Source: an uncultured Gammaproteobacteria bacterium (GTDB taxonomy: Bacteria > Patescibacteriota > Patescibacteriia > JAHIZJ01). From it: a DNA stretch of 64,000 bases. The stretch is from the NCBI GenBank assembly GCA_964594455.1, contig CAZQLY010000004.1:61972-125971 (forward strand), read 5' to 3'. The position numbers were made by a program, and so were the translations under genes. Below are positions 1-64,000 of this stretch, in pieces. Each line of letters starts with the position of its first letter. Positions within the stretch are counted from its first letter, which is position 1. The notes beneath the pieces are model-generated. The model was not told where the DNA came from. It saw only the letters and a list, made by a program, of their open reading frames with translations, and made no database searches.

Positions 1-193
1 GAGCTAATTCTTTTCTAGCAAAATTATAGAGCGTTTCAGTTGTTTTCAGCTTCTGGTCCATTTTCTGAGCCTGTTTGCTCAGGTTCAATACAAAACTTTC
101 TGGGGCACCCGAATCGATTAGAGATTGCTCAAATTTATTTCTGTCAAAAGACTGATATTCTCCAGAGGCTTTTTTTAATCTCTTTTCTTGCAT
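1..193 (-). CDS. partial CDS at the window edge (N-terminal 64 aa), hypothetical; possibly an ATP-cone-like domain
   Basis: Minus-strand ORF with an ATG at 193 that runs off the window start. Translates as MQEKRLKKASGEYQSFDRNKFEQSLIDSG... No clear RBS. Confidence 0.3.
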   Translation of the reverse strand, partial: MQEKRLKKASGEYQSFDRNKFEQSLIDSGAPESFVLNLSKQAQKMDQKLKTTETLYNFARKELA

Positions 194-273
194 ATATAAG
201 TATAATAGCCTGAAAGAGGATTTTTCACAAGAAAAAAAGACGGTCATGTACATGCCGTCTTGAACGTTTGTTC

Positions 274-618
274 TCATTGCCATTCCTCTTTGGGATAGGC
301 TTGACTGGGGTTAGGAATTCTCCTTGAGCTGTAGATAGAAAACTCTACTCTCAGCACAACCAGTGTGACGATGAAGCTTAAGGCGCCGAAAAGGAGCCAC
401 TTGGGTAGGTGATGCATCACAAAAACGTTCAGAATCACCGCGCCCACCGCTTGCATCACTCCAAAAAGCACCATTGCCAAAATCCGGTCTGTGCCAGCAA
501 TCCCAGAGTAGTAGTAATCGATGCCGTATCTGGTCTGCTTCCGAAGAGTCCGGAAGAAGAACAAGACGCAAACGATAGCCAGCGTTGGTAATGCCAGCAA
601 CACATTCAGTCCTACCAT
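274..618 (-). CDS. small integral membrane protein, hypothetical
   Basis: 114-aa ORF with 3-4 hydrophobic helices. The overlapping 311..694 ORF is low-complexity and reads as spurious. Confidence 0.5.
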   Translation of the reverse strand: MVGLNVLLALPTLAIVCVLFFFRTLRKQTRYGIDYYYSGIAGTDRILAMVLFGVMQAVGAVILNVFVMHHLPKWLLFGALSFIVTLVVLRVEFSIYSSRRIPNPSQAYPKEEWQ

Positions 619-683
619 TATCTTCCTCCAGTGTTAAAAAGAGCTTGTTCTGTCCAAACCTACGGGAGCTTATCAAATACAGG

Positions 684-1550
684 TTATTTGTCAATCATCA
701 ACTCGCAAGCAATACCATCTAAATCACTATCTATCAAATGAATGTCCTGCTGAGTTTTTTCTAAACAACAATCGTATAAGCCTTGAGCTTCCTCTGGGGT
801 GTTAAAGTCACGACAGTCATAGAAGTTGTAATCGCAAAAGCAAGTTGGAGCATCCTCCAATACCTCGGTATCATTCGTAGCCTGATATTCGGCTGTTTCG
901 GCCCGCTCAGGAGTATTTTGTTCCCAGATGCTCAATAACTTTTCATCACAACCGCCCCACAAACCGGCTCTAGATTCACGAGCCTGCTGTTCGGCTTTTA
1001 GCATTTCTTCTTCGTATTTTATATCAGGCGGAACCGTAAAGGCTCTAGCAAAGCCCTGGCTCACCAGTTCTAGGTTAATAAAAGTATTATCAACATAAAC
1101 ATAGCGCAACAGACGGCCATAGCGATCGGTGTCCCTGACATCTTTTATCAATCGAACTTCTTGCCCTTCAACCAATTCTTTATTCTTGGCCGTGGCTTCA
1201 GCCGCGTAGCAATCTGGAGGATTGTGTGTTAATTCGGGAGTGTCCATACCTAGGTACCGCACTGTTTCACCGCTTTCAATTTTAATTGTATCTCCATCAA
1301 CTACCTCAATTACCTTTACTAAATCACCGATGATTGATTTACCAGCCCCATTATTTTGTTCTTCAATATTTACTTCTGATTCATCTTCAATCGAATCAGC
1401 GTCTGAACTGTTGGTGTTTATTTCCGACCAAACTAAAAATAATGCAAAAATGATTAAAAAAACTACATCTCGTTTATTAATCGAGTTAATTTTCACTTTA
1501 GTTTCTAATATTATTGATGAATAAATACACCCGTGCCAACATAAGCCCAA
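684..1550 (-). CDS. secreted thermonuclease (SNase-like) with a C-terminal Excalibur Ca-binding domain
   Basis: N-terminal hydrophobic anchor. SNase motifs VVDGDTIKI...RYLGMDTPE...RLLRYVY. C-terminal DxDxDGxxCE Excalibur motif (DSDLDGIACE). The start may be GTG at about 1496 rather than the ATG at 1550. Confidence 0.8.
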   Translation of the reverse strand: MGLCWHGCIYSSIILETKVKINSINKRDVVFLIIFALFLVWSEINTNSSDADSIEDESEVNIEEQNNGAGKSIIGDLVKVIEVVDGDTIKIESGETVRYLGMDTPELTHNPPDCYAAEATAKNKELVEGQEVRLIKDVRDTDRYGRLLRYVYVDNTFINLELVSQGFARAFTVPPDIKYEEEMLKAEQQARESRAGLWGGCDEKLLSIWEQNTPERAETAEYQATNDTEVLEDAPTCFCDYNFYDCRDFNTPEEAQGLYDCCLEKTQQDIHLIDSDLDGIACELMIDK

Positions 1551-2941
1551 TTATAAAGCCACTCGGCGTTTTCGCGATTAATATTTACGCAGCCGTGGCT
1601 CATCTTGTGTCCCCAATTATTATGCCAATACGCGTAATGTAAATAATAGTTGGTTGTGAAACGTAAATTGAAATCCACATCTTCCAGATCATAATTATCC
1701 GGATGGTCCGGGCCATAGTCCCATTGATAGTCCATTTTATCTATCTTGGCGGAAACCTCATAATCTCCTTCCGGCGTGGGATATTTATCTATGCCAGTGG
1801 AAACTAGGAACGTTCTGACTAATTCACCGTTTTTATAAGCGTACAGCCTTTGTTCGCCGATAACGACATCAACATATTTATAATAATCAGTCCGACCCTG
1901 ATTAGTATCACGACCCGGTGCAGTAACTATTTCCGTCCGGCCATCGGAATCTATGTCACCTACAGCAATGTTAACTCCTCCTCGGAAATCAGATTCATAG
2001 GCGAAGAAGTTCTGGGGCATAACGTGGCCACTAGCTTCAAAGGCTCTGACCTGAGGTCCACCGCCGGCTGCCACCGCCACCAGAAGCTCATCAAAACCAT
2101 CATTATCTATATCACCAGAGGCGACATGAAAACCACTCTGAACCTGTTCTGGCCAGCCTTCAAACATACCGACTATGGTTCGAGCTTCGTTAGCTTTGTA
2201 AGTCTTGACCCTGGATCGGCCAAACCTATAAATAGAAGTAATGATTTCTGATTCTTCTCCTCCATCGACATTGCCCACGGCTACATCAACCCCGCCCTGA
2301 TCCCGTTCAGCAAATGGATATATATCCAGATTTTTCGTTACTCCAAATCTGGTAAAAATTCGCACATGTGGTTGAGCCCCAACCCCCACGCCCGTCACGA
2401 TCTCACCTTTGCTGTCACCATCGACATTGCCACAAGCGACATTTATTCCGCCTCGATAGTCCGGATGATAAGCATAAAAACCAGGCGTGAAAATCGACTC
2501 GCCCAAATAGTTTAAAGTTCTGACATGAGGCCCGCCGCCTGGTCCGGCTCCGGTAACAATTTCGTATATTCCATCATTATTAAGATCACAACTAGCCACC
2601 TTTACCCCACCGCGAAAACTTTCCGGATAGACAAAGAAGCTGGATATTTGAGTTCCATCTTGTTTTAGTACACGAATATTTGGTCCACCACCCGGTCCTG
2701 CTCCGACAATGATTTCGTTGGCCCCGTCACCGTTTACGTCGCCAATGGCCAGAGAAGCACCACCTTTGAAATCTTCGGCATAGGCCAGCCAAGAGTCTTC
2801 TTGATAAAGCTTTTTGCTGTCGTATATTTTTATTTCCGGCGAACGGTAACTTGTCGCTTCAACTTCTGTGCCACTAATAACTAACCCCCCTAGCGTAATA
2901 ATAAATACAAAAAGGCTTATTCTCATAAAATAAATTTTCAA
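1511..2941 (-). CDS. secreted FG-GAP/VCBS-like beta-propeller repeat protein fused to a C-terminal L,D-transpeptidase (YkuD) domain
   Basis: Signal peptide. About 7 repeats of GDxNGDGxxEIVxGxGPGGGPxVRxF. C-terminal YkuD catalytic motif HG...SHGCVNI. Confidence 0.8.
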   Translation of the reverse strand: MKIYFMRISLFVFIITLGGLVISGTEVEATSYRSPEIKIYDSKKLYQEDSWLAYAEDFKGGASLAIGDVNGDGANEIIVGAGPGGGPNIRVLKQDGTQISSFFVYPESFRGGVKVASCDLNNDGIYEIVTGAGPGGGPHVRTLNYLGESIFTPGFYAYHPDYRGGINVACGNVDGDSKGEIVTGVGVGAQPHVRIFTRFGVTKNLDIYPFAERDQGGVDVAVGNVDGGEESEIITSIYRFGRSRVKTYKANEARTIVGMFEGWPEQVQSGFHVASGDIDNDGFDELLVAVAAGGGPQVRAFEASGHVMPQNFFAYESDFRGGVNIAVGDIDSDGRTEIVTAPGRDTNQGRTDYYKYVDVVIGEQRLYAYKNGELVRTFLVSTGIDKYPTPEGDYEVSAKIDKMDYQWDYGPDHPDNYDLEDVDFNLRFTTNYYLHYAYWHNNWGHKMSHGCVNINRENAEWLYNWAYVGTGVFIHQ

Positions 2942-3175
2942 TTATTCTACTTACAGAATAACGTTTTTTAAATATGTAGTAAAGTAATTATAAGCACGTA
3001 AACCTTGTCAACTCGTGGGGGGTCCAGCCCGCTTCGCCGAAGCTTAGCGAGGCAAGGAGGGAAACCTGAGCGCCATAATATATGGTAATTAGTTGCTTTG
3101 TTAATGAGAGAAAATTTTACCCCCGGAGCTTTTGGTCCTTTTGGCTACAAAAGGACATAAAAATATGTAAAAAAA

Positions 3176-3196
3176 GTCTAGCCTTGTCGGCTAGAC
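3176..3196 (-). terminator. rho-independent terminator of the 3191..5245 gene
   Basis: Perfect hairpin gtctagcc-ttgtc-ggctagac followed by a T-run on the minus strand. Confidence 0.5.
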
Positions 3197-5245
3197 ATCC
3201 TCCTGATCACTCTCCTCATCCTCGAGTTCTGGAATCAAAGGAGCGGTAAATGCAATCTTCCCGTCACGAATTTCAAGGCCGAAACCCATCCTCCTGAGAT
3301 CAGCGGCATGGGATCGAATACCTGCCACGTGTTGTTGGCACCACTGAAGTGAGCCGGGTTGCGGCGTAACAGCGGCCTCATCGACATCCGACGAGATTGC
3401 TGGCGCTAAGGCTTCAGATACCGCAGCATCTTCCACTCCAGTCACACCGGAATCCGACCCACCAGAAGCTGGGGAAGGCTCTCCTGGAGAATCTGGACCA
3501 GCAACCGGTGCTTCCGTACCACCTACCCGCATCTTATCTACTGCGCCTTTGGGCCCACCATCAACCTCAGGTGTACCAGACAAGGCCGGCGGAACAGGTG
3601 GAGTGGAGGGACTTGCCGAAGCAGCAGGATCGTCAGGCTTACCAGCTGGGCCAGCTGGAGCCTTTGTCTCTCCAGGCCCTCTCTGGATGTAGCCAGACCC
3701 AACATCCTTGAACTGGATACTGCGTACCACGAACCGGCTAGATCTACTACCAGGAATCCTCTCAGCCCGAATCACAACCTTGGCAAAGACCAGGCTCTGC
3801 ACCCTGTTATGAGCATCTTGAGGCTTTCTAATCCCAGGCTTGTCCTTCAACCAGCTGGCCAGAGCATCAACAACCAGGTCTTGCTCTTTGAGAGCTGGAA
3901 AAAGCTCGAGCAACATACGATAGGTGTCGGCTTGCTGAGCTGAAAGCTCCACGGGTTGGCTGATCACGGGCAATGCCTTATATTCAGACGGGTCAAACAA
4001 CTTTACACCATCAGGCAAGGTCAGGCTGGTTGATGCGTCATCATCTTCACCGCCTTGACTGCCCTGACGAGTGTCGTCTCCAGTGCTCGGACCGGCCGAA
4101 GGCTCTGCAGGAGCTCTCCTGTCCTCGTCTTTTGAACCAGCGGGACGAGAATCAGACTTGCGTGCGAAAGGTACAGGATTCTTCTCCAAGAACTTGCGCA
4201 CTCTATCAGCCGCCGCATCTATGTCTCCATCAAAGGCCTCCAACCCAACAACCAGCTCCTGATAGGCAAGTTCTTCGTAGCAGACAACGATCACCTGATG
4301 TCTTTCACCCCGAACCTCGATTTTGCCCGCTCTGGGACTTGCCAAACGACGGATAATCCCAGGTTGAATTGACTCTACCAGGCCACGGCCGCTCAGCCCG
4401 TTCAAGCGCGAGGCCACCCTTCTGGTCCAGAAAAGGAATCGGTCATCCGACGCTCTAGGGGCAACGACCTCAGCTGTTCCCTCTTCTTGGATTGAGAAGT
4501 CGGGCGGATTACTCCTCAGCTGACCATTCAGTTGTCTGGTCAGAGGAGATATCCTCATTGTCCTCTTGCCCGGCTTGACCTGAAACTTGGCCAGTATTCC
4601 TCGGCCGAAGCAGGTAACTTCAGTATGGTCATCCATACTCTGGATTACCGGGTCCTTGGGTTCCTGAGGGACTGAACGTTGTATGATCTCCGGTCCCTCG
4701 ACTTCACCGACGATGGTAATACTGCTCAGCCAACTCTGCATACCTATGACCATCGCCTGGTCTTCCGGAGACACTTCTTGCGTCCCCGGCGCATCCTTCA
4801 TTACAGCACTGCCACTCATATTGGATCCCTCCTCCCACGGCTCACTGTAGATTGCCGAAGACGCATTGCGGTATAAGCCGCTTAGACAGAAATGTTCACC
4901 TGCTAATGCCAGTGTCAAATCCCAAACCGATGTTCCTCGATCTGGAATTATTCTGAATCGACGGATCGTCTCGTACCCCAACAACACCCCCTGAACAAAG
5001 CCACGCCCTTCAGTGAAACACAGGGTGGCTGCATCAATCGACGGTCTTTGCTGAAAGCCGTCAATTGTTTCGAGAAAATCTACGTTTGGGTACGACCCAA
5101 GCAACTGGACCACTTTTTTGAGAACACGTTCGTCAAGGTTGGCCCCGTCTAGCATATCACCTCCGTGAGTTATTAAAACGTGGACCAACCGATTGTACGG
5201 TTTATGATTGCATATATGAAAAGAACAGAAATCCCTCCTGTTCAA
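3191..5245 (-). CDS. large hypothetical protein (684 aa) with a Pro/Ala/Gly-rich segment; markedly GC-richer than its flanks
   Basis: Long uninterrupted ORF. Rho-independent terminator hairpin at the stop (gtctagcc...ggctagac followed by a T-run). I recognise no domain. Confidence 0.55.
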   Translation of the reverse strand: MNRRDFCSFHICNHKPYNRLVHVLITHGGDMLDGANLDERVLKKVVQLLGSYPNVDFLETIDGFQQRPSIDAATLCFTEGRGFVQGVLLGYETIRRFRIIPDRGTSVWDLTLALAGEHFCLSGLYRNASSAIYSEPWEEGSNMSGSAVMKDAPGTQEVSPEDQAMVIGMQSWLSSITIVGEVEGPEIIQRSVPQEPKDPVIQSMDDHTEVTCFGRGILAKFQVKPGKRTMRISPLTRQLNGQLRSNPPDFSIQEEGTAEVVAPRASDDRFLFWTRRVASRLNGLSGRGLVESIQPGIIRRLASPRAGKIEVRGERHQVIVVCYEELAYQELVVGLEAFDGDIDAAADRVRKFLEKNPVPFARKSDSRPAGSKDEDRRAPAEPSAGPSTGDDTRQGSQGGEDDDASTSLTLPDGVKLFDPSEYKALPVISQPVELSAQQADTYRMLLELFPALKEQDLVVDALASWLKDKPGIRKPQDAHNRVQSLVFAKVVIRAERIPGSRSSRFVVRSIQFKDVGSGYIQRGPGETKAPAGPAGKPDDPAASASPSTPPVPPALSGTPEVDGGPKGAVDKMRVGGTEAPVAGPDSPGEPSPASGGSDSGVTGVEDAAVSEALAPAISSDVDEAAVTPQPGSLQWCQQHVAGIRSHAADLRRMGFGLEIRDGKIAFTAPLIPELEDEESDQEDV

Positions 5246-5407
5246 AAAAAATACGTAAATTGAACAGTGAAATTTTATATTAAAAAAACCATATCGTCAA
5301 ATATGGGCCCCTCATCAAAAAAACTACTTAAATTCCGATGATAAAAACATGAACCACTACCGAATTATAAAATCCGATAGTGACTCATATGAAATATTAA
5401 AATCATT

Positions 5408-5674
5408 CTACTGTACTGGTGGTGGTGTTGTTGGTGGTGCTTCCATTTTTGGCTGAGCAGCAGCTGGTTTGGTCTTTTTGCCCACAGTAACTAAGACATA
5501 CAAGGCTGACAGTCCGACTAAAATATAGATGATCTTTGATAGAACTGATAAATCACCGAAAATTGTGGCTACTAAATCAAATTCAAAAGCTCCATATAAA
5601 CCCCAGTTTAAACCGCCAATAACTATTAAAATCCAAGCGATCCAATCAAGTGCGTTCATTTTCATATTTTTCAC
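5408..5674 (-). CDS. DUF378-family small membrane protein
   Basis: Motif ALDWIAWILIVIGGLNWGLYG is typical of DUF378. Two TM helices. Confidence 0.6.
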   Translation of the reverse strand: MKNMKMNALDWIAWILIVIGGLNWGLYGAFEFDLVATIFGDLSVLSKIIYILVGLSALYVLVTVGKKTKPAAAQPKMEAPPTTPPPVQ

Positions 5675-5829
5675 CTCCTTTCGTCTTTTGGTAGAAGTTA
5701 TTTTCTGATTATATTATACCATGAAAAAATTAAGTTATTAACACTTAATAATTCATTGACAGTTAGCCAAATTTTTGATAATAATACCAAGTCGTTCATT
5801 TTTTATTCTTTTCAGGAAGGAAAAGACCA

Positions 5830-6057
5830 ATGGCAAAAAAATCAGTTAATGTGCTCTGGACCGCGCCCAAAGGTAAGGGTGGGAAACCGCGCGCCAAACG
5901 TATTCAGGTTGCACACGACACTGTGTGGCCTACAGTCGAGATTCGAAGGACCAAATCAGGCACCACTCTGGTCAACCCACGCGGCTGCAGTCTGGTTCTC
6001 ATGCCCAACATGATCCCTCAACCCAGTTCGGTTGATGGAATCCGTCTTTCAAGATAA
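5830..6057 (+). CDS. hypothetical small basic protein
   Basis: RBS aggaagg 9 nt upstream. Bidirectional terminator hairpins at 6060-6130. GC-rich. Confidence 0.45.
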   Translation: MAKKSVNVLWTAPKGKGGKPRAKRIQVAHDTVWPTVEIRRTKSGTTLVNPRGCSLVLMPNMIPQPSSVDGIRLSR

Positions 6058-6151
6058 GCGTTTGATCAGCTCAAAGCGCTTTTTTTATATAAAAAAAAGA
6101 GGCCGACGACTCGTGTAGAATCGTCGGCCATAATGCGTTGAAAGTGCGGGA

Positions 6152-6447
6152 CTAGACCGTGGCGGTTGCGGGTTGGACCGGGTAGAACTGGCCGATCTCG
6201 TGGCCCTGCTGGCAGATGTCGTCACCGTCGCCGATCTGCGAGTGGCAGATGGAGCAACGGCTGCCACCTTCCTGCTGACACTTGACGACTTCCTTTATCC
6301 GGTTCAACCATCCCTCGCCGGTGGTCCAGCAATACGTATGGCCGACCTGGTGGCCTCTGGCGCAGACGCCGCTGGTGATCTCGGTGTTGCAGATGTCGCA
6401 ATGTCTTCCGGCCGTGCACGCACATACTTCAGTATGACCCATACTCA
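6152..6447 (-). CDS. Cys/His-rich small protein with an internal tandem duplication; putative metal binder
   Basis: RBS aggggggttgatc-ATG. 14 Cys and 7 His in 98 aa. Two copies of CxxC...C..GHxxG[HQ]xY. Terminator downstream. GC-rich. Confidence 0.5.
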
Positions 6448-6565
6448 TGATCAACCCCCCTATAGTTTCTGTCCGTGAAATGAACCAATCCCCATGGTTC
6501 GTTGCCCGCATTATATAGCAAAAAAAGGCTTTTGTCAAGCCTCACTGTTTCACCAACTAGAATTT

Positions 6566-7780
6566 TTATTCTTTAAACAGAACTCCTTCCTTCTGATAAA
6601 CCTGGCTGGCAATATAAATTGCTATCACGGAAAAAACGGCAAGCGATATTAAGGTAACAAGTATGTGTCCCAAGTCGTAAGTGCCTATCAATATCTCCTT
6701 GAAAAGCAAAACTGAGTTGACTGCCGGTAAAGCAAAAAACCAAAGCGCTGGCTCAAACCCGGGCAAAGAGTTTAGGATTGATACGGGCAATATGACCACT
6801 AGATATGATGGCCCGATATAACTCTGAGCTTCTTTGTAACTTTTTGCAAAAATTGCGATTGATAGAATCACGGCAGAGAACATTAACACCATTAAAACAC
6901 TCACAACAAACATCACAAATAGCGCCATTGGTTCGATAGAAAAGTCAGCACTGATTCCCAGGGCGCTAGTGGCGCCTCCATCTTCGCTTAAACCAAACGT
7001 GCCAAAGTATTTAACGGCAAAATACATGCTGGTTAACGAGACAACAACTGATATCAAAGCTGACGTGGCTACTGCAAAATATTTACCAAATACGATTTCT
7101 ATTCTTCTGGCTGGAGTAAGTAATAATGATTCTAAGGTTTTGCGCTCTTTTTCTCCAGCAGAGATGTCAGTAGCAATATACTGGCCACCAACAATAGACC
7201 ACATTACAATGAACAGCGGCAAGATAAATCCTAATCCAAAGCCTCCCAATTCCTTTTCAGTCGCTAATTCCTCTTCGTTAATCAAGACTGTCGATAAAAT
7301 TTTCTGATTAACATCTTCATTAACCAACCGGCTATTTATTAATTGCTGGTTATACTGCGCCACAATAACCTTTATACGATTAACCGCATAACTGGATTTT
7401 TCATTGACTGAGTGCTTAATTATCTTGATATCCACCGTTTGATAGGAATTTATTTTACTTTGATAATCTTTTGGTAAAACTAAACCGGCATCGACGCTTC
7501 TATCTTTAACGGCTTCATTTAAATTACCATCTACTTGAACCAAATCAATTGTTTCATTTTGATTGATTAGTTGGGCTAAATCAATTTCAGTACCATAAAC
7601 TATTCCAACTTTAACGGTCTGCTCCTCAGCTTTTTTAATCTGGGACTCAACTAACACAGACATGCCGATGACTATTATTGGCATAAGAATGATGGGCAAT
7701 ATAATCATTGCCATCAGCGTGCGCTTATCACGAATAGCGTCCATTAACTCCTTCTTCCAGATTGTGATTATATTGTTCAC
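6566..7780 (-). CDS. natB: ABC-2 family transporter permease (NatB-like)
   Basis: N-terminal TM helix, large extracytoplasmic domain, and a C-terminal 5-TM bundle. 4-bp overlap with the upstream ATPase gene. Confidence 0.8.
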   Translation of the reverse strand: MNNIITIWKKELMDAIRDKRTLMAMIILPIILMPIIVIGMSVLVESQIKKAEEQTVKVGIVYGTEIDLAQLINQNETIDLVQVDGNLNEAVKDRSVDAGLVLPKDYQSKINSYQTVDIKIIKHSVNEKSSYAVNRIKVIVAQYNQQLINSRLVNEDVNQKILSTVLINEEELATEKELGGFGLGFILPLFIVMWSIVGGQYIATDISAGEKERKTLESLLLTPARRIEIVFGKYFAVATSALISVVVSLTSMYFAVKYFGTFGLSEDGGATSALGISADFSIEPMALFVMFVVSVLMVLMFSAVILSIAIFAKSYKEAQSYIGPSYLVVILPVSILNSLPGFEPALWFFALPAVNSVLLFKEILIGTYDLGHILVTLISLAVFSVIAIYIASQVYQKEGVLFKE

Positions 7781-8745
7781 TTTTTCCCTTCTCCTTTTTC
7801 TGTAAAAAAGTATTTTCCGACAAACGAAACAACGATACCCAGAACGATCATGATGTAAAAAGCTGCCTGGCTGATTTCTAAAACGCTCAACAAAAATCCT
7901 ATTGCTATCAAAGCGATTCCACCGATTCTAAATATCCAGCTCATTTTCTTCGGGCTTATTTTTTTGACTGAAGTTTTTTCCCTTTCAACTTGGGTGCGTA
8001 TAGAATCATTGCGTCCTTGTACCAGTTTTACAAAAGCTTCTTCCAAATCATGGGCTTGAGCTTTTTCCTTGATCGCTTCAATAGTATCAACTGTGATAAT
8101 TTTACCTTGGTGTATAATAGCTACTCGATCGCAAAGTTTCTCCGCATCATTCATTTCGTGAGTGGAGAGAATAACGAGCTTGCCGTCTGTTTTTTCCTTT
8201 TGCATAAAACGCATGACTGTCTGAGAAGCTAAAACGTCCAGGCCAGCTGTCGGCTCATCAAAGATAATTACTTTTGGATTGTGAATTACTGACCGGGCAA
8301 TTGCCAGTTTTTGTTTCATGCCGGTGGAATACTTGCTGGTCCGGCGATCAATAAAATCATTCATATCCAAAAGCTGGGACACTTTTTCAATCCTGTCCTC
8401 CAATAAATTAGCATCTAAGTCGTTTAATCTCCCATAATACCTGAGGTTTTCTCGACCACTTAACCGTTCATAAACGCCAATATCAGTAGTTAAAACACCG
8501 ATATTTCTTCTGACTTTCTCGGGTTGTTTTTTTATATCAAATCCGGCCACCGAGGCTGTTCCTGCTGTAGCATTTAAGGTTGTAGCAATTACCCGTATGG
8601 TAGTTGTCTTACCAGCACCGTTCGGCCCCAATAAACCAAAAATTTCTCCGGGGTTGGCTTCGAAGCTAACATTATCAACAGCATTAAATCCGTTATATGA
8701 TTTCGATAAATTTTCTACCTTTAGTAGGCTCTGCATATTATGCAT
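7777..8745 (-). CDS. natA: ABC transporter ATP-binding protein (NatA-like) with a C-terminal TM extension
   Basis: Walker A GPNGAGKTT. Signature YSTGMKQKL. Walker B IIFDEPTAGLD. Confidence 0.85.
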   Translation of the reverse strand: MHNMQSLLKVENLSKSYNGFNAVDNVSFEANPGEIFGLLGPNGAGKTTTIRVIATTLNATAGTASVAGFDIKKQPEKVRRNIGVLTTDIGVYERLSGRENLRYYGRLNDLDANLLEDRIEKVSQLLDMNDFIDRRTSKYSTGMKQKLAIARSVIHNPKVIIFDEPTAGLDVLASQTVMRFMQKEKTDGKLVILSTHEMNDAEKLCDRVAIIHQGKIITVDTIEAIKEKAQAHDLEEAFVKLVQGRNDSIRTQVEREKTSVKKISPKKMSWIFRIGGIALIAIGFLLSVLEISQAAFYIMIVLGIVVSFVGKYFFTEKGEGKK

Positions 8746-8857
8746 TATATATCAAAAAACCCTTCTAAACAATTGACAGCCATTAAAATTAATATTAAGA
8801 TAACCAGCTCATTTCCGTTATTGGTAACAACCTTTTAACAAGTCGAAGGGGGGCAGC

Positions 8858-9109
8858 TTGGGAAGACAAGAGTCTTATAAGTTTCCACATGGTTTCAAGG
8901 TCATCGTTGATCGGAGACCGCGCCGATCTGGCCAGGGCTGCAGTCATTGCACAAGGTTCATTACCAAGGATCAGCCACTACACCGGATCACCAGAGATGG
9001 AAAACCGGTAGCTAACGTCTGCTCTGAACAATGTTCTCATGGCAAGGTTCATATCCTGACTCCGAGGAAGCCTGTCAAAAAGCGATACCGGGAAAAAGCC
9101 ACGGCTTGA
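8858..9109 (+). CDS. hypothetical protein
   Basis: ORF followed by a terminator hairpin (ccactgt...acagtgg plus a T-run). GC-rich. Confidence 0.35.
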   Translation: MGRQESYKFPHGFKVIVDRRPRRSGQGCSHCTRFITKDQPLHRITRDGKPVANVCSEQCSHGKVHILTPRKPVKKRYREKATA

Positions 9110-9229
9110 TCCTGATTTCTCTTCCACCACTGTACTCACACAGTGGTTTTTTTATTTGACAAAGAGGTTTTTTCAACTAAGCTCTTAGGCTGTTCTTTTA
9201 CTGTCATGGTTCAAAAAAAAGGAGGGGTA

Positions 9230-9829
9230 ATGAAGAAAGTCCTTTTGGTGGTATTTAGCCTCATTGGTCTGTTAGCCGGATCGGCCCAGGCCAGTGATTC
9301 GATCAACTGCCTCTTCGGCGAATTCATCAACGCTCGAGGTGGCGGTGGTTCCTGGGTACACAACACCCAGCACATAAAGAGCGTACCGTTCGCCCTGTTC
9401 GACGGAAGCGTGATTGAGTACTTGCTGCTCTATCACATCACCAAGAGTGATAACCTTACGGTTTCGATTGGTCCACCTCTGGGCGCACTCAACAACAGCG
9501 ATGGCGCCGAATTTTACGGCGGCATCGAATTCCGAACCAGTTTCAGATTCTGGGCGGTGAAGCCTTCGTTTCGCTACGCCCACCGAACGGCTGAACACAA
9601 CAGGCTGCACAACATATGCAACGTTGGCTTGATCACTGCTTCCGCTCCGATAGCCTACGGCGTATACTACCAGCCAATCCAACGGTGTGATCCGGAATGG
9701 GAACATCGTGTGGCCGGACGGATCAAGCTGTCCACCAGCCGGTTCTACTTCAGTCTGGAGGGAAGATACTCTCTCGACCGCGAAGTCGTGACTACAAACT
9801 TCGAGGTTGAAATTCCTTTCACCCTCTAG
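9230..9829 (+). CDS. secreted protein with a signal peptide, possibly a beta-barrel/OMP-like fold
   Basis: Signal peptide MKKVLLVVFSLIGLLAGSAQA. Alternating amphipathic strands. Ends with an aromatic-rich PFTL. Terminator at 9836-9866. GC-rich. Confidence 0.5.
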   Translation: MKKVLLVVFSLIGLLAGSAQASDSINCLFGEFINARGGGGSWVHNTQHIKSVPFALFDGSVIEYLLLYHITKSDNLTVSIGPPLGALNNSDGAEFYGGIEFRTSFRFWAVKPSFRYAHRTAEHNRLHNICNVGLITASAPIAYGVYYQPIQRCDPEWEHRVAGRIKLSTSRFYFSLEGRYSLDREVVTTNFEVEIPFTL

Positions 9830-10062
9830 CCCTAAGTCCAGAGTTTTCTACTGGACTTTTTTATTGATTATTAAAATTAAATACTATAACAGTAAGATGA
9901 TTATGTTTTATTGTTTTTGTTTAGGATTTTCTTAGCTTCTAATGTGATTGGTTCTGTTTTTTTCTTGTCTTTTCTTTTGTTTACATGCTTAGTAATTAAA
10001 TCCGCCAACTCTCCATCACTCATAGGGGTGTGGTTACCCTCTATAACAATGTCCAGTTTATC

Positions 10063-10425
10063 CTACCCTGCTGGCGGCAAATGAGCAATAAATGCATTTT
10101 TCATATAATCAGGAACGGATATAATTAATTCATCAATGTTTGTATGTTTAATATTATTTAAATTTCTTTCTAGTTTTCTATAATATTTTTTTCTTTTTTC
10201 CTTTGTACTATCTTCATATACAGCGCCACTGGGTCCAGATACATTGCCAGCTCGGGTCATAAAAAAACCCTCGCGATCTGAATAATATTTCTTATCAACT
10301 GAAAATTTATTTATAATTTTCATTTTACTGTTGGAAATTTTATATATTTTTCCTACATGAACACTCGACAATAAAAACAGAACAATTTTACCCTTAAATC
10401 TGGGGACCTTGTTTATTAGTGTCAT
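10063..10425 (-). CDS. hypothetical protein; possible toxin partner of the upstream Phd-like gene
   Basis: 15-nt gap to 10441..10677. Basic protein with no recognised motif. Confidence 0.35.
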   Translation of the reverse strand: MTLINKVPRFKGKIVLFLLSSVHVGKIYKISNSKMKIINKFSVDKKYYSDREGFFMTRAGNVSGPSGAVYEDSTKEKRKKYYRKLERNLNNIKHTNIDELIISVPDYMKNAFIAHLPPAG

Positions 10426-10440
10426 GTTTTTTTCAATTAT

Positions 10441-10677
10441 TTAAGATTTTTTTACAATCACCTCTTCGGCCGCTTCATTTTTTTCATCAAGCGGCTGTAT
10501 TATAACCCACGGCTTACGGTGCTTACTAATAATAACTGGCTGTTTTTTATAATGGACGGAATCAACAATTTCTTGAAAATGGCTTCTAACTTCAGTAGCC
10601 CCCGCTTCAATTATTTTTACATCTTTAGTTGATACTTCGGTTTTAATTTTTTTAGGAACTTGTTTACTCATAAACAT
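10441..10677 (-). CDS. Phd/YefM-like antitoxin
   Basis: The stretch HFQEIVDSVHYKKQPVIISKHRKPWVIIQPLDE matches the Phd/YefM core. Confidence 0.5.
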   Translation of the reverse strand: MFMSKQVPKKIKTEVSTKDVKIIEAGATEVRSHFQEIVDSVHYKKQPVIISKHRKPWVIIQPLDEKNEAAEEVIVKKS

Positions 10678-10899
10678 TATTAATTATTAAACCGTTATTC
10701 TTACTATGAATATTATCAAAAATATAATATTTTGTAAAGTGTAGAAAATGTACAAGTTATCCACATTGACAACAAAAAAAGAAACCTTTAGTCTTCAAAA
10801 TACAATTATGTACATTATTTATATTTTTTACTTTTTGCTAATATTTGCTAAACTATATATAAATTATGGTGTGTATAATAAACATTTTAATTTGAGGAG

Positions 10900-11193
10900 G
10901 TGTATATGTTAAAAAAATTAACTGAAAATCTAGAAAAAACAAAACAACAAATTAATAGTTTTATAGAAAAAACTGAAGCTAAACTTGAATCGTTTGACAC
11001 AAATTCACGACAACAATGGGAAGAAACAAAGAAAGACCTTGAACTCAAAAGTCAGGCAGCAGAACAAGAATTGGAATACTTAAAAAACACAGGCGAGAAT
11101 GTTGGCGATGAAATGCTGGCCGGAGCTCATGCTGCAGCTGAAGAGTTAAAATATAGGCTAAAACGAGCAAAAATAGAGATCTCGAAATTATAA
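10900..11193 (+). CDS. coiled-coil hypothetical protein
   Basis: Strong RBS gaggagg. Coiled-coil composition. Confidence 0.5.
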   Translation: MYMLKKLTENLEKTKQQINSFIEKTEAKLESFDTNSRQQWEETKKDLELKSQAAEQELEYLKNTGENVGDEMLAGAHAAAEELKYRLKRAKIEISKL

Positions 11194-11289
11194 ATTATTA
11201 ATTATTAGGAAAACATATGAATTTAAACCAAAAAGCCAATCAAGTGAAAGGTATGGTTTTTTAAAAAGATTGATGATAAATTACTCGAA

Positions 11290-11490
11290 TTGGATATAAA
11301 CCACGAGATTAAAAGCCATATCAAGGCTAATAAAGTCAATTCCTATATAAATGCTGAAGTGGCAAATAACATTGTTTATTTGAGGGGTAAAATAGATGAC
11401 AACAACGAATACAAAACAGTAATAAATAAAATATTAAGAATCACAAAAAACATGAGTATAAAAAATAACGTTGATCTCAATAACCAATAG
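11290..11490 (+). CDS. small BON-domain-like protein
   Basis: [10 protein letters not shown]...NVDLNN resembles a BON motif. Confidence 0.3.
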
Positions 11491-11521
11491 TTTAAAATGG
11501 TTAATTATTAAAAGAAAAAAT

Positions 11522-12145
11522 ATGTCAAATCAATACTCTACGCCTGACCTCCCCTACCCATATGATGCGTTAGAGCCGAATATAGATAAAGAGACTATGA
11601 AAATTCATCATGACAAGCATCATGTAAAATACACTTCAAAATTAAATGAAGCTATCAATAAGCATAGTGAGTTTTTTGACACACCACCCGATAAGCTTCT
11701 CCAGAACTTAGACGTTATCCCCCAGGACATTAGAGATGCTGTGAGGAATCATGGAGGAGGTCATGTAAATCACTCGCTGTTCTGGGAAATCATGAGTCCG
11801 GATGGTGGCGGAGAGCCTGGTGGCATTCTAGCAGAGGCACTGACTAATGAGTTTGGTTCTGTGGACGAATTCCGCAATAAATATGAAAAAACAGCCGCCA
11901 ACTTATTTGGGTCTGGATGGGCTTGGCTGGTAATCTCAAAAAACGGCAAGCTCGAAATAACACAGACTCAAAACCAAGACACTCCTTTATCGTTTGGAAA
12001 AAAACCGCTCTTACTGTTGGATTTATGGGAACACTCCTATTATCTTAAATACCAAAATAAACGACCTGAATATATAAAAGCTTGGTGGAACGTTGTTAAT
12101 TGGGACGCTATCCAAAAATCATATCAAGATTTTCAAAAGATTTAG
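11522..12145 (+). CDS. sodA: Fe/Mn superoxide dismutase
   Basis: HHDKHH, and [13 protein letters not shown]...AWWNVVNW are hallmark SOD motifs. Confidence 0.95.
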
Positions 12146-12456
12146 GCTATTTAGAGTCGTTAAAAAACTATTAATACAAAAAAATAGATCAAAATTTACA
12201 ATCTTGTTGATTATAAATCTATGTCTATAAATATTGTAATATACGTATTTTATTCTTTAATACAACAATTATGAAGAAAGATAAAAACAATTATTTTGAT
12301 GATAATTCTTTAGACATAAAGAGACGTTCAGGTAAAAAACCTAAGGTTTTACACAAAAAAGACGGTCTATCAGACAAAAACCTCGAAGTGAAAACCATCT
12401 TCAATGTTGAAAATCTTAACATAGTTTAGTCTTACAATTAATAAAGGAGGATTAAC

Positions 12457-12891
12457 ATGGAAAAAAAGTCAAATACAATAGCCTGGATGGCCCTTATCGT
12501 AGGTATTGGTTCTATCATACTGGGATGGTCTGCATATAATAGAAGTGGTGAGGACCTCGAAGCACAAATTGCAAATTTGAGCATGCAGGCCCAAAAAGAT
12601 ATTGAAGCACAAACTGCTTTGACTGAAGCAAGATTAAGGCTTTGGACGGTAAACAGTCGTTTGGAAATCAACGAAAATTATGATGAAGCAGCCGACGAAA
12701 TAAAGAAAATCAGGCAAGACACGGAAACTGCTATAGCCGACGCCGGTCAAGCAGTGCAAAACACATTTGATGATCTGGATCAAGACCTTGAACAGATAGA
12801 AAATGATCTCAGGTCTGGTAGCTCTGAAGCTATCCAAAACATACAAAATTTGCTTGAGAGTTGGCAACAGAATATTAATAACCAATCATAA
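12457..12891 (+). CDS. membrane-anchored coiled-coil protein
   Basis: RBS aaggagg. One TM helix plus a coiled coil. Confidence 0.55.
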   Translation: MEKKSNTIAWMALIVGIGSIILGWSAYNRSGEDLEAQIANLSMQAQKDIEAQTALTEARLRLWTVNSRLEINENYDEAADEIKKIRQDTETAIADAGQAVQNTFDDLDQDLEQIENDLRSGSSEAIQNIQNLLESWQQNINNQS

Positions 12892-12921
12892 TTAATATTA
12901 ACAAAACATAAAGGAGGAACT

Positions 12922-13197
12922 ATGAATATTATTCTTATGATTATCATAGGGCTAATAGCCGGCTGGTCTGCTGGAATGATTGTCCAGGGCAAAGGGTTTG
13001 GATTATTAGGAAATATTATAGTTGGTGTTTTAGGTGCTTTAATCGGCGGTTGGATGTTCACAATATTTGGGATAGATGTTTTCGCCGGTTTTGGCTGGGC
13101 TGTCCTATCAGCTGTTGTGGGATCGCTAATATTGCTTTCTGTGGTTATTATACTAATGCCCAAAAAAGAGGAAAAAGAGCAGGAAAAATTGAATTAA
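12922..13197 (+). CDS. GlsB/YeaQ/YmgE-family transglycosylase-associated membrane protein
   Basis: IGLIAGWSAGMIVQGKGFGLLGNIIVGVLGALIGGW is a family signature. RBS aaggagg. Confidence 0.8.
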   Translation: MNIILMIIIGLIAGWSAGMIVQGKGFGLLGNIIVGVLGALIGGWMFTIFGIDVFAGFGWAVLSAVVGSLILLSVVIILMPKKEEKEQEKLN

Positions 13198-13214
13198 GAA
13201 TATAATTGCTATTT

Positions 13215-13312
13215 CTTGAACTTAAGCTCGTTTTTCGGCACTTTGGCGCGCCCGAAGCCAGGTAAGTGTTGCTTTAACAAAGCTTCGGGCAGCGCAGTGC
13301 CGTATTTTACAA
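13215..13312. terminator. extended imperfect hairpin followed by a U-tract; terminator or structured RNA
   Basis: cggcac/gtgccg, ggcgc/gcgc and gcccgaagc/gcttcgggc nested stems. Confidence 0.35.
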
Positions 13313-14018
13313 GCATTTTTGACTTCCATGGCCATCTAATACTTACATAAAAGAAAAAACTTTGGCTATCTTTTAACGCCCATTTCAATACTGTCTATTG
13401 ATCAATAAAAAAATAACAAATAGCCACATGATAAATTATGTAAATGCAATAAATTTACAATACTGTTTTTAAATTATTTGTGAATTATATCCAACAAAAG
13501 GTAAAATCAAAACCCATAAAATAATAATCCTTTAATATAATTAAGTACCATAAATATGCCAAGAAACAATAAATCAGTGTACACCCCCTGGACCGCTATT
13601 AAAGAAATAGTAGGTGAAGAAGATAAAAACACCAAGCGCAGAAAAAACAGCCAAACCCCTTCCAAAAAAATCAGAGAGAGAAAGACAGACCCAGAAACAG
13701 CAAGTCAGTAAAACAACAAAACCAATAAACTAGATTCGCGGTTTTGGCGTCAGGATTAACGCCAGCTGGCTGGTTCTGACCTTGCTGATCACCTCGACAG
13801 CGGCCCAAGGGTTGTTTTTCCGGCCCTTGTCCTGGAATTATCGGGTACTGCTTAGTAGTGGATGGGCATGGCTGGGACAGTCGATATATTCATCTCGATT
13901 GTATTCGTTCTCAACTATTGTCTGCTTGCTAGCTGCTTATCCAGTGAATATCTATCTGGTAAAGGGGGAGCAAAGGCCGGCATGCATAACCCAAAAGAAA
14001 AGCATTAATTAAAAATAT

Positions 14019-14351
14019 ATGCAGTATCATAATATAATAAAAAAAATATTCGCCGCTGATATTAATATTAAGAATTACGGAGACGACATTGGGCTTCCTG
14101 GAAGCAGCAACAATAATTTACCTGAAATAATAGCCAATTTAGTGGGGTATGTTTTAAGCTTTATAGCTTTAATTGCTGTAATTATGATTATTTTTGGTGG
14201 CTTCCAATGGCTTACAGCCGCCGGCGACGATGAAAGAATAAGTTCGGCAAAACGCACAATATCAAGTGCAATAATAGGCTTGGTTATTGTATTTTTGGCT
14301 TGGAGTATAGTTAGTTTTGTTATTGGCGGAATCACTAATCAGTCAGCGTAA
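14019..14351 (+). CDS. TrbC/VirB2-family pilin-like protein
   Basis: The segment ...IIFGGFQWLTAAGDDERISSAKRTISSAIIGLVIVFLAW is typical of CPR TrbC/VirB2 pilins. Confidence 0.7.
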   Translation: MQYHNIIKKIFAADINIKNYGDDIGLPGSSNNNLPEIIANLVGYVLSFIALIAVIMIIFGGFQWLTAAGDDERISSAKRTISSAIIGLVIVFLAWSIVSFVIGGITNQSA

Positions 14352-14445
14352 AAGATTGCGTGACTGATTATTGCTCTAGCGACCAAGGCTAATAAAAATA
14401 TAATAAAACAAACCTTAAATAAACTTTAATTCATGAATTAGGTTT

Positions 14446-15042
14446 TTAAGCTTTTTTCTTCTGAACTATTGGTCTCAAGAAGTTTTTTAATTTGCTAAAT
14501 GATATTGATCTATGACTTATTTTATTTTTTTCTTCGTCGGTCATCTCAGCAAATGTTTTTGTCAGCCTCTCTGGAATAAAAAGTAAATCATAAGGCAGGC
14601 TCGGTCTGGGTTTACCTTTGGGTGCTAGAGAAAGATGCCCATTAACCCTGCCAATAAAACAATACTCCTTTCCCTCAGGTGAAACTAATACTGCAACAGT
14701 TTTAAAGTGCGCTCCTCTCTTTTCTTCAGGTACTCCTTTTAATTTATCCAAAGTATGGCGTACAATATTATCCCGATCTGTCCAACGAGCGCTATTAATT
14801 CCTGGAGCACCGTTTAAGAAATCAATAAATATTCCTGTATCATCGGCCACGGACCATTCGCCGGTTTGTTGATTGACTGACCTGGCCTTCTTCAACGAAT
14901 TTTCTTTGATAGTTTCACCATCTTCATCCACTTCATCCAGGTGCAAATCAATAGCACTAACAACTTTTATATCCAAATCAGACAAAAGGTCCTGCATCTC
15001 TTTTAATTTTCCTGGATTGTGGGTTGCAAATACTAATTTCAT
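14446..15042 (-). CDS. rdgB: RdgB/HAM1 non-canonical purine NTP pyrophosphatase
   Basis: MKLVFATHNPGKLKEM signature. Ham1 fold motifs. Confidence 0.9.
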   Translation of the reverse strand: MKLVFATHNPGKLKEMQDLLSDLDIKVVSAIDLHLDEVDEDGETIKENSLKKARSVNQQTGEWSVADDTGIFIDFLNGAPGINSARWTDRDNIVRHTLDKLKGVPEEKRGAHFKTVAVLVSPEGKEYCFIGRVNGHLSLAPKGKPRPSLPYDLLFIPERLTKTFAEMTDEEKNKISHRSISFSKLKNFLRPIVQKKKA

Positions 15043-15159
15043 GTTTATATCTTACCATAAAATAAAAACGGGCACCGAGCCGAAACGCGGCGCCCCCAGA
15101 GATGCCATGAATTTGTACGATCTGATGCCTTAGCCACCCTCGAAAGGGCTCATCCCCTA

Positions 15160-15350
15160 AAAGGAGGGAAGGATTCGAACCTCCCAGACATTAGACAGCC
15201 AATCTAACAGCCATGGGTTTTTAAGCCCTACTGCCAGCGAGGCTAGCCACAGACTCCTATTCTCCTGCAGTTGGCAGATTTGCCAACTAGCACCATCGTT
15301 TCCGTCTGCCCCAGGCTACTTACCTGGGTGAATTGCTGCGAACTCCCTCC
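15160..15350 (-). ncRNA. structured RNA candidate with a tRNA-like T-arm (GGTTCGAATCC) and 5'/3' end pairing; unclassified
   Basis: On the minus strand, a 5' GGAGGGA can pair with a 3' UCCCUCC. There is a perfect local hairpin CCCAGG-UAAGUAG-CCUGGG and a T-loop-like GGUUCGAAUCC. It sits in a 390-bp intergenic gap. I could not draw a canonical cloverleaf. Confidence 0.25.
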
Positions 15351-15431
15351 ACGCAGCATCTGAAGCATACAGCTCAAACTATTTTTGTCAATAAAAAAAC
15401 TAACTACTGAAAGCTAGTTTTTTAGAAAATA

Positions 15432-15785
15432 TTATTCTTCCATTCCATTGACAAGGGTCATCATCTCATCATAATGTTTCTTAATGACTTCTTGACTACG
15501 GTATTGCTGGGAAAAATCTTTCAAGGCATCCATTACTTTCATGATCGACTCTTTAGTCGGATTATCAAAATCACCACCAACTTTCTTGAAGGAGTTCTTA
15601 ACCATGATTTCAATGTTCGCACGAGTAAGTTTATAAGCTGCTCGCTCGGGCAAACTTTCTGTAATATCTTTTAATTCTTCTCGAGCCGCCTCTTCATGAG
15701 CCTCGACAAAACAAGTTAATAATGCCCTACGTACATCTAGGGCGGTATAGGGTTTTTCTGAGTCTACTCCATAGATAATTGGCAT
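15432..15785 (-). CDS. hypothetical protein
   Basis: 117-aa ORF in a compact minus-strand arrangement. Confidence 0.5.
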   Translation of the reverse strand: MPIIYGVDSEKPYTALDVRRALLTCFVEAHEEAAREELKDITESLPERAAYKLTRANIEIMVKNSFKKVGGDFDNPTKESIMKVMDALKDFSQQYRSQEVIKKHYDEMMTLVNGMEE

Positions 15786-15831
15786 GGTTAAAGAAATTTT
15801 AATTATTTTCCCCTTGTTATTGCCTCATTGG

Positions 15832-15908
15832 TGGTCGGGGTGGTGGGACTTGAACCCACGACCTCAGCGACCCGAACGCTGCGCGCTAGCCAACTGCGCC
15901 ACACCCCG
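15832..15908 (-). tRNA. tRNA-Pro (anticodon CGG), CCA encoded
   Basis: A cloverleaf can be drawn: acceptor CGGGGTG/CACCCCG, D arm GCGC-AGTTGGCTA-GCGC, anticodon loop UUCGGGU, T arm GTGGG-TTCAAGT-CCCAC, then ACCA. Confidence 0.9.
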
Positions 15909-16151
15909 TTATTTGAATAAATTATCTAAAAATTCCCGACCCTTTCCTGTTTTCAAAAACCTTTCTCTTCTTATAGCCTTAAGTTTACAATAATAGATCT
16001 CAGTATATACCACCTTAAATGGACGATGCCCTCTAGTCCATTTATTACTACCTCTATTATGCTCTAAAACTCGTTGCGCCACTGGCTTTTCAGTTAGTCC
16101 AACATATCTTTTTCTGGACTTTAGGCTTATAAGAACATATACCGTAAACAT
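15909..16151 (-). CDS. GIY-YIG nuclease family protein
   Basis: YVLISLKSRKRYVGLTEKPVAQRVLEHNRG...WTRGHRPFKVVYTEIY...RRERFLK matches the GIY-YIG core. It abuts the tRNA-Pro 5' end. Confidence 0.8.
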   Translation of the reverse strand: MFTVYVLISLKSRKRYVGLTEKPVAQRVLEHNRGSNKWTRGHRPFKVVYTEIYYCKLKAIRRERFLKTGKGREFLDNLFK

Positions 16152-16196
16152 GCTTTTTTTCTAGCCCCTGCCACAGGCGGGTCCGCCTTTAGCGGA

Positions 16197-16213
16197 AACT
16201 GCGCCACACCCCG
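16197..16213. repeat. 17-bp direct repeat of the tRNA-Pro 5' end (aactgcgccacaccccg), second copy
   Basis: Identical to 15892-15908. Together they flank the GIY-YIG gene. A third degenerate copy lies at about 16301-16315. Confidence 0.7.
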
Positions 16214-16509
16214 ATTAATTAATGATAGCTATTTTGGTACAAACTTACCATCCAGAGAACAGCACTTAGCCAACTTTTCTGTCTGACCACCGAAGCTTTG
16301 TGCAGGTGGTCGCCATACCCCGTACCACATTAATATACCTCTATTTTAGCAGATTTTCAAGCGGTGGATAAATGGTGGATTGACAGGTACTAATTTTGGA
16401 GTTAAAATTCCCCGCTCAGGAAAGAGCGGTTTACGTCCAGAACAAGGAATAGTTCCTTCATAGCTTGAACACACAGCTGAGTTAACTGCACCGAAGGGAA
16501 GTGATTGCC

Positions 16510-17007
16510 ATGACAAACCCCATCAGAAAAGTTGTAGAACTGATGGACCTGGATCGCCAGCCCAAGCAGTGGGAGATTGAGAGGGCCAATAAGAACGTTC
16601 AGTCGTTCTACATAGTCTTCTCGGTTTTCACGGGCCTGATGATCCTGATGTACTGGCTTGAGGCTTTGCGCTACTGGCCATTCCTCAAGCCACTCCACTC
16701 AGATGTCTGGATTGTCCCTTTTGTCGGCTTCAGCATGTACTCGTTCTTGTTGGCGATGTATATCTCTAGCAAGGAAGTCACACGGTGGTGTCGATTGAAG
16801 CGGACGACCCGGCGCGGCGGACGCTGGGTAGCGATATGGTGGAGCACCTTCATGGCAATCCTCCTGCTCTCGATGTTGATTGAATGCATCAAGATGCCTC
16901 GCTATCTGGCCGGACAAACTTTCATCGTTACTATTGCCTTCTTTGGCAGTCAGACGATGAAAAATCTCTTCGTCAAACGCATGATGAATAACCCCAACCC
17001 GCAGTAA
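16510..17007 (+). CDS. 4-TM membrane protein, hypothetical
   Basis: Hydrophobic helices. Two terminator hairpins at 17010-17100. GC-rich. Confidence 0.5.
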   Translation: MTNPIRKVVELMDLDRQPKQWEIERANKNVQSFYIVFSVFTGLMILMYWLEALRYWPFLKPLHSDVWIVPFVGFSMYSFLLAMYISSKEVTRWCRLKRTTRRGGRWVAIWWSTFMAILLLSMLIECIKMPRYLAGQTFIVTIAFFGSQTMKNLFVKRMMNNPNPQ

Positions 17008-17099
17008 CTCAGCAGTGTTCACTGAAAGGGGTGCTTCCCAAGCGCCCCTTTCTCATATAAAAAACCCGGTTGTCTGAATAGACTTCCGGGTTTTTTGAG

Positions 17100-18290
17100 T
17101 CAGGCTACTCTGTTATTCCCTTCAGAAAAGCCATCGCTCTCCCATTGGAGACGGATAACCTCGGAACCGAAGAGAATCTCAGAAGCGATCTGCCGCAGCA
17201 CCTGGTAGACCTCGTCTTGATCGTCGCTTGCACAATCGGTTGAACAGTAACCGGCCGCTGTCACCATGATTTGCTTGGGGTCCTGATCGTTCCAGATCTT
17301 CAGGTGGTGCAGTAAGCGATCTAGCTCAGTCGAATCTTCCAGGCCGCTTTGCTCCAGGATCTCGCTGAGGATCAGCCATTCACCGACCAGCTCAACCAGC
17401 TTATGGCAATGCAGCTGCCAGAAAGCCTGTTTGGCTCTCTGAGTCGTAGTAGCAGCAATCCAGAGCAGTGCCAGATAAACTGGGTCCTGCCCATGCCGCT
17501 TAATCCAATCAGGCATCTGGCGCGTCAACTCCTCAGCCTTGAGCACTCTGGCAATCGGCGGCTTGCTTCCCCAACCCTCCAGAATCCCCACCAGCCTCTC
17601 ATGCTGCTTGGGATCGCTTGGAATATCAAAGGCGTAAGCTACGTCCGCAAGCTCCTTCCAGCCACCCACCATTTCAGCAATATTGCTTAGCGGGTTGCTG
17701 TGCTCGGGCCAAGGAATCGTTTGTTGATCCTCGACCTCCTGATCAGTCGCTGAGAACCGGCTGCTTGGATCGAGATCCCTTACGAGTCGGGCACTCCTGA
17801 AATGAGCTACCGAAGAAGGTGGAATGGTCTGGCCACCGGAGGTGCTGCCTGTTCCCGGCTTCCTTACCAGAGATTGGCGCTCGTGACTGCTTACTCCACC
17901 GTCCGGTCCATAGAACCGCTGGTAGTAGTGAACTGCCCGGTTAACCAATAGCTGGAAAAAAGCTGGTTCAATCGGTCTAGGAACGAAGCCGTTGGCCCCG
18001 CATTTCGAAGCAGCTTGCCGGTAGCTTTCGAACTCGTTCGGATCATTGACTTCGCCCACCAGATAGATCATGACGATTCTCAGGTTGGGCATTCTTCTGA
18101 TTTCCGAGACCAGCCTTAAACAGTCCGGGTCGCTGTTCTCGATGAAAATCGCCGTCGGGATAACACCTTCGGTCACTTCGAAGACCTCGATCGAGCAAGT
18201 GGTCGAGTAGATCACTTCGTGCCCGATAAGAAGACTACGGTAAACTTCATGCCTGTTCACATCCGAGTCAAAGACCAACATCAGTGACAT
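17100..18290 (-). CDS. hypothetical protein with an N-terminal receiver (CheY-like)-type domain
   Basis: RBS gaggagg. The N-terminus MSLMLVFDSD...IFIENSDPD...RIVMIYLVGE is REC-like. The C-terminal ~270 aa are unknown. GC-rich. Confidence 0.5.
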   Translation of the reverse strand: MSLMLVFDSDVNRHEVYRSLLIGHEVIYSTTCSIEVFEVTEGVIPTAIFIENSDPDCLRLVSEIRRMPNLRIVMIYLVGEVNDPNEFESYRQAASKCGANGFVPRPIEPAFFQLLVNRAVHYYQRFYGPDGGVSSHERQSLVRKPGTGSTSGGQTIPPSSVAHFRSARLVRDLDPSSRFSATDQEVEDQQTIPWPEHSNPLSNIAEMVGGWKELADVAYAFDIPSDPKQHERLVGILEGWGSKPPIARVLKAEELTRQMPDWIKRHGQDPVYLALLWIAATTTQRAKQAFWQLHCHKLVELVGEWLILSEILEQSGLEDSTELDRLLHHLKIWNDQDPKQIMVTAAGYCSTDCASDDQDEVYQVLRQIASEILFGSEVIRLQWESDGFSEGNNRVA

Positions 18291-18707
18291 AGCATACCTC
18301 CTCTGCTGACTCAAATAAAAAGAGCCTCAAAGGAGGCGTCTGATATGGGCCATTCCTTGACCCAGAAGCTGTGGCGAAATTACCCGCAAGTTAATGCCGG
18401 TTACGCTACTGGCTCCCGATAGTCCGTTCTCCCGAGCTTATTCCAAGCTATTTGAGAGAAAAGCGTCCAAATTACAGACTATCGATCAGCGCCTCATTAA
18501 CACATCCTGGCGTTTCCAGAATGGTTCAGCGGGATTGTAGCACTAGACCAGTGGTTTGTCAAGGGGTTATTGTATTATTTCAATTGACTTAAAAATAACC
18601 TTTTGATTTCTTATCTTTGTAACCATTCCCTCCGACTACTGAACGACGGTAGAACCGCGGTATTGAGCGGAAAGTCCAATTTCTGCTTCCGTGAAGTAGC
18701 CCTGTAG

Positions 18708-19787
18708 TCAGATACCCGATTCGTCTTTCCCCGTTGCGTCACGTACCTGTTGTGCCAGCTTTTTCGTATTCCCGTGCCGTAACAGACCTAAATATGACTG
18801 AACGGTAGCTTCTGCCACCTGCTTGGCCTTGATGTTTTTGAACATTCTCCGCCTGGCCACGGTACGCAGTATGCGATGGTCGGGAAAATGCACCCAGCCC
18901 AGAAAATCCACTCCCGAAGCCACGGTCTCAATGGATACTTTGTCAGGGTGCAAATCCAGGTGCAGTCTGTCAGACAAAAAGTTCCTGATAAAAGACAAAA
19001 TACTTTCCAACCGCGCTTTATCTGACGAGAAATACACAAAATCGTCAGCATAGCGGATATAGTGCCGGGCTTTCAGTCCGTGCTTCACGTATTGGTCAAA
19101 CTCGTTCATGTAGACATTGACCAGAAGCTGGGAGGTAAGGTTGCCAAGTGGTAAGCCCTTTCCGTGTTCAATAGAAGAAAAACTGCTGATAATCTGGGCA
19201 AGCAGCCATTGAATGTCCGGGTCGGGAATGTAGCGGTTCACGATTTCAGAGAGAACAGAATGGTCTATCGAGGCAAAGAACTTCCTGATGTCGCATTTTA
19301 ATACCCAGCAGGTGCGGGTATGGTTGCGCGATACCTGGCAGGCGTATTTCCGAAACTGGTTAAGAGCTTTATGCGTTCCCTTGTTCACGCGGCAGGAATA
19401 TGAGTCGGCAATAATGGTGCGGTCAAAGAAAGGATAGAGTGCCCGGTACACAGCGTGGTGCAGCAGCCTGTCGCGGACGCTGGTCTTATGGATATTTCTG
19501 GGCTTGGGGTCGGAGATATTAAAAGCGTGGTAGGGCGAGTGCTTATAGGTTTTTCCTACTAAGTCTCGGTGCAGGGCAAGAATGTTAGCCATGAGATGTA
19601 ATTCAAAGAACTGCACGTCGGTGCGTGCCCGCTTGCCGCGCAAAAACTCCTGCCAGGCGTCGAGCAGATTCTCCACGGAAATGATATACTGAAAAGTGTT
19701 AAGAAACTGAATACGTCCCATGATGTCATATTCTACCCCCCCCCCCGCGATTTTGCCAGTGGCGCAAAAAGTAAAAAGCGCGTACAA
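18708..19787 (-). CDS. diversity-generating retroelement reverse transcriptase
   Basis: RT motifs are present, including LPLGNLTSQLLVNVYMNEF (the DGR-type [IL]GxxxSQ) and RYADDFV. There is no endonuclease or maturase domain. The true start may be the ATG at 19719. Confidence 0.85.
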   Translation of the reverse strand: MYALFTFCATGKIAGGGVEYDIMGRIQFLNTFQYIISVENLLDAWQEFLRGKRARTDVQFFELHLMANILALHRDLVGKTYKHSPYHAFNISDPKPRNIHKTSVRDRLLHHAVYRALYPFFDRTIIADSYSCRVNKGTHKALNQFRKYACQVSRNHTRTCWVLKCDIRKFFASIDHSVLSEIVNRYIPDPDIQWLLAQIISSFSSIEHGKGLPLGNLTSQLLVNVYMNEFDQYVKHGLKARHYIRYADDFVYFSSDKARLESILSFIRNFLSDRLHLDLHPDKVSIETVASGVDFLGWVHFPDHRILRTVARRRMFKNIKAKQVAEATVQSYLGLLRHGNTKKLAQQVRDATGKDESGI

Positions 19788-20118
19788 ACTCTGGTACGGC
19801 TACTATCAAACGCTTCCGAAAACGGCCCGTTATTCTCTGGGTCAGAAGGTTGACTGTTTGTTTGTGGACATTATCGAAGCCGTGGCCACGGCCAGCTTTT
19901 TGGCACGACAGGAAAAACTGCCTTACGTCAGGCGGGCTATCCAGAAACTGGACGCTATGAAGATTCTCCTTATGGTGCTTTGGGAGACCAAATCGCTCGA
20001 CAACAAGAAATATGCTGCCCTGTCCGGGCCTTTGGATGAAGTAGGTAGGATGTTAGGCGGCTGGAACGGACAGCTTACAAAACAAAACTCTCCCAGACAA
20101 GGGAGAGAAACGAGGTAA
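19720..20118 (+). CDS. avd: DGR accessory variability determinant (Avd); four-helix-bundle protein
   Basis: KSAYKLWYGYYQTLPKTARYSLGQKVD...FLARQEKL...KILLMVLW...EVGRMLGGW matches the four-helix-bundle/Avd family. Its stop sits immediately before the TR. The start may be GTG at about 19762. Confidence 0.75.
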   Translation: MMSYSTPPPAILPVAQKVKSAYKLWYGYYQTLPKTARYSLGQKVDCLFVDIIEAVATASFLARQEKLPYVRRAIQKLDAMKILLMVLWETKSLDNKKYAALSGPLDEVGRMLGGWNGQLTKQNSPRQGRETR

Positions 20119-20119
20119 G

Positions 20120-20242
20120 TTGCGCGAACCGCCGCAGGGTTGTTGTCATTCCAGTCGTTGTCGAGCCAGTTGTAGTTCCAGTTCCACCTGTCACCGTCCC
20201 AGTTGAGGTAGCGGACGTTGAGATTGCCGTCAGAGTTGCGGT
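20120..20242 (-). repeat. DGR template repeat (TR)
   Basis: 123-bp repeat of 20607..20729. On the minus strand it carries A at 11-12 positions where the VR copy differs. The shared GC-rich 3' segment ttgcgcgaaccgccgcagggttg looks IMH-like. Confidence 0.8.
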
Positions 20243-20598
20243 TCTGTACAGCGTGCCGTCTATGCCACTGCCCTTTGAATACTCTTGGGGCTGTATCGTA
20301 TACGGCATAATAAATGCCCTAGCACGCTATACCAAGTAACTTCGTTTTTTGAGCGCCGTATTCTATTCTACTCCAAACTATAGCCTGGAATACTCGAAGA
20401 AATATGGTCACTGGATTCGGTCGTCAGCAACAGTAGTCGCTGACTGATTAACCTAGTACCGTTATTTAGTTTACAAAAAAGAAAAGACCCGCGCCATCCC
20501 GGTTGCGTCAGCACACCGGGACCACGCGGGCCGAGCGGACAAAGCTCTAAGAACTGAAATCAAAGACCAAAGAGGTCTAGGAGTTCAAGCTCAAAGTG

Positions 20599-21162
20599 CT
20601 ACTTACTTGCGCGAACCGCCGCAGGGTTGCCGTCACCCCAGCCGTTGCCGAGCCAGTTGTAGTGCCAGTACCACCTGTCACCGCCCCAGTAGAGGTAGCG
20701 GACGCTGAGATTGCCGTAAGAGTTGCGGTAGATGGTGCCCCAGAAGAACACAGCCCTGCCCTTCCAGCTTTCGGGGATGAGCTGATGGTTGGCCAGCAGG
20801 TAGTCGAGGACGCAGGCGTTCAGGACGGGCTGACCTTCCAGCTTCTTGCGAAGCTCGTTGCCGACGATAGAGCCGTCCTTCTGCCCTTTATCGAGGTAGA
20901 GAGCGACGGCGTCGCTGCTCCACTCGAACTTGCCACCCTTCTTGTGCTCGAAGACTTCCCAGCCGTCGGGGATGAAGGGGTTGGCGTCACAGTCGATTAT
21001 TCGTCTCGTGACCGCGACCTCCAACTGGCCGCGAATGAGGCCCCGAATCAGGTCAAGGTGAGGCGAAGTGCGGAGCTTTGTCACATCGTCGGGAGTGTAA
21101 CCACTGGCCTCCAGCGCGTCGCCGAGCTGGTTCATCTGGCCGACCGAGTACAGCATTGACAT
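20599..21162 (-). CDS. DGR variable target protein with C-terminal VR (C-type-lectin/FGE-like variable region)
   Basis: RBS aaggag. C-terminus ...NLSVRYLYWGGDRWYWHYNWLGNGWGDGNPAAVRASK is encoded by the VR. Confidence 0.75.
   Translation of the reverse strand: MSMLYSVGQMNQLGDALEASGYTPDDVTKLRTSPHLDLIRGLIRGQLEVAVTRRIIDCDANPFIPDGWEVFEHKKGGKFEWSSDAVALYLDKGQKDGSIVGNELRKKLEGQPVLNACVLDYLLANHQLIPESWKGRAVFFWGTIYRNSYGNLSVRYLYWGGDRWYWHYNWLGNGWGDGNPAAVRASK
20607..20729 (-). repeat. DGR variable repeat (VR)
   Basis: See the TR feature. Mismatches against TR fall almost exclusively at TR adenines. Confidence 0.8.
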
Positions 21163-21565
21163 CGTCAACTCCTTTCGTTTGGACACGTTCTTGATTAGAA
21201 CCCGTCCTGCCTTTTGCTTATGGCTACACCGTGCAGCCATAGCTAGAAACCGCCCCTTGTCTGGAGAAGCTTGTAGCTATGGCCACAAACGCAAGTAAAA
21301 ATATCCTTGTAAAGTACAGACAGGGCAGAGTATCATATTTACTCGTTTACGTCAAGCCCCATTGTAAAAACTACAATTGACATCCAAACCCAGTTCTGAT
21401 ATCCTCATCTGAAGATCTTTACAACCATTCCCTCTGGTGAAAAGGCTAGAAAAGTTCCAGCTTTCTCGCTGGAGGGAATCTAAGGATGGTGGTCAAAAAA
21501 ACACCCGGATTGTAATAGTCGCACAATCCACCCTTTTTCCTTCTGGGCCGTATCCACTAAAGAAA

Positions 21566-21721
21566 CACAATGCGATTTCTACTCCTCCTGGTGTTGACCA
21601 TCATTCTTGCCAAACTGTTCATTCCCGAGATTGCCGGACCTCTCGTCGACATCTTCAGCAAGTTGCTAACTGCTCTGTCCGTCTTTCTCGAACACCTGAT
21701 TGCTTCTGTCCCTGTTACCTA
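21566..21721 (+). CDS. small (51 aa) membrane peptide, hypothetical
   Basis: MRFLLLLVLTIILAKLF... followed by a strong terminator at 21760-21790. Confidence 0.35.
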
Positions 21722-22252
21722 GAGTAACAGCGACAGACAACACCTTGCGCCCCAATTGACTACCTATAGTCAGGGGCGCTTTTTTTTATTTGCCTAAATC
21801 CAATCCATCTACTCTATATGTAAGCGAGCGTTAACGCTCGCTTACGAATAGGGCTATCTTTAGCCATTGCAAATAACCCGCCGCAGGATTTATACTGCAC
21901 CAAATGCAATAAAATACAAATCGGGGGCGGGTTTTTGATTTTAAAACAACGGCCTTAGTTTCCTAAGGCCGTTGAATATTTATGATCCGCAAGTGCAGGG
22001 ATCATTGCCACAAGTTGGACATGGTTCCAACATTTTGTAGTCTCCCATCTTTACGGTTTAGCTTTGTTTTTGAATTATATCATATATTATATCTAGGCAA
22101 AAAATTAATAAATTTAGCTAAAGTAAGATAAATTTCTAAAGAATAGCTAAACTCAAACGTTAAAATACTGTTATTTTATCCCCATTTTATTGCCTTTTTT
22201 TAAATTTCAGCTATAATAAGTGCAGAATGTTAATAACTTATTAAGGAGACGT

Positions 22253-22537
22253 ATGGCAAAAGGACTAAGTAAGTCTCAGCTGTTTGCTCTCTTGGCCGAG
22301 AAATCAGGCCGATCAAAAAAAGAGATCTCTGATTTCATGGACCTATTGGCTGAAACCGTCTACAGCGAATGCAAAACCAATGGCGAGTTCACCTTTCCAG
22401 GTCTAGGAAAAATGGTCAAGAAAAACAGAGCAGCTCGTCAAGGCCGCAACCCAGCCACTGGCGAAACCATTCAGATTCCGGCAAAGACCGTTCTGAAATT
22501 CCGCGTGGCCAAAGCAGCCAAAGACGCAATTCTCTAG
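22253..22537 (+). CDS. hup: HU-family DNA-binding protein
   Basis: RQGRNPATGETIQIPAKTVLKFRVAKAAKDA is an HU signature. Terminator at 22548-22577. Confidence 0.9.
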   Translation: MAKGLSKSQLFALLAEKSGRSKKEISDFMDLLAETVYSECKTNGEFTFPGLGKMVKKNRAARQGRNPATGETIQIPAKTVLKFRVAKAAKDAIL

Positions 22538-22587
22538 CATCTAACTAACAAAAAAGGCCGAACCAAGGCCTTTTTTGTTATATATAT

Positions 22588-24309
22588 TTATCTCGCTGCG
22601 AAGAAGTGTCCGGTGGCAATTTTTACGCCAGTCTGTACGTTGGCTGGAAAGGCTAAGAACTCATGATAAATCTGAGCACCATCTTCACGCAATATTCTCA
22701 CTAAAGCTTGGTCGCCCGATCGCACTGCTACTACCCACTCATCTCGGCCATTATAATTAAAGTCTCCACCGGCCACGCTAACCCCGCCCCGGAAGTCAGG
22801 ATGGAATACAAAATATCCCGGATGCTTCAAACCTGTGCTGCCATCTTCACGTCGACCGAACATTCTGACATGTGGTCCGCCCCTAGTTTCCGGTCCGGTC
22901 AATATTTCATACTGACCATCACCATTCCAATCCAACGTGCCAAAGCTCACGCCGCCTCTGAAATCCTGCTGATAGGCAAAGAAGCCTAATATTCTTTCCT
23001 GAAATCTTCCATCAATAATATTAAACATGCGAACGTGCGGTCCCCCGCTATTGACCGAAGGAACAGTTAGCAGTTCATCCTTACCCATACCGTCAACGTT
23101 TGCTACTGTGATGCTTACACCTCCTCGGAGCTGAGGGCTGTAAGCAAAAAAGTTTTCGATCACCGGAGTATATTTTCCGTTCCGATAACCAAAGGTACGA
23201 ATATTTGGACCACCGTTGGAAGCTGGGGCTGTAACTATTTCCGCGCCCTGCCGGCCATCTAATTCTCCTAAGGCAACGTTTACTCCGCCAGTAAACCCAT
23301 CGTCATAAGCCAAGAAGCTATTTATTAAAATACCCTGGTAATTAAAAACTCTAATCTCTGGGATGCGTCCAGGGCCAGGACCTACGACTATTTCATCAAT
23401 GCCGTCATTCCCCAGATCACCCACCGCAACATTTACTCCTCCACGGAACGCTTCTTCATAGGCAAAAAACTGTGATAATAATTCTCCCTCTTTGTTGAAT
23501 ACTCTGATCTGGGGTCCTCCGCCCTGGTTTGCCGCCGCTACCACGTAGGTTTCTTGCAGCAATATTTGTTCTCCTCCTTCCGCGGTGCACTCACGACTTT
23601 CACCGGGTTTATACTCTTCTGTTCCACAGGAATTTTGGTCGGTGCATTCTCTGGTTTGTTGACCTTGGCTGCATTCTAACCAATCAGTACAAGTCCAATT
23701 CTCTTCACAGATATCTTGATTTTCTTCACAAGACTGGCTCTCAGACGGCTTATCTTGATAAGTACCGCAAGCGTTCAAGTCAACACAGGTTCGAGTTTGC
23801 TCCCCATCTATGCATTCGGTCCAAGTAGAACAAGACCAGCTTTCAAAACAGGCTGTTGTTTTTGCTGCCACGTTTGATAACAACGATTCATTGTCTTCGT
23901 CATCATATGTTTTGATGGCAAAATAATATGTAGTTTTGGGATTCAGTCCTGTGATCAAAAATGTTTCAGTAGAATTAGCTGACTTTGGTGTGGGAGGGTT
24001 TTGAACAACTGTGGCTTGACTCCAATTATTATTGGTAATGGAAAAGGTGGCGTAACGGATATCATAACGCACTGCTTGGCCAATATAGCTGTCATCTCCT
24101 GGAGCAGTCCAAGACATTGTCACAGAGTTTGAAGCATCCGCGGCTAAAACAGAAGGGAAAGAAACTGCCGCCGTTGTTACCACATTACCCGCAAAGACAA
24201 TTACCAACATTTTCAAAAACACCCAAAGCATTCCCATAAATAAAGGATAAGCAACTAATCTACTGGTAATGGTTTTGGTAGAAGTGGCCGTCGGAATATA
24301 CATAATCAT
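22588..24309 (-). CDS. surface protein: TM anchor, FN3 domain, two Cys-rich modules, FG-GAP-like beta-propeller repeats
   Basis: Repeats GDxxGDGxxEIxxGPGxGGGPxIRxF. Cys module CxxxWxCxxWxxCxxGxQTRxCxDxNxCG. 4-bp overlap with the upstream giant gene. Confidence 0.8.
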   Translation of the reverse strand: MIMYIPTATSTKTITSRLVAYPLFMGMLWVFLKMLVIVFAGNVVTTAAVSFPSVLAADASNSVTMSWTAPGDDSYIGQAVRYDIRYATFSITNNNWSQATVVQNPPTPKSANSTETFLITGLNPKTTYYFAIKTYDDEDNESLLSNVAAKTTACFESWSCSTWTECIDGEQTRTCVDLNACGTYQDKPSESQSCEENQDICEENWTCTDWLECSQGQQTRECTDQNSCGTEEYKPGESRECTAEGGEQILLQETYVVAAANQGGGPQIRVFNKEGELLSQFFAYEEAFRGGVNVAVGDLGNDGIDEIVVGPGPGRIPEIRVFNYQGILINSFLAYDDGFTGGVNVALGELDGRQGAEIVTAPASNGGPNIRTFGYRNGKYTPVIENFFAYSPQLRGGVSITVANVDGMGKDELLTVPSVNSGGPHVRMFNIIDGRFQERILGFFAYQQDFRGGVSFGTLDWNGDGQYEILTGPETRGGPHVRMFGRREDGSTGLKHPGYFVFHPDFRGGVSVAGGDFNYNGRDEWVVAVRSGDQALVRILREDGAQIYHEFLAFPANVQTGVKIATGHFFAAR

Positions 24310-27300
24310 AGTGTTTCTAGATCGGTTATTCGTCCCGGGGGTGTCGAATCACAGCTTTGTATTTCGTCCGGTTTGTTGGAGTCAGCACCGCAATTATTTT
24401 GGTCAGAGCACTGCCTGGTCTGATAGCTGTCAACACAAATAGACCATTCAGTACATTGCCATTCTGGAGTACAATCACTAATCCCGTCCATAACCGTGAT
24501 AGTTATCGAATCAGTATCAATACCTTCATAATCATCCGTAACAGTAAAGACGATATCGGTATATACGCCTGACTGTTCAGTGTCGGGCTGCCAAGAAAAT
24601 GATCCCGTTCTATCACCATTATCAATAAATGCTGCGCCTTCGGGCAGATTATCTGCCGTTAAAACTAAGGTGTCTGCTACATCATCGTCTGTGGCAATAA
24701 TAGTAAACTCCAAACTGTCCATCTCATGAATGTTTTTGTCCTCAGCGTCAACCAGGCTTGGCTGTCTATTGGTATTAGCAATAGTGATAGTGATAAATTC
24801 AGCGTCAGTAGTAAGACTATCAGTCACACTGAAACTAACAAAAGGATAATTGGCAGCTTGGTCATAATCCGGCGTCCAAGAAAATGTCGCTGTCTTATCA
24901 CCATGGTCCTGAAGGTCTGAGCCGGCCGGACCATTATACATAGTGAATACCAGCGTATCGCTATCGCTGTCAGTGGCGCTAAGATCAAACGTTAAAAGCT
25001 CTCCTTCTGATCCCTCTTGTGATCCAATAGGGGCGAGGACTGGGCGGAAACTAAACTCTAAGGCTGTTGAATACTCGGAGGGTGTGGTTTCAAAATCGGT
25101 CCCCTCTTCGACAGCTGAAACTCTATACTTCCAAGTACCTGTGGTTGGCTCATCCAGATAAGAGATGATTGAGCCATCAGTTTGATCGACCGTATCCACC
25201 AAGATTTCTTCTTCTGTATTAACATTCTTTCTGTAAACATTATAATAATTTATGTCATCTTCAGAATTTGGCGTCCATTCGACTCTGACATAATCACCAT
25301 TATGCCTGGTAGCTGTAGGCTGGGCTGGACTATTGGGCCGATTCTGATCCAAGGCCTGGATTAATTCTGCTACTGTCATGCCCGAGTGGCCAATTATATA
25401 AATCGGCGCCATATCTATATCAACATCAAAACTACTGCCTGAACCGACATCAATCGGGTTTCCTTCGATATCAATGACATCAACATTATCTGTATTAACA
25501 GGCACTCCTTCCAAACCCGCCCCGCTGTATTCCTGGTCATAATTAAAGATTGTGGCAATAGGCACGGTTTGATCTGGAAGATTCAAATCAGGAGCCTCAA
25601 AAATAAATGCTCGACTATAATCGTCAAGGATCCCATTGGTTCTCAGGTCTTCGGTTTCTACACGTCGAATATACTCGGAATTTTCCAGCAAAGTCGTCAT
25701 CTGAGCGTAAGCAGTGGCAGTAATCATGGGAGTATTGTCGTATTCAAAAAAGCTATAACCTAAATACGTCGGTGCGTAGGTATTGAATAGTCCAAAGAAA
25801 AATCCTTTATCAATCCCATTAGCTATTAAATATAAGTGAACACGAATACTATCTGATGTAACCTTCCGAGCCATGGGTATTGATCCACTCATATTCTTCC
25901 ATTGCTGCCAATCTGAATCGCCTACCCAGCCAGGCACACCATTAACCATGGCTGTATCAGGATAAATTCTTGGATGGTTGTAGCCAAACTCGCTATTCCA
26001 GTTTGGCTTTGTATTCTCGCCATCCGGTGAAGAATCATCCAAACGCCCCATCCAGGTGTTTATTCCATCATCAATATCGGTCCGGCTCGTTCCTGAACCA
26101 TCTTCGGGTATTTGACGAAATCCATGTTGGAATCGATCATAATGATGTGGTGCAAAAATATCAAACAACCCATATCCAGAACCATGGATACCATCATCAT
26201 ATGTCAGCATTTCATTTAACCAATCATCACCACGGCTAGGGCCAACAACTTTGTTTTCAATCGTATCTTGGTTGGCGTGGATAGCCTCTTCGGCCCGCCA
26301 AAGATAAGCATAATATTCTTCCGCTTCTAAGGTGTTTGGTTCATTCAATACTTCATAAGCATTTATATCATCACCGTAATGTTCAACTGCAGTCCCGACA
26401 AATTGCTGCCAAGTTCCCGCTGGCCCCTCTTCTCTACCGATCACCGGCATCAAAGAAATATGATGGTTGGCTGCTGCCTCTACATAATCATCTAAGTAAG
26501 GGTCTTCATCAATGCCGTCTTCAATATTATCTTTAACAATCATCGGGAATTCTCGGGAGTACTTTATGCCCAGATCACGGGCTATTTCTAAATACTCATT
26601 GAGCGGACGGTTAGCAGAAAAATAGTAATGATCATAGGTACTGCTGATATCCAACAAACCTAACGATACATGGTTTCCAAAAAATGAATCAGTTATATCC
26701 TGATCCCGATAAGGAGATTTCTCCGCAATTCCCAGGACTAAAAACTCTTTATCCAGCATCTTTGATTCATCGGGTGTCCAGAGTTCATAAGCCAGGGTAA
26801 ACCACCCCTTGGATTTTAATGGCGCTGCCGCGGCTATCAGGCTGGATAAATCTTGGGTTATAGTCTGACGGTTAGAAGCATCATGTGAAACCAATACCTC
26901 TCCCTGGTCCAAAGCCGTATTTGTATCAAAATAATCCCCTAAGCTGTCATACAGCTGCCATTTTATTTTCGAATCGTTATCTAACGAGGTTTTTTCCAAA
27001 ATTTCTAACTGGGTATATATATTCTCACCATCATCCAACCAATAAAAATTACCGTTTTTGGGATTCGCGCCTTCTGCATCGGTAGAAGTGTAGGCAAATA
27101 GTTCTTGCTGAGAAGTTTGATAGATATAATCAGTTGGTGCGGGATTACTCTGGTTGGAAGCATACTCAAACTGTATAGCGTCAACTAAAAGAACTCCCAT
27201 GCCCCAACACTGGGGCTGGAGAGTACTACTAACTAATAATTCCGGATGAAATATCTCCCCAGCCTGGATCATGGGGTCGCTAGTGGTTGCAACATACACT

Positions 27301-28010
27301 CGTTTCCAGCCCTCAGCTGGTGTAACACTAAATTGACCAGACCCTTCAGTATAGTTATCCCAGATATCGTTATAAATCCTCAAACGAACTCCAATAGCTG
27401 TGTTGGAGCAAGAATCATTGTCATCAACTTGTCCTCCAACCTCTGTGGCCTTTAGCCAAACAGAAAAAACATATCGGCCAGTTTCTGGTGCTGTAATATA
27501 ATTGAGATCAATAGAGGCTCCTCCGGCATTACGATTATCAAATTTTAAACTGTATTCTCCATCGTAAGAATCTTCATCAGTTAGACTTGTCATAACTAGG
27601 CCTCGAACCGGATCGTCAGCAAAAATATCACCACTACCAGGGTTGTAATAGTCATAATGAAGCCTCTGAGTAACGCTGATGGAATCGTAGACCCCATTAA
27701 CGCCAAACTCAAAACTCGAGTCCTCGGAAATCAAATTTCTAGTCTGATACTCACCGCATAATTCACCCTCAGACACGTCACCACGATAAGTGCAATGATT
27801 CTCATAGGTCTCCGAATAAGGATATGAAACGCCTTTTACCTCTCCTGAGGCACCCGTCGAATCATTTAGGTTCAATGAATAAAAAAAACCGACCAGCAAA
27901 ACCAGTCCGAGATATAGCACGATTAAAGCGTTTGTAGCCGATTTGCTCAGCCACACCCACAGTTCGTTCTTCTGTTTTACTTTCTTTTTCTTGGAACGCA
28001 TTGCGCTCAA
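24306..28010 (-). CDS. giant (1234 aa) membrane-anchored surface glycoside hydrolase (clan GH-A/GH5-like) with putative-Ig (He_PIG-like) repeats and a C-terminal Cys-rich module
   Basis: N-terminal TM helix. AYEVLNEPN contains the GH5 acid/base NEP motif. Tandem Ig-like repeats. C-terminal CTPEWQCTEWSICVDSYQTRQCSDQNNCG. Confidence 0.7.
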   Translation of the reverse strand: MSAMRSKKKKVKQKNELWVWLSKSATNALIVLYLGLVLLVGFFYSLNLNDSTGASGEVKGVSYPYSETYENHCTYRGDVSEGELCGEYQTRNLISEDSSFEFGVNGVYDSISVTQRLHYDYYNPGSGDIFADDPVRGLVMTSLTDEDSYDGEYSLKFDNRNAGGASIDLNYITAPETGRYVFSVWLKATEVGGQVDDNDSCSNTAIGVRLRIYNDIWDNYTEGSGQFSVTPAEGWKRVYVATTSDPMIQAGEIFHPELLVSSTLQPQCWGMGVLLVDAIQFEYASNQSNPAPTDYIYQTSQQELFAYTSTDAEGANPKNGNFYWLDDGENIYTQLEILEKTSLDNDSKIKWQLYDSLGDYFDTNTALDQGEVLVSHDASNRQTITQDLSSLIAAAAPLKSKGWFTLAYELWTPDESKMLDKEFLVLGIAEKSPYRDQDITDSFFGNHVSLGLLDISSTYDHYYFSANRPLNEYLEIARDLGIKYSREFPMIVKDNIEDGIDEDPYLDDYVEAAANHHISLMPVIGREEGPAGTWQQFVGTAVEHYGDDINAYEVLNEPNTLEAEEYYAYLWRAEEAIHANQDTIENKVVGPSRGDDWLNEMLTYDDGIHGSGYGLFDIFAPHHYDRFQHGFRQIPEDGSGTSRTDIDDGINTWMGRLDDSSPDGENTKPNWNSEFGYNHPRIYPDTAMVNGVPGWVGDSDWQQWKNMSGSIPMARKVTSDSIRVHLYLIANGIDKGFFFGLFNTYAPTYLGYSFFEYDNTPMITATAYAQMTTLLENSEYIRRVETEDLRTNGILDDYSRAFIFEAPDLNLPDQTVPIATIFNYDQEYSGAGLEGVPVNTDNVDVIDIEGNPIDVGSGSSFDVDIDMAPIYIIGHSGMTVAELIQALDQNRPNSPAQPTATRHNGDYVRVEWTPNSEDDINYYNVYRKNVNTEEEILVDTVDQTDGSIISYLDEPTTGTWKYRVSAVEEGTDFETTPSEYSTALEFSFRPVLAPIGSQEGSEGELLTFDLSATDSDSDTLVFTMYNGPAGSDLQDHGDKTATFSWTPDYDQAANYPFVSFSVTDSLTTDAEFITITIANTNRQPSLVDAEDKNIHEMDSLEFTIIATDDDVADTLVLTADNLPEGAAFIDNGDRTGSFSWQPDTEQSGVYTDIVFTVTDDYEGIDTDSITITVMDGISDCTPEWQCTEWSICVDSYQTRQCSDQNNCGADSNKPDEIQSCDSTPPGRITDLETL

Positions 28011-28116
28011 ATAATGAATAAATTATAACCTTTTTTATTGTTTCAGTCAATTAAAAAAATCCCGCTTAGCGCACTAAGCGGGACTCGAGAGGAATGAACC
28101 ATGAAGCGAGCTGACA

Positions 28117-29109
28117 TCAGCGCCAGTGTGGATCGCGATCGTTCTCGTCGCCATCCGTCTTCTGGGCCAAAGTCATATCGTCCAGATTCAGGATCCAGAG
28201 GTGATAGATCTGCCTTCCGTAGTCCGGCAGATAGCGTCTCGCAAACACGATCTGGTCGCCCATTGGCGAGAAGCAGGCGTCGAAATCCTTGACCGTTGTA
28301 TCGTCGGTCAGCTGCCTCCGATTGCCGGTCCGGATGTCCATAAGCCAGAGATTAGTCGCGTAACGATTATCGCGATGCTCCTCGGAGTAGACGATCTGAC
28401 GGCTGTCGGGTGAAAAGGCCGGGGAACCGCTATCAATGTCCGTCAGCAACCTCGCCTCACCCGTGCTGGTGTCGATCAAGCATACCCGGCTCCCAGTCAT
28501 AGTACAGGCGATATATTTTCCGTTGGGCGAGATCTTGGCCGTCATCGGTAAGCCGTAATCACCCAGTTCGTACTCGGTGAAAGATCCGGCTTCAACGTCA
28601 TAGACAACCACCCACCTATATGAGCCGCTTGGCCTCCCACACCTGATGAAACAGATCTGCCTGCCGTCCCAAGTCAGACTCGGGCCGATATAGTCAGAGG
28701 TGTTGGGCAAACCGGGGAACAGCTCCGTTGACATTCCACCGTCGGTGCACACCAATTCCAGATAGTAATGGTAATAGTCGCGAGTGACATTAATGAAGAC
28801 ATTCTCGAACGGCACCCAAACCGGGGTATCGTTCCTGACCTCATTATGGGTCACCCGAACCACCAGACTGTCCGACAGCATATGAACTTCGGTTCGGCCG
28901 CCGGTCTCGAGCAACTCATCCAGGTAGCGGGTAAACAAGATACCCTCGGCCTGGCAATCCGAGCAACTGAACCGGTCGATCACACAGTCAACATCAGAAT
29001 AGATGTTAGGCGTGACTTCCGGTTTGGTCGTCGTAGAGTCCTCGGAACATCCGGCTGCCAGGAGCACGCAGAGCGCCCCTAGACTTAAAATGGAAAAGAT
29101 CGACTTCAT
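28117..29109 (-). CDS. TolB-like beta-propeller lipoprotein (PD40 repeats)
   Basis: Lipobox LLAAGC. Repeats such as SPNGKYIA, SPDSRQIVYS and FSPMGDQIVFA. GC-rich. Confidence 0.7.
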   Translation of the reverse strand: MKSIFSILSLGALCVLLAAGCSEDSTTTKPEVTPNIYSDVDCVIDRFSCSDCQAEGILFTRYLDELLETGGRTEVHMLSDSLVVRVTHNEVRNDTPVWVPFENVFINVTRDYYHYYLELVCTDGGMSTELFPGLPNTSDYIGPSLTWDGRQICFIRCGRPSGSYRWVVVYDVEAGSFTEYELGDYGLPMTAKISPNGKYIACTMTGSRVCLIDTSTGEARLLTDIDSGSPAFSPDSRQIVYSEEHRDNRYATNLWLMDIRTGNRRQLTDDTTVKDFDACFSPMGDQIVFARRYLPDYGRQIYHLWILNLDDMTLAQKTDGDENDRDPHWR

Positions 29110-29233
29110 GGCCGTTACCTCCTTTGAAACCGTCTATTCACCGCAAAAAGCGGCAGTAACCGTAAATCCAAAAGGACTGTCCTTATACCATAAGAACAGA
29201 CCATTATACGTTTTTTGTCAAGTCTGTCAAGAG

Positions 29234-29671
29234 TTAGTGTCTTTGATACAAGCCAATCAGCTCCGCTGAATCAAGGGCGTGAAGCTGTACCTCTTGTAAG
29301 AAATTTTCACTTGTTAGGCCTTCGAGTTTAGCAACATCCAGGGCGTAAACCTTAAAAACATACTGATGTTTCCCTGATGGCGGGCAAGGACCACCGTAAG
29401 ATTCCTTACCAAAATCGTTTTTGACCTCAACCGCTCCTTCTGGGCATCCGCTTTTTTCCTTCAACTCATTGGTAGCAACAGGTATGTTGGCTACAAACCA
29501 ATGATTGAAATCGCCCATCGGGGCATCAGGGTCTATACAAGAAACAGCGAAGCTTTTTGTCTCTTCCGGGAATTCAGACCAGAAGAGTTGCGGAGAAATG
29601 TCATCGCCATCACAAGTATACATAACCGGGATGTCTCCTTGATCGTTAAAGGCTTGGGATTCTAATTTCAT
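29234..29671 (-). CDS. YbhB/YbcL-family PEBP (Raf kinase inhibitor-like) protein
   Basis: DPDAP...GDFNHW...GGPCPPSGKHQYVFKVYALD are PEBP motifs. Confidence 0.85.
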   Translation of the reverse strand: MKLESQAFNDQGDIPVMYTCDGDDISPQLFWSEFPEETKSFAVSCIDPDAPMGDFNHWFVANIPVATNELKEKSGCPEGAVEVKNDFGKESYGGPCPPSGKHQYVFKVYALDVAKLEGLTSENFLQEVQLHALDSAELIGLYQRH

Positions 29672-29683
29672 AAATTTTTCTTA

Positions 29684-30406
29684 TTAATCAAATTCATTTA
29701 AACTATGGTTCCAACTACAGTATTCGCAGCTAGTATGCCTTTTAGGTAACGGCCCATGTAATAATTCTACGGCGTCTTCAAATGTTTTCTTGGCCCGTTT
29801 AAGATCAGTAGGCACTTTTACTACCGCTGTATTAAATACTACTTGGCCATTTTGCTTCACTGTCTTGGGATAATAATAAAGCAGATAAGCGAAGCTGGCC
29901 GTTTCATACCCGTTGGCTGAGAGCAGTAGAGCGTAGGTGTCCAGTTGAGTCTGGTAGTACCTCTCCGAGTCCCCTGGTCTAGGAGCACTACCTCTGGTTT
30001 TATAATCCAAAGGGATATATTTCTTGCCACTCGATAAGCAATCGTCCAGCGCTCCAAACAAAGTGGCTTTGATTTTTTTATCTTCATATTCCAATCCAGT
30101 ACGCCAGTTGCGCCATAGATCCATCAATTTCAAATCAGGCATCAATTTGCCCACAATCTTGCCCTCAAGCTCAGGCGGCATAGCATCTTTTTTTCTAAAC
30201 ACATCCATATAGTCTTTGATCACCAAATCCATGCCTCCCGGAAGCGAAGGAAAAATTCCCCTCGGGCGATGGATTCTCTCGTTATAATGCAGCCAAAAAC
30301 AACGTGGGCATTCTCTGAACAAATTCAGCCCGGTTGTAGGTGATAATCTGACAGGTTTGTAATTCATATCTTTTTTTATAATATCAAATATGTCAGTTTG
30401 TGTCAT
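29684..30406 (-). CDS. PD-(D/E)XK nuclease superfamily protein (Cas4/DUF83-like Cys cluster)
   Basis: N-terminal CPRCFW and C-terminal CEYCSW Cys pairs. IPLDYKT looks like a D-x-K core. Confidence 0.5.
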   Translation of the reverse strand: MTQTDIFDIIKKDMNYKPVRLSPTTGLNLFRECPRCFWLHYNERIHRPRGIFPSLPGGMDLVIKDYMDVFRKKDAMPPELEGKIVGKLMPDLKLMDLWRNWRTGLEYEDKKIKATLFGALDDCLSSGKKYIPLDYKTRGSAPRPGDSERYYQTQLDTYALLLSANGYETASFAYLLYYYPKTVKQNGQVVFNTAVVKVPTDLKRAKKTFEDAVELLHGPLPKRHTSCEYCSWNHSLNEFD

Positions 30407-31058
30407 TTACATTACTCTTTTTTAATTTATCAATGTTAAACGAATCAGCTAAAGTATAATTCCCTACTCTGGTTCTCTCCAAACTCTTTAGATAACCGCC
30501 TACTTCAAGTGTTTTTCCGATATCACGTGCCAACGAACGTATATAGACGCCGGGGCCTGTGACTACTCTCAATTTTAAGTCCGGCCAGCGATAACTCAAC
30601 AATTCTATCTGCTCTATTTTAACTGTTCGAGGTTTTATTTCTACTTTCTGTCCTTTTCTGGCATATTTATAGGCCACTCGGCCTTTTATATTTACAGCAC
30701 TGTAGATGGGTGGGGTTTGTTTAATATTACCACAAAAATGTTTTATCGCTTGCAATACTTCATTTTCGCTTGGGATAGAGTTAATTTCTATCTCTTCCTT
30801 GTCTCCTTCTTGATCATCAGTAGTACTATACTCACCCAATCGAACCATAGCGATATACTCTTTTTCTTTTTGCACTACTGTACTAAGCTGTCTAGTGGCC
30901 TCACGTCCCACGCCCACAACCAATACACCGCTGGCTAAAGGATCTAAGGTTCCAGCATGCCCAACTCTTTTAACTCCTGTGATTTTCTTGACCTGCTGAA
31001 CCACATCATTTGAAGTAGGGCCGATTGGTTTGTTTACAGAAATAATATTTTTCATCAA
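30393..31058 (-). CDS. truB: tRNA pseudouridine(55) synthase
   Basis: VNKPIGPTSNDVV...GHAGTLDPLASGVLVVGVG is the TruB signature. Confidence 0.9.
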   Translation of the reverse strand: MMKNIISVNKPIGPTSNDVVQQVKKITGVKRVGHAGTLDPLASGVLVVGVGREATRQLSTVVQKEKEYIAMVRLGEYSTTDDQEGDKEEIEINSIPSENEVLQAIKHFCGNIKQTPPIYSAVNIKGRVAYKYARKGQKVEIKPRTVKIEQIELLSYRWPDLKLRVVTGPGVYIRSLARDIGKTLEVGGYLKSLERTRVGNYTLADSFNIDKLKKSNVNDTN

Positions 31059-31129
31059 ATTAATTATACACTGGTTTTTGAAATAAAAAAATTCGCCGCT
31101 GTTGAGCGACGAACCAAGACCTGGCTGAT

Positions 31130-31393
31130 CTACTCCTCCGGAAGAGTGGCGATGGATGTCTTTTCCAGATCGATCATCTCAACTTCCGTGCTAGGCATGC
31201 CAAAGAGCTGCCCGGAATCGGTGATGATTGTTATGGTGTCAAGGCTAATCACATGGATTTTGCCTTGGATCATCTCACCGCAGGCGATTCTCATGGATGC
31301 CCTACCACCCATGGTAATTATGTTGCCTTTGCGATCAAAGACAAACGACCTGTCCACGGTTACCTCCTTGTTGAGATGCAAAATATTGAACAA
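31130..31393 (-). CDS. small hypothetical protein, possibly SpoVS-like
   Basis: 87 aa with weak resemblance to the SpoVS family. Confidence 0.35.
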   Translation of the reverse strand: MFNILHLNKEVTVDRSFVFDRKGNIITMGGRASMRIACGEMIQGKIHVISLDTITIITDSGQLFGMPSTEVEMIDLEKTSIATLPEE

Positions 31394-31470
31394 AAATAAC
31401 CCAAAACGGGTTATATAACCAGATTACTATTTATATATATATTCCGTCAAGCTAATTTATACACAATGAA

Positions 31471-31836
31471 TCAGAGATCAACTCCACCTCTTCTTTGGTT
31501 GTTTTTCTCTATTTGCAAGAAAAGTAAAAACGATGATACCACCAATGGCACCCCGGTGATAGAAGCCGCTAACAAATGACTGCTGCCGGCCCGGAAGTAT
31601 GAATCCAGGCCAAAAGCTATCCCGAATATCAATAACAGCCAAGCTCCGAGTCTTATTTCAAACCAGGATACAATAATGGAAAAACAAACCAAAATAAATA
31701 TTATTACCATCAGCGTCGGTATCTCGGCCCACTCTGACTCGGTGATTCCTGAGCCGACAAACATTGCACCAAAAAACAAGCCAAAGGCCGTGGCCAAACT
31801 ACGTCCGATTATTGAAAAGACGTTGCTTTTGTTCAT
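31471..31836 (-). CDS. membrane protein, hypothetical
   Basis: 3-4 TM helices. Confidence 0.5.
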   Translation of the reverse strand: MNKSNVFSIIGRSLATAFGLFFGAMFVGSGITESEWAEIPTLMVIIFILVCFSIIVSWFEIRLGAWLLLIFGIAFGLDSYFRAGSSHLLAASITGVPLVVSSFLLFLQIEKNNQRRGGVDL

Positions 31837-31841
31837 CTGAA

Positions 31842-32060
31842 CTAAATCTGCTCTAAAATATCAATCACCCCGGCTACCATGCGCTCATGCCGGCGTTCGT
31901 CCTCGATAATTCCTTTAACAATAATTCGATCTTCCTCATTTTTCAAAATAAGTAAAAGCATTCTCTCGTAGTAATCGCCTGATTGAGCTTCCAGTGATTT
32001 CAACATTTTGAAATCACTGATCATTGTTCCAATATCTTTTGTCATATTAGTATTTGGCAA
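31842..32060 (-). CDS. small hypothetical protein
   Basis: 14-nt overlap with the upstream small gene suggests a two-gene module. Confidence 0.4.
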   Translation of the reverse strand: MPNTNMTKDIGTMISDFKMLKSLEAQSGDYYERMLLLILKNEEDRIIVKGIIEDERRHERMVAGVIDILEQI

Positions 32061-32292
32061 TTATTTTCTTAAATAACTCCTCATGCTTCTGTGAATCCCG
32101 GACCAAGGCGTCTAAAACCGTCTTAATAGATTTTTTGTCGCTCTCGGGAATTTTCTCACTATCAATAACTTCGTTGACACGCTGAGATATTACGCTGACG
32201 AATTTTTCTTCGAGCAAGACGCCTTGTTTAATAATGTCTCGGGTGCCTTCCTCATCTATCTTTTCAATTACTTTCCTGCTTAGATTGGTCAT
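32047..32292 (-). CDS. small hypothetical protein
   Basis: Compact pairing with 31842..32060. Confidence 0.4.
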   Translation of the reverse strand: MTNLSRKVIEKIDEEGTRDIIKQGVLLEEKFVSVISQRVNEVIDSEKIPESDKKSIKTVLDALVRDSQKHEELFKKIIAKY

Positions 32293-32355
32293 AAAGTTAG
32301 TTATAATTATTAGCTTAACAAAAACCCCAGAAACATTCTGGAGTTTTTGATATAT

Positions 32356-32436
32356 TTACTCTTTTTTACAATCGCATTGGCATTCGGGGCCACAAGCACA
32401 GTTGTTTTTTGTGGCGCCACAGCCACAAAAGCACAT
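32356..32436 (-). CDS. metallothionein-like Cys-rich mini-protein (26 aa: MCFCGCGATKNNCACGPECQCDCKKE)
   Basis: RBS aaggagg 8 nt upstream of the ATG. 9 Cys in 26 aa. Absent from the ORF track because it is under 60 aa. Confidence 0.35.
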   Translation of the reverse strand: MCFCGCGATKNNCACGPECQCDCKKE

Positions 32437-32523
32437 TTCTTTTTCCTCCTTCATATCTAATTCATTATTTATTAGATATCCTTAATTATAATGCAACGCG
32501 CCATATCTGACAAGCACTCCAAA

Positions 32524-33297
32524 CTAAAGCACAGAATCTATCATCTGTTTGATCTGAGCATAAGGCAGAGCTCCCGATACCGGTATGGTTTCACTGCCGG
32601 CCAACAGTATCGAGTAGGGCGTGCCTGTTCCGCCAGCGGCCGTGGCCTGACCAAGTTGTTCATCAACCTTATTACTGTATTTACCAGAGTTCAAGCAGGA
32701 TTCAAAGGCGGTTTTATCCAATCCTACTGCTGCTGCAATCTCGGGCAACTGATCTGCGCTTAATCCGTTGTTGGATGGCGTAGTCTCAAACAGCTCATCC
32801 AAGAAAGCCCAGAATCCGTCATTACCACCTAATTCTCCAGCACACTCGGCAGCCTCAGCTTCTTTGGGCGCTTTGGAGTGCAAGGAGGCTAACGGAAAAT
32901 GACGATAGACCCAATTAACTTGGCCATCGTATTCTTCTATCACCTGCAGCATGGTTTCGTGAAAGCGCTTGCAGTAAGGGCATTCCGTATCAGAGAATTC
33001 GATAATCGTCACTGGGGCATTAAGATCCCCTCTCACCCAATCTGAATCTGAAACCGGTTGGACTGTTATATCGCCACTGCCGGTTGGACTGGGGGCGGTT
33101 GGAGCCGCTGCTACATTGTTGGTATTGGCTGTTTTGGCACTACCCGAGGCTTCGACACTTGACTCATCAAGACCGAAGACCAAGGCTAACATTATGAAGA
33201 AGCCGATCGTAGTCAAACCAAAGAATGTTACTATCATGCCAGCCAAAAAGGACTTCTTGGGACCCAGCAGTGATAGCATGTTTTTATCTTCTGACAT
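32524..33297 (-). CDS. membrane-anchored DsbA/thioredoxin-fold thiol:disulfide oxidoreductase
   Basis: N-terminal TM helix. CPYC active site in FSDTECPYCKRFHE. Confidence 0.8.
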   Translation of the reverse strand: MSEDKNMLSLLGPKKSFLAGMIVTFFGLTTIGFFIMLALVFGLDESSVEASGSAKTANTNNVAAAPTAPSPTGSGDITVQPVSDSDWVRGDLNAPVTIIEFSDTECPYCKRFHETMLQVIEEYDGQVNWVYRHFPLASLHSKAPKEAEAAECAGELGGNDGFWAFLDELFETTPSNNGLSADQLPEIAAAVGLDKTAFESCLNSGKYSNKVDEQLGQATAAGGTGTPYSILLAGSETIPVSGALPYAQIKQMIDSVL

Positions 33298-33316
33298 ATC
33301 ATTTCTTAATTAATAA

Positions 33317-34261
33317 TTAGTCGATGTGTTCTTGTTGTTTGAATGCTTCCGGACCCAGATCAAGATCTATTTCCGCCCAGATTTTTATTTCTGGGATAAT
33401 AGTTTGAGCGGGTTCGGTCAAAATTGAGACTGTTTTGTAGAATTTTCCTTCCGGCTCTTCATGCAGATTTGGGTCAAAGGTCACGGTTAACACGCCCTGA
33501 GACTCTTTTTCCAACTGGGCAGTGTCTATCTCAGCCGTAGTGCAGGCACAACTTCCAGGAACGCCCGACACTTTTACTGGTTCTATCCCAGTATAGGTGA
33601 ATTCAAAATCATGACTTACTGTACCTCCGCTTTGCTTCAAGGTTCCAAAATCATATTCTCGTTCCGCAAAACTGAAGTCGCCCTGCTTCACTGGATAGGA
33701 ATTCATAGCCATCTGGTCGTTATAATCAGTTTCGGACAAAACCCTACCAAATACTCTGAGTATAAGCTTGGATCCGCTGGCAGCCGACTGATCAGCAATT
33801 GTAACAGTGTCGTCGGGAGCCGCACTAGTTATGACTTGCGCTTGACGGTCGATCGGGCCTACTTCGTTAGGACCGTGCGCTAACGGATCAAAGATTACTT
33901 TTACTTCAAATTCTTCTCCAGCCGGCACAATCTTGTTCCATTTCGACGGATTATTGTGCATACCGAAGATCTGAGTGTTGCTTTCACCGGGTATGACTAT
34001 TCTGGCCGTAGTACACATACAAGATGTCGAGGCTGTTTTTATCACTAGTGGCTCAGTGGAATTGTTTCTCAGCCGAAAACTGTGCTCCACGTTTCCACCC
34101 TGAATATTAATCATCTCCCAATCATGGACTAGCGAATCCACCGCTGTGATCGAACCACTTGGCCACTCCACGTCAGAAGCAGGTGATCCACCCGTTGCTT
34201 GCACTACCAGAAAAACAACCGCTGCCAGCGTTAATCCTGATATAACCAAAAATTTTTTCAT
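33317..34261 (-). CDS. secreted protein with two DUF1573-like domains
   Basis: Signal peptide. Duplicated motif HxFxF...G..PLxI...SCxCTTA (SCMCTTA and SCACTTA). Confidence 0.55.
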   Translation of the reverse strand: MKKFLVISGLTLAAVVFLVVQATGGSPASDVEWPSGSITAVDSLVHDWEMINIQGGNVEHSFRLRNNSTEPLVIKTASTSCMCTTARIVIPGESNTQIFGMHNNPSKWNKIVPAGEEFEVKVIFDPLAHGPNEVGPIDRQAQVITSAAPDDTVTIADQSAASGSKLILRVFGRVLSETDYNDQMAMNSYPVKQGDFSFAEREYDFGTLKQSGGTVSHDFEFTYTGIEPVKVSGVPGSCACTTAEIDTAQLEKESQGVLTVTFDPNLHEEPEGKFYKTVSILTEPAQTIIPEIKIWAEIDLDLGPEAFKQQEHID

Positions 34262-34312
34262 AAGAATAACACAAATTAATGATACGATAATAATCAGGTA
34301 TTATCGTTTGTG

Positions 34313-34654
34313 CTACTCCAAAAGTATTATACTATCGAAAATATATCGTTGTTGGAATTGAACTAGTTGATCACGCAATAACTTGTAGATAGGCTGGATA
34401 AACCAATATCCCAAGGCAATAAATACGGCAATTAAAAGATAGAAAAATTCGACCGTCACCTCTTCAGTCTTCATCAAATTGCCAGTGATTAAACAATGTA
34501 AAGCGCAGGCTGACTTATCTATTTCACCGGCTGAGTTGTTATGAGCGGCCATATTGCTTTCTGGAGTCATCTGATGTACTTCACCACCACTAAATATAAA
34601 AGCGGATATGCCAAATATTATAATAAATATAGTTAAGATAGCAAAATGTTTCAT
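34313..34654 (-). CDS. membrane protein, hypothetical
   Basis: Hydrophobic helices. Confidence 0.45.
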   Translation of the reverse strand: MKHFAILTIFIIIFGISAFIFSGGEVHQMTPESNMAAHNNSAGEIDKSACALHCLITGNLMKTEEVTVEFFYLLIAVFIALGYWFIQPIYKLLRDQLVQFQQRYIFDSIILLE

Positions 34655-34693
34655 TAGGGTTAATTATACAATATATCGTAATAATGTCGAATA

Positions 34694-35491
34694 TTATACA
34701 TCAATCCAAGATTTAAAATATGGATGAAATATGCGCCAACCGCCTTTTTTACCTAATTCTTCTTTAATATAAGAATCTTTTATCTCAACCATCCGGGCAT
34801 TGAGAGGAATTTTTGCCTTATCTTCGAACCACCAAACTCCGATATCTTTTTCATAAAACGGTATTTGGAATATCTTGGCGTAGGTTGGAATCTTATACTC
34901 TAACATACCTAGTTTATTGTCTGGCAAAGTAGAAAACTTCTCCCAGAATATCCTGGGAAATATTTCAAAGATGAAAAGGCAGCACAACAATTGATCCTGG
35001 TAGTCATACTTTTCGCTGAGGTATTTTTTGAATTCTAAATATTGTTTTCGTCCCTCTTTCTCTCTTTTAAGGTTGTCTTTTTTAGTCCAACTCCATTTAC
35101 TTTCAATGTCAGGGGTTAGTAACCTGGTTCCAGAAAGAAAAATCTGGTCTTTTTTTAATCCGCAAAAAACATTTTTTAAGGAATCAAAAACTAACATGTC
35201 CCATTGGACAATAGCAATGCTGTCCCATTCCAAACTCTTACCTCTCTGTTCGTACCAATCTAACAAGGCCAAATCCCCTTCCAGCCATTTCCAATGGGTA
35301 TCGTCACTCGGGCAGATATAGAAATCGTCCAGCAAACCGTTTAATCCATTACGGAAGTCTGCCGCATCCTTTTTATCACCACCAAACAACCCATAAACCT
35401 TAAGGTCGGGGTTGGTTTTCTTGATCAATTCTAAGTGATTGCGAGTAACCTCCAGCTCTTTGTAAAACCAGTAAAGAATGGCTATTTTCAT
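34694..35491 (-). CDS. hypothetical protein
   Basis: 265-aa ORF with a 4-bp overlap to the upstream AlkD-like gene. Confidence 0.5.
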   Translation of the reverse strand: MKIAILYWFYKELEVTRNHLELIKKTNPDLKVYGLFGGDKKDAADFRNGLNGLLDDFYICPSDDTHWKWLEGDLALLDWYEQRGKSLEWDSIAIVQWDMLVFDSLKNVFCGLKKDQIFLSGTRLLTPDIESKWSWTKKDNLKREKEGRKQYLEFKKYLSEKYDYQDQLLCCLFIFEIFPRIFWEKFSTLPDNKLGMLEYKIPTYAKIFQIPFYEKDIGVWWFEDKAKIPLNARMVEIKDSYIKEELGKKGGWRIFHPYFKSWIDV

Positions 35492-36189
35492 TTCTGCATG
35501 TAGAATTTTCTCTTGGCTTCGGGGAATTTCTCTATAGCGTAACGCAACATAGTACGAGGCATTTTTTTGTAACGCGGTTTTAGAAATTTTTCTTCGGTGG
35601 CCAAATCACGGTTACCTACTTCTCGCAACATCCAGCCTACCGCCTTGTGTATTAAATCATGATCTTCCTGCCAAAGTATTTCCGACAATTTCAATGTACC
35701 CTGAAAATCATTATTCCTAATAAAAGTATAGGAGGCCAAAATGGCAATGCGTTTCTCCCAGAGACTTTTTGATCGAGCCAGCTGGTACAAGATCTTTCTG
35801 GGTTTATCCAACAAGTAGTGTCCGACAATATTTGGCGCTGATAAATCCACCAAATCCCAATTATTAATATGTTGAGTGTTCTTCAGGTATAGATCAAATA
35901 TCTTCTTTTTTGTAGCAGCATCTCCGGCTTTGTAATGAAATATCAGAATGAATAAACCGATCATGCGATGTTCGTGAATTGGGTTTTGGATAAGCTTAAC
36001 CGCGTCAGCCAAGGGCAATTGCTTATACTTCTTGAAGAGTGAGCGCAGAACCGGCACCTTGATCCCAATAAACCTGTCGCCTTCTCCGTATTGACCTTTA
36101 CCAGTCTTAAAAAACCTCTGATATTGTTCGGCCTGTTTCTTATTCGAACGTTTTTTTAACTCCTTAGTAATATTATTATAATCACTCAT
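35488..36189 (-). CDS. DNA alkylation repair enzyme (AlkD/AlkC HEAT-like repeat family)
   Basis: WDLVDLSAP...LARSKSLWEKRIAILAS...HKAVGWMLREVG are family motifs. Confidence 0.75.
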   Translation of the reverse strand: MSDYNNITKELKKRSNKKQAEQYQRFFKTGKGQYGEGDRFIGIKVPVLRSLFKKYKQLPLADAVKLIQNPIHEHRMIGLFILIFHYKAGDAATKKKIFDLYLKNTQHINNWDLVDLSAPNIVGHYLLDKPRKILYQLARSKSLWEKRIAILASYTFIRNNDFQGTLKLSEILWQEDHDLIHKAVGWMLREVGNRDLATEEKFLKPRYKKMPRTMLRYAIEKFPEAKRKFYMQK

Positions 36190-36352
36190 TTTTCAACTTT
36201 TACTAGTAAAGAATTCCTTAACATTATAGCATTTTAAAGACTTTAACCAAAACACATTATCTTGACAGGAAGGTTGGTCGTGCGGTAAGTTTATTAACTT
36301 TATAGATAAAGGAAGCACATTCAAAAAAATCCTCAAGCCAAAGGAGGGGTAT

Positions 36353-37504
36353 ATGCAGGGCATTGAACGAGGTTATTGCAATGTCTGCATTGGGGCTCTA
36401 GTTACTGCTTGGCGCTCGCTCATGGAGGTACCGGCGGCTGAGGCGCTTGAGCAGACTCGTTACGGCCACAAAGCAGACACAATGGGCTTGGATGCTATTC
36501 CCGAGATTATCATCGGTGATCGCATCCGTCAGCACGATCGGCACTCGATCCTAGTGACCGAGGAGCTGGAAGAAACTGACATCCGCCGCTGGCCGACCGA
36601 TTCCGATCGCGTTCGCCAGCCTCTGATGTTCTTCTCTGATCCGACTGATCGGTCAATCCAGCTTGGTCAGTTCATTCGTGAGGTTTCCAAAGATAGACCG
36701 CTGGCCAAGGTCGGAATCTTGATGGGACGCGACAAGGGAGTCCGTGCCTGGGAAGAGCAGTTCGAGAAACCGGCTTCGATCACCGGAGCAACCACCTCAA
36801 TCACCTGCGTGCGTAAGGGCGAGATCATCTTCGCCGTGATGGTGAACTACGTCACTCAGCAGATCATCGTAGCCTGCTCCGAAGGTGTATTCATTATGAA
36901 ACTGCCGCGGTTCACCGATCCTGTTCTGGATTCCATCAACTTGGCTTTTATCACGAGCCACGGCAGGTCCCTAATCTTCCCGCCGGTAGGTACGGTTTGC
37001 ACAACGGCTGATGACTGCCGTCGTTTCGTCACCTATCTGGGCAAGACCGGCTATCCGGAGAATTTCCGGGACAGCATGATCTTCATGGAGGAGCCGGGCA
37101 ATTTCCTCCACCACACTGAACCGGGTGGCCCAGCCAGGATTCTCTATCTTTCGAATCTCCAACTAGGTCATGGCCCTATCGGTTTCGTTATGGCCAACGG
37201 TGAGAAGATCGGTGAGTGGATCCACTGGCTGGCCTTTGCCAAATTCTCACCCAAACGGCTGCGCGTCTTCGAGATCTCGATCGACCGGCCCTACATCAAG
37301 GCTGGAGTTCTGATGTCTACCGCCCCGGCTTACAGTATCTTCCGGGACGAAGACGGAATCACCTATCTTGATGTCAGCCGCCTGCGCAACTTCACCATGC
37401 CCAGCAAGTTCCGTTCCATGCTGGTAGTTACCCAGTTTGATAACGAGCGGATCGTTCACATCATGCGTCAGCATGACTATCGGGAAATCACTTTGACCCG
37501 ATAA
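36353..37504 (+). CDS. divergent FIG/IMPase-fold-like protein, hypothetical
   Basis: TEELEETD and SDPTDRS resemble IMPase motifs. Terminator at 37505-37545. GC-rich. Confidence 0.4.
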   Translation: MQGIERGYCNVCIGALVTAWRSLMEVPAAEALEQTRYGHKADTMGLDAIPEIIIGDRIRQHDRHSILVTEELEETDIRRWPTDSDRVRQPLMFFSDPTDRSIQLGQFIREVSKDRPLAKVGILMGRDKGVRAWEEQFEKPASITGATTSITCVRKGEIIFAVMVNYVTQQIIVACSEGVFIMKLPRFTDPVLDSINLAFITSHGRSLIFPPVGTVCTTADDCRRFVTYLGKTGYPENFRDSMIFMEEPGNFLHHTEPGGPARILYLSNLQLGHGPIGFVMANGEKIGEWIHWLAFAKFSPKRLRVFEISIDRPYIKAGVLMSTAPAYSIFRDEDGITYLDVSRLRNFTMPSKFRSMLVVTQFDNERIVHIMRQHDYREITLTR

Positions 37505-37550
37505 CAAAAAACCCTCGTCTTGAGATGACGAGGGTGTTTTTTTGTCTTAT

Positions 37551-38339
37551 TTAAACCGGTCTTAATGTCCCAGCCCATACTTGCCAAGCAAGTAATGACT
37601 TGGCCACAAGACTTAGAATTATGTAGACAGTTTCGCCATAAAGATAATCGCGCCACTTGCCTACTTTCTTGTATTGCAGAATCATGTTAATGGCAAAGAC
37701 ATTAAAGAATATGAAAATTGACAGGAATATCCAATAGACAAAGTCCGGAGCTCTATTTTCACCACTGCCGGCGTTGAACAAATAAAATGCGATTGCTACC
37801 CACGGTATAGCTCCGGCAATACAGCCAAAAATGTATGAAGTCCAATCAGTTTTGGTGGTTGTTTGATTATGCAGTTCCATCACCCAGCCGAATAAAATCA
37901 TCATGGCGTTCAAGAAAAACATTAGCATCAAACTAATTCCATCGTACATACCAGTCAGCATGGCAATAACCACAATCATAATTGAAGAGCTGAATGAATA
38001 TTCAATCCAGCGGGCATAATTAGCGCCTTTGCCCAAATTCCTGACATACCACTGATAAATTCCAGGCAGTGAGATCATAAGATGGGCCAAAGCGGATAGG
38101 AATAAAAACAAAGCCACAATCGGTCCGATCTTCAGGTCAAAAAGCGTTTCCATGACCGGTGTTAGTTTGTTCTGACTAGCATCAAAATCCACAAACGAGC
38201 TAGTGACCGGCAGGGCAAAATCGCTGCTTAAAACCAGCATCAAAACAGCCTGCACCAAGTGCAGGGCGCCCATAAATAAATTAAATACTCTAAGTTTTCT
38301 AAATTTGTTTTCGCTGCTGGGTTGAATTTGTTCCTCCAT
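37551..38339 (-). CDS. heliorhodopsin
   Basis: Strong similarity along the whole length to heliorhodopsin 48C12. Examples are RWIEYSFSSSIMIV, MMILFGWVME, FGCIAGAIPW and the retinal Lys in YIILSLVAKSLLAWQ. Conserved His/Glu counterion positions are present. Confidence 0.9.
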   Translation of the reverse strand: MEEQIQPSSENKFRKLRVFNLFMGALHLVQAVLMLVLSSDFALPVTSSFVDFDASQNKLTPVMETLFDLKIGPIVALFLFLSALAHLMISLPGIYQWYVRNLGKGANYARWIEYSFSSSIMIVVIAMLTGMYDGISLMLMFFLNAMMILFGWVMELHNQTTTKTDWTSYIFGCIAGAIPWVAIAFYLFNAGSGENRAPDFVYWIFLSIFIFFNVFAINMILQYKKVGKWRDYLYGETVYIILSLVAKSLLAWQVWAGTLRPV

Positions 38340-38382
38340 ATTTTTATAAATAATAGTTATTTTCTACATTATAACATATTTT

Positions 38383-38874
38383 CTATTTTGTTCTAGGGGG
38401 CAAGAAATTTTCCAACCTGGTTTTATAATAATATTTGTGCCAGATCGTATGGTTGATCGAGAAAATTCTCAAAATCGGGATCAGAAATCCGATATACTGC
38501 TGAGCGTTTTTTCTGCCCTGCCACTCATAAATACCCAAGTAATTCTTGGCGTTTGGATCAACCATCCATAGTTTTGTTTTTAACCCGCTCAGCCCGCTCC
38601 AAAACGGGGTGGTCAAAATGCAAATGCGCTGAAACAACCAGTGCATAAAAACATTTGAATCTATCAGCTTCAAACGAAATCCAATCACCAGAACTGTCGG
38701 TTCAGTCACGTCACGATGCAGCCTTTTGGTTTCACGAAACACAACGAAACTTCCAGCCTGATCCAGATCAACGATCTTTCCCAAACGATCTCTTTTTAAT
38801 CGCAACCAAAAAACATTCCACGGAAAACGGAATATGGAAACAAGAATGAGATAAATAATTCTATATGCTTTCAA
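38383..38874 (-). CDS. hypothetical protein
   Basis: 163-aa ORF immediately upstream of the heliorhodopsin gene in the same operon. Confidence 0.45.
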   Translation of the reverse strand: MKAYRIIYLILVSIFRFPWNVFWLRLKRDRLGKIVDLDQAGSFVVFRETKRLHRDVTEPTVLVIGFRLKLIDSNVFMHWLFQRICILTTPFWSGLSGLKTKLWMVDPNAKNYLGIYEWQGRKNAQQYIGFLIPILRIFSINHTIWHKYYYKTRLENFLPPRTK

Positions 38875-38879
38875 CTTTT

Positions 38880-39257
38880 TTAGATGGTCTCCCCTAATTC
38901 ACCCAAATAATAAGTACTTAAGGTTGCTTCAGCTTCGGCTGTGTGAGTGTCCTCTCCTCCCTGCGTAGAAAATTCCTGAGTAGCATCAGTACCGCAATTC
39001 GGTATGATTCTGTCGCTACCACCGGGATGTTGATCAATAAAATCAGTAACATCATAAACTCCACTATCAATTAATAACCAGCAATCGCTGGCAGAATCAT
39101 GTTTTGATAATTCACCCATAGTTAATTGCGTACCGGCAAAATTCTCTACATTTGAATTCGTATTGCTGTTAGCCTCATTGCTTGGAGAATTGGAACTCAT
39201 CCACCAAAGCCCAGCTACAGCTATAACGATAATGCCGATTATTATGGCTGTTCTCAT
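38880..39257 (-). CDS. membrane-anchored cytochrome b5-like heme-binding domain protein
   Basis: N-terminal TM helix. HPGG heme motif in DFIDQHPGGSDRI. Confidence 0.8.
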   Translation of the reverse strand: MRTAIIIGIIVIAVAGLWWMSSNSPSNEANSNTNSNVENFAGTQLTMGELSKHDSASDCWLLIDSGVYDVTDFIDQHPGGSDRIIPNCGTDATQEFSTQGGEDTHTAEAEATLSTYYLGELGETI

Positions 39258-39267
39258 AAAATATCAG

Positions 39268-39600
39268 TTAGAAATAATATTCTAAGACTACTATTAATAT
39301 AGATAAAGAGTTCAGCACTATCGTGGCAATGCTTAAATTGCGGTATCGCTTGGACAATCTTCGTCTAATAATTACAGCAACTATGGCCGGGATCATCAAC
39401 ACCGCTGAAACCCAGAAATAACCGACAAACGCTATAATATACTCACCGGTTTCGATAGACAAATTCATGGTCATCAACAGAGAAAAATATGGGATCAGGC
39501 TTAAAATAAAGGCTGGGTAAACAAGCAAAGTATGGGCTACTTTTTCCTTTGGTTTATTGCTGTCCTTGGGTTTGAGCCGATAAGTTACATCTTTCAACAT
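39268..39600 (-). CDS. 3-TM membrane protein
   Basis: Hydrophobic helices. 10-nt spacing to both neighbours. Confidence 0.5.
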   Translation of the reverse strand: MLKDVTYRLKPKDSNKPKEKVAHTLLVYPAFILSLIPYFSLLMTMNLSIETGEYIIAFVGYFWVSAVLMIPAIVAVIIRRRLSKRYRNLSIATIVLNSLSILIVVLEYYF

Positions 39601-39610
39601 AAAACGTCTC

Positions 39611-40189
39611 TCACTTATTTAGGGTACCTTCTAATACATGGTCTGCGGGCGCTGGATCACCATCGTCCGGCTCCAGAGTCAAAACGTAGAAATCATGATC
39701 GGTTAGATCCTGAGTCGAACTGTAAGTGTTTGTATAAACTCCGTCTTTCTTTTCCACCACGCCCGTACTGATAACATCCAGGGGAGAATTTCTGACAATC
39801 CAGCCTTCGTAGAAGTCAGATCCTTCGGGATCATCTAAATCTTCAAAAGTGGCTAATAGCATATACTGACCCGCATCATATGTGGCCTGAGCAATACCGC
39901 TACTAATACCGCCAGTGACATCAAACAAAGTTCCAACGTATTCATAGACCATCTCGCCAGCTTGCTCTTCCATAGCTTCAGTCATTTCTACAGCATTATT
40001 ATCTTCGGTAGCCTCAACGTTTGTTATGTTTAGATTGGTGTTAGTGTTCAAACTCACCCCTTCATCGGTTTCGTCATCACGAGCAGCTGGCAATATGACA
40101 AAAAATATCAAGGCTACAACTAGAAACGGCAACACTACAACTATCACCGTATTAGTTATATTGTTCTTGGGTCCGTTTTGTTGGTCCAT
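39611..40189 (-). CDS. membrane-anchored extracytoplasmic acidic protein
   Basis: N-terminal TM helix and an acidic ectodomain. Confidence 0.5.
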   Translation of the reverse strand: MDQQNGPKNNITNTVIVVVLPFLVVALIFFVILPAARDDETDEGVSLNTNTNLNITNVEATEDNNAVEMTEAMEEQAGEMVYEYVGTLFDVTGGISSGIAQATYDAGQYMLLATFEDLDDPEGSDFYEGWIVRNSPLDVISTGVVEKKDGVYTNTYSSTQDLTDHDFYVLTLEPDDGDPAPADHVLEGTLNK

Positions 40190-40206
40190 GGGTTTAAAAT
40201 AATTGC

Positions 40207-40701
40207 TTAGTTAAATTTAAATCCAATCAAAAATCTGACAGTCCGGATCACGATCGCAATAGCTGTGCCAATTATTCCGATCCAGAGTACTATTTGCAAA
40301 ACTATATCCAGCCAATCCCAGCCTGGCCAGACTGAGAAATCAAATGGAAAAACCGACAGCGTTACCCACATGCCCCAGATATTCAGGCCGTCAATCAGGG
40401 TCTTGCCAGTAAAAAAGATTGGCCGGATGTGCAGGATTATCAAAACCACCCAAGCAATTATTGTGGCCGTAGCCGTTATATTAACCACTCGCAAAACTTG
40501 GTCCCAATTATCAGTCAAAATCGGAAAACCCCACTTCACTAGATTGTTGGCTATGAAAAGCCAGATGGCGGAACCAATGATCCCGCCAAAAGCATCAGAA
40601 TATTTGAATCCCTTTTTCTTTTTCTTATTGGGTTTTTCTTCGGCCGATTTTACCTCGGGTGTTGATTCTTCCATAACTGCTTCTAAATTGCTATTTAACA
40701 A
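40207..40701 (-). CDS. polytopic membrane protein
   Basis: 4 TM helices and a K-rich N-terminus. Confidence 0.5.
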   Translation of the reverse strand: MLNSNLEAVMEESTPEVKSAEEKPNKKKKKGFKYSDAFGGIIGSAIWLFIANNLVKWGFPILTDNWDQVLRVVNITATATIIAWVVLIILHIRPIFFTGKTLIDGLNIWGMWVTLSVFPFDFSVWPGWDWLDIVLQIVLWIGIIGTAIAIVIRTVRFLIGFKFN

Positions 40702-40833
40702 AACTAAAAATTATATATAAATTATACCATTATTTATCTGGTTTCAGAAATAAGCTGGTCACAAACCAGGTAGAATGTATCAGCTAGACAAAAATCAAAA
40801 TGCTAGCTTTTTGCTTCAAATAATGGTGATTTT

Positions 40834-42729
40834 CTAATAGGCAAACGCACCGACCGCCACGTCAACCCCGCCGCGGAAACTTTCATCATAGGCAAAGAAG
40901 TGGTCAATGAATTCTCCTGCGCCATCAAAAACTCTGACGTGCGGCCCGCCGCCCTCTTCCACGCCGGTAATTATCTCATCCACTCCGTCACCATCGACAT
41001 CACCTGAGACAACCTTGATACCGCCGGAAAAAGTTTCAGCGTATGGCATGAAAGAATTAGTTTCCACGCCATAACGAGTGAATACTTTAATCTCCGGTGG
41101 CGTCTTGCCCGGACCGGAAGCAGTGATTATCTCATCTCTGCCATCACCGTTAATGTCTCCGGCCGCTACCTTGATGCCGGTTCTTTCGGTTTCTGATCCG
41201 ACGAAGAATCCGGGTGTAAATATCATCTCGCCCGTACCAGTGAAGGTTCGGACATGGGTACCGGCTCCATTGCCTGTACCGCAAATTATCTCATCTGTTC
41301 CATCACCATCCAGATCGCCAGTAGCCACTCTAATACCTGTTCTGAGATTAGACGCATACGCAAAGAATCCTGCGGTTACGTCAGGTTCACCCGTAACTCC
41401 GTCAAAAACCCTGACATGAGGCCCGAATCCTTCTGGAACGCCAGTGACTATTTCACCCTTGCCGTCACCGTCTACATCACCGCAAGCTACATAAACTCCG
41501 CCCTGAATGTTGTCAGCATAGGCCTTGAATTCGGTTACATCATGTCCCTCTCGATCAAACACTTTTACCCATGGTTCTTGGCCAGGGCCAGTGGCTGTAA
41601 TTATTTCGTCTATGCCATCACCGTCTACATCACAAGCTGAAACATGAGCTCCACCTCTAAAATTTTGATCAAAGGCGAAAAAGCCACCAAGTTGCATATA
41701 GGGAGGTGCTGTTGAAACAGCCTCACCATGATAATTAAATAATCTAATTTGAGGACCACCACCTAATCCCGGTGAGGTAATAATATTATGTACAGGTGAA
41801 TAAACTGCAGCAAAATAAGAAGCATGATCTACGGTAAAAGTACATAAAGAATAATTATTAGGATCATCTTCCAGGGGTCCAACCCACCATCCGTTTGCTA
41901 CGCAAGTTGTTTCATTGGCCCAGGAATCTTCGCCTTCTTCCAGCGACTGGATCAAAAGCCTCTGGCCGCGATAGGCCCAATCAATGGTCAGGGTCACTGT
42001 AACATTTTTACTAAAATCAAGATTTAAGCCAGGAATACCGATCCGCATAGTATAAATCGGTTCATCATTCAAGCCTCTGCTAGTTAGTTCCTCAATATCA
42101 AATTCTTGGTTTACCATCTTATAAAAAGCAAAGCTGCCGCCGTCTTGTCTGGTAACTTTAGTTCCTTCTGGAAAAGTAACCGAGGTCGTATCAGAAACTA
42201 ATGTCCAATCAGCCTCAACCAAAACAGAGGATTCTTCAGTGGTGTTTCTGATGGTTAAATCCTCGGCTCCAGGAAACATGGTGTTTAAACTAGTAGAATC
42301 ATAGCCAGCGCAGTTACCGATATTGTCATAAATAGCTAAAGTTTCAACAATCCAGATTCCGGTTTTGGACCATCTGGGCATGGTAAAAGTAGCTTGATAA
42401 GTACCATCTAAAGAATTACCAGATACCCGCGTAAAATCATAACCGCCGATTGATTGCGTACCTATTAAAGGAGTTAAAGCCATATATATACCCGATCCTC
42501 CGTCGCAACCCTCGTCTTCCGGCGAACAGACTCCAGTCAAGTCATCAGTTACTTTCACAGTGACAGTAATCTCCTGATCTTCGTCGGCTGTATTGACCCT
42601 AATCGGAGTGATGTTGAAATCGGTCAATACTGGCGGATCAGCGTCTTCCAGAGCCGAGGTTGTTGCAGGATAAGTTAATAATAACAAACCAAAAAGGAGC
42701 ATTGATAAATACATTCTTTTCGTCATCAT
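40834..42729 (-). CDS. secreted FG-GAP-like beta-propeller repeat protein (third paralog)
   Basis: Signal peptide. N-terminal beta-rich domain. C-terminal repeats GDxDGDGxDEIIxxxGPGxxPxVxVF. Confidence 0.8.
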   Translation of the reverse strand: MMTKRMYLSMLLFGLLLLTYPATTSALEDADPPVLTDFNITPIRVNTADEDQEITVTVKVTDDLTGVCSPEDEGCDGGSGIYMALTPLIGTQSIGGYDFTRVSGNSLDGTYQATFTMPRWSKTGIWIVETLAIYDNIGNCAGYDSTSLNTMFPGAEDLTIRNTTEESSVLVEADWTLVSDTTSVTFPEGTKVTRQDGGSFAFYKMVNQEFDIEELTSRGLNDEPIYTMRIGIPGLNLDFSKNVTVTLTIDWAYRGQRLLIQSLEEGEDSWANETTCVANGWWVGPLEDDPNNYSLCTFTVDHASYFAAVYSPVHNIITSPGLGGGPQIRLFNYHGEAVSTAPPYMQLGGFFAFDQNFRGGAHVSACDVDGDGIDEIITATGPGQEPWVKVFDREGHDVTEFKAYADNIQGGVYVACGDVDGDGKGEIVTGVPEGFGPHVRVFDGVTGEPDVTAGFFAYASNLRTGIRVATGDLDGDGTDEIICGTGNGAGTHVRTFTGTGEMIFTPGFFVGSETERTGIKVAAGDINGDGRDEIITASGPGKTPPEIKVFTRYGVETNSFMPYAETFSGGIKVVSGDVDGDGVDEIITGVEEGGGPHVRVFDGAGEFIDHFFAYDESFRGGVDVAVGAFAY

Positions 42730-42811
42730 TTTCTATTAATTTTTAGGTAATTTAATTATACCAGATTACAAAGAATCATCCCAGCCGCCTCTCTAACTAG
42801 TATACTGTTTA

Positions 42812-43843
42812 TTAACGCGGTTTGACGGCACGCTTAATCATATGAGCCACATTTTGGTTCATATTTTTTGGTATTAATTTGGTTGTCGGTTTCTTTTCCT
42901 GAAATATGCGAAAAATTTCATCGGCAAAAGCTTGGCCCACAGTCTTAACATTTTTGAAATCAAAAATTATACTGCTAAATTTTTCCAATCCAGCTGTCAC
43001 CCGACGTGCTTGAGAACGCGATAAGTAATCTGAATTCATATCATGCAGACGGATTGATACCTTTGTCTTGGAAAAACTATAAGCTGAATCGCCATATTCT
43101 TGAAACACCTTATCTAACGAGCGTTTCGATCTCTCACTGATTAAAAACGAGACTCTGGTGCCGGAAGTTCTTTTGACATCCCGGATAAAAAAATCATCAA
43201 TTTCATTATTTACTACTAGCTTCTTCCGTCCGCTCTGCAGAGTATATAAATCGCCGACTTTTGAAGTAAAAAATATTCCCTCGCCGCTGTGGTTTTTTGG
43301 CGCGGTAGTCTGCTTTCCCTTCAGGATAAAATCAACCGCTGCCAGCTCAGAATCCAATTTGTGCTGACGCATGATGTTGTTAAAAACACCAATACCCTTA
43401 TCGTTTATCTCGAATCGCACATTACCGGCCATCCTGAAGATGCTAAGATTTATCTCTCTGGACCGGGAGTGTTCTATGGCATTATTAAGCATTTCAGTAA
43501 AAGCATAATCCAAAATCGCAGATACATTTTCAGTCAAACCGATATATATCCCGGTCGAGCGCTTAATCTCTTCCAAGACTAAATCTTCATCCAGTCCTCG
43601 GTTAATCAGTCTTTTACGAATGCTCGTTATTTTCTTCCGAGCGCTTAAAACAGCCTGGGGCTTAGCCAGGACATAACGAATTTTATTAGTCCGCCCCACC
43701 GGCACTATCTCGCCCCGATCAACCAGTTCCCGGAAAAACTTATTGACATAGACTCTGGAAAAACCCGATTTATGCACCATCTCAGAGGGCCGCAGACTGC
43801 CACGTTTTTTAATTATTTCTAGTATTTCTTTACTTAAATCCAT
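42812..43843 (-). CDS. wHTH + GHKL ATPase-like + DUF4325 (STAS-like) regulatory protein
   Basis: N-terminal wHTH. N-box EMLNNAIEHS. C-terminal IIFDFKNVKTVGQAFADEIF resembles DUF4325. Confidence 0.55.
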   Translation of the reverse strand: MDLSKEILEIIKKRGSLRPSEMVHKSGFSRVYVNKFFRELVDRGEIVPVGRTNKIRYVLAKPQAVLSARKKITSIRKRLINRGLDEDLVLEEIKRSTGIYIGLTENVSAILDYAFTEMLNNAIEHSRSREINLSIFRMAGNVRFEINDKGIGVFNNIMRQHKLDSELAAVDFILKGKQTTAPKNHSGEGIFFTSKVGDLYTLQSGRKKLVVNNEIDDFFIRDVKRTSGTRVSFLISERSKRSLDKVFQEYGDSAYSFSKTKVSIRLHDMNSDYLSRSQARRVTAGLEKFSSIIFDFKNVKTVGQAFADEIFRIFQEKKPTTKLIPKNMNQNVAHMIKRAVKPR

Positions 43844-44032
43844 ATATTTAGTTTACAAGTGTATTTTATCATATAATAAAAAACTTGTAAACTAATTATT
43901 AATTAATCAACCAATATACTTATCAACTGAAAATCACAGCCACACCCCCCAGCCAATCCAGAATCTTGTCCAGCTGGTTTTGGAAATAGTTGTAGCTTTC
44001 AAACCGATGCTGGGGCTTAGACAAAAACTATT

Positions 44033-44437
44033 TTAGCTTATATCTATAATATAAGTGCTGATAAATTTCTTTGCGGCGGCAATGGTTTCGTCTTTCAACT
44101 TTGGGTTGCTTTCCGTTACCCACTTGGTAAAGTTATACAGCTCATGAGTATCTACTCGCAGCCATCTATTATTCTTATACAAAAAATAAAAAAGCGTAGT
44201 CATGGCAATCCTCTTATTGCCGTTGCGAAAAGGATGATTCTTAATCATGAAATACAATAGTACAGCCGCTTTACCCTCTAGCCCTTTGTAAAGTTCTCGA
44301 CGGCTAAAGGTTTGAAACGGTGATTTAATGCAAGATTCCAGGATGCCCGGGAATCTAGTATTAAATTCTGGAATTGTTTCATTCCAGGTCATTGTCTCCC
44401 GGGCCAACCGGTGACCAACATACTCGATCTCTTCCAA
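44033..44437 (-). CDS. doc: Doc/Fic-family toxin (death-on-curing)
   Basis: HPFRNGNKRIA matches the Doc motif HxFx(D/N)GNKR. Confidence 0.8.
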   Translation of the reverse strand: MEEIEYVGHRLARETMTWNETIPEFNTRFPGILESCIKSPFQTFSRRELYKGLEGKAAVLLYFMIKNHPFRNGNKRIAMTTLFYFLYKNNRWLRVDTHELYNFTKWVTESNPKLKDETIAAAKKFISTYIIDIS

Positions 44438-44448
44438 ACTAATGGTTT

Positions 44449-44697
44449 TTATTCTTGTCCGAGCAATTTTAACGTCTCCCCGTATTCCTTAACCGTTTTT
44501 TTTACCGCCTTTTCAATATTCTTCTTGCCTTCTTCAGTTAGCTCCAATTCCGAACTCGCTATTTCTGAAGCCGGAATAACATAATTCCTGCCAACTTTTT
44601 CCGCTTTGATAACACCGCTTTTTATTTTCTTAAATACAGCAATACGGCTAATTCCCAGCATATTAGCAGCTTCTGTTGTTGAGTAGTATTTTTTCAT
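44449..44697 (-). CDS. HTH antitoxin partner of Doc
   Basis: YSTTEAANMLGISRIAVFKKIKSG is an HTH. It sits 11 nt upstream of doc. Confidence 0.6.
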   Translation of the reverse strand: MKKYYSTTEAANMLGISRIAVFKKIKSGVIKAEKVGRNYVIPASEIASSELELTEEGKKNIEKAVKKTVKEYGETLKLLGQE

Positions 44698-44704
44698 ATA
44701 TCCT

Positions 44705-44742
44705 ATGTTAACCTTTATATTTATATGTTAACATATGTTAAC
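44705..44742. promoter_or_regulatory. three ATGTTAAC repeats; putative operator of the HTH-Doc operon
   Basis: atgttaac at 44705, 44725 and 44735, directly upstream of the antitoxin start. Confidence 0.4.
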
Positions 44743-44951
44743 TTAACTGTCAATATCACAAAAACCGACTACAGCCACTTCCCTAGCCATTATGACATCT
44801 GTCTATATAAGTCTGTTTTTATTTTTTTAATTCTTAATTCTTAATTTTTAATTTAATTTCATTTCCCCACGCAGAGATATAGCTGACTATTTAATAGACT
44901 AGAATAAGGGCGGCTAGGATTGTGAGGAGGGTGGGCATATTTTATTTAATG

Positions 44952-45767
44952 CTAGGCATCAATTATCCCTCTAGGATTAGCAATATATTTCTTTTTATTT
45001 TCTTCTAATTTGAAACTTATTTTATAATTATTTTTATTATCCGGTTCGTATTTATAAACAAATTCATCTCTATTTAACGGATCGTATGGCATTTTATTTA
45101 TATAGGAATTATTATTAACCAAATAATCATATAAATCATTCCAATGCTTTGCATTAGGGTATTCGTTTTTATCACTATAAAATAGTTCTAAAGCTGATTG
45201 CATGGTTCTAATATCTGCCAATCTCTTTGCATCTCTCGCTTTCAACCTCGCTTTATTTAAAGATACTATTGCTATTATAGTTAACAATAATATAAAAGCA
45301 GCAAAAATTAATATCACATATAAAGTCGAGCTAATATTTTTCAAAAATGGAAACGCTCTGTACAATAAAAAAATAAAATTAAATATTATCATCCAACTTA
45401 TCAGAGAATAGAATGGCTTAAAAGGACTATATAATAATTTATAGTCATTTTTTATTGATCCAAATCTAAAAAATTCTCCAACTTGATTTTTTACATGTTC
45501 CAAATATTCATATTCGCTCATTAGTCTTTGTAACGTAATGAAGACAACAATACCAAAAAATAATAATGGTAACAACAAAAACCAGGTTATTAGAACATCG
45601 GTTCTTTCATATATTTTATAATTAATCAATGCTATTGCTACTGTGATCAAAGAAAAAACTGTCGTAAAATAAAATTTTATTAAATTTAAATAAATATCAT
45701 CAATCTTCTTCATCCGATCGGTGCTTTGTTTAAATTCTTCTAACAAATATTTTTTAAAATCATCCAT
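44952..45767 (-). CDS. 4-TM membrane protein with a C-terminal type IV pilin-like segment
   Basis: After the last TM helix, ARLKARDAKRLADIRTMQSALELFYSDKNEYP resembles the pilin/pseudopilin conserved region. Confidence 0.45.
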   Translation of the reverse strand: MDDFKKYLLEEFKQSTDRMKKIDDIYLNLIKFYFTTVFSLITVAIALINYKIYERTDVLITWFLLLPLLFFGIVVFITLQRLMSEYEYLEHVKNQVGEFFRFGSIKNDYKLLYSPFKPFYSLISWMIIFNFIFLLYRAFPFLKNISSTLYVILIFAAFILLLTIIAIVSLNKARLKARDAKRLADIRTMQSALELFYSDKNEYPNAKHWNDLYDYLVNNNSYINKMPYDPLNRDEFVYKYEPDNKNNYKISFKLEENKKKYIANPRGIIDA

Positions 45768-45805
45768 ATTTTATAATCCTCTAGCCAGTTTTCTAATAAT
45801 ATTTT

Positions 45806-45945
45806 TACTGATTCTACTCATTAATAATGAAAGTGTGGAAAATGCGGCTTGACATTGTAAACACTATATGATATAGTCTACTCGGATGACTTCCGTCTGA
45901 ACTGTGGCGTTTATCGCCGCGTTCCCGCAAGGGATAGGACGGGAG
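45806..45945 (+). ncRNA. candidate small RNA with its own promoter and intrinsic terminator
   Basis: TTGACA, then 17 nt, then TATAGT. The downstream transcript can fold into a three-way junction: P1 cuuccguc/gacgggag, P2 ggcg-uuuau-cgcc, P3 uccc-gcaa-ggga. A U-tract follows. Convergent with the DUF3800 gene. Confidence 0.3.
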
Positions 45946-45947
45946 TT

Positions 45948-46580
45948 TTATTTTGGCCAAACTTGAATATTCATTTCCCTATGTGCAATCATCCTATGAT
46001 ACTTTTCATGATTCCTTTTCTTTTTTAGACAATATCTATTAATCATACCCGCAATATAATCAGCAAGTTGTAGTAAATTATTACTATTTGATCTTTGCAT
46101 TTTCACTTTTCCAATACATTTTTTACCTTCATTGTTTATTTTTCTTCTTAAATAAGTGGCTAGCTGATTTCTGAATTCTTGATTACCGCTCTTGTCAATA
46201 ACAACCGTAGCTTTCTCCAGATCATCGTGAGCATTTTGGAAAACTAGATTACATGCATATTTATAAAAAGAATGCTTGTCTTTAAAGCCGTCTCCCCATA
46301 ATTTTTTTGGATCTTTATTAATAACAATTCCGTAATAAAAAAATTCATAAGGAGACACCGCTTGTAAAAAAGCACTCCTTACTCTGTTAGAGTTCCTTTT
46401 GAAATGGAATTCTTCATTATTATCCCAACCTAATTCATGTTTTAGCAGAGCAATTCTCCGATCGCAGGCTTGGGCTTCCTCATTATCAGAAAACAACACT
46501 AAAGCAACAGTAAAATACCTGCTTGATCCTTCTTTTATTTTTAAACCGGAATCACCGGATTCATCAATAAATACCAACAT
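45948..46580 (-). CDS. DUF3800 family protein
   Basis: The N-terminus MLVFIDESGDSG is the DUF3800 signature. Confidence 0.7.
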   Translation of the reverse strand: MLVFIDESGDSGLKIKEGSSRYFTVALVLFSDNEEAQACDRRIALLKHELGWDNNEEFHFKRNSNRVRSAFLQAVSPYEFFYYGIVINKDPKKLWGDGFKDKHSFYKYACNLVFQNAHDDLEKATVVIDKSGNQEFRNQLATYLRRKINNEGKKCIGKVKMQRSNSNNLLQLADYIAGMINRYCLKKKRNHEKYHRMIAHREMNIQVWPK

Positions 46581-46639
46581 ATATTTTGTTCTTCACCCTA
46601 ATCCTAACAACAACCCAGATTCTTTACAATATATAATAA

Positions 46640-46828
46640 CTAAACATGCCATAACTGAAACTGCGGGTATGCTTCATTGTCTATGAAATCTAAGTGTTTA
46701 TCATCTTCCCAGACTAACTCTGTGAAGTTCGTATAATCCTCACCATAGCCACGACACATTACTTTTAATCTGATAAATGGATTAAAACGTAATATAAATT
46801 TTGCTGCTAATGGTGATAGGTTAATAGC
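46640..46828 (-). CDS. small hypothetical protein (62 aa) between the DpnI and DUF3800 genes
   Basis: Internal Met of ORF 46640..46981 that avoids overlap with DpnI. Confidence 0.3.
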   Translation of the reverse strand, partial: AINLSPLAAKFILRFNPFIRLKVMCRGYGEDYTNFTELVWEDDKHLDFIDNEAYPQFQLWHV

Positions 46829-46832
46829 CATA

Positions 46833-47603
46833 TTAAGTGAGCTGATAATATCCGCGTTTAATAAAATCAAGATATCCTTTATCACGAAGTATTTGCAGCT
46901 GCTGACGTATTTTATCTTTAATATGTTTGTTATCAGGATGAAGATTAGATAACTCTTTTTCAAATTTATACATATCCTCAAGACAAAATTCTTGCTTGTT
47001 GAGTTTTTCTATACATCTCATGATATCAAGTAGCCAACCTTTCGCTGATATTTCTTTTTCGTCTCGTAGAAATAAAGATTTCTTCCAGCTGGCAAGCACT
47101 TTTTCTGTCGGCTCAATTTGTTTATCTCTAACAAAAAAGATTTTCCCTGTTTGTGGAATACTCTTTAAGAGTATATTACAACCCACCCAACCTGCTCGGC
47201 GCGCCGTGGACAAAAGTGGTTTTCTCTTTTCGATAATATCTGGAACAAAGAAGTGTTTTGGAATAACCAAAAAATTTACTACCTCAAAATTCGTTAGGTC
47301 ATAATTCAGCAGGAAAAAGTTTGGATTGTTACTACTCGTAAGCCGTTCAAGCATTGTATGGTAAGCACCATCTACAATCTTTGTGCCAACAGTATTGTGT
47401 TTGCTTTTTAATTCATAATCCTCTCGGCAATTTGAACAGTAAAAATCGGCAACAGGCTGGTTGTTGGGATACTTATCAATATTGTATTGCCCACAATTTG
47501 GACAGAAGGCGGAATTATCAACCCAATTTTCAGTTAACACGCGTGCTTTTTGGGAATTACTTTTATACTTATCGGCAATTGATGCGCCCAGTTTTAATCT
47601 CAT
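46833..47603 (-). CDS. dpnI: DpnI-family Type IIM (methyl-directed, Gm6ATC) restriction endonuclease
   Basis: Near-collinear with S. pneumoniae DpnI as I recall it: YKSNSQKARVLTENWV, CPNCG...FYCSNC...ELKSK (PD-(D/E)XK plus Zn), and a winged-helix C-terminus KIRQQLQILRDK. Confidence 0.8.
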   Translation of the reverse strand: MRLKLGASIADKYKSNSQKARVLTENWVDNSAFCPNCGQYNIDKYPNNQPVADFYCSNCREDYELKSKHNTVGTKIVDGAYHTMLERLTSSNNPNFFLLNYDLTNFEVVNFLVIPKHFFVPDIIEKRKPLLSTARRAGWVGCNILLKSIPQTGKIFFVRDKQIEPTEKVLASWKKSLFLRDEKEISAKGWLLDIMRCIEKLNKQEFCLEDMYKFEKELSNLHPDNKHIKDKIRQQLQILRDKGYLDFIKRGYYQLT

Positions 47604-47745
47604 AAAATCTTATTATTCAACCTCACCTTTTGTCTTCCCTGCCTTCTTTTTCATATTCAAATCATACCTCCAAACCACAACAAAATCAAGTAATAATTAA
47701 CAATTAATAAATAACGAAAAAACCGCCTGGGTTGGCTGGGCTTAG

Positions 47746-47765
47746 AACCTTTTAACTAAAAGGTT
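47746..47765. repeat. REP-like 20-bp palindrome AACCTTTTAACTAAAAGGTT (copy 1 of 4)
   Basis: The other copies are at 48481-48500, 48990-49009 and 49426-49445, all in intergenic spacers. A conserved left flank gggttgNctggg is shared between copies 1 and 4. Confidence 0.7.
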
Positions 47766-47883
47766 TAGTCATTTGACGAATGATTGGTGGAGGGGTTGAC
47801 AAATCGATATCTTTACCTTATTATTACTGGTTGTTCTTTCTTGGAATTCAGGCCTGTCACATATAAACACAGGAGGGGTGTAA

Positions 47884-48395
47884 TGACAGCCAAACCGCAG
47901 TTAAAGGAATTCGAAATCCGTAACTGGGCTGGCAGTGGTTCTTGCCAATATGTGTATGCCAAGTTCGAGGATGGCTGGATAGTCTTCTCCGGATCTGGAC
48001 GAGGAACTACGTCCATCAGCAATGCCGAGAGAGTGATCCTGGCAATTGCTAAGTTGGAGCACATCAAACCGCTTGAGTGTCGCTGGTTTGACCTTCAGAC
48101 CCATCGTATGTATGGCCATCGCCGTCACTGGGGAGAACCGAGTGAATTCATGTTTAATGAACTTCAGATAGTAGAAGCTCCACCCGCTCAGGTGCCAGCT
48201 GGCGCCACTGTCATAACCAATGGAACAGGCATCAGTGTGAGCCACTGGGTCTTCGTCGAATGCCCTTCAGAAGTCATTGAACTGTTCTCGGATGTGATTG
48301 GTCCCAATCCTTACCAAAAAAAGAACCGTGATGACCACCGTCCTGGCAGTGAAGCACACCTTGACCAACTTGCCAACAATGCACCGTGCAACTAA
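47884..48395 (+). CDS. hypothetical protein
   Basis: RBS aggagggg. GC-rich. Flanked by REP-like palindromes. Confidence 0.5.
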
Positions 48396-48480
48396 GGTTG
48401 GTTGGGTTCAGCGATCGAAACTACCGTGATTCGGTCGCTTTTTTTTGACCAAAAACAACTCAAACGTGAAGAGTGTATAT

Positions 48481-48500
48481 AACCTTTTAACTAAAAGGTC
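48481..48500. repeat. REP-like palindrome copy 2
   Basis: aaccttttaactaaaaggtc. Confidence 0.65.
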
Positions 48501-48561
48501 CAATGTAGAAGTAAAAAAAGAACCCCATTCCTGGAGTTCATGACGGGTAGGACATACTGGG

Positions 48562-48897
48562 TCAGGGCTGGGGCTCTTCGTCATAGTCGCTGGTACCCGC
48601 ATCACGCGAGTAGGGCTTGCCAGTGACCGGGCTCCTGGGCACATGCCTTTGGGTGTCACTGGCATCGATAGCTTCATGATAAAGAGGGTCCTGGTTTTCG
48701 TTGACAAACTGCTTGACCATACTCTGGCATTGCCGACAGACCTTATTGTGCGGGGTCATGGGATTGCCGCAACGCGGGCAGGACTTGACGCACTGCTGGC
48801 AGATGGGCACATTGTGGAGCACCTGAATGCTCACACTCTTACCCTCTGTTGTCTGGCAGAAAGCGCATTCCCTCTTTTTACGCACCTGTGTCTTCAT
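48562..48897 (-). CDS. Cys-rich zinc-ribbon protein
   Basis: CAFCQ...C..C plus CPRCG...CRQCQ. GC-rich. Confidence 0.45.
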   Translation of the reverse strand: MKTQVRKKRECAFCQTTEGKSVSIQVLHNVPICQQCVKSCPRCGNPMTPHNKVCRQCQSMVKQFVNENQDPLYHEAIDASDTQRHVPRSPVTGKPYSRDAGTSDYDEEPQP

Positions 48898-48989
48898 ATG
48901 ACCTCCTTATGGCAAAGAACGGTTAACATGGTAAATATATGATATATAAAATCAGTATTTTGTCAATACTATAACAGTTTAGTATATCT

Positions 48990-49009
48990 AACCTTTTAAC
49001 CAAAAGGTT
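48990..49009. repeat. REP-like palindrome copy 3
   Basis: aaccttttaaccaaaaggtt. Confidence 0.65.
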
Positions 49010-49016
49010 TGATCAT

Positions 49017-49301
49017 TTATTTTTCTATCTTTCTGGTATACCTACAATTGGGATAGTTACTACAGCCCAGGAATGGCCCATACTTTCCATGCTTTTTTAC
49101 CAGCTTGCCATCACAGTCCGGGCATTTCGGGAATTTCCTTGTGCTTAAAATAAATCTGGTTAGCTTCTTTTCTAATTTGATCCTGAAAAATAAAACGATC
49201 AGACTCACTATTCCAATAACTGCAATCGCTGGAATAACATACTTGGCTATCTGCCAAACTAGTGTTTCACTACCTTCAACTATGTTCGGATCTGCTGCCA
49301 T
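49017..49301 (-). CDS. membrane-anchored protein with a topoisomerase-type C4 zinc finger
   Basis: TM helix. CPDCDGKLVKKHGKYGPFLGCSNYPNCRY is a zf-C4-Topoisom-like motif. Confidence 0.55.
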   Translation of the reverse strand: MAADPNIVEGSETLVWQIAKYVIPAIAVIGIVSLIVLFFRIKLEKKLTRFILSTRKFPKCPDCDGKLVKKHGKYGPFLGCSNYPNCRYTRKIEK

Positions 49302-49370
49302 GTTCTAACTTAATTATTTATTAATGCTTTAATTATACTTACCTTCTCATTACTTTTCAACACAAAAAAA

Positions 49371-49445
49371 CTACAGCCCACTGGGTAGCAGGCTGTAGAA
49401 ATTATTTGGGTTGTCTGGGAGTTACAACCTTTTAACTAAAAGGTT
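49371..49445. repeat. composite repeat: hairpin ctacagcc-N12-ggctgtag + spacer + REP-like palindrome copy 4
   Basis: The left hairpin plus aaattatttgggt is duplicated at 53160-53200. Confidence 0.65.
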
Positions 49446-49999
49446 TAATCTTTTGCTATATCGCCTTTCTCTTGATACTTTTTTAGTTTTTCATACTCCC
49501 CTAATATTTTCTTTTTTCCCTCTTCATTACTGAACCAGCTATTTTTGTCAAAACCCAATAATGAATATGTTACCGGATGAAAGGTTATGTTATTGGGAAA
49601 ATATTTTTTCAATGTCAAGAAAGCTCTTTTGGCGTGATAGTGCTTTGTTATATAGATGATGTGTTTGATGTTTTGGAATCCGATTTTCTCTTCGATAACG
49701 TTTTTTGAAAAGACTACATTTTCCAAAGAATTTGTTGATGTCTTTTCTAGAATTATATCGTCGTGATCAACACCTCTTGCTTTTAATTCTTTCGAAAGAT
49801 CATCTGCTTCGTTCCTGCCCGTTATCCTATTTATCCCACCGGTTATTAAAACCTTGCGAACCAGGCCTCTATTATACAAGTTAACAAACACATCAACGGG
49901 CTCTTTATGACGGGTACCAAAAATAATGGCTAGATCCGATTTACACGGATCAGAATCCATAAATAAATATTCGGTAATGGCTTGTATATTTGAATCCAT
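49445..49999 (-). CDS. DUF218/YdcF-family protein
   Basis: DLAIIFG...VLITGG...TSTNSLENV follows the DUF218 pattern. Confidence 0.7.
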   Translation of the reverse strand: MDSNIQAITEYLFMDSDPCKSDLAIIFGTRHKEPVDVFVNLYNRGLVRKVLITGGINRITGRNEADDLSKELKARGVDHDDIILEKTSTNSLENVVFSKNVIEEKIGFQNIKHIIYITKHYHAKRAFLTLKKYFPNNITFHPVTYSLLGFDKNSWFSNEEGKKKILGEYEKLKKYQEKGDIAKD

Positions 50000-50052
50000 A
50001 TATGTATTTTAGCATAAAAAAGAGTGCCCAGAAACAACATGAGCACTCAACT

Positions 50053-50265
50053 CTAATCCTCCTTCCATCGGTATTGTTCAGGAAACGTCCTGAATACCTT
50101 GGTTTTTAGGATGGAATGCACCCTATTAGCCATATCTTTCACAGAAAACGAACTGACGCCAAGCCTAGCTTTAGCGAGACCGCTTTCGGTTACGACTAAC
50201 TGCTCCAGACTCGACAAGCGTTCTCTGACTTCTGTTACCAGGTCGATTACGTCTTGCAACGACAT
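50053..50265 (-). CDS. small hypothetical protein downstream of the radical SAM gene
   Basis: 19-nt overlap with the rSAM gene. Confidence 0.3.
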   Translation of the reverse strand: MSLQDVIDLVTEVRERLSSLEQLVVTESGLAKARLGVSSFSVKDMANRVHSILKTKVFRTFPEQYRWKED

Positions 50266-51704
50266 CCATGTTCAGTCCAGCTGATCAGGGCACGAAGGGT
50301 CCTAGCCTCAACTTGAAACAACAGACGGCTCAATCTCTCAAAAGACTTCCGTTGATTGAACGCCGGGGCTTTTTTGATCCCCCAGAATTCATCTTGGTAT
50401 GCCTTCTTTAGGCTATCAATCCATTCTACAGATATTGTCTTGAGTGCCATGTAGGTCGCAGCAAGAACTGGATCCATTAAATACTCATGATATCCTTCAA
50501 GCGGATTGCGCCTAATTAAGCGTCCTTCGGATGAAAGCAGGGCCTGGATTGGTGTACCGTCGAATACACGAAGCGCCTTGGATAGGGTGGGCGTAAAGCC
50601 GAACCTCTCCAAGAAGTCCAAATCACATACAACCGAACCAATCGTACTGTAGGGATTGAAGATCATGAATCCAGGAACGATGTCAATCACTGCGTTGCGC
50701 AACACTTCAATCATGTGCAGTATGGTTGCCAGTGATTCGCCCTTACGGAAAACCCGCAAGATTTCAGGATCAACGCTCTCAATACCAACCAGTAAACGCT
50801 CAAATCCGGCTCTTCTCATGAGCAATGCCACTTCCTCATCTACGTCATTGGATCGACAGAAGCCCATGAGGTGGAGATCGTCGAGTTGGCGGCGGATGAC
50901 TTCACGACACAGATCGACAACGTGTCTTCGTCCAGCGCGTCCCGGCCCAAAAAGATTGGCGTCGTTGAACTTAAACACAGTCACGTTGTAATCACGTCTC
51001 AGTTGTTCAATCTCGTCCACTACTTCAGCCGGATTCCTGGGCCTCCAGTTTGGACCAAGCGACATGCGCTCAAAACTGCAATTGCTGCAGAAGGTACAAA
51101 CTCCGTAACAGCCGCGGCTAGCCAAGACTGTTGCATAATTTGTCATCTGCAGGCAATGGGGCAGTAGATCGCGAGACGCTCGAGGTAATGTGTCTAGATC
51201 AGGCTTTGATGAGGGGGCGTTGGTTATTACAGAAGCACCCATATAGGACAGGCCTGGCAAATCATGCCAATCGTGTCCCCCAATAACCCTCTCGACCAAG
51301 ATTCTGAACGATACGTCACCCTCACCCAGAACGATAGAATCAATGCCTGAGATGTGAGTTAGCAACTGTTCGGTGCTCAATGTCGCCGTGATACCACCAC
51401 AGCATATATGCGCCGAGCATTGATTCTCGCGTAACCCTTCAACCAGTTGCTTAACTGACGGCAGTGCGCGTTGCATAACCGTAAAGCCGATCACCTTCGC
51501 CTGACGCTCGTATATCTGAGAGATTGTCTCTTGGATCGTCAGAGCGAATACGTCAGCATCAAGAATCTCAACATCAATACCGACTTCACGCAAGCTTGCC
51601 GTCAGGTACATCAGACCCATTGGTTCTTTCGGATTGTAATCCGGTATGCGTCCCGACTGATACATCGGTGGGACTACCAGCAAAACATCTCTGGTTGTCT
51701 TCAT
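50247..51704 (-). CDS. B12-binding domain-containing radical SAM protein
   Basis: N-terminal cobalamin-binding-like domain. CYGVCTFCS is a CxxxCxxC cluster. GC-rich. Confidence 0.8.
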   Translation of the reverse strand: MKTTRDVLLVVPPMYQSGRIPDYNPKEPMGLMYLTASLREVGIDVEILDADVFALTIQETISQIYERQAKVIGFTVMQRALPSVKQLVEGLRENQCSAHICCGGITATLSTEQLLTHISGIDSIVLGEGDVSFRILVERVIGGHDWHDLPGLSYMGASVITNAPSSKPDLDTLPRASRDLLPHCLQMTNYATVLASRGCYGVCTFCSNCSFERMSLGPNWRPRNPAEVVDEIEQLRRDYNVTVFKFNDANLFGPGRAGRRHVVDLCREVIRRQLDDLHLMGFCRSNDVDEEVALLMRRAGFERLLVGIESVDPEILRVFRKGESLATILHMIEVLRNAVIDIVPGFMIFNPYSTIGSVVCDLDFLERFGFTPTLSKALRVFDGTPIQALLSSEGRLIRRNPLEGYHEYLMDPVLAATYMALKTISVEWIDSLKKAYQDEFWGIKKAPAFNQRKSFERLSRLLFQVEARTLRALISWTEHGCRCKT

Positions 51705-51716
51705 CGCAACCTCCCG

Positions 51717-52991
51717 TTATGTATCTGTAGGGTTGATCCTCAGAATGTCAGCACCAAGGCTGGTCAGTCTTTCTTCTAGAAATTCATAGCCGCGATCAAT
51801 GTGATATACACGATCAACCACGGTTATCCCTTCTGCTGCTAATCCGGCCAGCACCAACCCGGCACCAGCCTGCAGATCACTCGCCATTACCGGAGCACCG
51901 TTCAAGCGAGGAACTCCGGTAACAACAGCTTCATCAAAACGGGTCTTCACATCAGCTCCCATACGGTTCAGCTCATCAACGTGCATTAGGCGTTTCTCAA
52001 AAACAGTCTCCTTCACAATCCCCACACCGTCGGCAACAGTCAGCAGAGCCATCATTTGAGGCTGGAAGTCTGTAGGAAATCCAGGAAACGGCCAGGTGGT
52101 AATGTTAACAGGCCTCAAACGACCGTTACATATAACCCTCAGGGCATCATCACCAACCTCCGTGACCTCGATTCCCATTTGTTGCATTTTGCTTATGACG
52201 ATACTGAGATTCTGTTGGACCGCATTTTTCACAACCACATCGCCGCCAGTAATTGCTGCGGCAGCAAGAAAGAAGGCTGTCTCAATTCGCGAGGGGATGG
52301 GAGTGAACTCAATAGCAGACAAACGAGAGACTCCTTCAATGGTAATTGTTGGAGTACCCGCACCATAGACCCTGGCTCCCATAGAGTTGAGAAAGTCAGC
52401 CAGACAAACTACTTCGGGTTCACATGCTGCGTTCACTAGGGTAGTGGTTCCTTTGGCTAGCACTGCGGCCATCATGATGTTTTCCGTACCCGTATGAGTC
52501 GGAAAATCGAAATGATAAGTCGCCCCGCGCAAACCAGATGTCGTCGCTACGACAAAACCACTGTCCTGTGTAACTGAAGCGCCAAGATGCTGTAACGCCT
52601 CAATATGCATATCAACCCTACGTTCACCAATAGCACAGCCTCCTGGTAGAGACACACGGGCCTCATGGAAGCGGGCCACCAATGGCCCAATTACCAAAAA
52701 AGAGGCTCTCATCTTACTTACCCATTCATAAGGTGCTTCAAGGCTGCTTATTCGAGTGCAATCAATACAGAGAGTCCTCGAAGCCCCGTCATACCCAATC
52801 TTAGCTCCTAGTCCTTCAAGGACCTTGGAAATAACATGCACATCACTAAGATTGGGCACATTTCTAATGACTGTCTGCCCCCTGTCTGCTAGTAATGATG
52901 CGGCGATTAACGGCAGTATGCCATTCTTTACGCCTAGGACTTCGATTTCGCCATGCAACTTCTTCCCGCCTCTTATTTTGAACTGATCCAT
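51717..52991 (-). CDS. murA: UDP-N-acetylglucosamine 1-carboxyvinyltransferase
   Basis: Full-length EPSP-synthase-fold MurA beginning MDQFKIRGGKKLHGEIEV...LPLIAASLLA. GC-rich. Confidence 0.9.
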   Translation of the reverse strand: MDQFKIRGGKKLHGEIEVLGVKNGILPLIAASLLADRGQTVIRNVPNLSDVHVISKVLEGLGAKIGYDGASRTLCIDCTRISSLEAPYEWVSKMRASFLVIGPLVARFHEARVSLPGGCAIGERRVDMHIEALQHLGASVTQDSGFVVATTSGLRGATYHFDFPTHTGTENIMMAAVLAKGTTTLVNAACEPEVVCLADFLNSMGARVYGAGTPTITIEGVSRLSAIEFTPIPSRIETAFFLAAAAITGGDVVVKNAVQQNLSIVISKMQQMGIEVTEVGDDALRVICNGRLRPVNITTWPFPGFPTDFQPQMMALLTVADGVGIVKETVFEKRLMHVDELNRMGADVKTRFDEAVVTGVPRLNGAPVMASDLQAGAGLVLAGLAAEGITVVDRVYHIDRGYEFLEERLTSLGADILRINPTDT

Positions 52992-53159
52992 TTCGAACCT
53001 CTCTTTCTATACTGTGATAGGCTAATTGTCAATGAACGACTGTAAACAATATCATTAATTGTGTTATATAGTCAACTAAATCTGTCTCAGTCTATAAATA
53101 AAAAAAGTATGTCTCCCTCTGTGTTCATAATCCAATCCTACCAACATTAACAATATTAA

Positions 53160-53200
53160 CTACAGCCCACCAATCAGCAGGCTGTAGAAACTATTTGGGT
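53160..53200. repeat. second copy of the hairpin ctacagcc...ggctgtag + aaactatttgggt
   Basis: Matches 49371-49410. Confidence 0.6.
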
Positions 53201-53214
53201 CGTGTTGTTTTGCT

Positions 53215-53613
53215 TTACTCAGTCGTAGTGCCGTCGAAATCCTCTTCGTTGGCTTCGGCTTCGGCCTTGGTGGCACGGACTATGCCATCCTTGTGATGGG
53301 CTGGTGAGTAGATGGTGTACATCTTTAGCATTTCTGAGTCTGAGGTATTGATGACATTGTGTTCGGATCCGGCTGGGACCACGATGGCTGATCCGTCCCC
53401 TACTTCATACTCATTGCCATCGATGACTACTTTTCCTTTACCGACTTCAAATCGGAAAAACTGATCATTGTCCGGATGGGTTTCCAGACCGATATCTTCG
53501 TTGGGCTGGAGTGCCATCAAGACTAATTGGCTGTGCTTTGAGGTGTAGAGCACTTGGCGGAAGTTTTCGTTGGCCAGAGTGGCTTTTTCGATGTTGTCAG
53601 AAAAACCTTTCAT
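53215..53613 (-). CDS. cupin domain protein
   Basis: Spacing between ETHPDNDQFF and AGSEHNVIN matches the cupin motifs. Confidence 0.75.
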   Translation of the reverse strand: MKGFSDNIEKATLANENFRQVLYTSKHSQLVLMALQPNEDIGLETHPDNDQFFRFEVGKGKVVIDGNEYEVGDGSAIVVPAGSEHNVINTSDSEMLKMYTIYSPAHHKDGIVRATKAEAEANEEDFDGTTTE

Positions 53614-53650
53614 ATTTTTTAATTTAGTGATTAGCTACTGTCTTATTATA

Positions 53651-54181
53651 CTAACAGCATGATTGATTTCTTTCAAGAAATAGATACGGATAGAGCTCAC
53701 CCTCTTTTATCAAACCATGTTTTATGGGGTTGTATTTGAGATACTCCATGTAGGCATTGAAATCGTCTTGATCCCGGATTATGTGGTCGTGATAGGAACC
53801 ATGCCAGGCGAAACGCTTCGCGGTTGTGTTTCTAGAATCTACGTACTCCCGTAAGCGGGCAAACGTTTGCCCGCTTGCGTGGGTGGGAAACTCCACCCCA
53901 CCACGTAAGCGAGGATGGCCATCCTCGCCTACGGGAAAAACAGTGTTTCTCATAAGAATATTGATATTCCGTGAAGAGTGCCTTTTGGCAAAATGCATGT
54001 AATCTGAGATGGAATATTTTCCATGGGGTTTTAACAATATATGAACATGGTCGGGGATAATTACATATCCGAATAATCTGCATTTTTTGAAATCACAGCC
54101 CATTTTTATTACCTCGGCCATATATTTTGCCAACTCTTTATCCCGAAAGTAAGGATACCCGTCTTTTGTGCGCGTAGTCAC
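53651..54181 (-). mobile_element. rayT: REP-associated tyrosine transposase (RayT; IS200/Y1-HUH family)
   Basis: HUH motif IPDHVHILL. Catalytic Tyr region WHGSYHDHIIRD...YLKYNPIKHGLI is typical of COG1943. Confidence 0.8.
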
Positions 54182-54368
54182 AAATATATGGCATTGTCTA
54201 GATATATCCTTTTTTGGCTGTTTTTGTGATACATAAAAACAGGGCTTTGGATCTCCCTGTGTCTCAGCTTCATCCTACCAAAAACCGTGGTTGTTTTCAA
54301 TGATAAAAAGAGGCGGAGTGGAGCTTATGCTCACTCCGCCGTATTTGCGAACTGGCCGCTAGTCGTGG

Positions 54369-54695
54369 CTAGGCCGGCTTCTCGGTAGCCTGGCCTTCCT
54401 CGGTCGCGCCGGCATCGGCACCCTCGCCGCCCTGGGCCTCGTCTTCGTCGTCCTCGTCGTCGACTTCCTCGAGCTTCGGCACCACGAAGATCTTATTGTC
54501 CTCATCGAGAACCGTGTCCGGAGTGACGTCGCCGTTGACTTCGTCGACAAGCTCATGCGTCTCGGGATCGTATTTGACCTCGGCCTCCTTGAGCGCATCA
54601 GCCACGGTGTATTTGTCTTCCGCTTCGTCCGGCTTGTCCAGCGTCACTCCTTCGGGAACCACGAACACGCGAATCTTCATCTCTTCCACCTCCAT
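54369..54695 (-). CDS. acidic hypothetical protein
   Basis: 108 aa, D/E-rich, GC-rich. The overlapping 54359..54598 frame is a K/R-rich artefact. Confidence 0.45.
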   Translation of the reverse strand: MEVEEMKIRVFVVPEGVTLDKPDEAEDKYTVADALKEAEVKYDPETHELVDEVNGDVTPDTVLDEDNKIFVVPKLEEVDDEDDEDEAQGGEGADAGATEEGQATEKPA

Positions 54696-54942
54696 GTTTC
54701 ACTGGTCATCTACCTAAAAAGGCCGACTCTCGGCCAGGTACTACAAAAAACATGTTATTTTATTTTCCTTTTATTGTCAAGGCTGGTGCTGTGTACTAAT
54801 TTAAAAAAACCCTCTTTTTGCCTTGAAGGCTCTTTGTTGTTGAAATCATCATCTGGCAAGGGACGAAAATAACCCCGCAATAATTCATTTCGTTGAAGTT
54901 CTGGGCGGTGCCGAACCCTTTAGCGCGTTTTTATATGCTCAG

Positions 54943-55013
54943 CAGGCCCTGAGAGAATCGAACTCCCGACTACGGTTTTGGAGACCGTCGTTATACCATT
55001 TAACTAAGGGCCC
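54943..55013 (-). tRNA. tRNA-Trp (anticodon CCA)
   Basis: Cloverleaf GGGCCCT-TA-GTTA-AATGGTA-TAAC-G-ACGGT-CTCCAAA-ACCGT-AGTC-GGGAG-TTCGATT-CTCTC-AGGGCCT-G. Confidence 0.85.
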
Positions 55014-55029
55014 GTTGAGCATACAAATT

Positions 55030-55085
55030 TATTATGCTTTCTCGGTACGGGGTTGGGAGACCTAATTCTACCATTGAACTACGCC
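55030..55085 (-). pseudogene. tRNA-Gly(CCC)-like 5' fragment (no T-arm); tRNA remnant
   Basis: GGGGGCG-TA-GTTC-AATGGTA-GAAT...CTCCCAA resembles the glyU 5' half but lacks the T arm and 3' acceptor. Confidence 0.4.
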
Positions 55086-55096
55086 CCCACGAATAT

Positions 55097-55519
55097 CTAT
55101 TTTTTCAAATATAACCACTCCTTTGCTAAATCCTTTTGTTCAAAAAACTTTAGCTTCCCGATTACCTTCATCTTAATAAGTATTTTTCGAATAGCGACTT
55201 GGAAAGTTCTGGCTGATTGGATGACTGCGGCTGATTTTATTTTGTCATTTTTTAGAATATCAGTAAACAGCTCCTGCAGGGCAATAGCCTGGTTCTGGCT
55301 GACCGGCACTTTGCTCATATCAATCAAGACTGACCAGCTCTGATTAGGCATTGATTGTGAAAGTTCAGCCAAACGCTCTTGGAACCAGATCAGCTCAGCT
55401 GCCGCACTGTCCCGGCCAGATCGTTCGGAACCAAGTTTCAGATCTATAATACCAGGCGGCTCAATCTTCCAGCTGGTCTGAGTCTGAGGACACGTGTACT
55501 GAATCGAAACCTGAGCCAT
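55097..55519 (-). CDS. hypothetical protein
   Basis: 140-aa ORF. A distant STAS-like fold is possible. Confidence 0.45.
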   Translation of the reverse strand: MAQVSIQYTCPQTQTSWKIEPPGIIDLKLGSERSGRDSAAAELIWFQERLAELSQSMPNQSWSVLIDMSKVPVSQNQAIALQELFTDILKNDKIKSAAVIQSARTFQVAIRKILIKMKVIGKLKFFEQKDLAKEWLYLKK

Positions 55520-55520
55520 A

Positions 55521-55676
55521 TTACTTAGTCTCTTTGTGCGGAGTGTGTTTCTTACAGCTTGGGCAATACTTTTTCAATTCCAATCTGTTCTTGAGTATTT
55601 TTTTGTTCTTCTTTGAATGGTAATTCACCTTTTTGCACTCGGTGCATTCCATCTTGATCAAATTGTCTTGAGACAT
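55521..55676 (-). CDS. rpmG: 50S ribosomal protein L33
   Basis: 51 aa: [51 protein letters not shown]. Absent from the ORF track because it is under 60 aa. Confidence 0.85.
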
Positions 55677-55703
55677 GATAATCCTTTCTTACAGTATTAA
55701 TTG

Positions 55704-55778
55704 TGGAGCCACCCGTCGGATTCGAACCGACGACCTACTGTTTACAAAACAGTTGCTCTACCACTGAGCTAGGGTGGC
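55704..55778 (-). tRNA. tRNA-Thr (anticodon UGU), CCA encoded
   Basis: GCCACCC-TA-GCTC-AGTGGTA-GAGC-A-ACTGT-TTTGTAA-ACAGT-AGGTC-GTCGG-TTCGAAT-CCGAC-GGGTGGC-T-CCA. Confidence 0.9.
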
Positions 55779-55798
55779 GTGGTTATTAATTTAATTGA

Positions 55799-55894
55799 AC
55801 AGTTGCTCTACCCGCCTCGACTCGCTGATGCTTGTCTCAGCGAGGCGGGCCACTGAGCTAGGGTGGCGTGGTTATTAATTTAATTGAACAGTTG
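55799..55894 (-). pseudogene. tandem duplicate of the tRNA-Thr 5' half interrupted by a 37-nt hairpin insertion
   Basis: gaacagttgctctac[cgcctcg...cgaggcg]ccactgagctagggtggcg together with the repeated flank tggttattaatttaattgaacagttgc. Confidence 0.5.
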
Positions 55895-56008
55895 CGTAAT
55901 TTATCCCATACCTGAAGTGAAACGCAGTTGTACGGGCCGCTGCTTGCCCCGCGAAGCTTTAGCGAAGCGGGGAGCTATCCCAGCAGGTTTTTTAATTATT
56001 TAACCTAC

Positions 56009-56344
56009 CTACTCTACCTCAAACCTTTTTAATATGTCAATCGGCGGTTCTTCATAAGGATGAGCCTGCTTTAACGCCCGGACTACTTCTTCGATTTTAT
56101 CCTTGTGGCAAAGCATTTCTACCGTCTCTTCCTCAACCTCTTCCGGCTGGCCTATTTTTCCAATGGCTGGCTGGGCGCCTTCTTGGGGAGTGAATCGCCC
56201 CACTGTTTTATGCGAACCGCTGCAGTGGGAATAATTGCCTTGCACACCCGCTCCAGCGTCACCCATAGCTTGCCGAACTTTGGCCACGTATTGGACTGGA
56301 ACCGCGGTCATTATTTTGTAATAATCTGATTTTTTCAACATCAT
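56009..56344 (-). CDS. hypothetical protein (PII-like/YqfO-C-terminal-like?)
   Basis: 111-aa ORF. Weak resemblance only. Confidence 0.4.
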   Translation of the reverse strand: MMLKKSDYYKIMTAVPVQYVAKVRQAMGDAGAGVQGNYSHCSGSHKTVGRFTPQEGAQPAIGKIGQPEEVEEETVEMLCHKDKIEEVVRALKQAHPYEEPPIDILKRFEVE

Positions 56345-56369
56345 CGTTACTAAATATTATCAAAAATTC

Positions 56370-57566
56370 TCAAATATTTCTAGGCGAATCAAATTTCTTT
56401 ATTTCATTCATCATTGTCTCAACCCGCACAGTCCAGGAATGGGGTTTCACGGCATTACGCCTCTGGAGCCTGAGATCACTATTGTCTAGTTCTAATGCCT
56501 CATTGATATGCTGGCTGAAATATTCCGGATCAGAAGCTATCTTGACCAAGCCAGTAAACATTTCCGTGCCGGCAATTGGTGTGGAAACCACAGGCAATCC
56601 GCAAGCCAAGTATTCGTACAATTTCAAGGGATTCATTGATTTGGTAAAGGGATCAACCTTGTGCGGGATAATGCCTACGTGGAAATGAGACAGATATTTT
56701 GGCAAATCAGAATAGGACTTCTGGCCCAAGAAAAAAACGTTTTTATTATCAGCGAATTCCCCTTTGTTCACTTCCGGCCAAACCATACCTACAAAAACAA
56801 AAGACTTATCCGGGTTCATTTCGGCCAGCTGTTTGATCAGATCCAAATCAATTCTATTCTGAATGACTCCGACATACCCGATAATCGGACCGGGAATATC
56901 TTTCATGTCTTCTGGGAAATCAAACTTTCCTTGCAAACGATCGAAGTTAACACCGTTGGGTATCCAGTGAACATTTGGCTGGTTATTAAATAAAAGTTTC
57001 AAATCCTCGGCTACTGTAAAAATTAGATCGGCTTTGCCAGAAATAACTTTATAGTTCTCATCCAGTTTGTCCCGCTGATCCTGGTAGGCTGAATGATTTC
57101 GCCAGTCGTCCACTGCATCAAATATTTTCAGAGGTGAATCCATGGCCTCAAAGGGCTTGACAAACATGGGCAGATATGACCAGAGAATAAAATCTTGGAA
57201 CTTAATTTTCTTAAGCATACGTTTCATCGTTCTGATGGCGATAGCCTCAGAAGCTACTGAATCGACAGTTGATAATACAAAAAGCTTCCCCGCGTGATTA
57301 CCTAATCGGGAATAGTCCACTTGGATTAAGCGGTTGGTAAAATCCCGATACAGCACTTTGCCTTTGGGGCCAAAAGTTTGAGACTCCAGATATGACTTCA
57401 AACCTTTTCTCAAATTGAATGGTAAATAATCCACGGCTAGAATCTTGCCTACTTCCGGACGTCTCAACAAATATTTCAAAATGTGAAAATTGCGATTGAC
57501 AATACCGTTTTCCCATTCCTGAAAACTGGACATGTTCAGCATTAAAATGTTGTAGGGCTGATTCAT
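56370..57566 (-). CDS. glycosyltransferase (GT1/GT4-like)
   Basis: C-terminal GT-B motifs: GLPVVSTPIAGTEMF. 4-bp overlap with the upstream GT gene. Confidence 0.75.
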   Translation of the reverse strand: MNQPYNILMLNMSSFQEWENGIVNRNFHILKYLLRRPEVGKILAVDYLPFNLRKGLKSYLESQTFGPKGKVLYRDFTNRLIQVDYSRLGNHAGKLFVLSTVDSVASEAIAIRTMKRMLKKIKFQDFILWSYLPMFVKPFEAMDSPLKIFDAVDDWRNHSAYQDQRDKLDENYKVISGKADLIFTVAEDLKLLFNNQPNVHWIPNGVNFDRLQGKFDFPEDMKDIPGPIIGYVGVIQNRIDLDLIKQLAEMNPDKSFVFVGMVWPEVNKGEFADNKNVFFLGQKSYSDLPKYLSHFHVGIIPHKVDPFTKSMNPLKLYEYLACGLPVVSTPIAGTEMFTGLVKIASDPEYFSQHINEALELDNSDLRLQRRNAVKPHSWTVRVETMMNEIKKFDSPRNI

Positions 57567-58705
57567 GATTGCTTGATAATATCTTCTAATTCTTTGGCTC
57601 GGCTGCTCCAGCGAAAATCTTTTAACACTCTTTGCTGGCCGGCTAAACCCAAGCGCTCAGCATAAGACTTATCAGTAAATAATCGGTTGATAGCAGTGGC
57701 GATATCCTCCAGGCAATTTGGATCAACTAACAGTCCGGTCTGGCCATCTACTATCGCCTCGCCCACCCCTCCGCTATGTCCACCAACAACGGGAATAGCA
57801 AAACTGTTAGCCTCAAGATAAACAATGCCAAATCCTTCTACGTCGCGATTGGACAGCTCGCGTGAAGGCATAATAAATACGTCAGCTAATTGATAGTAGG
57901 CGGGCAAATCTTCATCTGAAACGGATCCGACAAATACTACTCGATCCGCAACGCCCAATTTATCAGCCAGGGAGCGCAATGCAGATTCATATTCACCTGA
58001 ACCCACAACTACGTATTTTAAATCACTCAGCTTATCCTTGAGCTGAGCCAAAGCCTTGATCACCATATCGTGGCCTTTGCGCTCTTTTAATCGGCTAACA
58101 GTCAGTAAAATCCTGGACCCGGCCAGATGGTATTTATTTTTTATAGAGTCTAATCGCCCTTCGCTGACTGATCGGCCCACCATATTACAACCCGGAGTCA
58201 AAACGACAATTTTGTCTTGCGGTATTCCTAGTTTGATTAACTCTTTCTTGGTGTATTCACTATTGGCCACCACCTGGTGAGCCCCTGCTAAAACCCTTAG
58301 CATCATTCTTTTTTTGCGCGGATAAGCCTGAGGATAAGTGATATCCAGGCCGTGGGTAAAAATTATATATGGTATTTTTCTAAAACGATTTACAATATAG
58401 GCCGCACTGCCCACGGGCAATACTTGTCCCACTAGGAGAACTTCGATTTTCTCTTCTTGAATTATCCTAAAAAGTTCAAAAACCAACCGGATCCATTTTG
58501 GCCAGAGCAGCGGTGAATTAAATAGAAACTGTCTCCTGACAACTTTACACTCCTGGCACTGATCAAAAGCCTGACTCTCTGCGGCCAGAGGAGCTAACAC
58601 CGTAACCTGAGCCGGATCCCAACGACGTATCAAATTGTGATAATAACGCGCCACTCCGCCATGGGCTGGTGGATAATCAAGTGTGACAAATAGTGATTTC
58701 TTCAT
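57563..58705 (-). CDS. glycosyltransferase family 4
   Basis: EGFGIVYLEANSFAIPVVGGHSGGVGEAIVDGQTGLLVDP contains the EX7E motif region. Confidence 0.85.
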   Translation of the reverse strand: MKKSLFVTLDYPPAHGGVARYYHNLIRRWDPAQVTVLAPLAAESQAFDQCQECKVVRRQFLFNSPLLWPKWIRLVFELFRIIQEEKIEVLLVGQVLPVGSAAYIVNRFRKIPYIIFTHGLDITYPQAYPRKKRMMLRVLAGAHQVVANSEYTKKELIKLGIPQDKIVVLTPGCNMVGRSVSEGRLDSIKNKYHLAGSRILLTVSRLKERKGHDMVIKALAQLKDKLSDLKYVVVGSGEYESALRSLADKLGVADRVVFVGSVSDEDLPAYYQLADVFIMPSRELSNRDVEGFGIVYLEANSFAIPVVGGHSGGVGEAIVDGQTGLLVDPNCLEDIATAINRLFTDKSYAERLGLAGQQRVLKDFRWSSRAKELEDIIKQS

Positions 58706-60165
58706 TTTACTTTTCTCATTACTGATTGGTAGAGCCTGATATATTCACTCTGGCCAAATCCTCGTATGATAAAAAGTATGACAAAATAAATTACTATACC
58801 AATAGGAACCAATAGAAACAAGGATAGACTCTCCTTTAAAAGCACGAGTGAAAAATACATTATCAATGCTGAAACTAAAGTTTTGGCCGCAGTGGTGATA
58901 ATAAACTTCTTGTTGTAGTTAGTGATCTGTCGAACAACATAGAAACCCAAACTCATCAACACAACAATCGAAACCAACGAAGCAATGCTGGTACCGACAA
59001 AAGTGTATTTGGGTATTAACAGCAAATTCAATACAATATTTACCACCATAGCGATTCCAAAATGAATAGTGTTTCTCATTTGCCGATCGCAGGCATTGAG
59101 CAAAGAACCGATTGGGTAATTAATAAATAGAAATATCAAACTAAAAATCAATATTTGAAGCGGCAAGATAGATGCTTCAAAAGCTTCTCCCCAAATCGTG
59201 ATGATAAGCTCATCGGCAATGGCAAAAACTCCGAAAGCGATCGGTACTGAAATTATAGTTAGATAATAAACCGCTCTTTCAAATGTTCGGGCCAACATTT
59301 CTTTGGAAGCCACGAAGTAAGAACTCATAGCCGGAAATACTGCGGCAGCCACAGCAATAGGAATAAACTGAAACGCATAAGTCAGCTTATAAGCGGTACC
59401 GTACCAGCCGGTATAGCTATCACCTTTATCACCGCCCATAATATTTAAAAGCACTGTATCAACGTATCCAAACACCGTTACAAAAATACTGGCTATGGCA
59501 AAAGGCAGCGTGATTTTTAACATGGTTTTAAGTACCGCTTTGTTTAGATAAAACTTGGGCCGCCACTTCAGTTTCTTGAATAGTAAGGCAAAAGTATAAA
59601 TCGCGTTAAACAAACTACCGCATAAAATTGCCAGAACCAGATATTTAATTCCATAACCCAAATGAAGAGCCACCACACCCACTGCAATCACGACGACTTT
59701 GTTGATAATTACTCCAATCGCTTCATATTTAAGCACCTGATACCCTCTGAATATGGCGTAAAAACTAAGAGTAAAAGAATCTAATATCATTATCAATCCG
59801 GAGAAATACACCAACTGTCGCGTTAGATCAGGCTTGCCTAAAAGAGAAATAGTAACAAGCACCGCAGCATATGATAGAACCGCGGTGATTAATTTTATGG
59901 TAAATGCGGTATTAAGATAGAGATATGTCTTCTGCCTGTCTTTGGCTATCTCCCGAGTCAGGATAGAGCTCAAGCCAATATCAATAAAAATACCAAAGAT
60001 GGTAGTCAGGGATAAGGCAAATAGGTATTTACCGATATCCTCATGTCCAACTGATCGTGAAATGTAAATAAAGTAAGCAAAAGACAGCACTTTCTGAAAA
60101 GCCAGTGCAATCGTCAAATATGAAGTATTCCGGGCTATTCTATCTGGATGGTAGCTGGCAGTCAC
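58702..60165 (-). CDS. wzx: oligosaccharide/polysaccharide flippase (Wzx/MOP family)
   Basis: About 14 TM helices. 4-bp overlap with the downstream GT gene. Confidence 0.8.
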   Translation of the reverse strand: MTASYHPDRIARNTSYLTIALAFQKVLSFAYFIYISRSVGHEDIGKYLFALSLTTIFGIFIDIGLSSILTREIAKDRQKTYLYLNTAFTIKLITAVLSYAAVLVTISLLGKPDLTRQLVYFSGLIMILDSFTLSFYAIFRGYQVLKYEAIGVIINKVVVIAVGVVALHLGYGIKYLVLAILCGSLFNAIYTFALLFKKLKWRPKFYLNKAVLKTMLKITLPFAIASIFVTVFGYVDTVLLNIMGGDKGDSYTGWYGTAYKLTYAFQFIPIAVAAAVFPAMSSYFVASKEMLARTFERAVYYLTIISVPIAFGVFAIADELIITIWGEAFEASILPLQILIFSLIFLFINYPIGSLLNACDRQMRNTIHFGIAMVVNIVLNLLLIPKYTFVGTSIASLVSIVVLMSLGFYVVRQITNYNKKFIITTAAKTLVSALIMYFSLVLLKESLSLFLLVPIGIVIYFVILFIIRGFGQSEYIRLYQSVMRKVK

Positions 60166-60262
60166 GATTTAATGTAGAATTAACAAATAAGAATGTAAAA
60201 CGTGAAGAACTTAGTTATCTCAAGACATTTTACATTCTTCATTTTACATTTTGAGTTACTTT

Positions 60263-60805
60263 CTAGCGTTTCTGCCACTGTGGAGCTCGACGTGCCCGTT
60301 TTAATCCAAATTTTTTCCTTTCTTTAACTCGGGCGTCCCGTTTCAGAAATCCAAGCCGTTTGAGTTGTGGTCGATAAGACTTATCAACCAAGATCAACAC
60401 TCTAGACAATCCATGTCGGACTGCCTCGGCTTGACCTTTTATCCCACCGCCAGCAACCCTGATCGTAATATCCGCATCTATCTTGAGACTGAGTGCCGTT
60501 AACGGATCTTTGGCAATTTGTTGCAGCTCTATGGTAGAAAAATATTTTTCAACCGGTTTATTGTTTACAATAAATTGGCCTGTGCCTTTTTTATGATAGC
60601 GTACCCGGGCAATAGCTGATTTGCGTCGTCCAACCGCAAAAAGATATGTTCGACGTTTAGTCTTCTGCTTCTCTGTCTTGGCTATCTTGGGTTCAGTCTG
60701 AGCAACCTTTTTCTCGGCTTCGGTTTTTTTGGGCCGCCCGCGTTTCTTCTTTGGCTCGGCTGTCTTCTTCGGTTCTTTTTTTGTGGTCGAATTCTCTTGT
60801 TTCAT
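60263..60805 (-). CDS. rpsI: 30S ribosomal protein S9 with a Lys-rich N-terminal extension containing an AT-hook-like KKRGRPKK
   Basis: C-terminus GGGIKGQAEAVRHGLSRVL...KRDARVKERKKFGLKRARRAPQWQKR. Confidence 0.9.
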   Translation of the reverse strand: MKQENSTTKKEPKKTAEPKKKRGRPKKTEAEKKVAQTEPKIAKTEKQKTKRRTYLFAVGRRKSAIARVRYHKKGTGQFIVNNKPVEKYFSTIELQQIAKDPLTALSLKIDADITIRVAGGGIKGQAEAVRHGLSRVLILVDKSYRPQLKRLGFLKRDARVKERKKFGLKRARRAPQWQKR

Positions 60806-60807
60806 AT

Positions 60808-61170
60808 TTATACAAATATTAATCGGCGCATACGTCGGGATTGCAAGCGATTCTTTGGCAGCATGTTCTGTACGGCCTTCATTAAAATGACATGAGGTTT
60901 TTTATCTATATATTCACTCATCTTTACCGTTTTTAACCCGCCCGGATAGCCGGTATAGCGATAATAGAGTTTTTGCTCGGCTTTCTTGCCGGTTATTTTC
61001 ATTTCACCAATATTTGATACTTCAACCCTGATGGGAAAATCAATATTTGGAGCATAATCAGCCCGATGTTTACCTTGGAGCAAGCCAGCTATCTCAGAAG
61101 CTAAACGTCCAAATGACTTATCCTTGGCATCAAGTTTATGTAGTTCGTTTTTATCCTTACTTTTGGCCAT
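60808..61170 (-). CDS. rplM: 50S ribosomal protein L13
   Basis: LGRLASEIAGLLQGKH...KMSEYIDKKPHVILMKAVQNMLPKN. The ORF track extends to 61251 through a Lys-rich overlapping frame, so the likely start is the ATG at 61170. Confidence 0.85.
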   Translation of the reverse strand: MAKSKDKNELHKLDAKDKSFGRLASEIAGLLQGKHRADYAPNIDFPIRVEVSNIGEMKITGKKAEQKLYYRYTGYPGGLKTVKMSEYIDKKPHVILMKAVQNMLPKNRLQSRRMRRLIFV

Positions 61171-61606
61171 TTTCTTTCTCCTTCTCCTTTTCTTTCTTCT
61201 TTTCATCTTTGTCGGACTTCTTGGCTGTGGTTTTTTCTGAGCTCTGCTCAATTCTATTTACAAACTCCACCATAGCCATTTCCGCACCATCGCCTTGCCG
61301 ACGACCAGCTTTTGTCACGCGGGTGTAACCACTGGTGCGATCCTGGAAACGTTTACTCAAATCGTTAAATAACTTATTAACTGCCGGCTTGTTGTTCAAC
61401 AAGCTCAAGAGCTGCCGGCGAGCGGGTAAATTTTTCTTCTTAGCTATAGTAATGCATTTCTCGACAAATGGTCTGAGCCATTTGGCTTTAGCTTGGGTCG
61501 TTTTTATTCTTTCGGCTGAAATCAAACTCACCGCCAAACTTCTTTTCAACATTCGACGCTGATAGCTGGGACGACCTAATATTTTAGTTTTCTTCCTGTG
61601 ACGCAT
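61157..61606 (-). CDS. rplQ: 50S ribosomal protein L17 with a Lys/Glu-rich C-terminal tail
   Basis: MRHRKKTKILGRPSYQRRMLKRSLAVSLI...TGYTRVTKAGRRQGDGAEMA. Confidence 0.9.
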   Translation of the reverse strand: MRHRKKTKILGRPSYQRRMLKRSLAVSLISAERIKTTQAKAKWLRPFVEKCITIAKKKNLPARRQLLSLLNNKPAVNKLFNDLSKRFQDRTSGYTRVTKAGRRQGDGAEMAMVEFVNRIEQSSEKTTAKKSDKDEKKKEKEKEKENGQK

Positions 61607-61625
61607 TTTAATTTACGATATCTTC

Positions 61626-62411
61626 TTATTCACCAGTTTCATCTTTCTTTTCGGTCTTTTTCGGACGACCGCGCTTTTTCTTGGTGTCAACAGCGGTGGT
61701 GGTTTTCTTTTCCGCTTTTTCCTCTCCCACGCTCTTCAATAAATGGTTGAAGTGTTCCTGTAAGATAATATTAGTTTGGTGGAAGGCTTCTTCTGGACTG
61801 ATGGTACCATCAGTAGTAACTTCCAAAACCAGCTTGTCATAATTGGTCATCTGACCGACACGGACATTCTCTATTTCGAAATTAACGTTCCTAACTGGTG
61901 TGTAGACGGCATCTATCGAGATCAAACCAATCTCATTCTTTTCTTTTTCTCGGCTTTCTACCGGAACATAACCACGTCCTTTTTCTACCCGCAGTTCCAT
62001 TTCTATTTCGGCTTTTTTATCAGTCAGAGTAGCGATTACCTGATCAGGGTTAGCCACTTCCACGTCACTGCTAACCTTTATGTCTTTGGCCGTTACTTTC
62101 TTTTCGCCTTTTTCTTTGATAGTAACAGTAACCGGCTCGTTGGAATGCGACTTCAGTCTGACTGTCTTCAGGTTTAAAATAATGTCGACAATATCTTCTT
62201 TGACATTCGGTAAAGTCGAAAATTCATGACTGACATCTTTAATCTTCACCGCGGTTATAGCGGCGCCTTCCATGGACGACAGGAGTACGCGACGTAAAGC
62301 ATTACCCAAAGTTACTCCATAACCCGGGTAACACGGTTCAATAATAAACTTAGAATAATTTTCTTCGATTTTTTTTACCTCTATTTTTTCTGGAAGTGGA
62401 ATCGGGTTCAT
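61626..62411 (-). CDS. rpoA: DNA-directed RNA polymerase alpha subunit lacking the alpha-CTD; C-terminus replaced by a short AT-hook-like tail (KKKRGRPKKTEKK)
   Basis: The N-terminal domain and dimerisation region are conserved. The product is only 261 aa. Confidence 0.9.
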   Translation of the reverse strand: MNPIPLPEKIEVKKIEENYSKFIIEPCYPGYGVTLGNALRRVLLSSMEGAAITAVKIKDVSHEFSTLPNVKEDIVDIILNLKTVRLKSHSNEPVTVTIKEKGEKKVTAKDIKVSSDVEVANPDQVIATLTDKKAEIEMELRVEKGRGYVPVESREKEKNEIGLISIDAVYTPVRNVNFEIENVRVGQMTNYDKLVLEVTTDGTISPEEAFHQTNIILQEHFNHLLKSVGEEKAEKKTTTAVDTKKKRGRPKKTEKKDETGE

Positions 62412-62437
62412 AAATATTCGCTAAATTATTTATATAA

Positions 62438-63070
62438 TTATCTGGAATAAAACTCGATAATAGGCTGGGATTGGAAGTTCTGTTTCAGCTCTTCTGGAGT
62501 CGGCTCGCCAGTCACTTTGCCCTTCAGGGTCTTTTTATCCAATGATAGCCAGGAAGGTATTTCTTTTTTTTCAATCTTCTTTAACAACTCTTTGAAATAT
62601 TTCTTATCCATTCGAGCTTCTTTTACGGCAATTTCGTCGCCAACTTTAACTTGATAAGAAGGAATGTTAACCGTTCGGCCATTCACCAAAACGTGGCTAT
62701 GATTTACAACCTGACGGGCCTGACTTCGGGAGTCTCCCAGGCCTAAGCGATAAACTGCATTATCTAAACGTTTTTCTAACAACCGACTGAGATTTTCACC
62801 GGTTTCGCCTTTTTGGGTCAGAGCTTTTTGGAAATAATTATAGAATTGAGTTTCCCCCAGACCATACAGACGTTTAGCCTTCTGCTTTTCTCTGAGCTGG
62901 ATCCCATAATTAGAAGTTCGGCCCCGGCGTTGAGATTGACCGTGGATTCCCGGTGGGTAGTTACGTTTTACTAATGGACATTTATTGGTAAAACACTTCT
63001 CACCTTTTAAGAAAAGCTTTTCACCCTCTCTTCGACATTTTTTACATTTTGAATCTAGGCTTCTTCCCAT
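62438..63070 (-). CDS. rpsD: 30S ribosomal protein S4
   Basis: MGRSLDSKCKKCRREGEKLFLKGEKC...S4 domain. Confidence 0.9.
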   Translation of the reverse strand: MGRSLDSKCKKCRREGEKLFLKGEKCFTNKCPLVKRNYPPGIHGQSQRRGRTSNYGIQLREKQKAKRLYGLGETQFYNYFQKALTQKGETGENLSRLLEKRLDNAVYRLGLGDSRSQARQVVNHSHVLVNGRTVNIPSYQVKVGDEIAVKEARMDKKYFKELLKKIEKKEIPSWLSLDKKTLKGKVTGEPTPEELKQNFQSQPIIEFYSR

Positions 63071-63084
63071 TGTATTATCTAAGG

Positions 63085-63555
63085 TTAAACTCGACGTACC
63101 TTTCGCGGCCGTGGTCCATTATGTGGAATAGGAGTTACGTCTTTGATAGATAAAATATTGATACCTTGGGCGTTCAAGGCTCGGATAGCGGCTTCCCGAC
63201 CAGAGCCAACACCCTTCAAGCGTACATCAGCTTCTTTAACACCATAATCTTTCATTTTTTCCATAGCTGATCGAACAATTACTCCGGCAGCATAAGGAGT
63301 GGCCTTTTTGGGTCCGGCAAATCCGCACTGTCCAGCTGATGATTGAGCGATCACTCCGCCATCTGGGTCAGTAAAAGTAACTATAGTATTGTTATAGGTC
63401 GCCTGGACGTGAACAATAGCTCGGGTAACGAACTTTTTCACCTTCTTTTTCTTGCGTGAAGCTGTCTTGGTTTTTTTCTCAGACTTAGGCTTCTCTGTAG
63501 TTGCAGATTCCTCTGGTTTCTTATCTTCTGGTTGTTTTTTTACTTCTTCAGTCAT
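63085..63555 (-). CDS. rpsK: 30S ribosomal protein S11 with an N-terminal Lys-rich extension
   Basis: ...AIVHVQATYNNTIVTFTD...GSGREAAIRALNAQGINILSIKDVTPIPHNGPRPRKVRRV. Confidence 0.9.
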   Translation of the reverse strand: MTEEVKKQPEDKKPEESATTEKPKSEKKTKTASRKKKKVKKFVTRAIVHVQATYNNTIVTFTDPDGGVIAQSSAGQCGFAGPKKATPYAAGVIVRSAMEKMKDYGVKEADVRLKGVGSGREAAIRALNAQGINILSIKDVTPIPHNGPRPRKVRRV

Positions 63556-63566
63556 TATTCTAAATA

Positions 63567-63959
63567 TTATGTCTTTTCAGCTGCCGGGCGACGACCAGAA
63601 CCCATAGTTCTACGTACGTTTCCGCGAACTGTTCTATTATTAGTCTTGGTGCGCTGCCCGCGAACAGGCAGTCCTTTGGCATGTCGGGATCCGCGATAGC
63701 TGCTGATTTCTTTCAAACGCTTCACATTTGAAAGCATTTCCCGTCGCAATTCACCTTCTACCCTAATGCTTTTTTCAATATGAGTATTTAACTGTCGGAT
63801 TTGATCCTCAGTTAAGTCCTGAGTCCTGGTATTGGGATCAATTTTTAATTCTTTTAAAATTCTACCGGCTAAAACTCGGCCTATTCCGTAAACATAGGTT
63901 AAACCGATCTCGATGCGTTTGTTTTGGGGTAAGGTTACACCAATAATTCTAGCTGCCAT
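63567..63959 (-). CDS. rpsM: 30S ribosomal protein S13
   Basis: MAARIIGVTLPQNKRIEIGLTYVYGIG...GLPVRGQRTKTNNRT. Confidence 0.9.
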   Translation of the reverse strand: MAARIIGVTLPQNKRIEIGLTYVYGIGRVLAGRILKELKIDPNTRTQDLTEDQIRQLNTHIEKSIRVEGELRREMLSNVKRLKEISSYRGSRHAKGLPVRGQRTKTNNRTVRGNVRRTMGSGRRPAAEKT

Positions 63960-63964
63960 GAATT

Positions 63965-64000
63965 CAATTAATAATTAACAATTAACAATTAACAATTAAC
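63965..64000. repeat. tandem heptamer repeat (CAATTAA)n at the window edge
   Basis: caattaacaattaacaattaacaattaac. Confidence 0.5.

Follow-up and report, generated by a model that had tools for sequence, protein, structure and literature searches.

A DpnI restriction cassette and a DUF3800-small RNA pair, probably independent modules, adjoin in a low-GC island of an uncultured bacterium

Results

The window, by which we mean the whole 64-kb stretch of DNA analysed here, includes, from about 44.7 to 47.7 kb, a segment with a GC content of 25-37%, against 42-54% on its 48-kb side. Three ORFs on the minus strand of this segment encode a DpnI-like restriction endonuclease, a small conserved protein and a DUF3800 protein, the last of which faces a small RNA (sRNA) gene on the plus strand. 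A Pfam scan places an HTH/Doc pair within the same low-GC stretch, and the two features together are compatible with the acquired, defence-type island proposed in a first-pass annotation of this DNA. No repeats that could signal a discrete inserted element were found flanking the DpnI-DUF3800 stretch, and an NCBIfam search gave no useful match. All the ORFs named in that annotation are present, both of the strings it quoted, KIRQQLQILRDK and MLVFIDESGDSG, occur in the translations, and its identification of the DpnI homologue, with the domain architecture, and of the DUF3800 protein agrees with the matches described below; the small ORF is real as well, but is 63 rather than 62 aa long.

The endonuclease gene (46833..47603, minus strand) encodes a 256-aa protein with an N-terminal PD-(D/E)XK domain that includes a Zn site and a C-terminal winged helix, a predicted Type IIM enzyme directed at Gm6ATC. 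It is matched by the Pfam families DpnI (3.4e-80) and DpnI_C (5.9e-34), by the PADLOC model mREase_II (8.4e-116) and, over residues 2-254, by the structure of R.DpnI (PDB 4esj; 1.1e-89), to which it is 52.6% identical over 253 aligned positions. After mapping of 17 functionally described residues of R.DpnI (PMC3424567 and PMC4117772), with the numbering of the window protein running at +1 beyond residue 104, all 17 proved identical. In R.DpnI numbering, these comprise the catalytic residues E25, D53, E64 and K66, which are also invariant in 21 relatives; the two CXXC Zn motifs (C34, C37, C56 and C59); L129, R135, W138 and G140 of the cleft that binds the m6A methyl group; the G:C readout residues N48, D78 and R126; and the winged-helix DNA contacts K229 and R231 (K231 and R233 of the window protein). 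Thus, no catalytic residue has been lost, the eventuality that the first-pass annotation had singled out for checking, and, as judged from its residues, the homologue is intact. The enzyme shares its two-domain architecture and all the above residue classes with R.DpnI of Streptococcus pneumoniae (Type IIM; PDB 4esj/4kyw), although its host is an uncultured bacterium. Among the matches listed, its closest relatives, at 75-80% identity, come from Patescibacteria. The earlier remark that no methyltransferase lies next to the gene extends, by motif scan, to the whole 64-kb window, where the N6-methyltransferase motif (D/N/S)PP(Y/F/W/H) is found in no ORF of at least 120 aa; the observed-to-expected ratio of GATC in the window, 1.04, is uninformative on the Dam status of the host. 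Such an enzyme would be expected to cut incoming Gm6ATC-methylated DNA in a Dam-negative host.

The small ORF (46640..46831, minus strand; ATG at 46831, stop at 46640) starts 1 nt past the DpnI stop codon, a spacing that points to translational coupling of the 63-aa protein to DpnI. Homologues at 60-77% identity are located downstream of DpnI in 24 of the 70 DpnI loci with enough flank, mostly across gaps of 1-5 nt, and at none of 80 loci of the DUF3800 subfamily: the small ORF goes with DpnI, and the two form a DpnI cassette. The ORF has a pN/pS of 0.25 and 215 homologous clusters, every one annotated as 'hypothetical'; a Pfam search assigned it to no family, and its AF2 model (pLDDT 84) matched no structural neighbour in the PDB. 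The pneumococcal dpnC-dpnD cassette likewise carries a second gene, dpnD, after the endonuclease gene, but, unlike dpnD, the downstream gene of the window encodes a protein without any Pfam match, a null result that presumably includes the DpnD/PcfM family. We know of no function for dpnD. The unannotated protein family, coupled to many DpnI genes, may modulate methyl-directed restriction, and a lesser possibility raised by this locus is that the 63-aa protein regulates or inhibits Type IIM restriction, a role so far unrecognised.

A 59-nt spacer (46581..46639) forms the junction between the two modules and separates the small ORF from the DUF3800 gene (45948..46580, minus strand); by prediction, it has neither a strong promoter nor a terminator. 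The DUF3800 product, of 210 aa, is matched by Pfam PF12686 at 1.9e-16 (61.5 bits; cut-off 21) and is predicted to be a type-2 RNase H-like nuclease. Its AF2 model (pLDDT 85.6, pTM 0.85) adopts an RNase HII-like fold, with RNase HII (1eke; E 4e-4, TM 0.61) and an RNase H3-RNA/DNA complex (4py5) as the best Foldseek matches, in agreement with the RNase H assignment of DUF3800 made previously (PMC7736814, PMC10910872, PMC12669027). Searches of the PDB with the single sequence and with a profile returned noise and no sequence-level match, so that the link to RNase H is one of fold. In our alignment of DUF3800 relatives (A1), the invariant columns of the subfamily are D6 and E7 (within FIDESG), D129 and Q171xxD174, corresponding to the N-terminal DE and C-terminal QxxD motifs already described for DUF3800 (PMC7736814), and the carboxylate site of the modelled nuclease is apparently intact. 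There are 1513 relatives, the 120 listed showing 65-72% identity. Across 80 loci, the sequence upstream of the DUF3800 gene lacks conservation, no conserved promoter or leader was found there, and the upstream regions have promoter scores like those of coding-sequence controls.

Convergent with the DUF3800 gene, and overlapping its stop codon by 4 nt, is a small RNA of about 70 nt (45888..45951, plus strand) that belongs to the DUF3800-IX family (Rfam RF02968; 56.3 bits, cut-off 36.8), the match covering the full model, positions 1-67 of 67. This RNA is missing from the first-pass annotation. It folds into a three-way junction (P1 of 11 bp, P2 and P3) followed by a U-run, and scores 80.8 bits with our own covariance model of the sRNA (R1). 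Compensatory changes affect 16 of its 20 base pairs; 95.8% of the cells are paired, versus 77% in shuffles, and the covariation score of 0.62 exceeds those of shuffles (0.25) and slid controls (0.07-0.17), none of 500 shuffles having reached the observed score. The strand of the RNA is settled by G·U pairs that are nearly invariant. Across phyla, the 5' GGAAUUG, which is unpaired, is conserved, as are the loops and the junctions; the variable positions are those of the paired P1 arms. Upstream of the RNA lies a sigma-70-type promoter (45849..45877, plus strand; TTGACA-17-TATAGT with an extended -10 TG), an 11/12 match and the best within 44.8-47.9 kb; at the equivalent position, a match of at least 10/12 is present in 42 of 78 loci. 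As a separate matter, trans-antisense pairing of the sRNA with the 5' region of the mRNA was considered and rejected, as duplexes between cognate partners did not surpass those between non-cognate or shuffled sequences (p = 0.21).

In all 79 testable loci of the DUF3800 subfamily, the sRNA is present as a single copy, always antisense, downstream and convergent; it is the real, invariable partner of the protein. The association as such has been known since 2017, when 11 different RNA motifs were tied to DUF3800 clades (Weinberg et al. 2017, PMC5737381), and the window RNA, adjoining a DUF3800 gene, shows the association that defines the DUF3800-IX motif and does not differ from it in kind. What is added here for this subfamily is the layout: an RNA that is always single-copy and convergent, sits directly against the stop codon and is provided with a consensus promoter of its own. 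The convergent layout is also that of DUF3800-VII RNAs, and viral contigs of IMG/VR carry relatives whose convergent RNAs are of the DUF3800-IX or DUF3800-VII type.

The DUF3800 subfamily is spread patchily, at 53-72% identity, across more than 10 phyla. Among the plasmid database entries, only distant DUF3800s, at 23-27% identity, were found, and none among INPHARED phages. Restriction-modification (R-M) components are the commonest families flanking DUF3800, accounting for at least 14 of 117 neighbours, yet the majority of the genes flanking the 80 loci are housekeeping genes, so that the defence-island setting of DUF3800 is only partial. No protein recurs as a neighbour in more than 9 of the 80 loci.

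The first-pass annotation had suggested that DpnI and DUF3800 act as a two-component anti-phage system. Among 80 genomic loci with a DUF3800 gene of this subfamily, none has DpnI within 6 kb, and, conversely, any DUF3800 at all is found at only 2 of 80 DpnI loci, where the proteins belong to distant subfamilies, 34% and 23% identical to that of the window. In the one of these two that we examined (L116), a DUF3800-sRNA module lies about 0.7 kb from DpnI, but the order is DUF3800-RNA-DpnI, as opposed to DpnI-ORF-DUF3800-RNA in the window. The lists of the best 120 matches to DpnI and to DUF3800 have no contig in common except that of the window itself. A search of the 80 DpnI loci with our covariance model detected no sRNA, and the Rfam model detected one, in L116, beside the DUF3800 gene of that locus; because our model missed this divergent DUF3800-IX RNA, the counts obtained with it hold for the present subfamily only. 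Adjacency is thus not recurrent, and the proposed system is not supported. The "three-gene operon" into which the ORFs had been grouped divides along other lines: the genes do share a strand and are separated by short gaps, but the small ORF pairs with DpnI and the DUF3800 gene with its antisense sRNA. Given the shared strand, the 59-nt gap and the lack of a predicted terminator, the three ORFs could be co-transcribed at this locus; the arrangement itself is not conserved across loci.

Discussion

Our analysis indicates that the low-GC island probably accommodates, side by side, two independent, horizontally mobile modules, the DpnI cassette and the DUF3800-sRNA pair, and that their adjacency reflects co-location in R-M/defence islands rather than a functional partnership. 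Both are new members of kinds already known. By the evidence presented here, the two-gene defence system that the first-pass annotation had envisaged is not there, and the locus shows neatly how adjacency within a defence island can pass for membership of one system. At the same time, it provides a sharply defined minimal unit for addressing the puzzle of the DUF3800 RNAs, a self-contained module of about 0.75 kb in which a predicted nuclease, a three-way-junction RNA and a promoter are brought together.

Our best guess is that this unit is a nuclease module under antitoxin-like control by its RNA, with a tendency to end up in R-M/defence islands. The structured sRNA would be transcribed from its own strong promoter towards the DUF3800 gene, ending at the stop codon, and, being abundant, would act as an RNA antitoxin that binds its cognate nuclease and holds it in check; if phage infection caused the sRNA to be lost or altered, the nuclease would be freed and the infection aborted. 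This scheme is drawn by analogy with type III toxin-antitoxin (TA) systems and type VII retrons, and a literature search found no functional work on DUF3800 RNAs and no experiments on a stand-alone DUF3800/RNA pair. Taken further, the pair of DUF3800 protein and convergent DUF3800-IX RNA might exemplify a new class of RNA-controlled, RNase HII-like toxins or abortive-infection modules, with type III-like logic but a new fold and layout, and such a putative class might be common in Patescibacteria and extend over more than 10 further phyla; we regard this extension as tentative.

The type III TA systems, ToxIN and its relatives, are the natural point of comparison. In these, a protein nuclease is accompanied by a cognate, strongly expressed, structured RNA, as we infer for the window module, and the two would also be alike in being compact, horizontally spread and often found near defence genes. 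In ToxIN, tandem repeats make up the RNA gene, which is upstream of the toxin gene and on its strand, and the RNA is processed by an endoribonuclease of the Kid/MazF type. The window module, by contrast, has one convergent, downstream RNA copy and a protein with a predicted RNase HII-like fold; in no testable locus is there an upstream, co-directional RNA gene with tandem repeats, and the layout observed here is unlike that of every characterised type III TA system.

Could the sRNA instead act purely in cis, binding no protein but determining, as a convergent antisense RNA or terminator, where the DUF3800 mRNA has its 3' end and how stable it is, be it through a 3' overlap as in type I TA or through transcriptional interference? 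The overlap of its 3' end with the stop codon leaves no space for a separate mRNA terminator, and a read-through DUF3800 mRNA would hence be fully complementary to the sRNA; the strong promoter of the sRNA, as against a weak or absent one for the mRNA, also fits this scenario. However, neither a terminator nor a plain antisense RNA needs a three-way junction or junction and loop nucleotides that are invariant over more than 10 phyla, selection on the folded plus-strand RNA itself is evident from the G·U pairs, and the DUF3800-I RNA is reported to lie near its genes on either side and in either orientation (Weinberg et al., PMC5737381). Nor does the sRNA show cognate-specific pairing with the 5' region of the mRNA, and, on balance, we consider an exclusively cis-acting RNA unlikely.

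In another reading, DUF3800 is an RNA-guided nuclease of the RNase H fold, for which the sRNA serves as guide or as cofactor in targeting. There is a precedent for such a turn, the HEARO and IS605-orfB RNA motifs having proved to be the omega-RNAs of IscB and TnpB, and several features are in keeping with it: an RNase H-like fold is common to RuvC and PIWI nucleases, the protein-RNA linkage is an obligatory 1:1, as many as eleven RNA motifs are linked to DUF3800 clades, and DUF3800 is encoded at Cas12a2/a3 and Cas13 loci. Yet the sRNA lacks a single-stranded segment of variable sequence to serve as a guide, only the paired P1 arms varying, and it ends in a terminator-like stem and U-run at the stop codon, so that there is no space for a 3' guide. 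Furthermore, the nearest folds are those of RNases HII/HIII, enzymes that cleave hybrids in their RNA strand, and not RuvC. A guide role thus seems improbable.

That the module is neither defensive nor a TA system, but a housekeeping-type enzyme of RNA processing or ribonucleotide excision that has an RNA of its own as substrate or cofactor, would accord with the RNase HII/HIII fold and with the predominance of housekeeping genes in the flanks; it is very unlikely given the patchy cross-phylum distribution at 53-72% identity, the low-GC island location in the window, the occurrence on viral contigs, the enrichment of R-M genes among the neighbours and the use of DUF3800 as a retron or CRISPR accessory. 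Finally, a single operon of DpnI, the small ORF and DUF3800, in which the last would assist or back up methyl-directed restriction as part of a multi-component anti-phage system, is hardly credible, because the co-directional ORFs with gaps of 1 and 59 nt and no predicted intervening terminator, the module near DpnI in L116 and the frequent adjacency of DUF3800 modules to R-M genes are set against 0 of 80 DUF3800-subfamily loci with DpnI, the mere 2 of 80 DpnI loci with DUF3800s, of other subfamilies and, in L116, in a different order, match lists that share the window contig only, and the separate conserved partner that each of the two proteins possesses.

An understanding of how DUF3800 works would reach beyond the stand-alone module, since DUF3800 serves as the effector of type VII retrons and as a CRISPR accessory protein at Cas12a2/a3 and Cas13 loci, and its mechanism would inform all of these. 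The PADLOC candidate model PDC-M04A weakly matches the window protein (2.5e-9); the other PDC-M04 models match none of the neighbours of DUF3800, and our search found no literature on PDC-M04. [quoted passage not shown] 2020, PMC7736814), and resemble the window module in the effector domain, its N-terminal DE motif, the RNase H2-like model and the presence of an adjacent nucleic-acid partner. The window module was rejected as a member of this type, in which an RT and an msr/msd ncRNA adjoin the DUF3800 gene: a scan of ten ORFs from 42.8 to 49.3 kb detected no RT domain, and no RT is among the top 25 neighbour families of the DUF3800 loci. The partner in the window is a plain sRNA, whereas that in type VII retrons is msDNA, and the glutamine of the QxxD motif, which the type VII proteins lack, is retained in the window DUF3800.

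DpnI and DUF3800 probably belong to separate modules

The open reading frames coding for a DpnI-type restriction endonuclease (256 aa; 46833..47603, minus strand) and a DUF3800 protein (45948..46580, minus strand; Pfam PF12686, 1.9e-16) exist as the first-pass annotation described them, and both identities are borne out by Pfam. The accompanying proposal, that the two proteins constitute a new two-component defence system, is not supported because their adjacency does not recur. The window DUF3800 belongs to a tight subfamily of 1513 hits, of which the 120 listed share 65-72% identity and are mostly 209-210 aa long. Searching GTDB, with each species represented by one genome, yielded 255 relatives, and the best 80 of these loci come from Patescibacteria, Omnitrophota, Nitrospirota, Planctomycetota, Thermodesulfobacteriota, Acidobacteriota, Proteobacteria, Chloroflexota, Bacteroidota and Verrucomicrobiota. 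When the window DpnI was compared by tblastn with these 80 loci, each taken with flanks of up to 6 kb at both ends, the sole match was the window's own sequence (L001). Conversely, DUF3800 is present in 2 of 80 metagenomic loci around DpnI relatives, L116 (34% identity) and L147 (23%). Apart from the window, L116 is the only locus found in which a DUF3800-sRNA module lies near DpnI; its span (264..2500) has the order DUF3800 (264..944, plus strand), DUF3800-IX RNA (982..1050, minus strand; Rfam model) and DpnI (1724..2500, plus strand), with the gene order opposite to that of the window. Furthermore, no more than 9 of the 80 DUF3800 loci share any neighbouring protein family in all-against-all clustering of flanking ORFs. 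Thus, the locus very probably combines two modules, a DpnI cassette and a DUF3800-sRNA unit. Both are of kinds already known, the association of DUF3800 with DUF3800-IX RNA having been recorded in Rfam and in a 2017 paper (PMC5737381). Interest remains in how DUF3800 and its sRNA function together, this locus being a compact test object, and in a DpnI-linked small protein without annotation.

The DpnI cassette

The endonuclease matches the Pfam families DpnI (3.4e-80) and DpnI_C (5.9e-34), the PADLOC model of Type II methyl-directed restriction enzymes (8.4e-116) and, over residues 2-254, the R.DpnI structure 4esj (1.1e-89; 52.6% identity); its homologues make up 8000 or more clusters of the protein collection. 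In R.DpnI, catalysis involves E25, D53, E64 and K66, zinc is held by two CXXC motifs, the methyl-binding cleft comprises L129, R135, W138 and G140, the G:C pairs are read by N48, D78 and R126, and the winged helix contacts DNA through K229 and R231 (PMC3424567, PMC4117772). All 17 of these functional residues recur unchanged in the window protein, in a mapping that allows two one-residue insertions, and they are invariant or nearly so across 21 close relatives. None of the catalytic residues, which the first-pass annotation had singled out for checking, has been lost, so the enzyme looks functional. R.DpnI is a monomeric Type IIM enzyme that cleaves fully methylated Gm6ATC, both of its domains taking part in recognition (PMC3424567, PMC4117772); on strong sequence-level evidence, the window enzyme would do the same and would need a Dam-negative host. 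No N6-adenine methyltransferase signature was found within the 64-kb window, where the frequency of GATC is unremarkable.

The ORF noted earlier between DpnI and DUF3800 is real, but has 63 codons rather than 62 (46640..46831, minus strand), its ATG at 46831 lying 1 nt past the DpnI stop codon. Among the 70 DpnI loci with at least 220 nt of downstream sequence, 24 have a homologue behind DpnI, mostly only 1-5 nt away, and none occurs in the 80 DUF3800 loci; hence, the small ORF is a translationally coupled partner of DpnI and does not link it to DUF3800. Its median pN/pS of 0.25 (210 pairs) shows that it evolves as a protein. The family is unannotated: each of its 215 homologous clusters is labelled 'hypothetical' (several are on contigs of the same lengths as contigs with DpnI hits), a Pfam search with the 63-aa protein returned no family, and a confident AF2 model (pLDDT 84) has no significant neighbour in the PDB. 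The C-terminal half of the protein is acidic. The pneumococcal DpnI cassette likewise contains a second gene, dpnD; homology between the two could not be shown. The 63-aa family could regulate or inhibit Type IIM restriction.

The DUF3800-sRNA unit

From the family alignment, AF2 gives a confident model of DUF3800 (pLDDT 85.6, pTM 0.85), which has significant structural matches in the PDB to type-2 RNases H alone, namely, RNase HII (1eke; E 4e-4, TM 0.61) and RNase H3 (4py5, in complex with an RNA/DNA hybrid). This agrees with earlier modelling of the retron type VII DUF3800 (PMC7736814) and with the label 'RNase H fold nuclease' in CRISPR surveys (PMC10910872, PMC12669027). The residues invariant in the alignment fall at the end of strand 1 (D6-E7, in FIDESG), at the end of strand 4 (D129) and in the long C-terminal helix (Q171xxD174), where, judging from the model, the carboxylates of RNase HII would be expected.

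Eleven unrelated RNA motifs, DUF3800-I to DUF3800-XI, have been defined by association with DUF3800 genes, with no functional hypothesis offered (Weinberg et al. 2017, PMC5737381). The window carries a gathering-score Rfam hit to DUF3800-IX (RF02968; 45888..45951, plus strand), antisense to DUF3800 and overlapping its stop codon by 4 nt; related loci have the same RNA sequence just 3' of DUF3800 on the opposite strand. An alignment of 62 copies yields a three-way junction, with compensatory double changes in 16 of 20 base pairs. Paired cells amount to 95.8%, compared with 77.2% after shuffling and 33-50% in slid registers, and the covariation score is 0.62 against 0.25 (reached in 0 of 500 shuffles) and 0.07-0.17, respectively. 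Read on the opposite strand, near-invariant G·U pairs such as U43·G58 (60 of 62 sequences) would turn into C·A mismatches, so the functional RNA is the plus-strand transcript. These pairs and the conserved junctions also speak against a purely cis-acting antisense or terminator role, which we disfavour, as we do a guide RNA, given that the sRNA has no variable unpaired segment. A trans-antisense block of DUF3800 translation was rejected after a test of sRNA-mRNA pairing.

A covariance model built from the same alignment finds exactly one copy, always antisense and immediately downstream of DUF3800, in 79 of the 80 loci, the exception being a contig that stops at the DUF3800 stop codon. The window itself gives a single hit with this model; 490 kb of DpnI loci give no hit, the divergent L116 RNA being missed. 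The sRNA has in front of it (45849..45877, plus strand) the region's best promoter match, TTGACA-17-TATAGT with an extended -10 TG. Of 78 loci, 42 have a promoter at the equivalent position that scores 10 of 12 or better, and related loci show a TTGACA/TATAAT-like promoter and a conserved GGAAUUG ahead of the sRNA. By contrast, the regions upstream of DUF3800 are mutually unrelated, with promoter scores little above those of coding-sequence controls, and in 50 of 67 loci the gene upstream points the same way. The conserved unit is thus about 0.75 kb long, bounded by the DUF3800 ATG at one end and the sRNA promoter at the other.

Among 117 immediate neighbours of DUF3800 (74 loci), restriction-modification components are the commonest families (N6_Mtase/HsdM 6, N6_N4_Mtase 3, HsdS 3, C5-MTase 2), with occasional HepT and AbiEii-like ATPases; the rest are housekeeping genes. 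A restriction gene beside this module is therefore typical, but DpnI specifically is not. Relatives with a convergent RNA in the same position occur on IMG/VR viral contigs (DUF3800-IX in 9 loci, DUF3800-VII in 2); PLSDB plasmids encode only distant DUF3800s, and none was found in INPHARED phages. The two DUF3800-VII RNAs lie immediately 3' of DUF3800 on viral contigs L177 (5813..5899) and L179 (5771..5856), so that at least two of the eleven RNA classes share the tail-to-tail layout.

Possible role of the DUF3800-sRNA unit

The patchy, mobile distribution of the unit speaks against a housekeeping role, which is likewise disfavoured. We tentatively propose an RNA-controlled, antitoxin-like arrangement, a reading that we consider somewhat short of an even chance: the abundant structured sRNA would bind and restrain its cognate RNase-HII-like DUF3800, and loss or alteration of the sRNA during phage infection would release the nuclease. 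This proposal draws on the strict 1:1 linkage of protein and RNA, the strong RNA promoter as opposed to a weak or absent protein promoter, the clade specificity of the RNA partners (eleven motifs), the horizontal spread of the unit and its restriction-modification neighbours, and the use of DUF3800 elsewhere, by type VII retrons as their effector and by CRISPR loci of the abortive-infection type as an accessory.

Surrounding features of the window

Between about 44.7 and 47.7 kb the window is poor in GC (25-37%), and values climb to 42-54% by 47.7-48.9 kb. This segment holds the DpnI-DUF3800 stretch and an HTH_17/Doc pair, with no flanking repeats to bound it. A 22-nt direct repeat, TAGAACCTTTTAACTAAAAGGT, occurs at 47743..47764 and 48478..48499 (95% identical), each copy containing the palindrome ACCTTTT...AAAAGGT; between the copies lies a 203-aa ORF (47784..48395, plus strand) without a Pfam match and with a GC content above that of the adjacent DpnI gene. 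The arrangement could reflect a REP-like element or the insertion of a small unit. A 271-aa protein (44952..45767, minus strand), encoded where the island's GC content is lowest, at about 25%, has several predicted hydrophobic helices and a C-terminus weakly matching the type II secretion pseudopilin GspG (7e-4, just under the cut-off). At 42812..43843 and 44033..44697 (both minus strand), the HTH_17 and Fic/Doc pair adjoins a protein in which a winged-helix-like region at the N-terminus is combined with a histidine-kinase-type ATPase domain and a DUF4325 (STAS-like) domain; the Doc protein matches the PADLOC candidate PDC-S23 (8e-22). Elsewhere in the window, a c-di-GMP-II riboswitch (RF01786; 18386..18505, minus strand) scores 60.2 bits against a cut-off of 53.5 and carries a 36-nt insertion in its apical region.

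Follow-up and report, generated by a model that had tools for sequence, protein, structure and literature searches.

Several described systems combine short palindromes with small genes or with a single DNA-processing enzyme. In REP/BIME and RAYT systems (TnpA-REP; E. coli and Pseudomonas), short extragenic palindromes are accompanied by a single RayT-type HUH/Tyr gene that is not an insertion sequence. Characteristically, REPINs lie in the extragenic DNA around their RAYT gene (PMC5581495), and one end of a REP bears an unpaired tag, GTAG or CGTC (Di Nocera et al. 2013, PMC3733652). IS200/IS605 elements also use a Y1 HUH enzyme, and IS200 has a hairpin and T-run just upstream of the start codon. 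Integron arrays (attC/IntI) place direct repeats that serve as recombination sites between small genes of heterogeneous composition. The attC sites are imperfect structures of 55 to 140 nt with R''/L''/L'/R' boxes and extrahelical bases. In Xer-dependent dif-like modules (pdif modules and IMEX arrays), gene modules are bounded by short dyad sites, and the recombinase gene lies at another place in the genome.

Here, we compare with these systems a locus within a 64-kb stretch of DNA from a candidate-phyla bacterium, the whole of which is called the window. A search of the window with the pattern AACCTTTTAACYAAAAGGTT, allowing up to 3 mismatches, returned matches at 47746, 48481, 48990, and 49426 only, all four in the + orientation, in agreement with the four 20-base palindromes of the preliminary description. 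Only 0.03 matches were expected by chance versus 4 found, 0 of 100 shuffles reached 8, and the sole 16-mers with at least three occurrences in the window belong to these copies. Neighboring copies are separated by 436 to 735 bp, and the whole set lies inside 1.7 kb. The palindrome (here termed the AT palindrome) has the core AACCTTTTAACTAAAAGGTT, lengthened in some copies to TTAAACC...GGTTTAA, and forms a perfect 8-4-8 dyad of 20 nt that folds with an 8-bp stem and a 4-nt loop. Its flanks in the window are CTTAG/TAGTC, TATAT/CAATG, TATCT/TGATC, and GTTAC/TAATC; the extended left flank previously ascribed to two copies was found beside P1 and P4. The features of the array and of its surroundings are as follows.

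47729-47740, + strand: left-flank motif GGGTTGGCTGGG, adjoining P1
47746-47765, + strand: palindrome P1, AACCTTTTAACTAAAAGGTT, with the DpnI promoter (- strand) on one side and the gene B promoter on the other
47796-48447, + strand: module B, a self-contained unit with its own promoter, ORFan gene, and terminator
47796-47824, + strand: module B promoter, TTGACA-17-TATTAT
47883-48395, + strand: gene B, ORFan
48410-48447, + strand: module B terminator, hairpin and T8
48481-48500, + strand: palindrome P2, one mismatch (...GGTC), 7-bp stem, between the terminators of the convergent genes B and C
48520-48966, - strand: module C, promoter at 48966-48939, terminator at 48539-48520
48562-48897, - strand: gene C, zinc-ribbon
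48990-49009, + strand: palindrome P3, loop AACC, 7 nt past the gene D stop and 24 nt from the gene C -35
49017-49360, - strand: module D, promoter TTGAAA-17-TATAAT at 49360-49332
49017-49301, - strand: gene D, Zn_ribbon_Top1, with a hydrophobic N-terminal stretch
49363-49411, - strand: second hairpin module, copy 1, the DUF218 terminator, a 12-pair stem CTACAGCCTGCT/AGTGGGCTGTAG followed by TTTTTTT
49408-49419: left-flank counterpart GGGTTGTCTGGG, adjoining P4
49426-49445, + strand: palindrome P4, overlapping the DUF218 stop codon by one base, ahead of that gene's canonical terminator
49445-49999, - strand: gene E, DUF218
53145-53200, - strand: second hairpin module, copy 2, a terminator-like hairpin whose T-rich tail is weaker, 3' of a cupin gene (53215-53613)

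As described before, the palindromes separate small genes of mixed orientation. Gene B runs opposite to C, D, and E, and the genes make up a compositional mosaic, with GC3 values of 0.51 (B), 0.68 (C), 0.40 (D), and 0.34 (E) versus about 0.40 in core genes. Genes D and E gave family matches (Zn_ribbon_Top1 and DUF218), the zinc-ribbon matches of gene C were weak and fell under the Pfam cut-off, and gene B had neither a family match nor a homologue among 5.8 billion proteins. The membrane anchor of gene D was read off the translation, not taken from a prediction tool. Genes B, C, and D each have their own predicted sigma-70-like promoter (11/12 in each case), and terminators of their own follow genes B, C, and E, while gene D has none other than possibly the P3 hairpin. 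The AT palindromes fall outside the transcription units, and P2 as well as the copies at loci L065 and L066 come after a terminator. The neighbors of the array are of defense type (DpnI-type mREase_II, DUF3800, and Fic/Doc).

The second hairpin module of the preliminary description was recovered at both of its positions, with exactly two occurrences in the window (49371-49411 and 53160-53200; chance expectation 0) and no third. Both copies were called on the - strand by the terminator scan, with 12 pairs each, and the one stem difference in copy 2 preserves pairing on that strand only (A-T to G-T). The module is a pair of related ordinary intrinsic terminators.

The AT palindrome is not confined to this locus, since copies are present in STA_36, Uhrbacteria, L065, and L066. 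In about 630 kb of sequence searched, its 12-mer core TTTTAACYAAAA was found solely within full palindromes, and in a variant (CACC...GGTG) the outer pair is preserved through a double change. The Patescibacteria MAG STA_36, which totals about 0.8 Mb on three contigs, has 4 exact dispersed copies, and a single variant was seen in the 52 kb examined; these are solitary, and one lies inside queA without any insertion relative to solved QueA. In Uhrbacteria, one copy precedes the ligA start by about 16 nt and is kept at 20/20 positions while its flanks differ by about 20%. A second array, in L066 (JAEAME010000054.1), comprises 3 exact copies and 1 degenerate copy in a single orientation, each marking the distal edge of a 290-nt repeat found at the head of paralogous lipoprotein modules. 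Two arrays are known, this window and L066, and the probability that both would be in a single orientation by chance is 0.5^6 = 0.016. The AT palindrome is therefore a real family, conserved across several Patescibacteria genomes with unrelated flanks.

At 4.2 kb from the array lies the RayT-type gene, which contains hairpins of a GC-rich family with one extragenic member in the window.

21820-21845: extragenic member of the GC-rich family, GTAAGCGAGCGTTAACGCTCGCTTAC, just 3' of a terminator
53651-54234, - strand: RayT-like Y1 (HUH) gene, frameshifted
53851-53932, - strand: GC-rich palindromes H1 to H3, in frame within the RayT ORF
53932-53905, - strand: H1, GTAGGCGAGGATGGCCATCCTCGCTTAC
53904-53879, - strand: H2
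53878-53851, - strand: H3, GCAAGCGGGCAAACGTTTGCCCGCTTAC
54240-54259, - strand: hairpin CAGGGAGATCCAAAGCCCTG and T-run, directly upstream of the RayT ATG

The ORF at 53651-54181 matches Pfam Y1_Tnp and scores 87.7 bits against NCBIfam REP_Tyr_transpos (cut-off 80), contains the motifs IPDHVH and YLKYNPIKHG, and has E. coli TnpA-REP (4ER8) as its best solved relative, with the HUH and Tyr regions aligned. Its earlier assignment as RayT-type was thus upheld over that of an IS200 TnpA accompanied by TnpB. An IS200/IS605 tnpA was rejected because there is no TnpB, there are no terminal inverted repeats, and the RayT model outscores the IS200 model. Like IS200, the gene has a hairpin and T-run just before its start codon, kept in homologues with different stem sequences; unlike IS200/IS605, it lacks tnpB and flanking LE/RE hairpins, scores 34.8 on the IS200 model, below the cut-off of 55, and is a single-copy gene in the window, syntenic in two genomes (L087 and L046). 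Its neighbors in the window are the cupin gene and a gene for an acidic protein. A frameshift splits the gene, and the ORF represents its 3' part; the true start is the ATG at 54234, from which the N-terminus MYHKNSQKRIYLDNAIY is read up to a stop at 54180-54178, and the lack of one T in the run at 54182-54184 puts the remainder into a different frame. The STA_36 homologue is also frameshifted, at a different site, in three assemblies, and an active RayT found no support. The window gene belongs to a Patescibacteria clade of RayT-like genes, which, from the one syntenic genome pair, appears to be vertically inherited.

The preliminary description had joined the palindromes and this gene into a REPIN-like population with its cognate RayT. 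While the palindrome family and the RayT-type ORF both stand, the link between them does not. The nearest AT palindrome is 4.2 kb from the RayT gene, the 16-mers flanking the gene are each unique in the window, and the flanking-REP test found no hairpin outside the ORF at the window locus. No AT palindrome was found within 10 kb of the STA_36 homologue or anywhere in the RayT loci L081, L085, and L087, none flanks the gene in L046, and no RayT-like gene was found in the palindrome-bearing loci. The AT copies also differ from REPs in lacking inverted doublets (all window copies share one orientation) and in lacking the GTAG/CGTC tag at 4/4 window copies, and they are few in the sequence covered, at four in 64 kb. 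Judged by sequence, the AT palindromes are not the substrate of the neighboring RayT-type gene.

To judge from alignments across the clade, the palindrome that is linked to RayT is instead a GC-rich one, which co-varies with the gene. Tagged GTAG...CTAC, it occurs inside the RayT ORF of every clade member examined; in its alignment, 95% of cells are paired and double changes occur at three pairs. Jointly, H1 to H3 of the window encode VGEDGHPRLRGGVEFPTHASGQTFARLR, and they form a junction of three hairpins when folded (z = -6.7). At the L085 locus the palindrome also flanks the gene, in a 5'-flank copy whose lineage-specific inner arms are identical to those of its internal copy. For the RayT genes of L088 and L090, the hairpin finder used here reveals flanking REPs of the classical kind. 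Most GC-rich copies are intragenic, however, and in STA_36 they lie in frame inside queA and queH. In this, they resemble Rickettsia palindromic elements and intragenic REPs (Di Nocera et al. 2013), although the GC-rich units are far shorter (26 to 32 nt), tied to RayT, and found in Patescibacteria. Palindromes that track RayT while lying mainly in frame inside its ORF differ from the known REP/RAYT arrangement, and we found no precedent for them among the papers that we consulted.

What, then, do the AT palindromes do? The main rival to the reading that we favor is an operator role, in which the palindrome binds a dimeric regulator or nucleoid protein shared by these Patescibacteria and the array amounts to regulated promoters side by side. 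The perfect dyad fits this, as do the positions of P1, P3, and P4, 24 to 66 nt upstream of the -35 of the region's three strongest predicted promoters, the conservation of the Uhrbacteria copy before ligA while its flanks drift, and the L066 copies, which head three paralogous promoter regions. However, the estimated spacing from the transcription start is not consistent (about -67, -75, and -110, with L066 at 178 nt ahead of the ATG), there is no promoter for P2 and the L065 copy to act on, the genes downstream form no coherent regulon, and no regulator gene recurs beside the sites. In addition, arms and center are nearly invariant within and between genomes, although the operators of one regulator normally vary. 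We thus regard an operator role as unlikely. An effect at the RNA level, with the palindromes acting as terminators or 3'-end stabilizers of upstream genes, as proposed for many REPs, would explain why P3 lies so close to the stop of a gene with no other terminator, why P4 overlaps the DUF218 stop, and why many copies elsewhere are 0 to 120 nt past a stop codon, and the sequence does fold as an 8-bp hairpin. Yet this stem is weak and AT-rich, with two G-C pairs (-4.6 to -7.6 kcal/mol as DNA; z = -1.9 to -4.9), it has no T-run, and the terminator scan called none of the AT palindromes. Several copies (P2, L065, and L066) are downstream of canonical terminators and one such terminator follows P4, so that the earlier suggestion that the palindromes double as intrinsic terminators was not sustained. 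They take no fixed orientation with respect to the gene that precedes them, and a terminator role leaves their sequence identity across genes and genomes unexplained, making this reading quite improbable.

Equally poor prospects attend a Y1 model, in which the AT palindromes would be REP or IS200/IS605-type ends acted on in trans by the RayT-like gene at 4.2 kb, and the same holds for its corollary that the inter-palindrome segments are single-strand-mobilizable cassettes. Short extragenic palindromes, mostly just past stops with one intragenic, do recall REP families (PMC3733652), one orientation per array is what strand-specific Y1 enzymes would require, and the known multicopy carriers, this genome and STA_36, each have a RayT-like gene. 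Against this, RAYTs are typically flanked by REPINs (PMC5581495) and the AT palindrome flanks none of the RayT genes in this clade; tag and inverted doublets are absent; the window copies are few and clustered; the RayT genes of the window and STA_36 are both frameshifted; a different, GC-rich and tagged palindrome co-varies with the gene; and the AT stems pair perfectly, lacking the bulges that TnpA or RayT substrates typically show. Even more remote is an integron-like cassette array with the palindromes as miniature attC sites. Direct-orientation repeats between small genes of foreign composition suggest it, but the scanned window ORFs include no IntI, Phage_integrase, or other tyrosine recombinase, the sites are 20-nt perfect hairpins whose flanks are not consistently RYYYAAC/GTTRRRY, and the cassettes have their own promoters and terminators in mixed orientation. 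Neither attC architecture nor promoterless cassettes turned up, and the integron reading is already largely refuted.

Our preferred reading, held tentatively and at somewhat under an even chance, is that the AT copies are DNA-level junction sites of gene modules. Several observations weigh against it: no more than two arrays are known, STA_36 has solitary copies, one of them within queA, and arms of 7 to 8 bp around a center of 4 to 6 bp are short for a recombinase core site. Moreover, in Uhrbacteria the copy is stably kept in a single place, which would suit a fixed functional site, for instance an operator, better than a scar left at a junction. The arrangement recalls pdif modules and IMEX arrays, in that the recognizing protein would likewise be encoded elsewhere, but pdif sites are 28 bp (11-6-11), dif-like, and alternating in orientation, whereas the AT site is not dif-like and keeps a constant orientation. 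The recognizing protein is hypothetical, since no recombinase, integrase, or second transposase was found in scanned window ORFs of about 110 aa or more. The AT palindromes occupy spacers between self-contained transcription units of one gene each, on the border of a defense/accessory island. As junction sites, they would be recognized, as duplex or extruded hairpin, by a sequence-specific protein encoded elsewhere. We infer that gene modules inserted or duplicated at these sites would give one copy per junction in one orientation. A REP/RayT-like association probably does exist in this Patescibacteria lineage, with the GC-rich palindrome in place of the AT one.

Allowing up to three mismatches, the AT-rich palindrome AACCTTTTAACYAAAAGGTT matches four sites in the window, compared to 0.03 expected by chance, which agrees with the four-copy 20-bp palindrome of the preliminary description: P1 at 47746, P2 at 48481 (one mismatch), P3 at 48990 (loop AACC), and P4 at 49426. 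Its 16-mers are the only ones repeated at least three times in the window, and P1 and P4 also have the left flank GGGTTGNCTGGG in common, as had been claimed. A check for inverted pairs (REPINs) came out negative, as the orientation is identical in all four copies. The earlier gene calls all hold: the gene at 47883-48395 (B) could not be assigned to a family, that at 48562-48897 (C) has weak zinc-ribbon matches, and those at 49017-49301 (D) and 49445-49999 (E) correspond to Zn_ribbon_Top1 and DUF218, respectively.

Palindrome copies and predicted expression signals of the array
P1: upstream of the promoter of gene B
47796-47824, + strand: promoter of gene B, 11/12 matches
48410-48447: hairpin 3′ of gene B, with T8
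P2: between the convergent terminators of genes B and C
48539-48520: terminator of gene C, canonical
48966-48939, - strand: promoter of gene C, 11/12 matches
P3: 7 nt past the stop codon of gene D, 24 nt from the -35 element of gene C
49360-49332, - strand: promoter of gene D, 11/12 matches
49398-49371, then TTTTTTT: terminator of the DUF218 gene, canonical
P4: overlaps the stop codon of the DUF218 gene and precedes its terminator

The promoter-like sites of genes B, C, and D are the three best of the region. The small genes of the array are self-contained units of one gene each, and P1 to P4 all lie outside them. The array is also a mosaic in composition, with GC3 values of 0.51 (B), 0.68 (C), 0.40 (D), and 0.34 (E) and a spread of 0.22 to 0.77 over 44.9-54.7 kb, compared to approximately 0.40 in ribosomal and other core genes. 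No homologue of gene B was found among 5.8 billion proteins, and the sole matches of genes C and D were zinc-ribbon domains in viral contigs; the 19-mer of the AT palindrome was not found in viral contigs. The upstream neighbors encode a DpnI-type methyl-directed restriction enzyme, a DUF3800 protein, and a Fic/Doc protein, all of which match defense-system models. A DUF3800-IX RNA motif (45888-45951, + strand, 56.3 bits) abuts the DUF3800 gene (45948-46580, - strand), and the two form the start of a defense-like island that holds the Fic/Doc and DpnI-type genes.

The palindromes had also been thought to double as intrinsic terminators. This does not hold for the AT copies, which have no T-runs and were not called by the terminator scan; they fold weakly, as AT-rich hairpins of -4.6 to -7.6 kcal/mol (as DNA). 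The second hairpin module that had been described, CTACAGCC-N12-GGCTGTAG+AAAYTATTTGGGT, is present in exactly two copies in the window, at 49371 and 53160. It is a pair of related ordinary terminator hairpins of 12 pairs on the - strand, located after the DUF218 and cupin genes, and the single stem difference between the copies keeps pairing on the - strand only. A DNA-uptake sequence was rejected for the AT palindrome, since its half-site AACCTTTT occurs outside the palindromes only six times, all of them on the + strand. Also rejected were a CRISPR, the copies being 436 to 735 bp apart with genes in between, and a dif site or replication terminus, given that the cumulative GC skew falls monotonically over the window and that copies in a second Patescibacteria genome, STA_36, are dispersed. 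No literature relevant to the sequences themselves was found.

The 19-mer was scanned against one genome per species (596 Gb). The 44 loci recovered compare with approximately 17 chance matches expected by our own arithmetic, so most single matches are uninformative, and those in unrelated genomes were excluded from the family. Three sets are beyond chance. STA_36 carries four exact, dispersed copies and a fifth (CACC...GGTG) whose outer pair is preserved via a double change. On Uhrbacteria contigs, the 20-mer is intact approximately 16 nt upstream of ligA, with both flanks approximately 20% divergent. DPANN archaeal MAGs contain many copies of ATAAACCTTTTAACGAAAAGGTTTCCAAAA, part of them in 57-nt tandem units. 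The core of ATAAACCTTTTAACGAAAAGGTTTCCAAAA equals that of the bacterial palindrome except for one loop base; it is often accompanied by a second hairpin in the tandem units, as a REP/BIME-like repeat family, and was seen in Pacearchaeota (L015, L016, L025, L026, L031, and L042-L044) and Nanoarchaeota (L017, L020, L021, L029, L037, and L040). A metagenome scan added JAEAME01 contigs, among them a second array (L066, JAEAME010000054.1).

The L066 array comprises three exact copies and one degenerate copy, all in the same orientation; the chance of a single orientation in both arrays is 0.5^6 = 0.016. Each of the three exact copies forms the distal border of a 290-nt repeat consisting of a promoter region, a 5′ leader, and a lipoprotein signal peptide, which heads modules with differing C-terminal parts. 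At 2672-7066 of this contig, three paralogous lipoprotein genes have this head in common and carry different C-terminal domains, one of them M23 peptidase-like; they adjoin a duplicated 64-nt tRNA-like sequence that ARAGORN did not call.

The ORF at 53651-54181 (- strand) had been called a RayT transposase, and this identification stands: it matches Y1_Tnp and the NCBIfam model REP_Tyr_transpos (87.7 bits, cutoff 80), and its closest solved relative is E. coli TnpA-REP (4ER8). It represents the 3′ portion of a gene interrupted by a frameshift. The N-terminus MYHKNSQKRIYLDNAIY, in agreement with those of the RayT homologues, starts at ATG 54234 and reaches a stop at 54180-54178; the absence of one T places the remainder in a different frame. 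The frameshift region is identical in an independent Logan assembly. The STA_36 homologue is frameshifted at another T-run, in three assemblies, and those of three other loci (L081, L085, and L087) are intact. The syntenic position of the gene is common to STA_36 and L087. An IS605-type element, raised earlier as the alternative, is not what was found, the gene having no TnpB neighbor, terminal inverted repeats, or repeated flanks. A hairpin and T-run directly 5′ of the RayT start codon, resembling the upstream terminator of IS200, occurs in four genomes (window 54240-54259; the STA_36 RayT locus, L046, ~9862-9879; L081 ~869-889; L087 ~9860-9880), with stems that vary (CAGGG/CCCTG, CAGCAG/CTGCTG, and CAGG/CCTG).

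The claim that the AT palindromes form a population with this RayT as their cognate enzyme was not supported. All five RayT loci lack an AT palindrome in their vicinity, and none of the approximately 60 AT-palindrome-bearing loci encodes a RayT-like protein. REPINs are abundant and flank the RAYT gene (Bertels et al. 2017, PMC5581495), and REPs carry a GTAG/CGTC tag (Di Nocera et al. 2013, PMC3733652); by both standards, the AT palindrome is not a REP of this RayT gene.

A different palindrome is found within the RayT ORF itself, where three GC-rich hairpins (H1 to H3) occupy the linker before WQxSFHDHIIR and fold as a three-hairpin junction (-32.8 kcal/mol, z = -6.7).

GC-rich palindromes
Window 53851-53932: the three hairpins in the RayT ORF
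Window 21820-21845: extragenic copy
L046 (STA_36 RayT locus) 10181-10208
L081 (RayT homologue locus) 1187-1214
L085 (RayT homologue locus) 5308-5335 and 5688-5719
L038 (STA_36 queA/queH locus) 3929-3956 and 5513-5576

The H1 sequence, GTAGGCGAGGATGGCCATCCTCGC(C/T)TAC, encodes VGEDGHPRL, and its core is identical among genes whose proteins are just ~50-60% identical. In the L085 RayT gene (33% identical), the inner arms are altered on both sides (ATTCG/CGAAT), and the same lineage-specific arms recur in a second copy located 60 nt 5′ of the RayT start. In an alignment of five sequences, 95% of cells are paired, with double changes at three pairs. A GTAG/CTAC-tagged GC-rich palindrome is in frame inside each examined RayT-like gene of the clade, with compensatory arm changes. 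It is also in frame in STA_36 queH and in STA_36 queA, where it forms a ~17-residue insert relative to 1VKY. Protein searches with the hairpin-insert peptide yielded no candidate, and the representative set gave two spurious repeat proteins; no Rfam family matches either palindrome or the three-hairpin structure. The same hairpin finder detected repeated hairpins in the flanks of classical RayT genes of a Chloroflexota plasmid and a Bernardetia plasmid, indicating that it recovers the canonical arrangement where present. The RayT clade thus probably has the GC-rich tagged palindrome as its true REP-like partner, and a REP/RayT-like association in this lineage probably runs via this element and not the AT 20-mer.

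Other repeats and features were noted in the window. A perfect 46-nt direct repeat of the tRNA-Thr 5′ end and upstream region brackets a GC-rich hairpin, CCCGCCTCG...CGAGGCGGG, which looks like a small insertion plus duplication.

Other features of the window
55761-55806 and 55850-55895: 46-nt direct repeat
55808-55850: bracketed GC-rich hairpin
3028-3059 and 55940-55971: GC-rich ~32-nt element CCCGCTTCGC..AAGCTT.GCG.GGCAAG, inverted, both intergenic, no Rfam match
18708-19787, - strand: reverse transcriptase of a diversity-generating retroelement
20120-20242 and 20607-20729: adjacent 123-nt template/variable repeats, 11/12 differences at T of the first copy (A on the opposite strand)
20599-21240: ORF containing the variable copy
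18386-18505, - strand: c-di-GMP-II riboswitch (60.2 bits, gathering score 53.5), between the reverse transcriptase and the following ORF, which it precedes
17100-18314: 404-aa ORF, no family
37551-38339, - strand: heliorhodopsin gene (Pfam E = 1e-103); the RayT relatives of this genome are from Patescibacteria

The AT palindrome family is homogeneous and conserved, its copies occupy spacers bordering self-contained, compositionally foreign gene units, and it has no linkage to RayT. We tentatively favor a junction site recognized by a protein, at which modules would be inserted or duplicated. The main rival, which seems distinctly less likely, is the operator of a conserved regulator; it explains why the ligA site is stably conserved and leaves the promoterless copies and the invariant arms and center unexplained. 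Among 14 aligned copies, conservation extends no more than one or two bases beyond the palindrome, and several lie directly past a canonical terminator, which favors a DNA-level spacer element over an RNA element; a role as an RNA terminator or stabilizer fits less well and is improbable. To the same degree we doubt a RayT/REP or Y1-end model, also a weaker fit. An integron is hardly credible; the window ORFs that were scanned include no integrase, recombinase, or additional transposase. None of the explanations accounts for the exact palindrome inside the coding sequence of STA_36 queA (L038 5801-5820, NLLNLLVKRLT), a site at which no residues are inserted compared with solved QueA. It cannot have originated there by chance and may reflect gene conversion or selection.

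In an extension of the junction-site reading that we consider a long shot, the palindrome would be the attachment or junction site of an undescribed Patescibacteria module-capture system. An enzyme encoded elsewhere, either a recombinase or one specific for hairpins, would insert, duplicate, or swap self-contained genes, with their own promoter and terminator, at a 20- to 26-bp palindromic site, giving rise to same-orientation arrays at the edges of defense or surface-protein islands. AACCTTTTAACGAAAAGGTT, a core near-identical to that of the AT palindrome, is a multicopy repeat in DPANN archaeal MAGs; were module capture true, exchange across domains between two groups of ultra-small symbionts would be conceivable.

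To our knowledge, work on short palindromic repeats and RAYT genes has been almost entirely on Proteobacteria and a few other phyla. RayT genes, palindromes between genes, and REPs within genes are already known kinds; the novel points are that they occur in Patescibacteria, that the AT family is arranged as a junction array, and that the tagged palindrome of a RayT-like clade lies in frame within the ORF of that clade and within housekeeping genes. The obvious pairing of a palindrome family with a nearby RayT gene can mislead. A very homogeneous palindrome at gene-module borders in variable islands of a reduced candidate-phyla genome makes module turnover in Patescibacteria directly testable, through presence/absence variants with breakpoints in the AT site, and the in-frame tagged palindromes of the RayT ORF, queA, and queH are relevant to the persistence of REP-like elements in genomes with little intergenic space.
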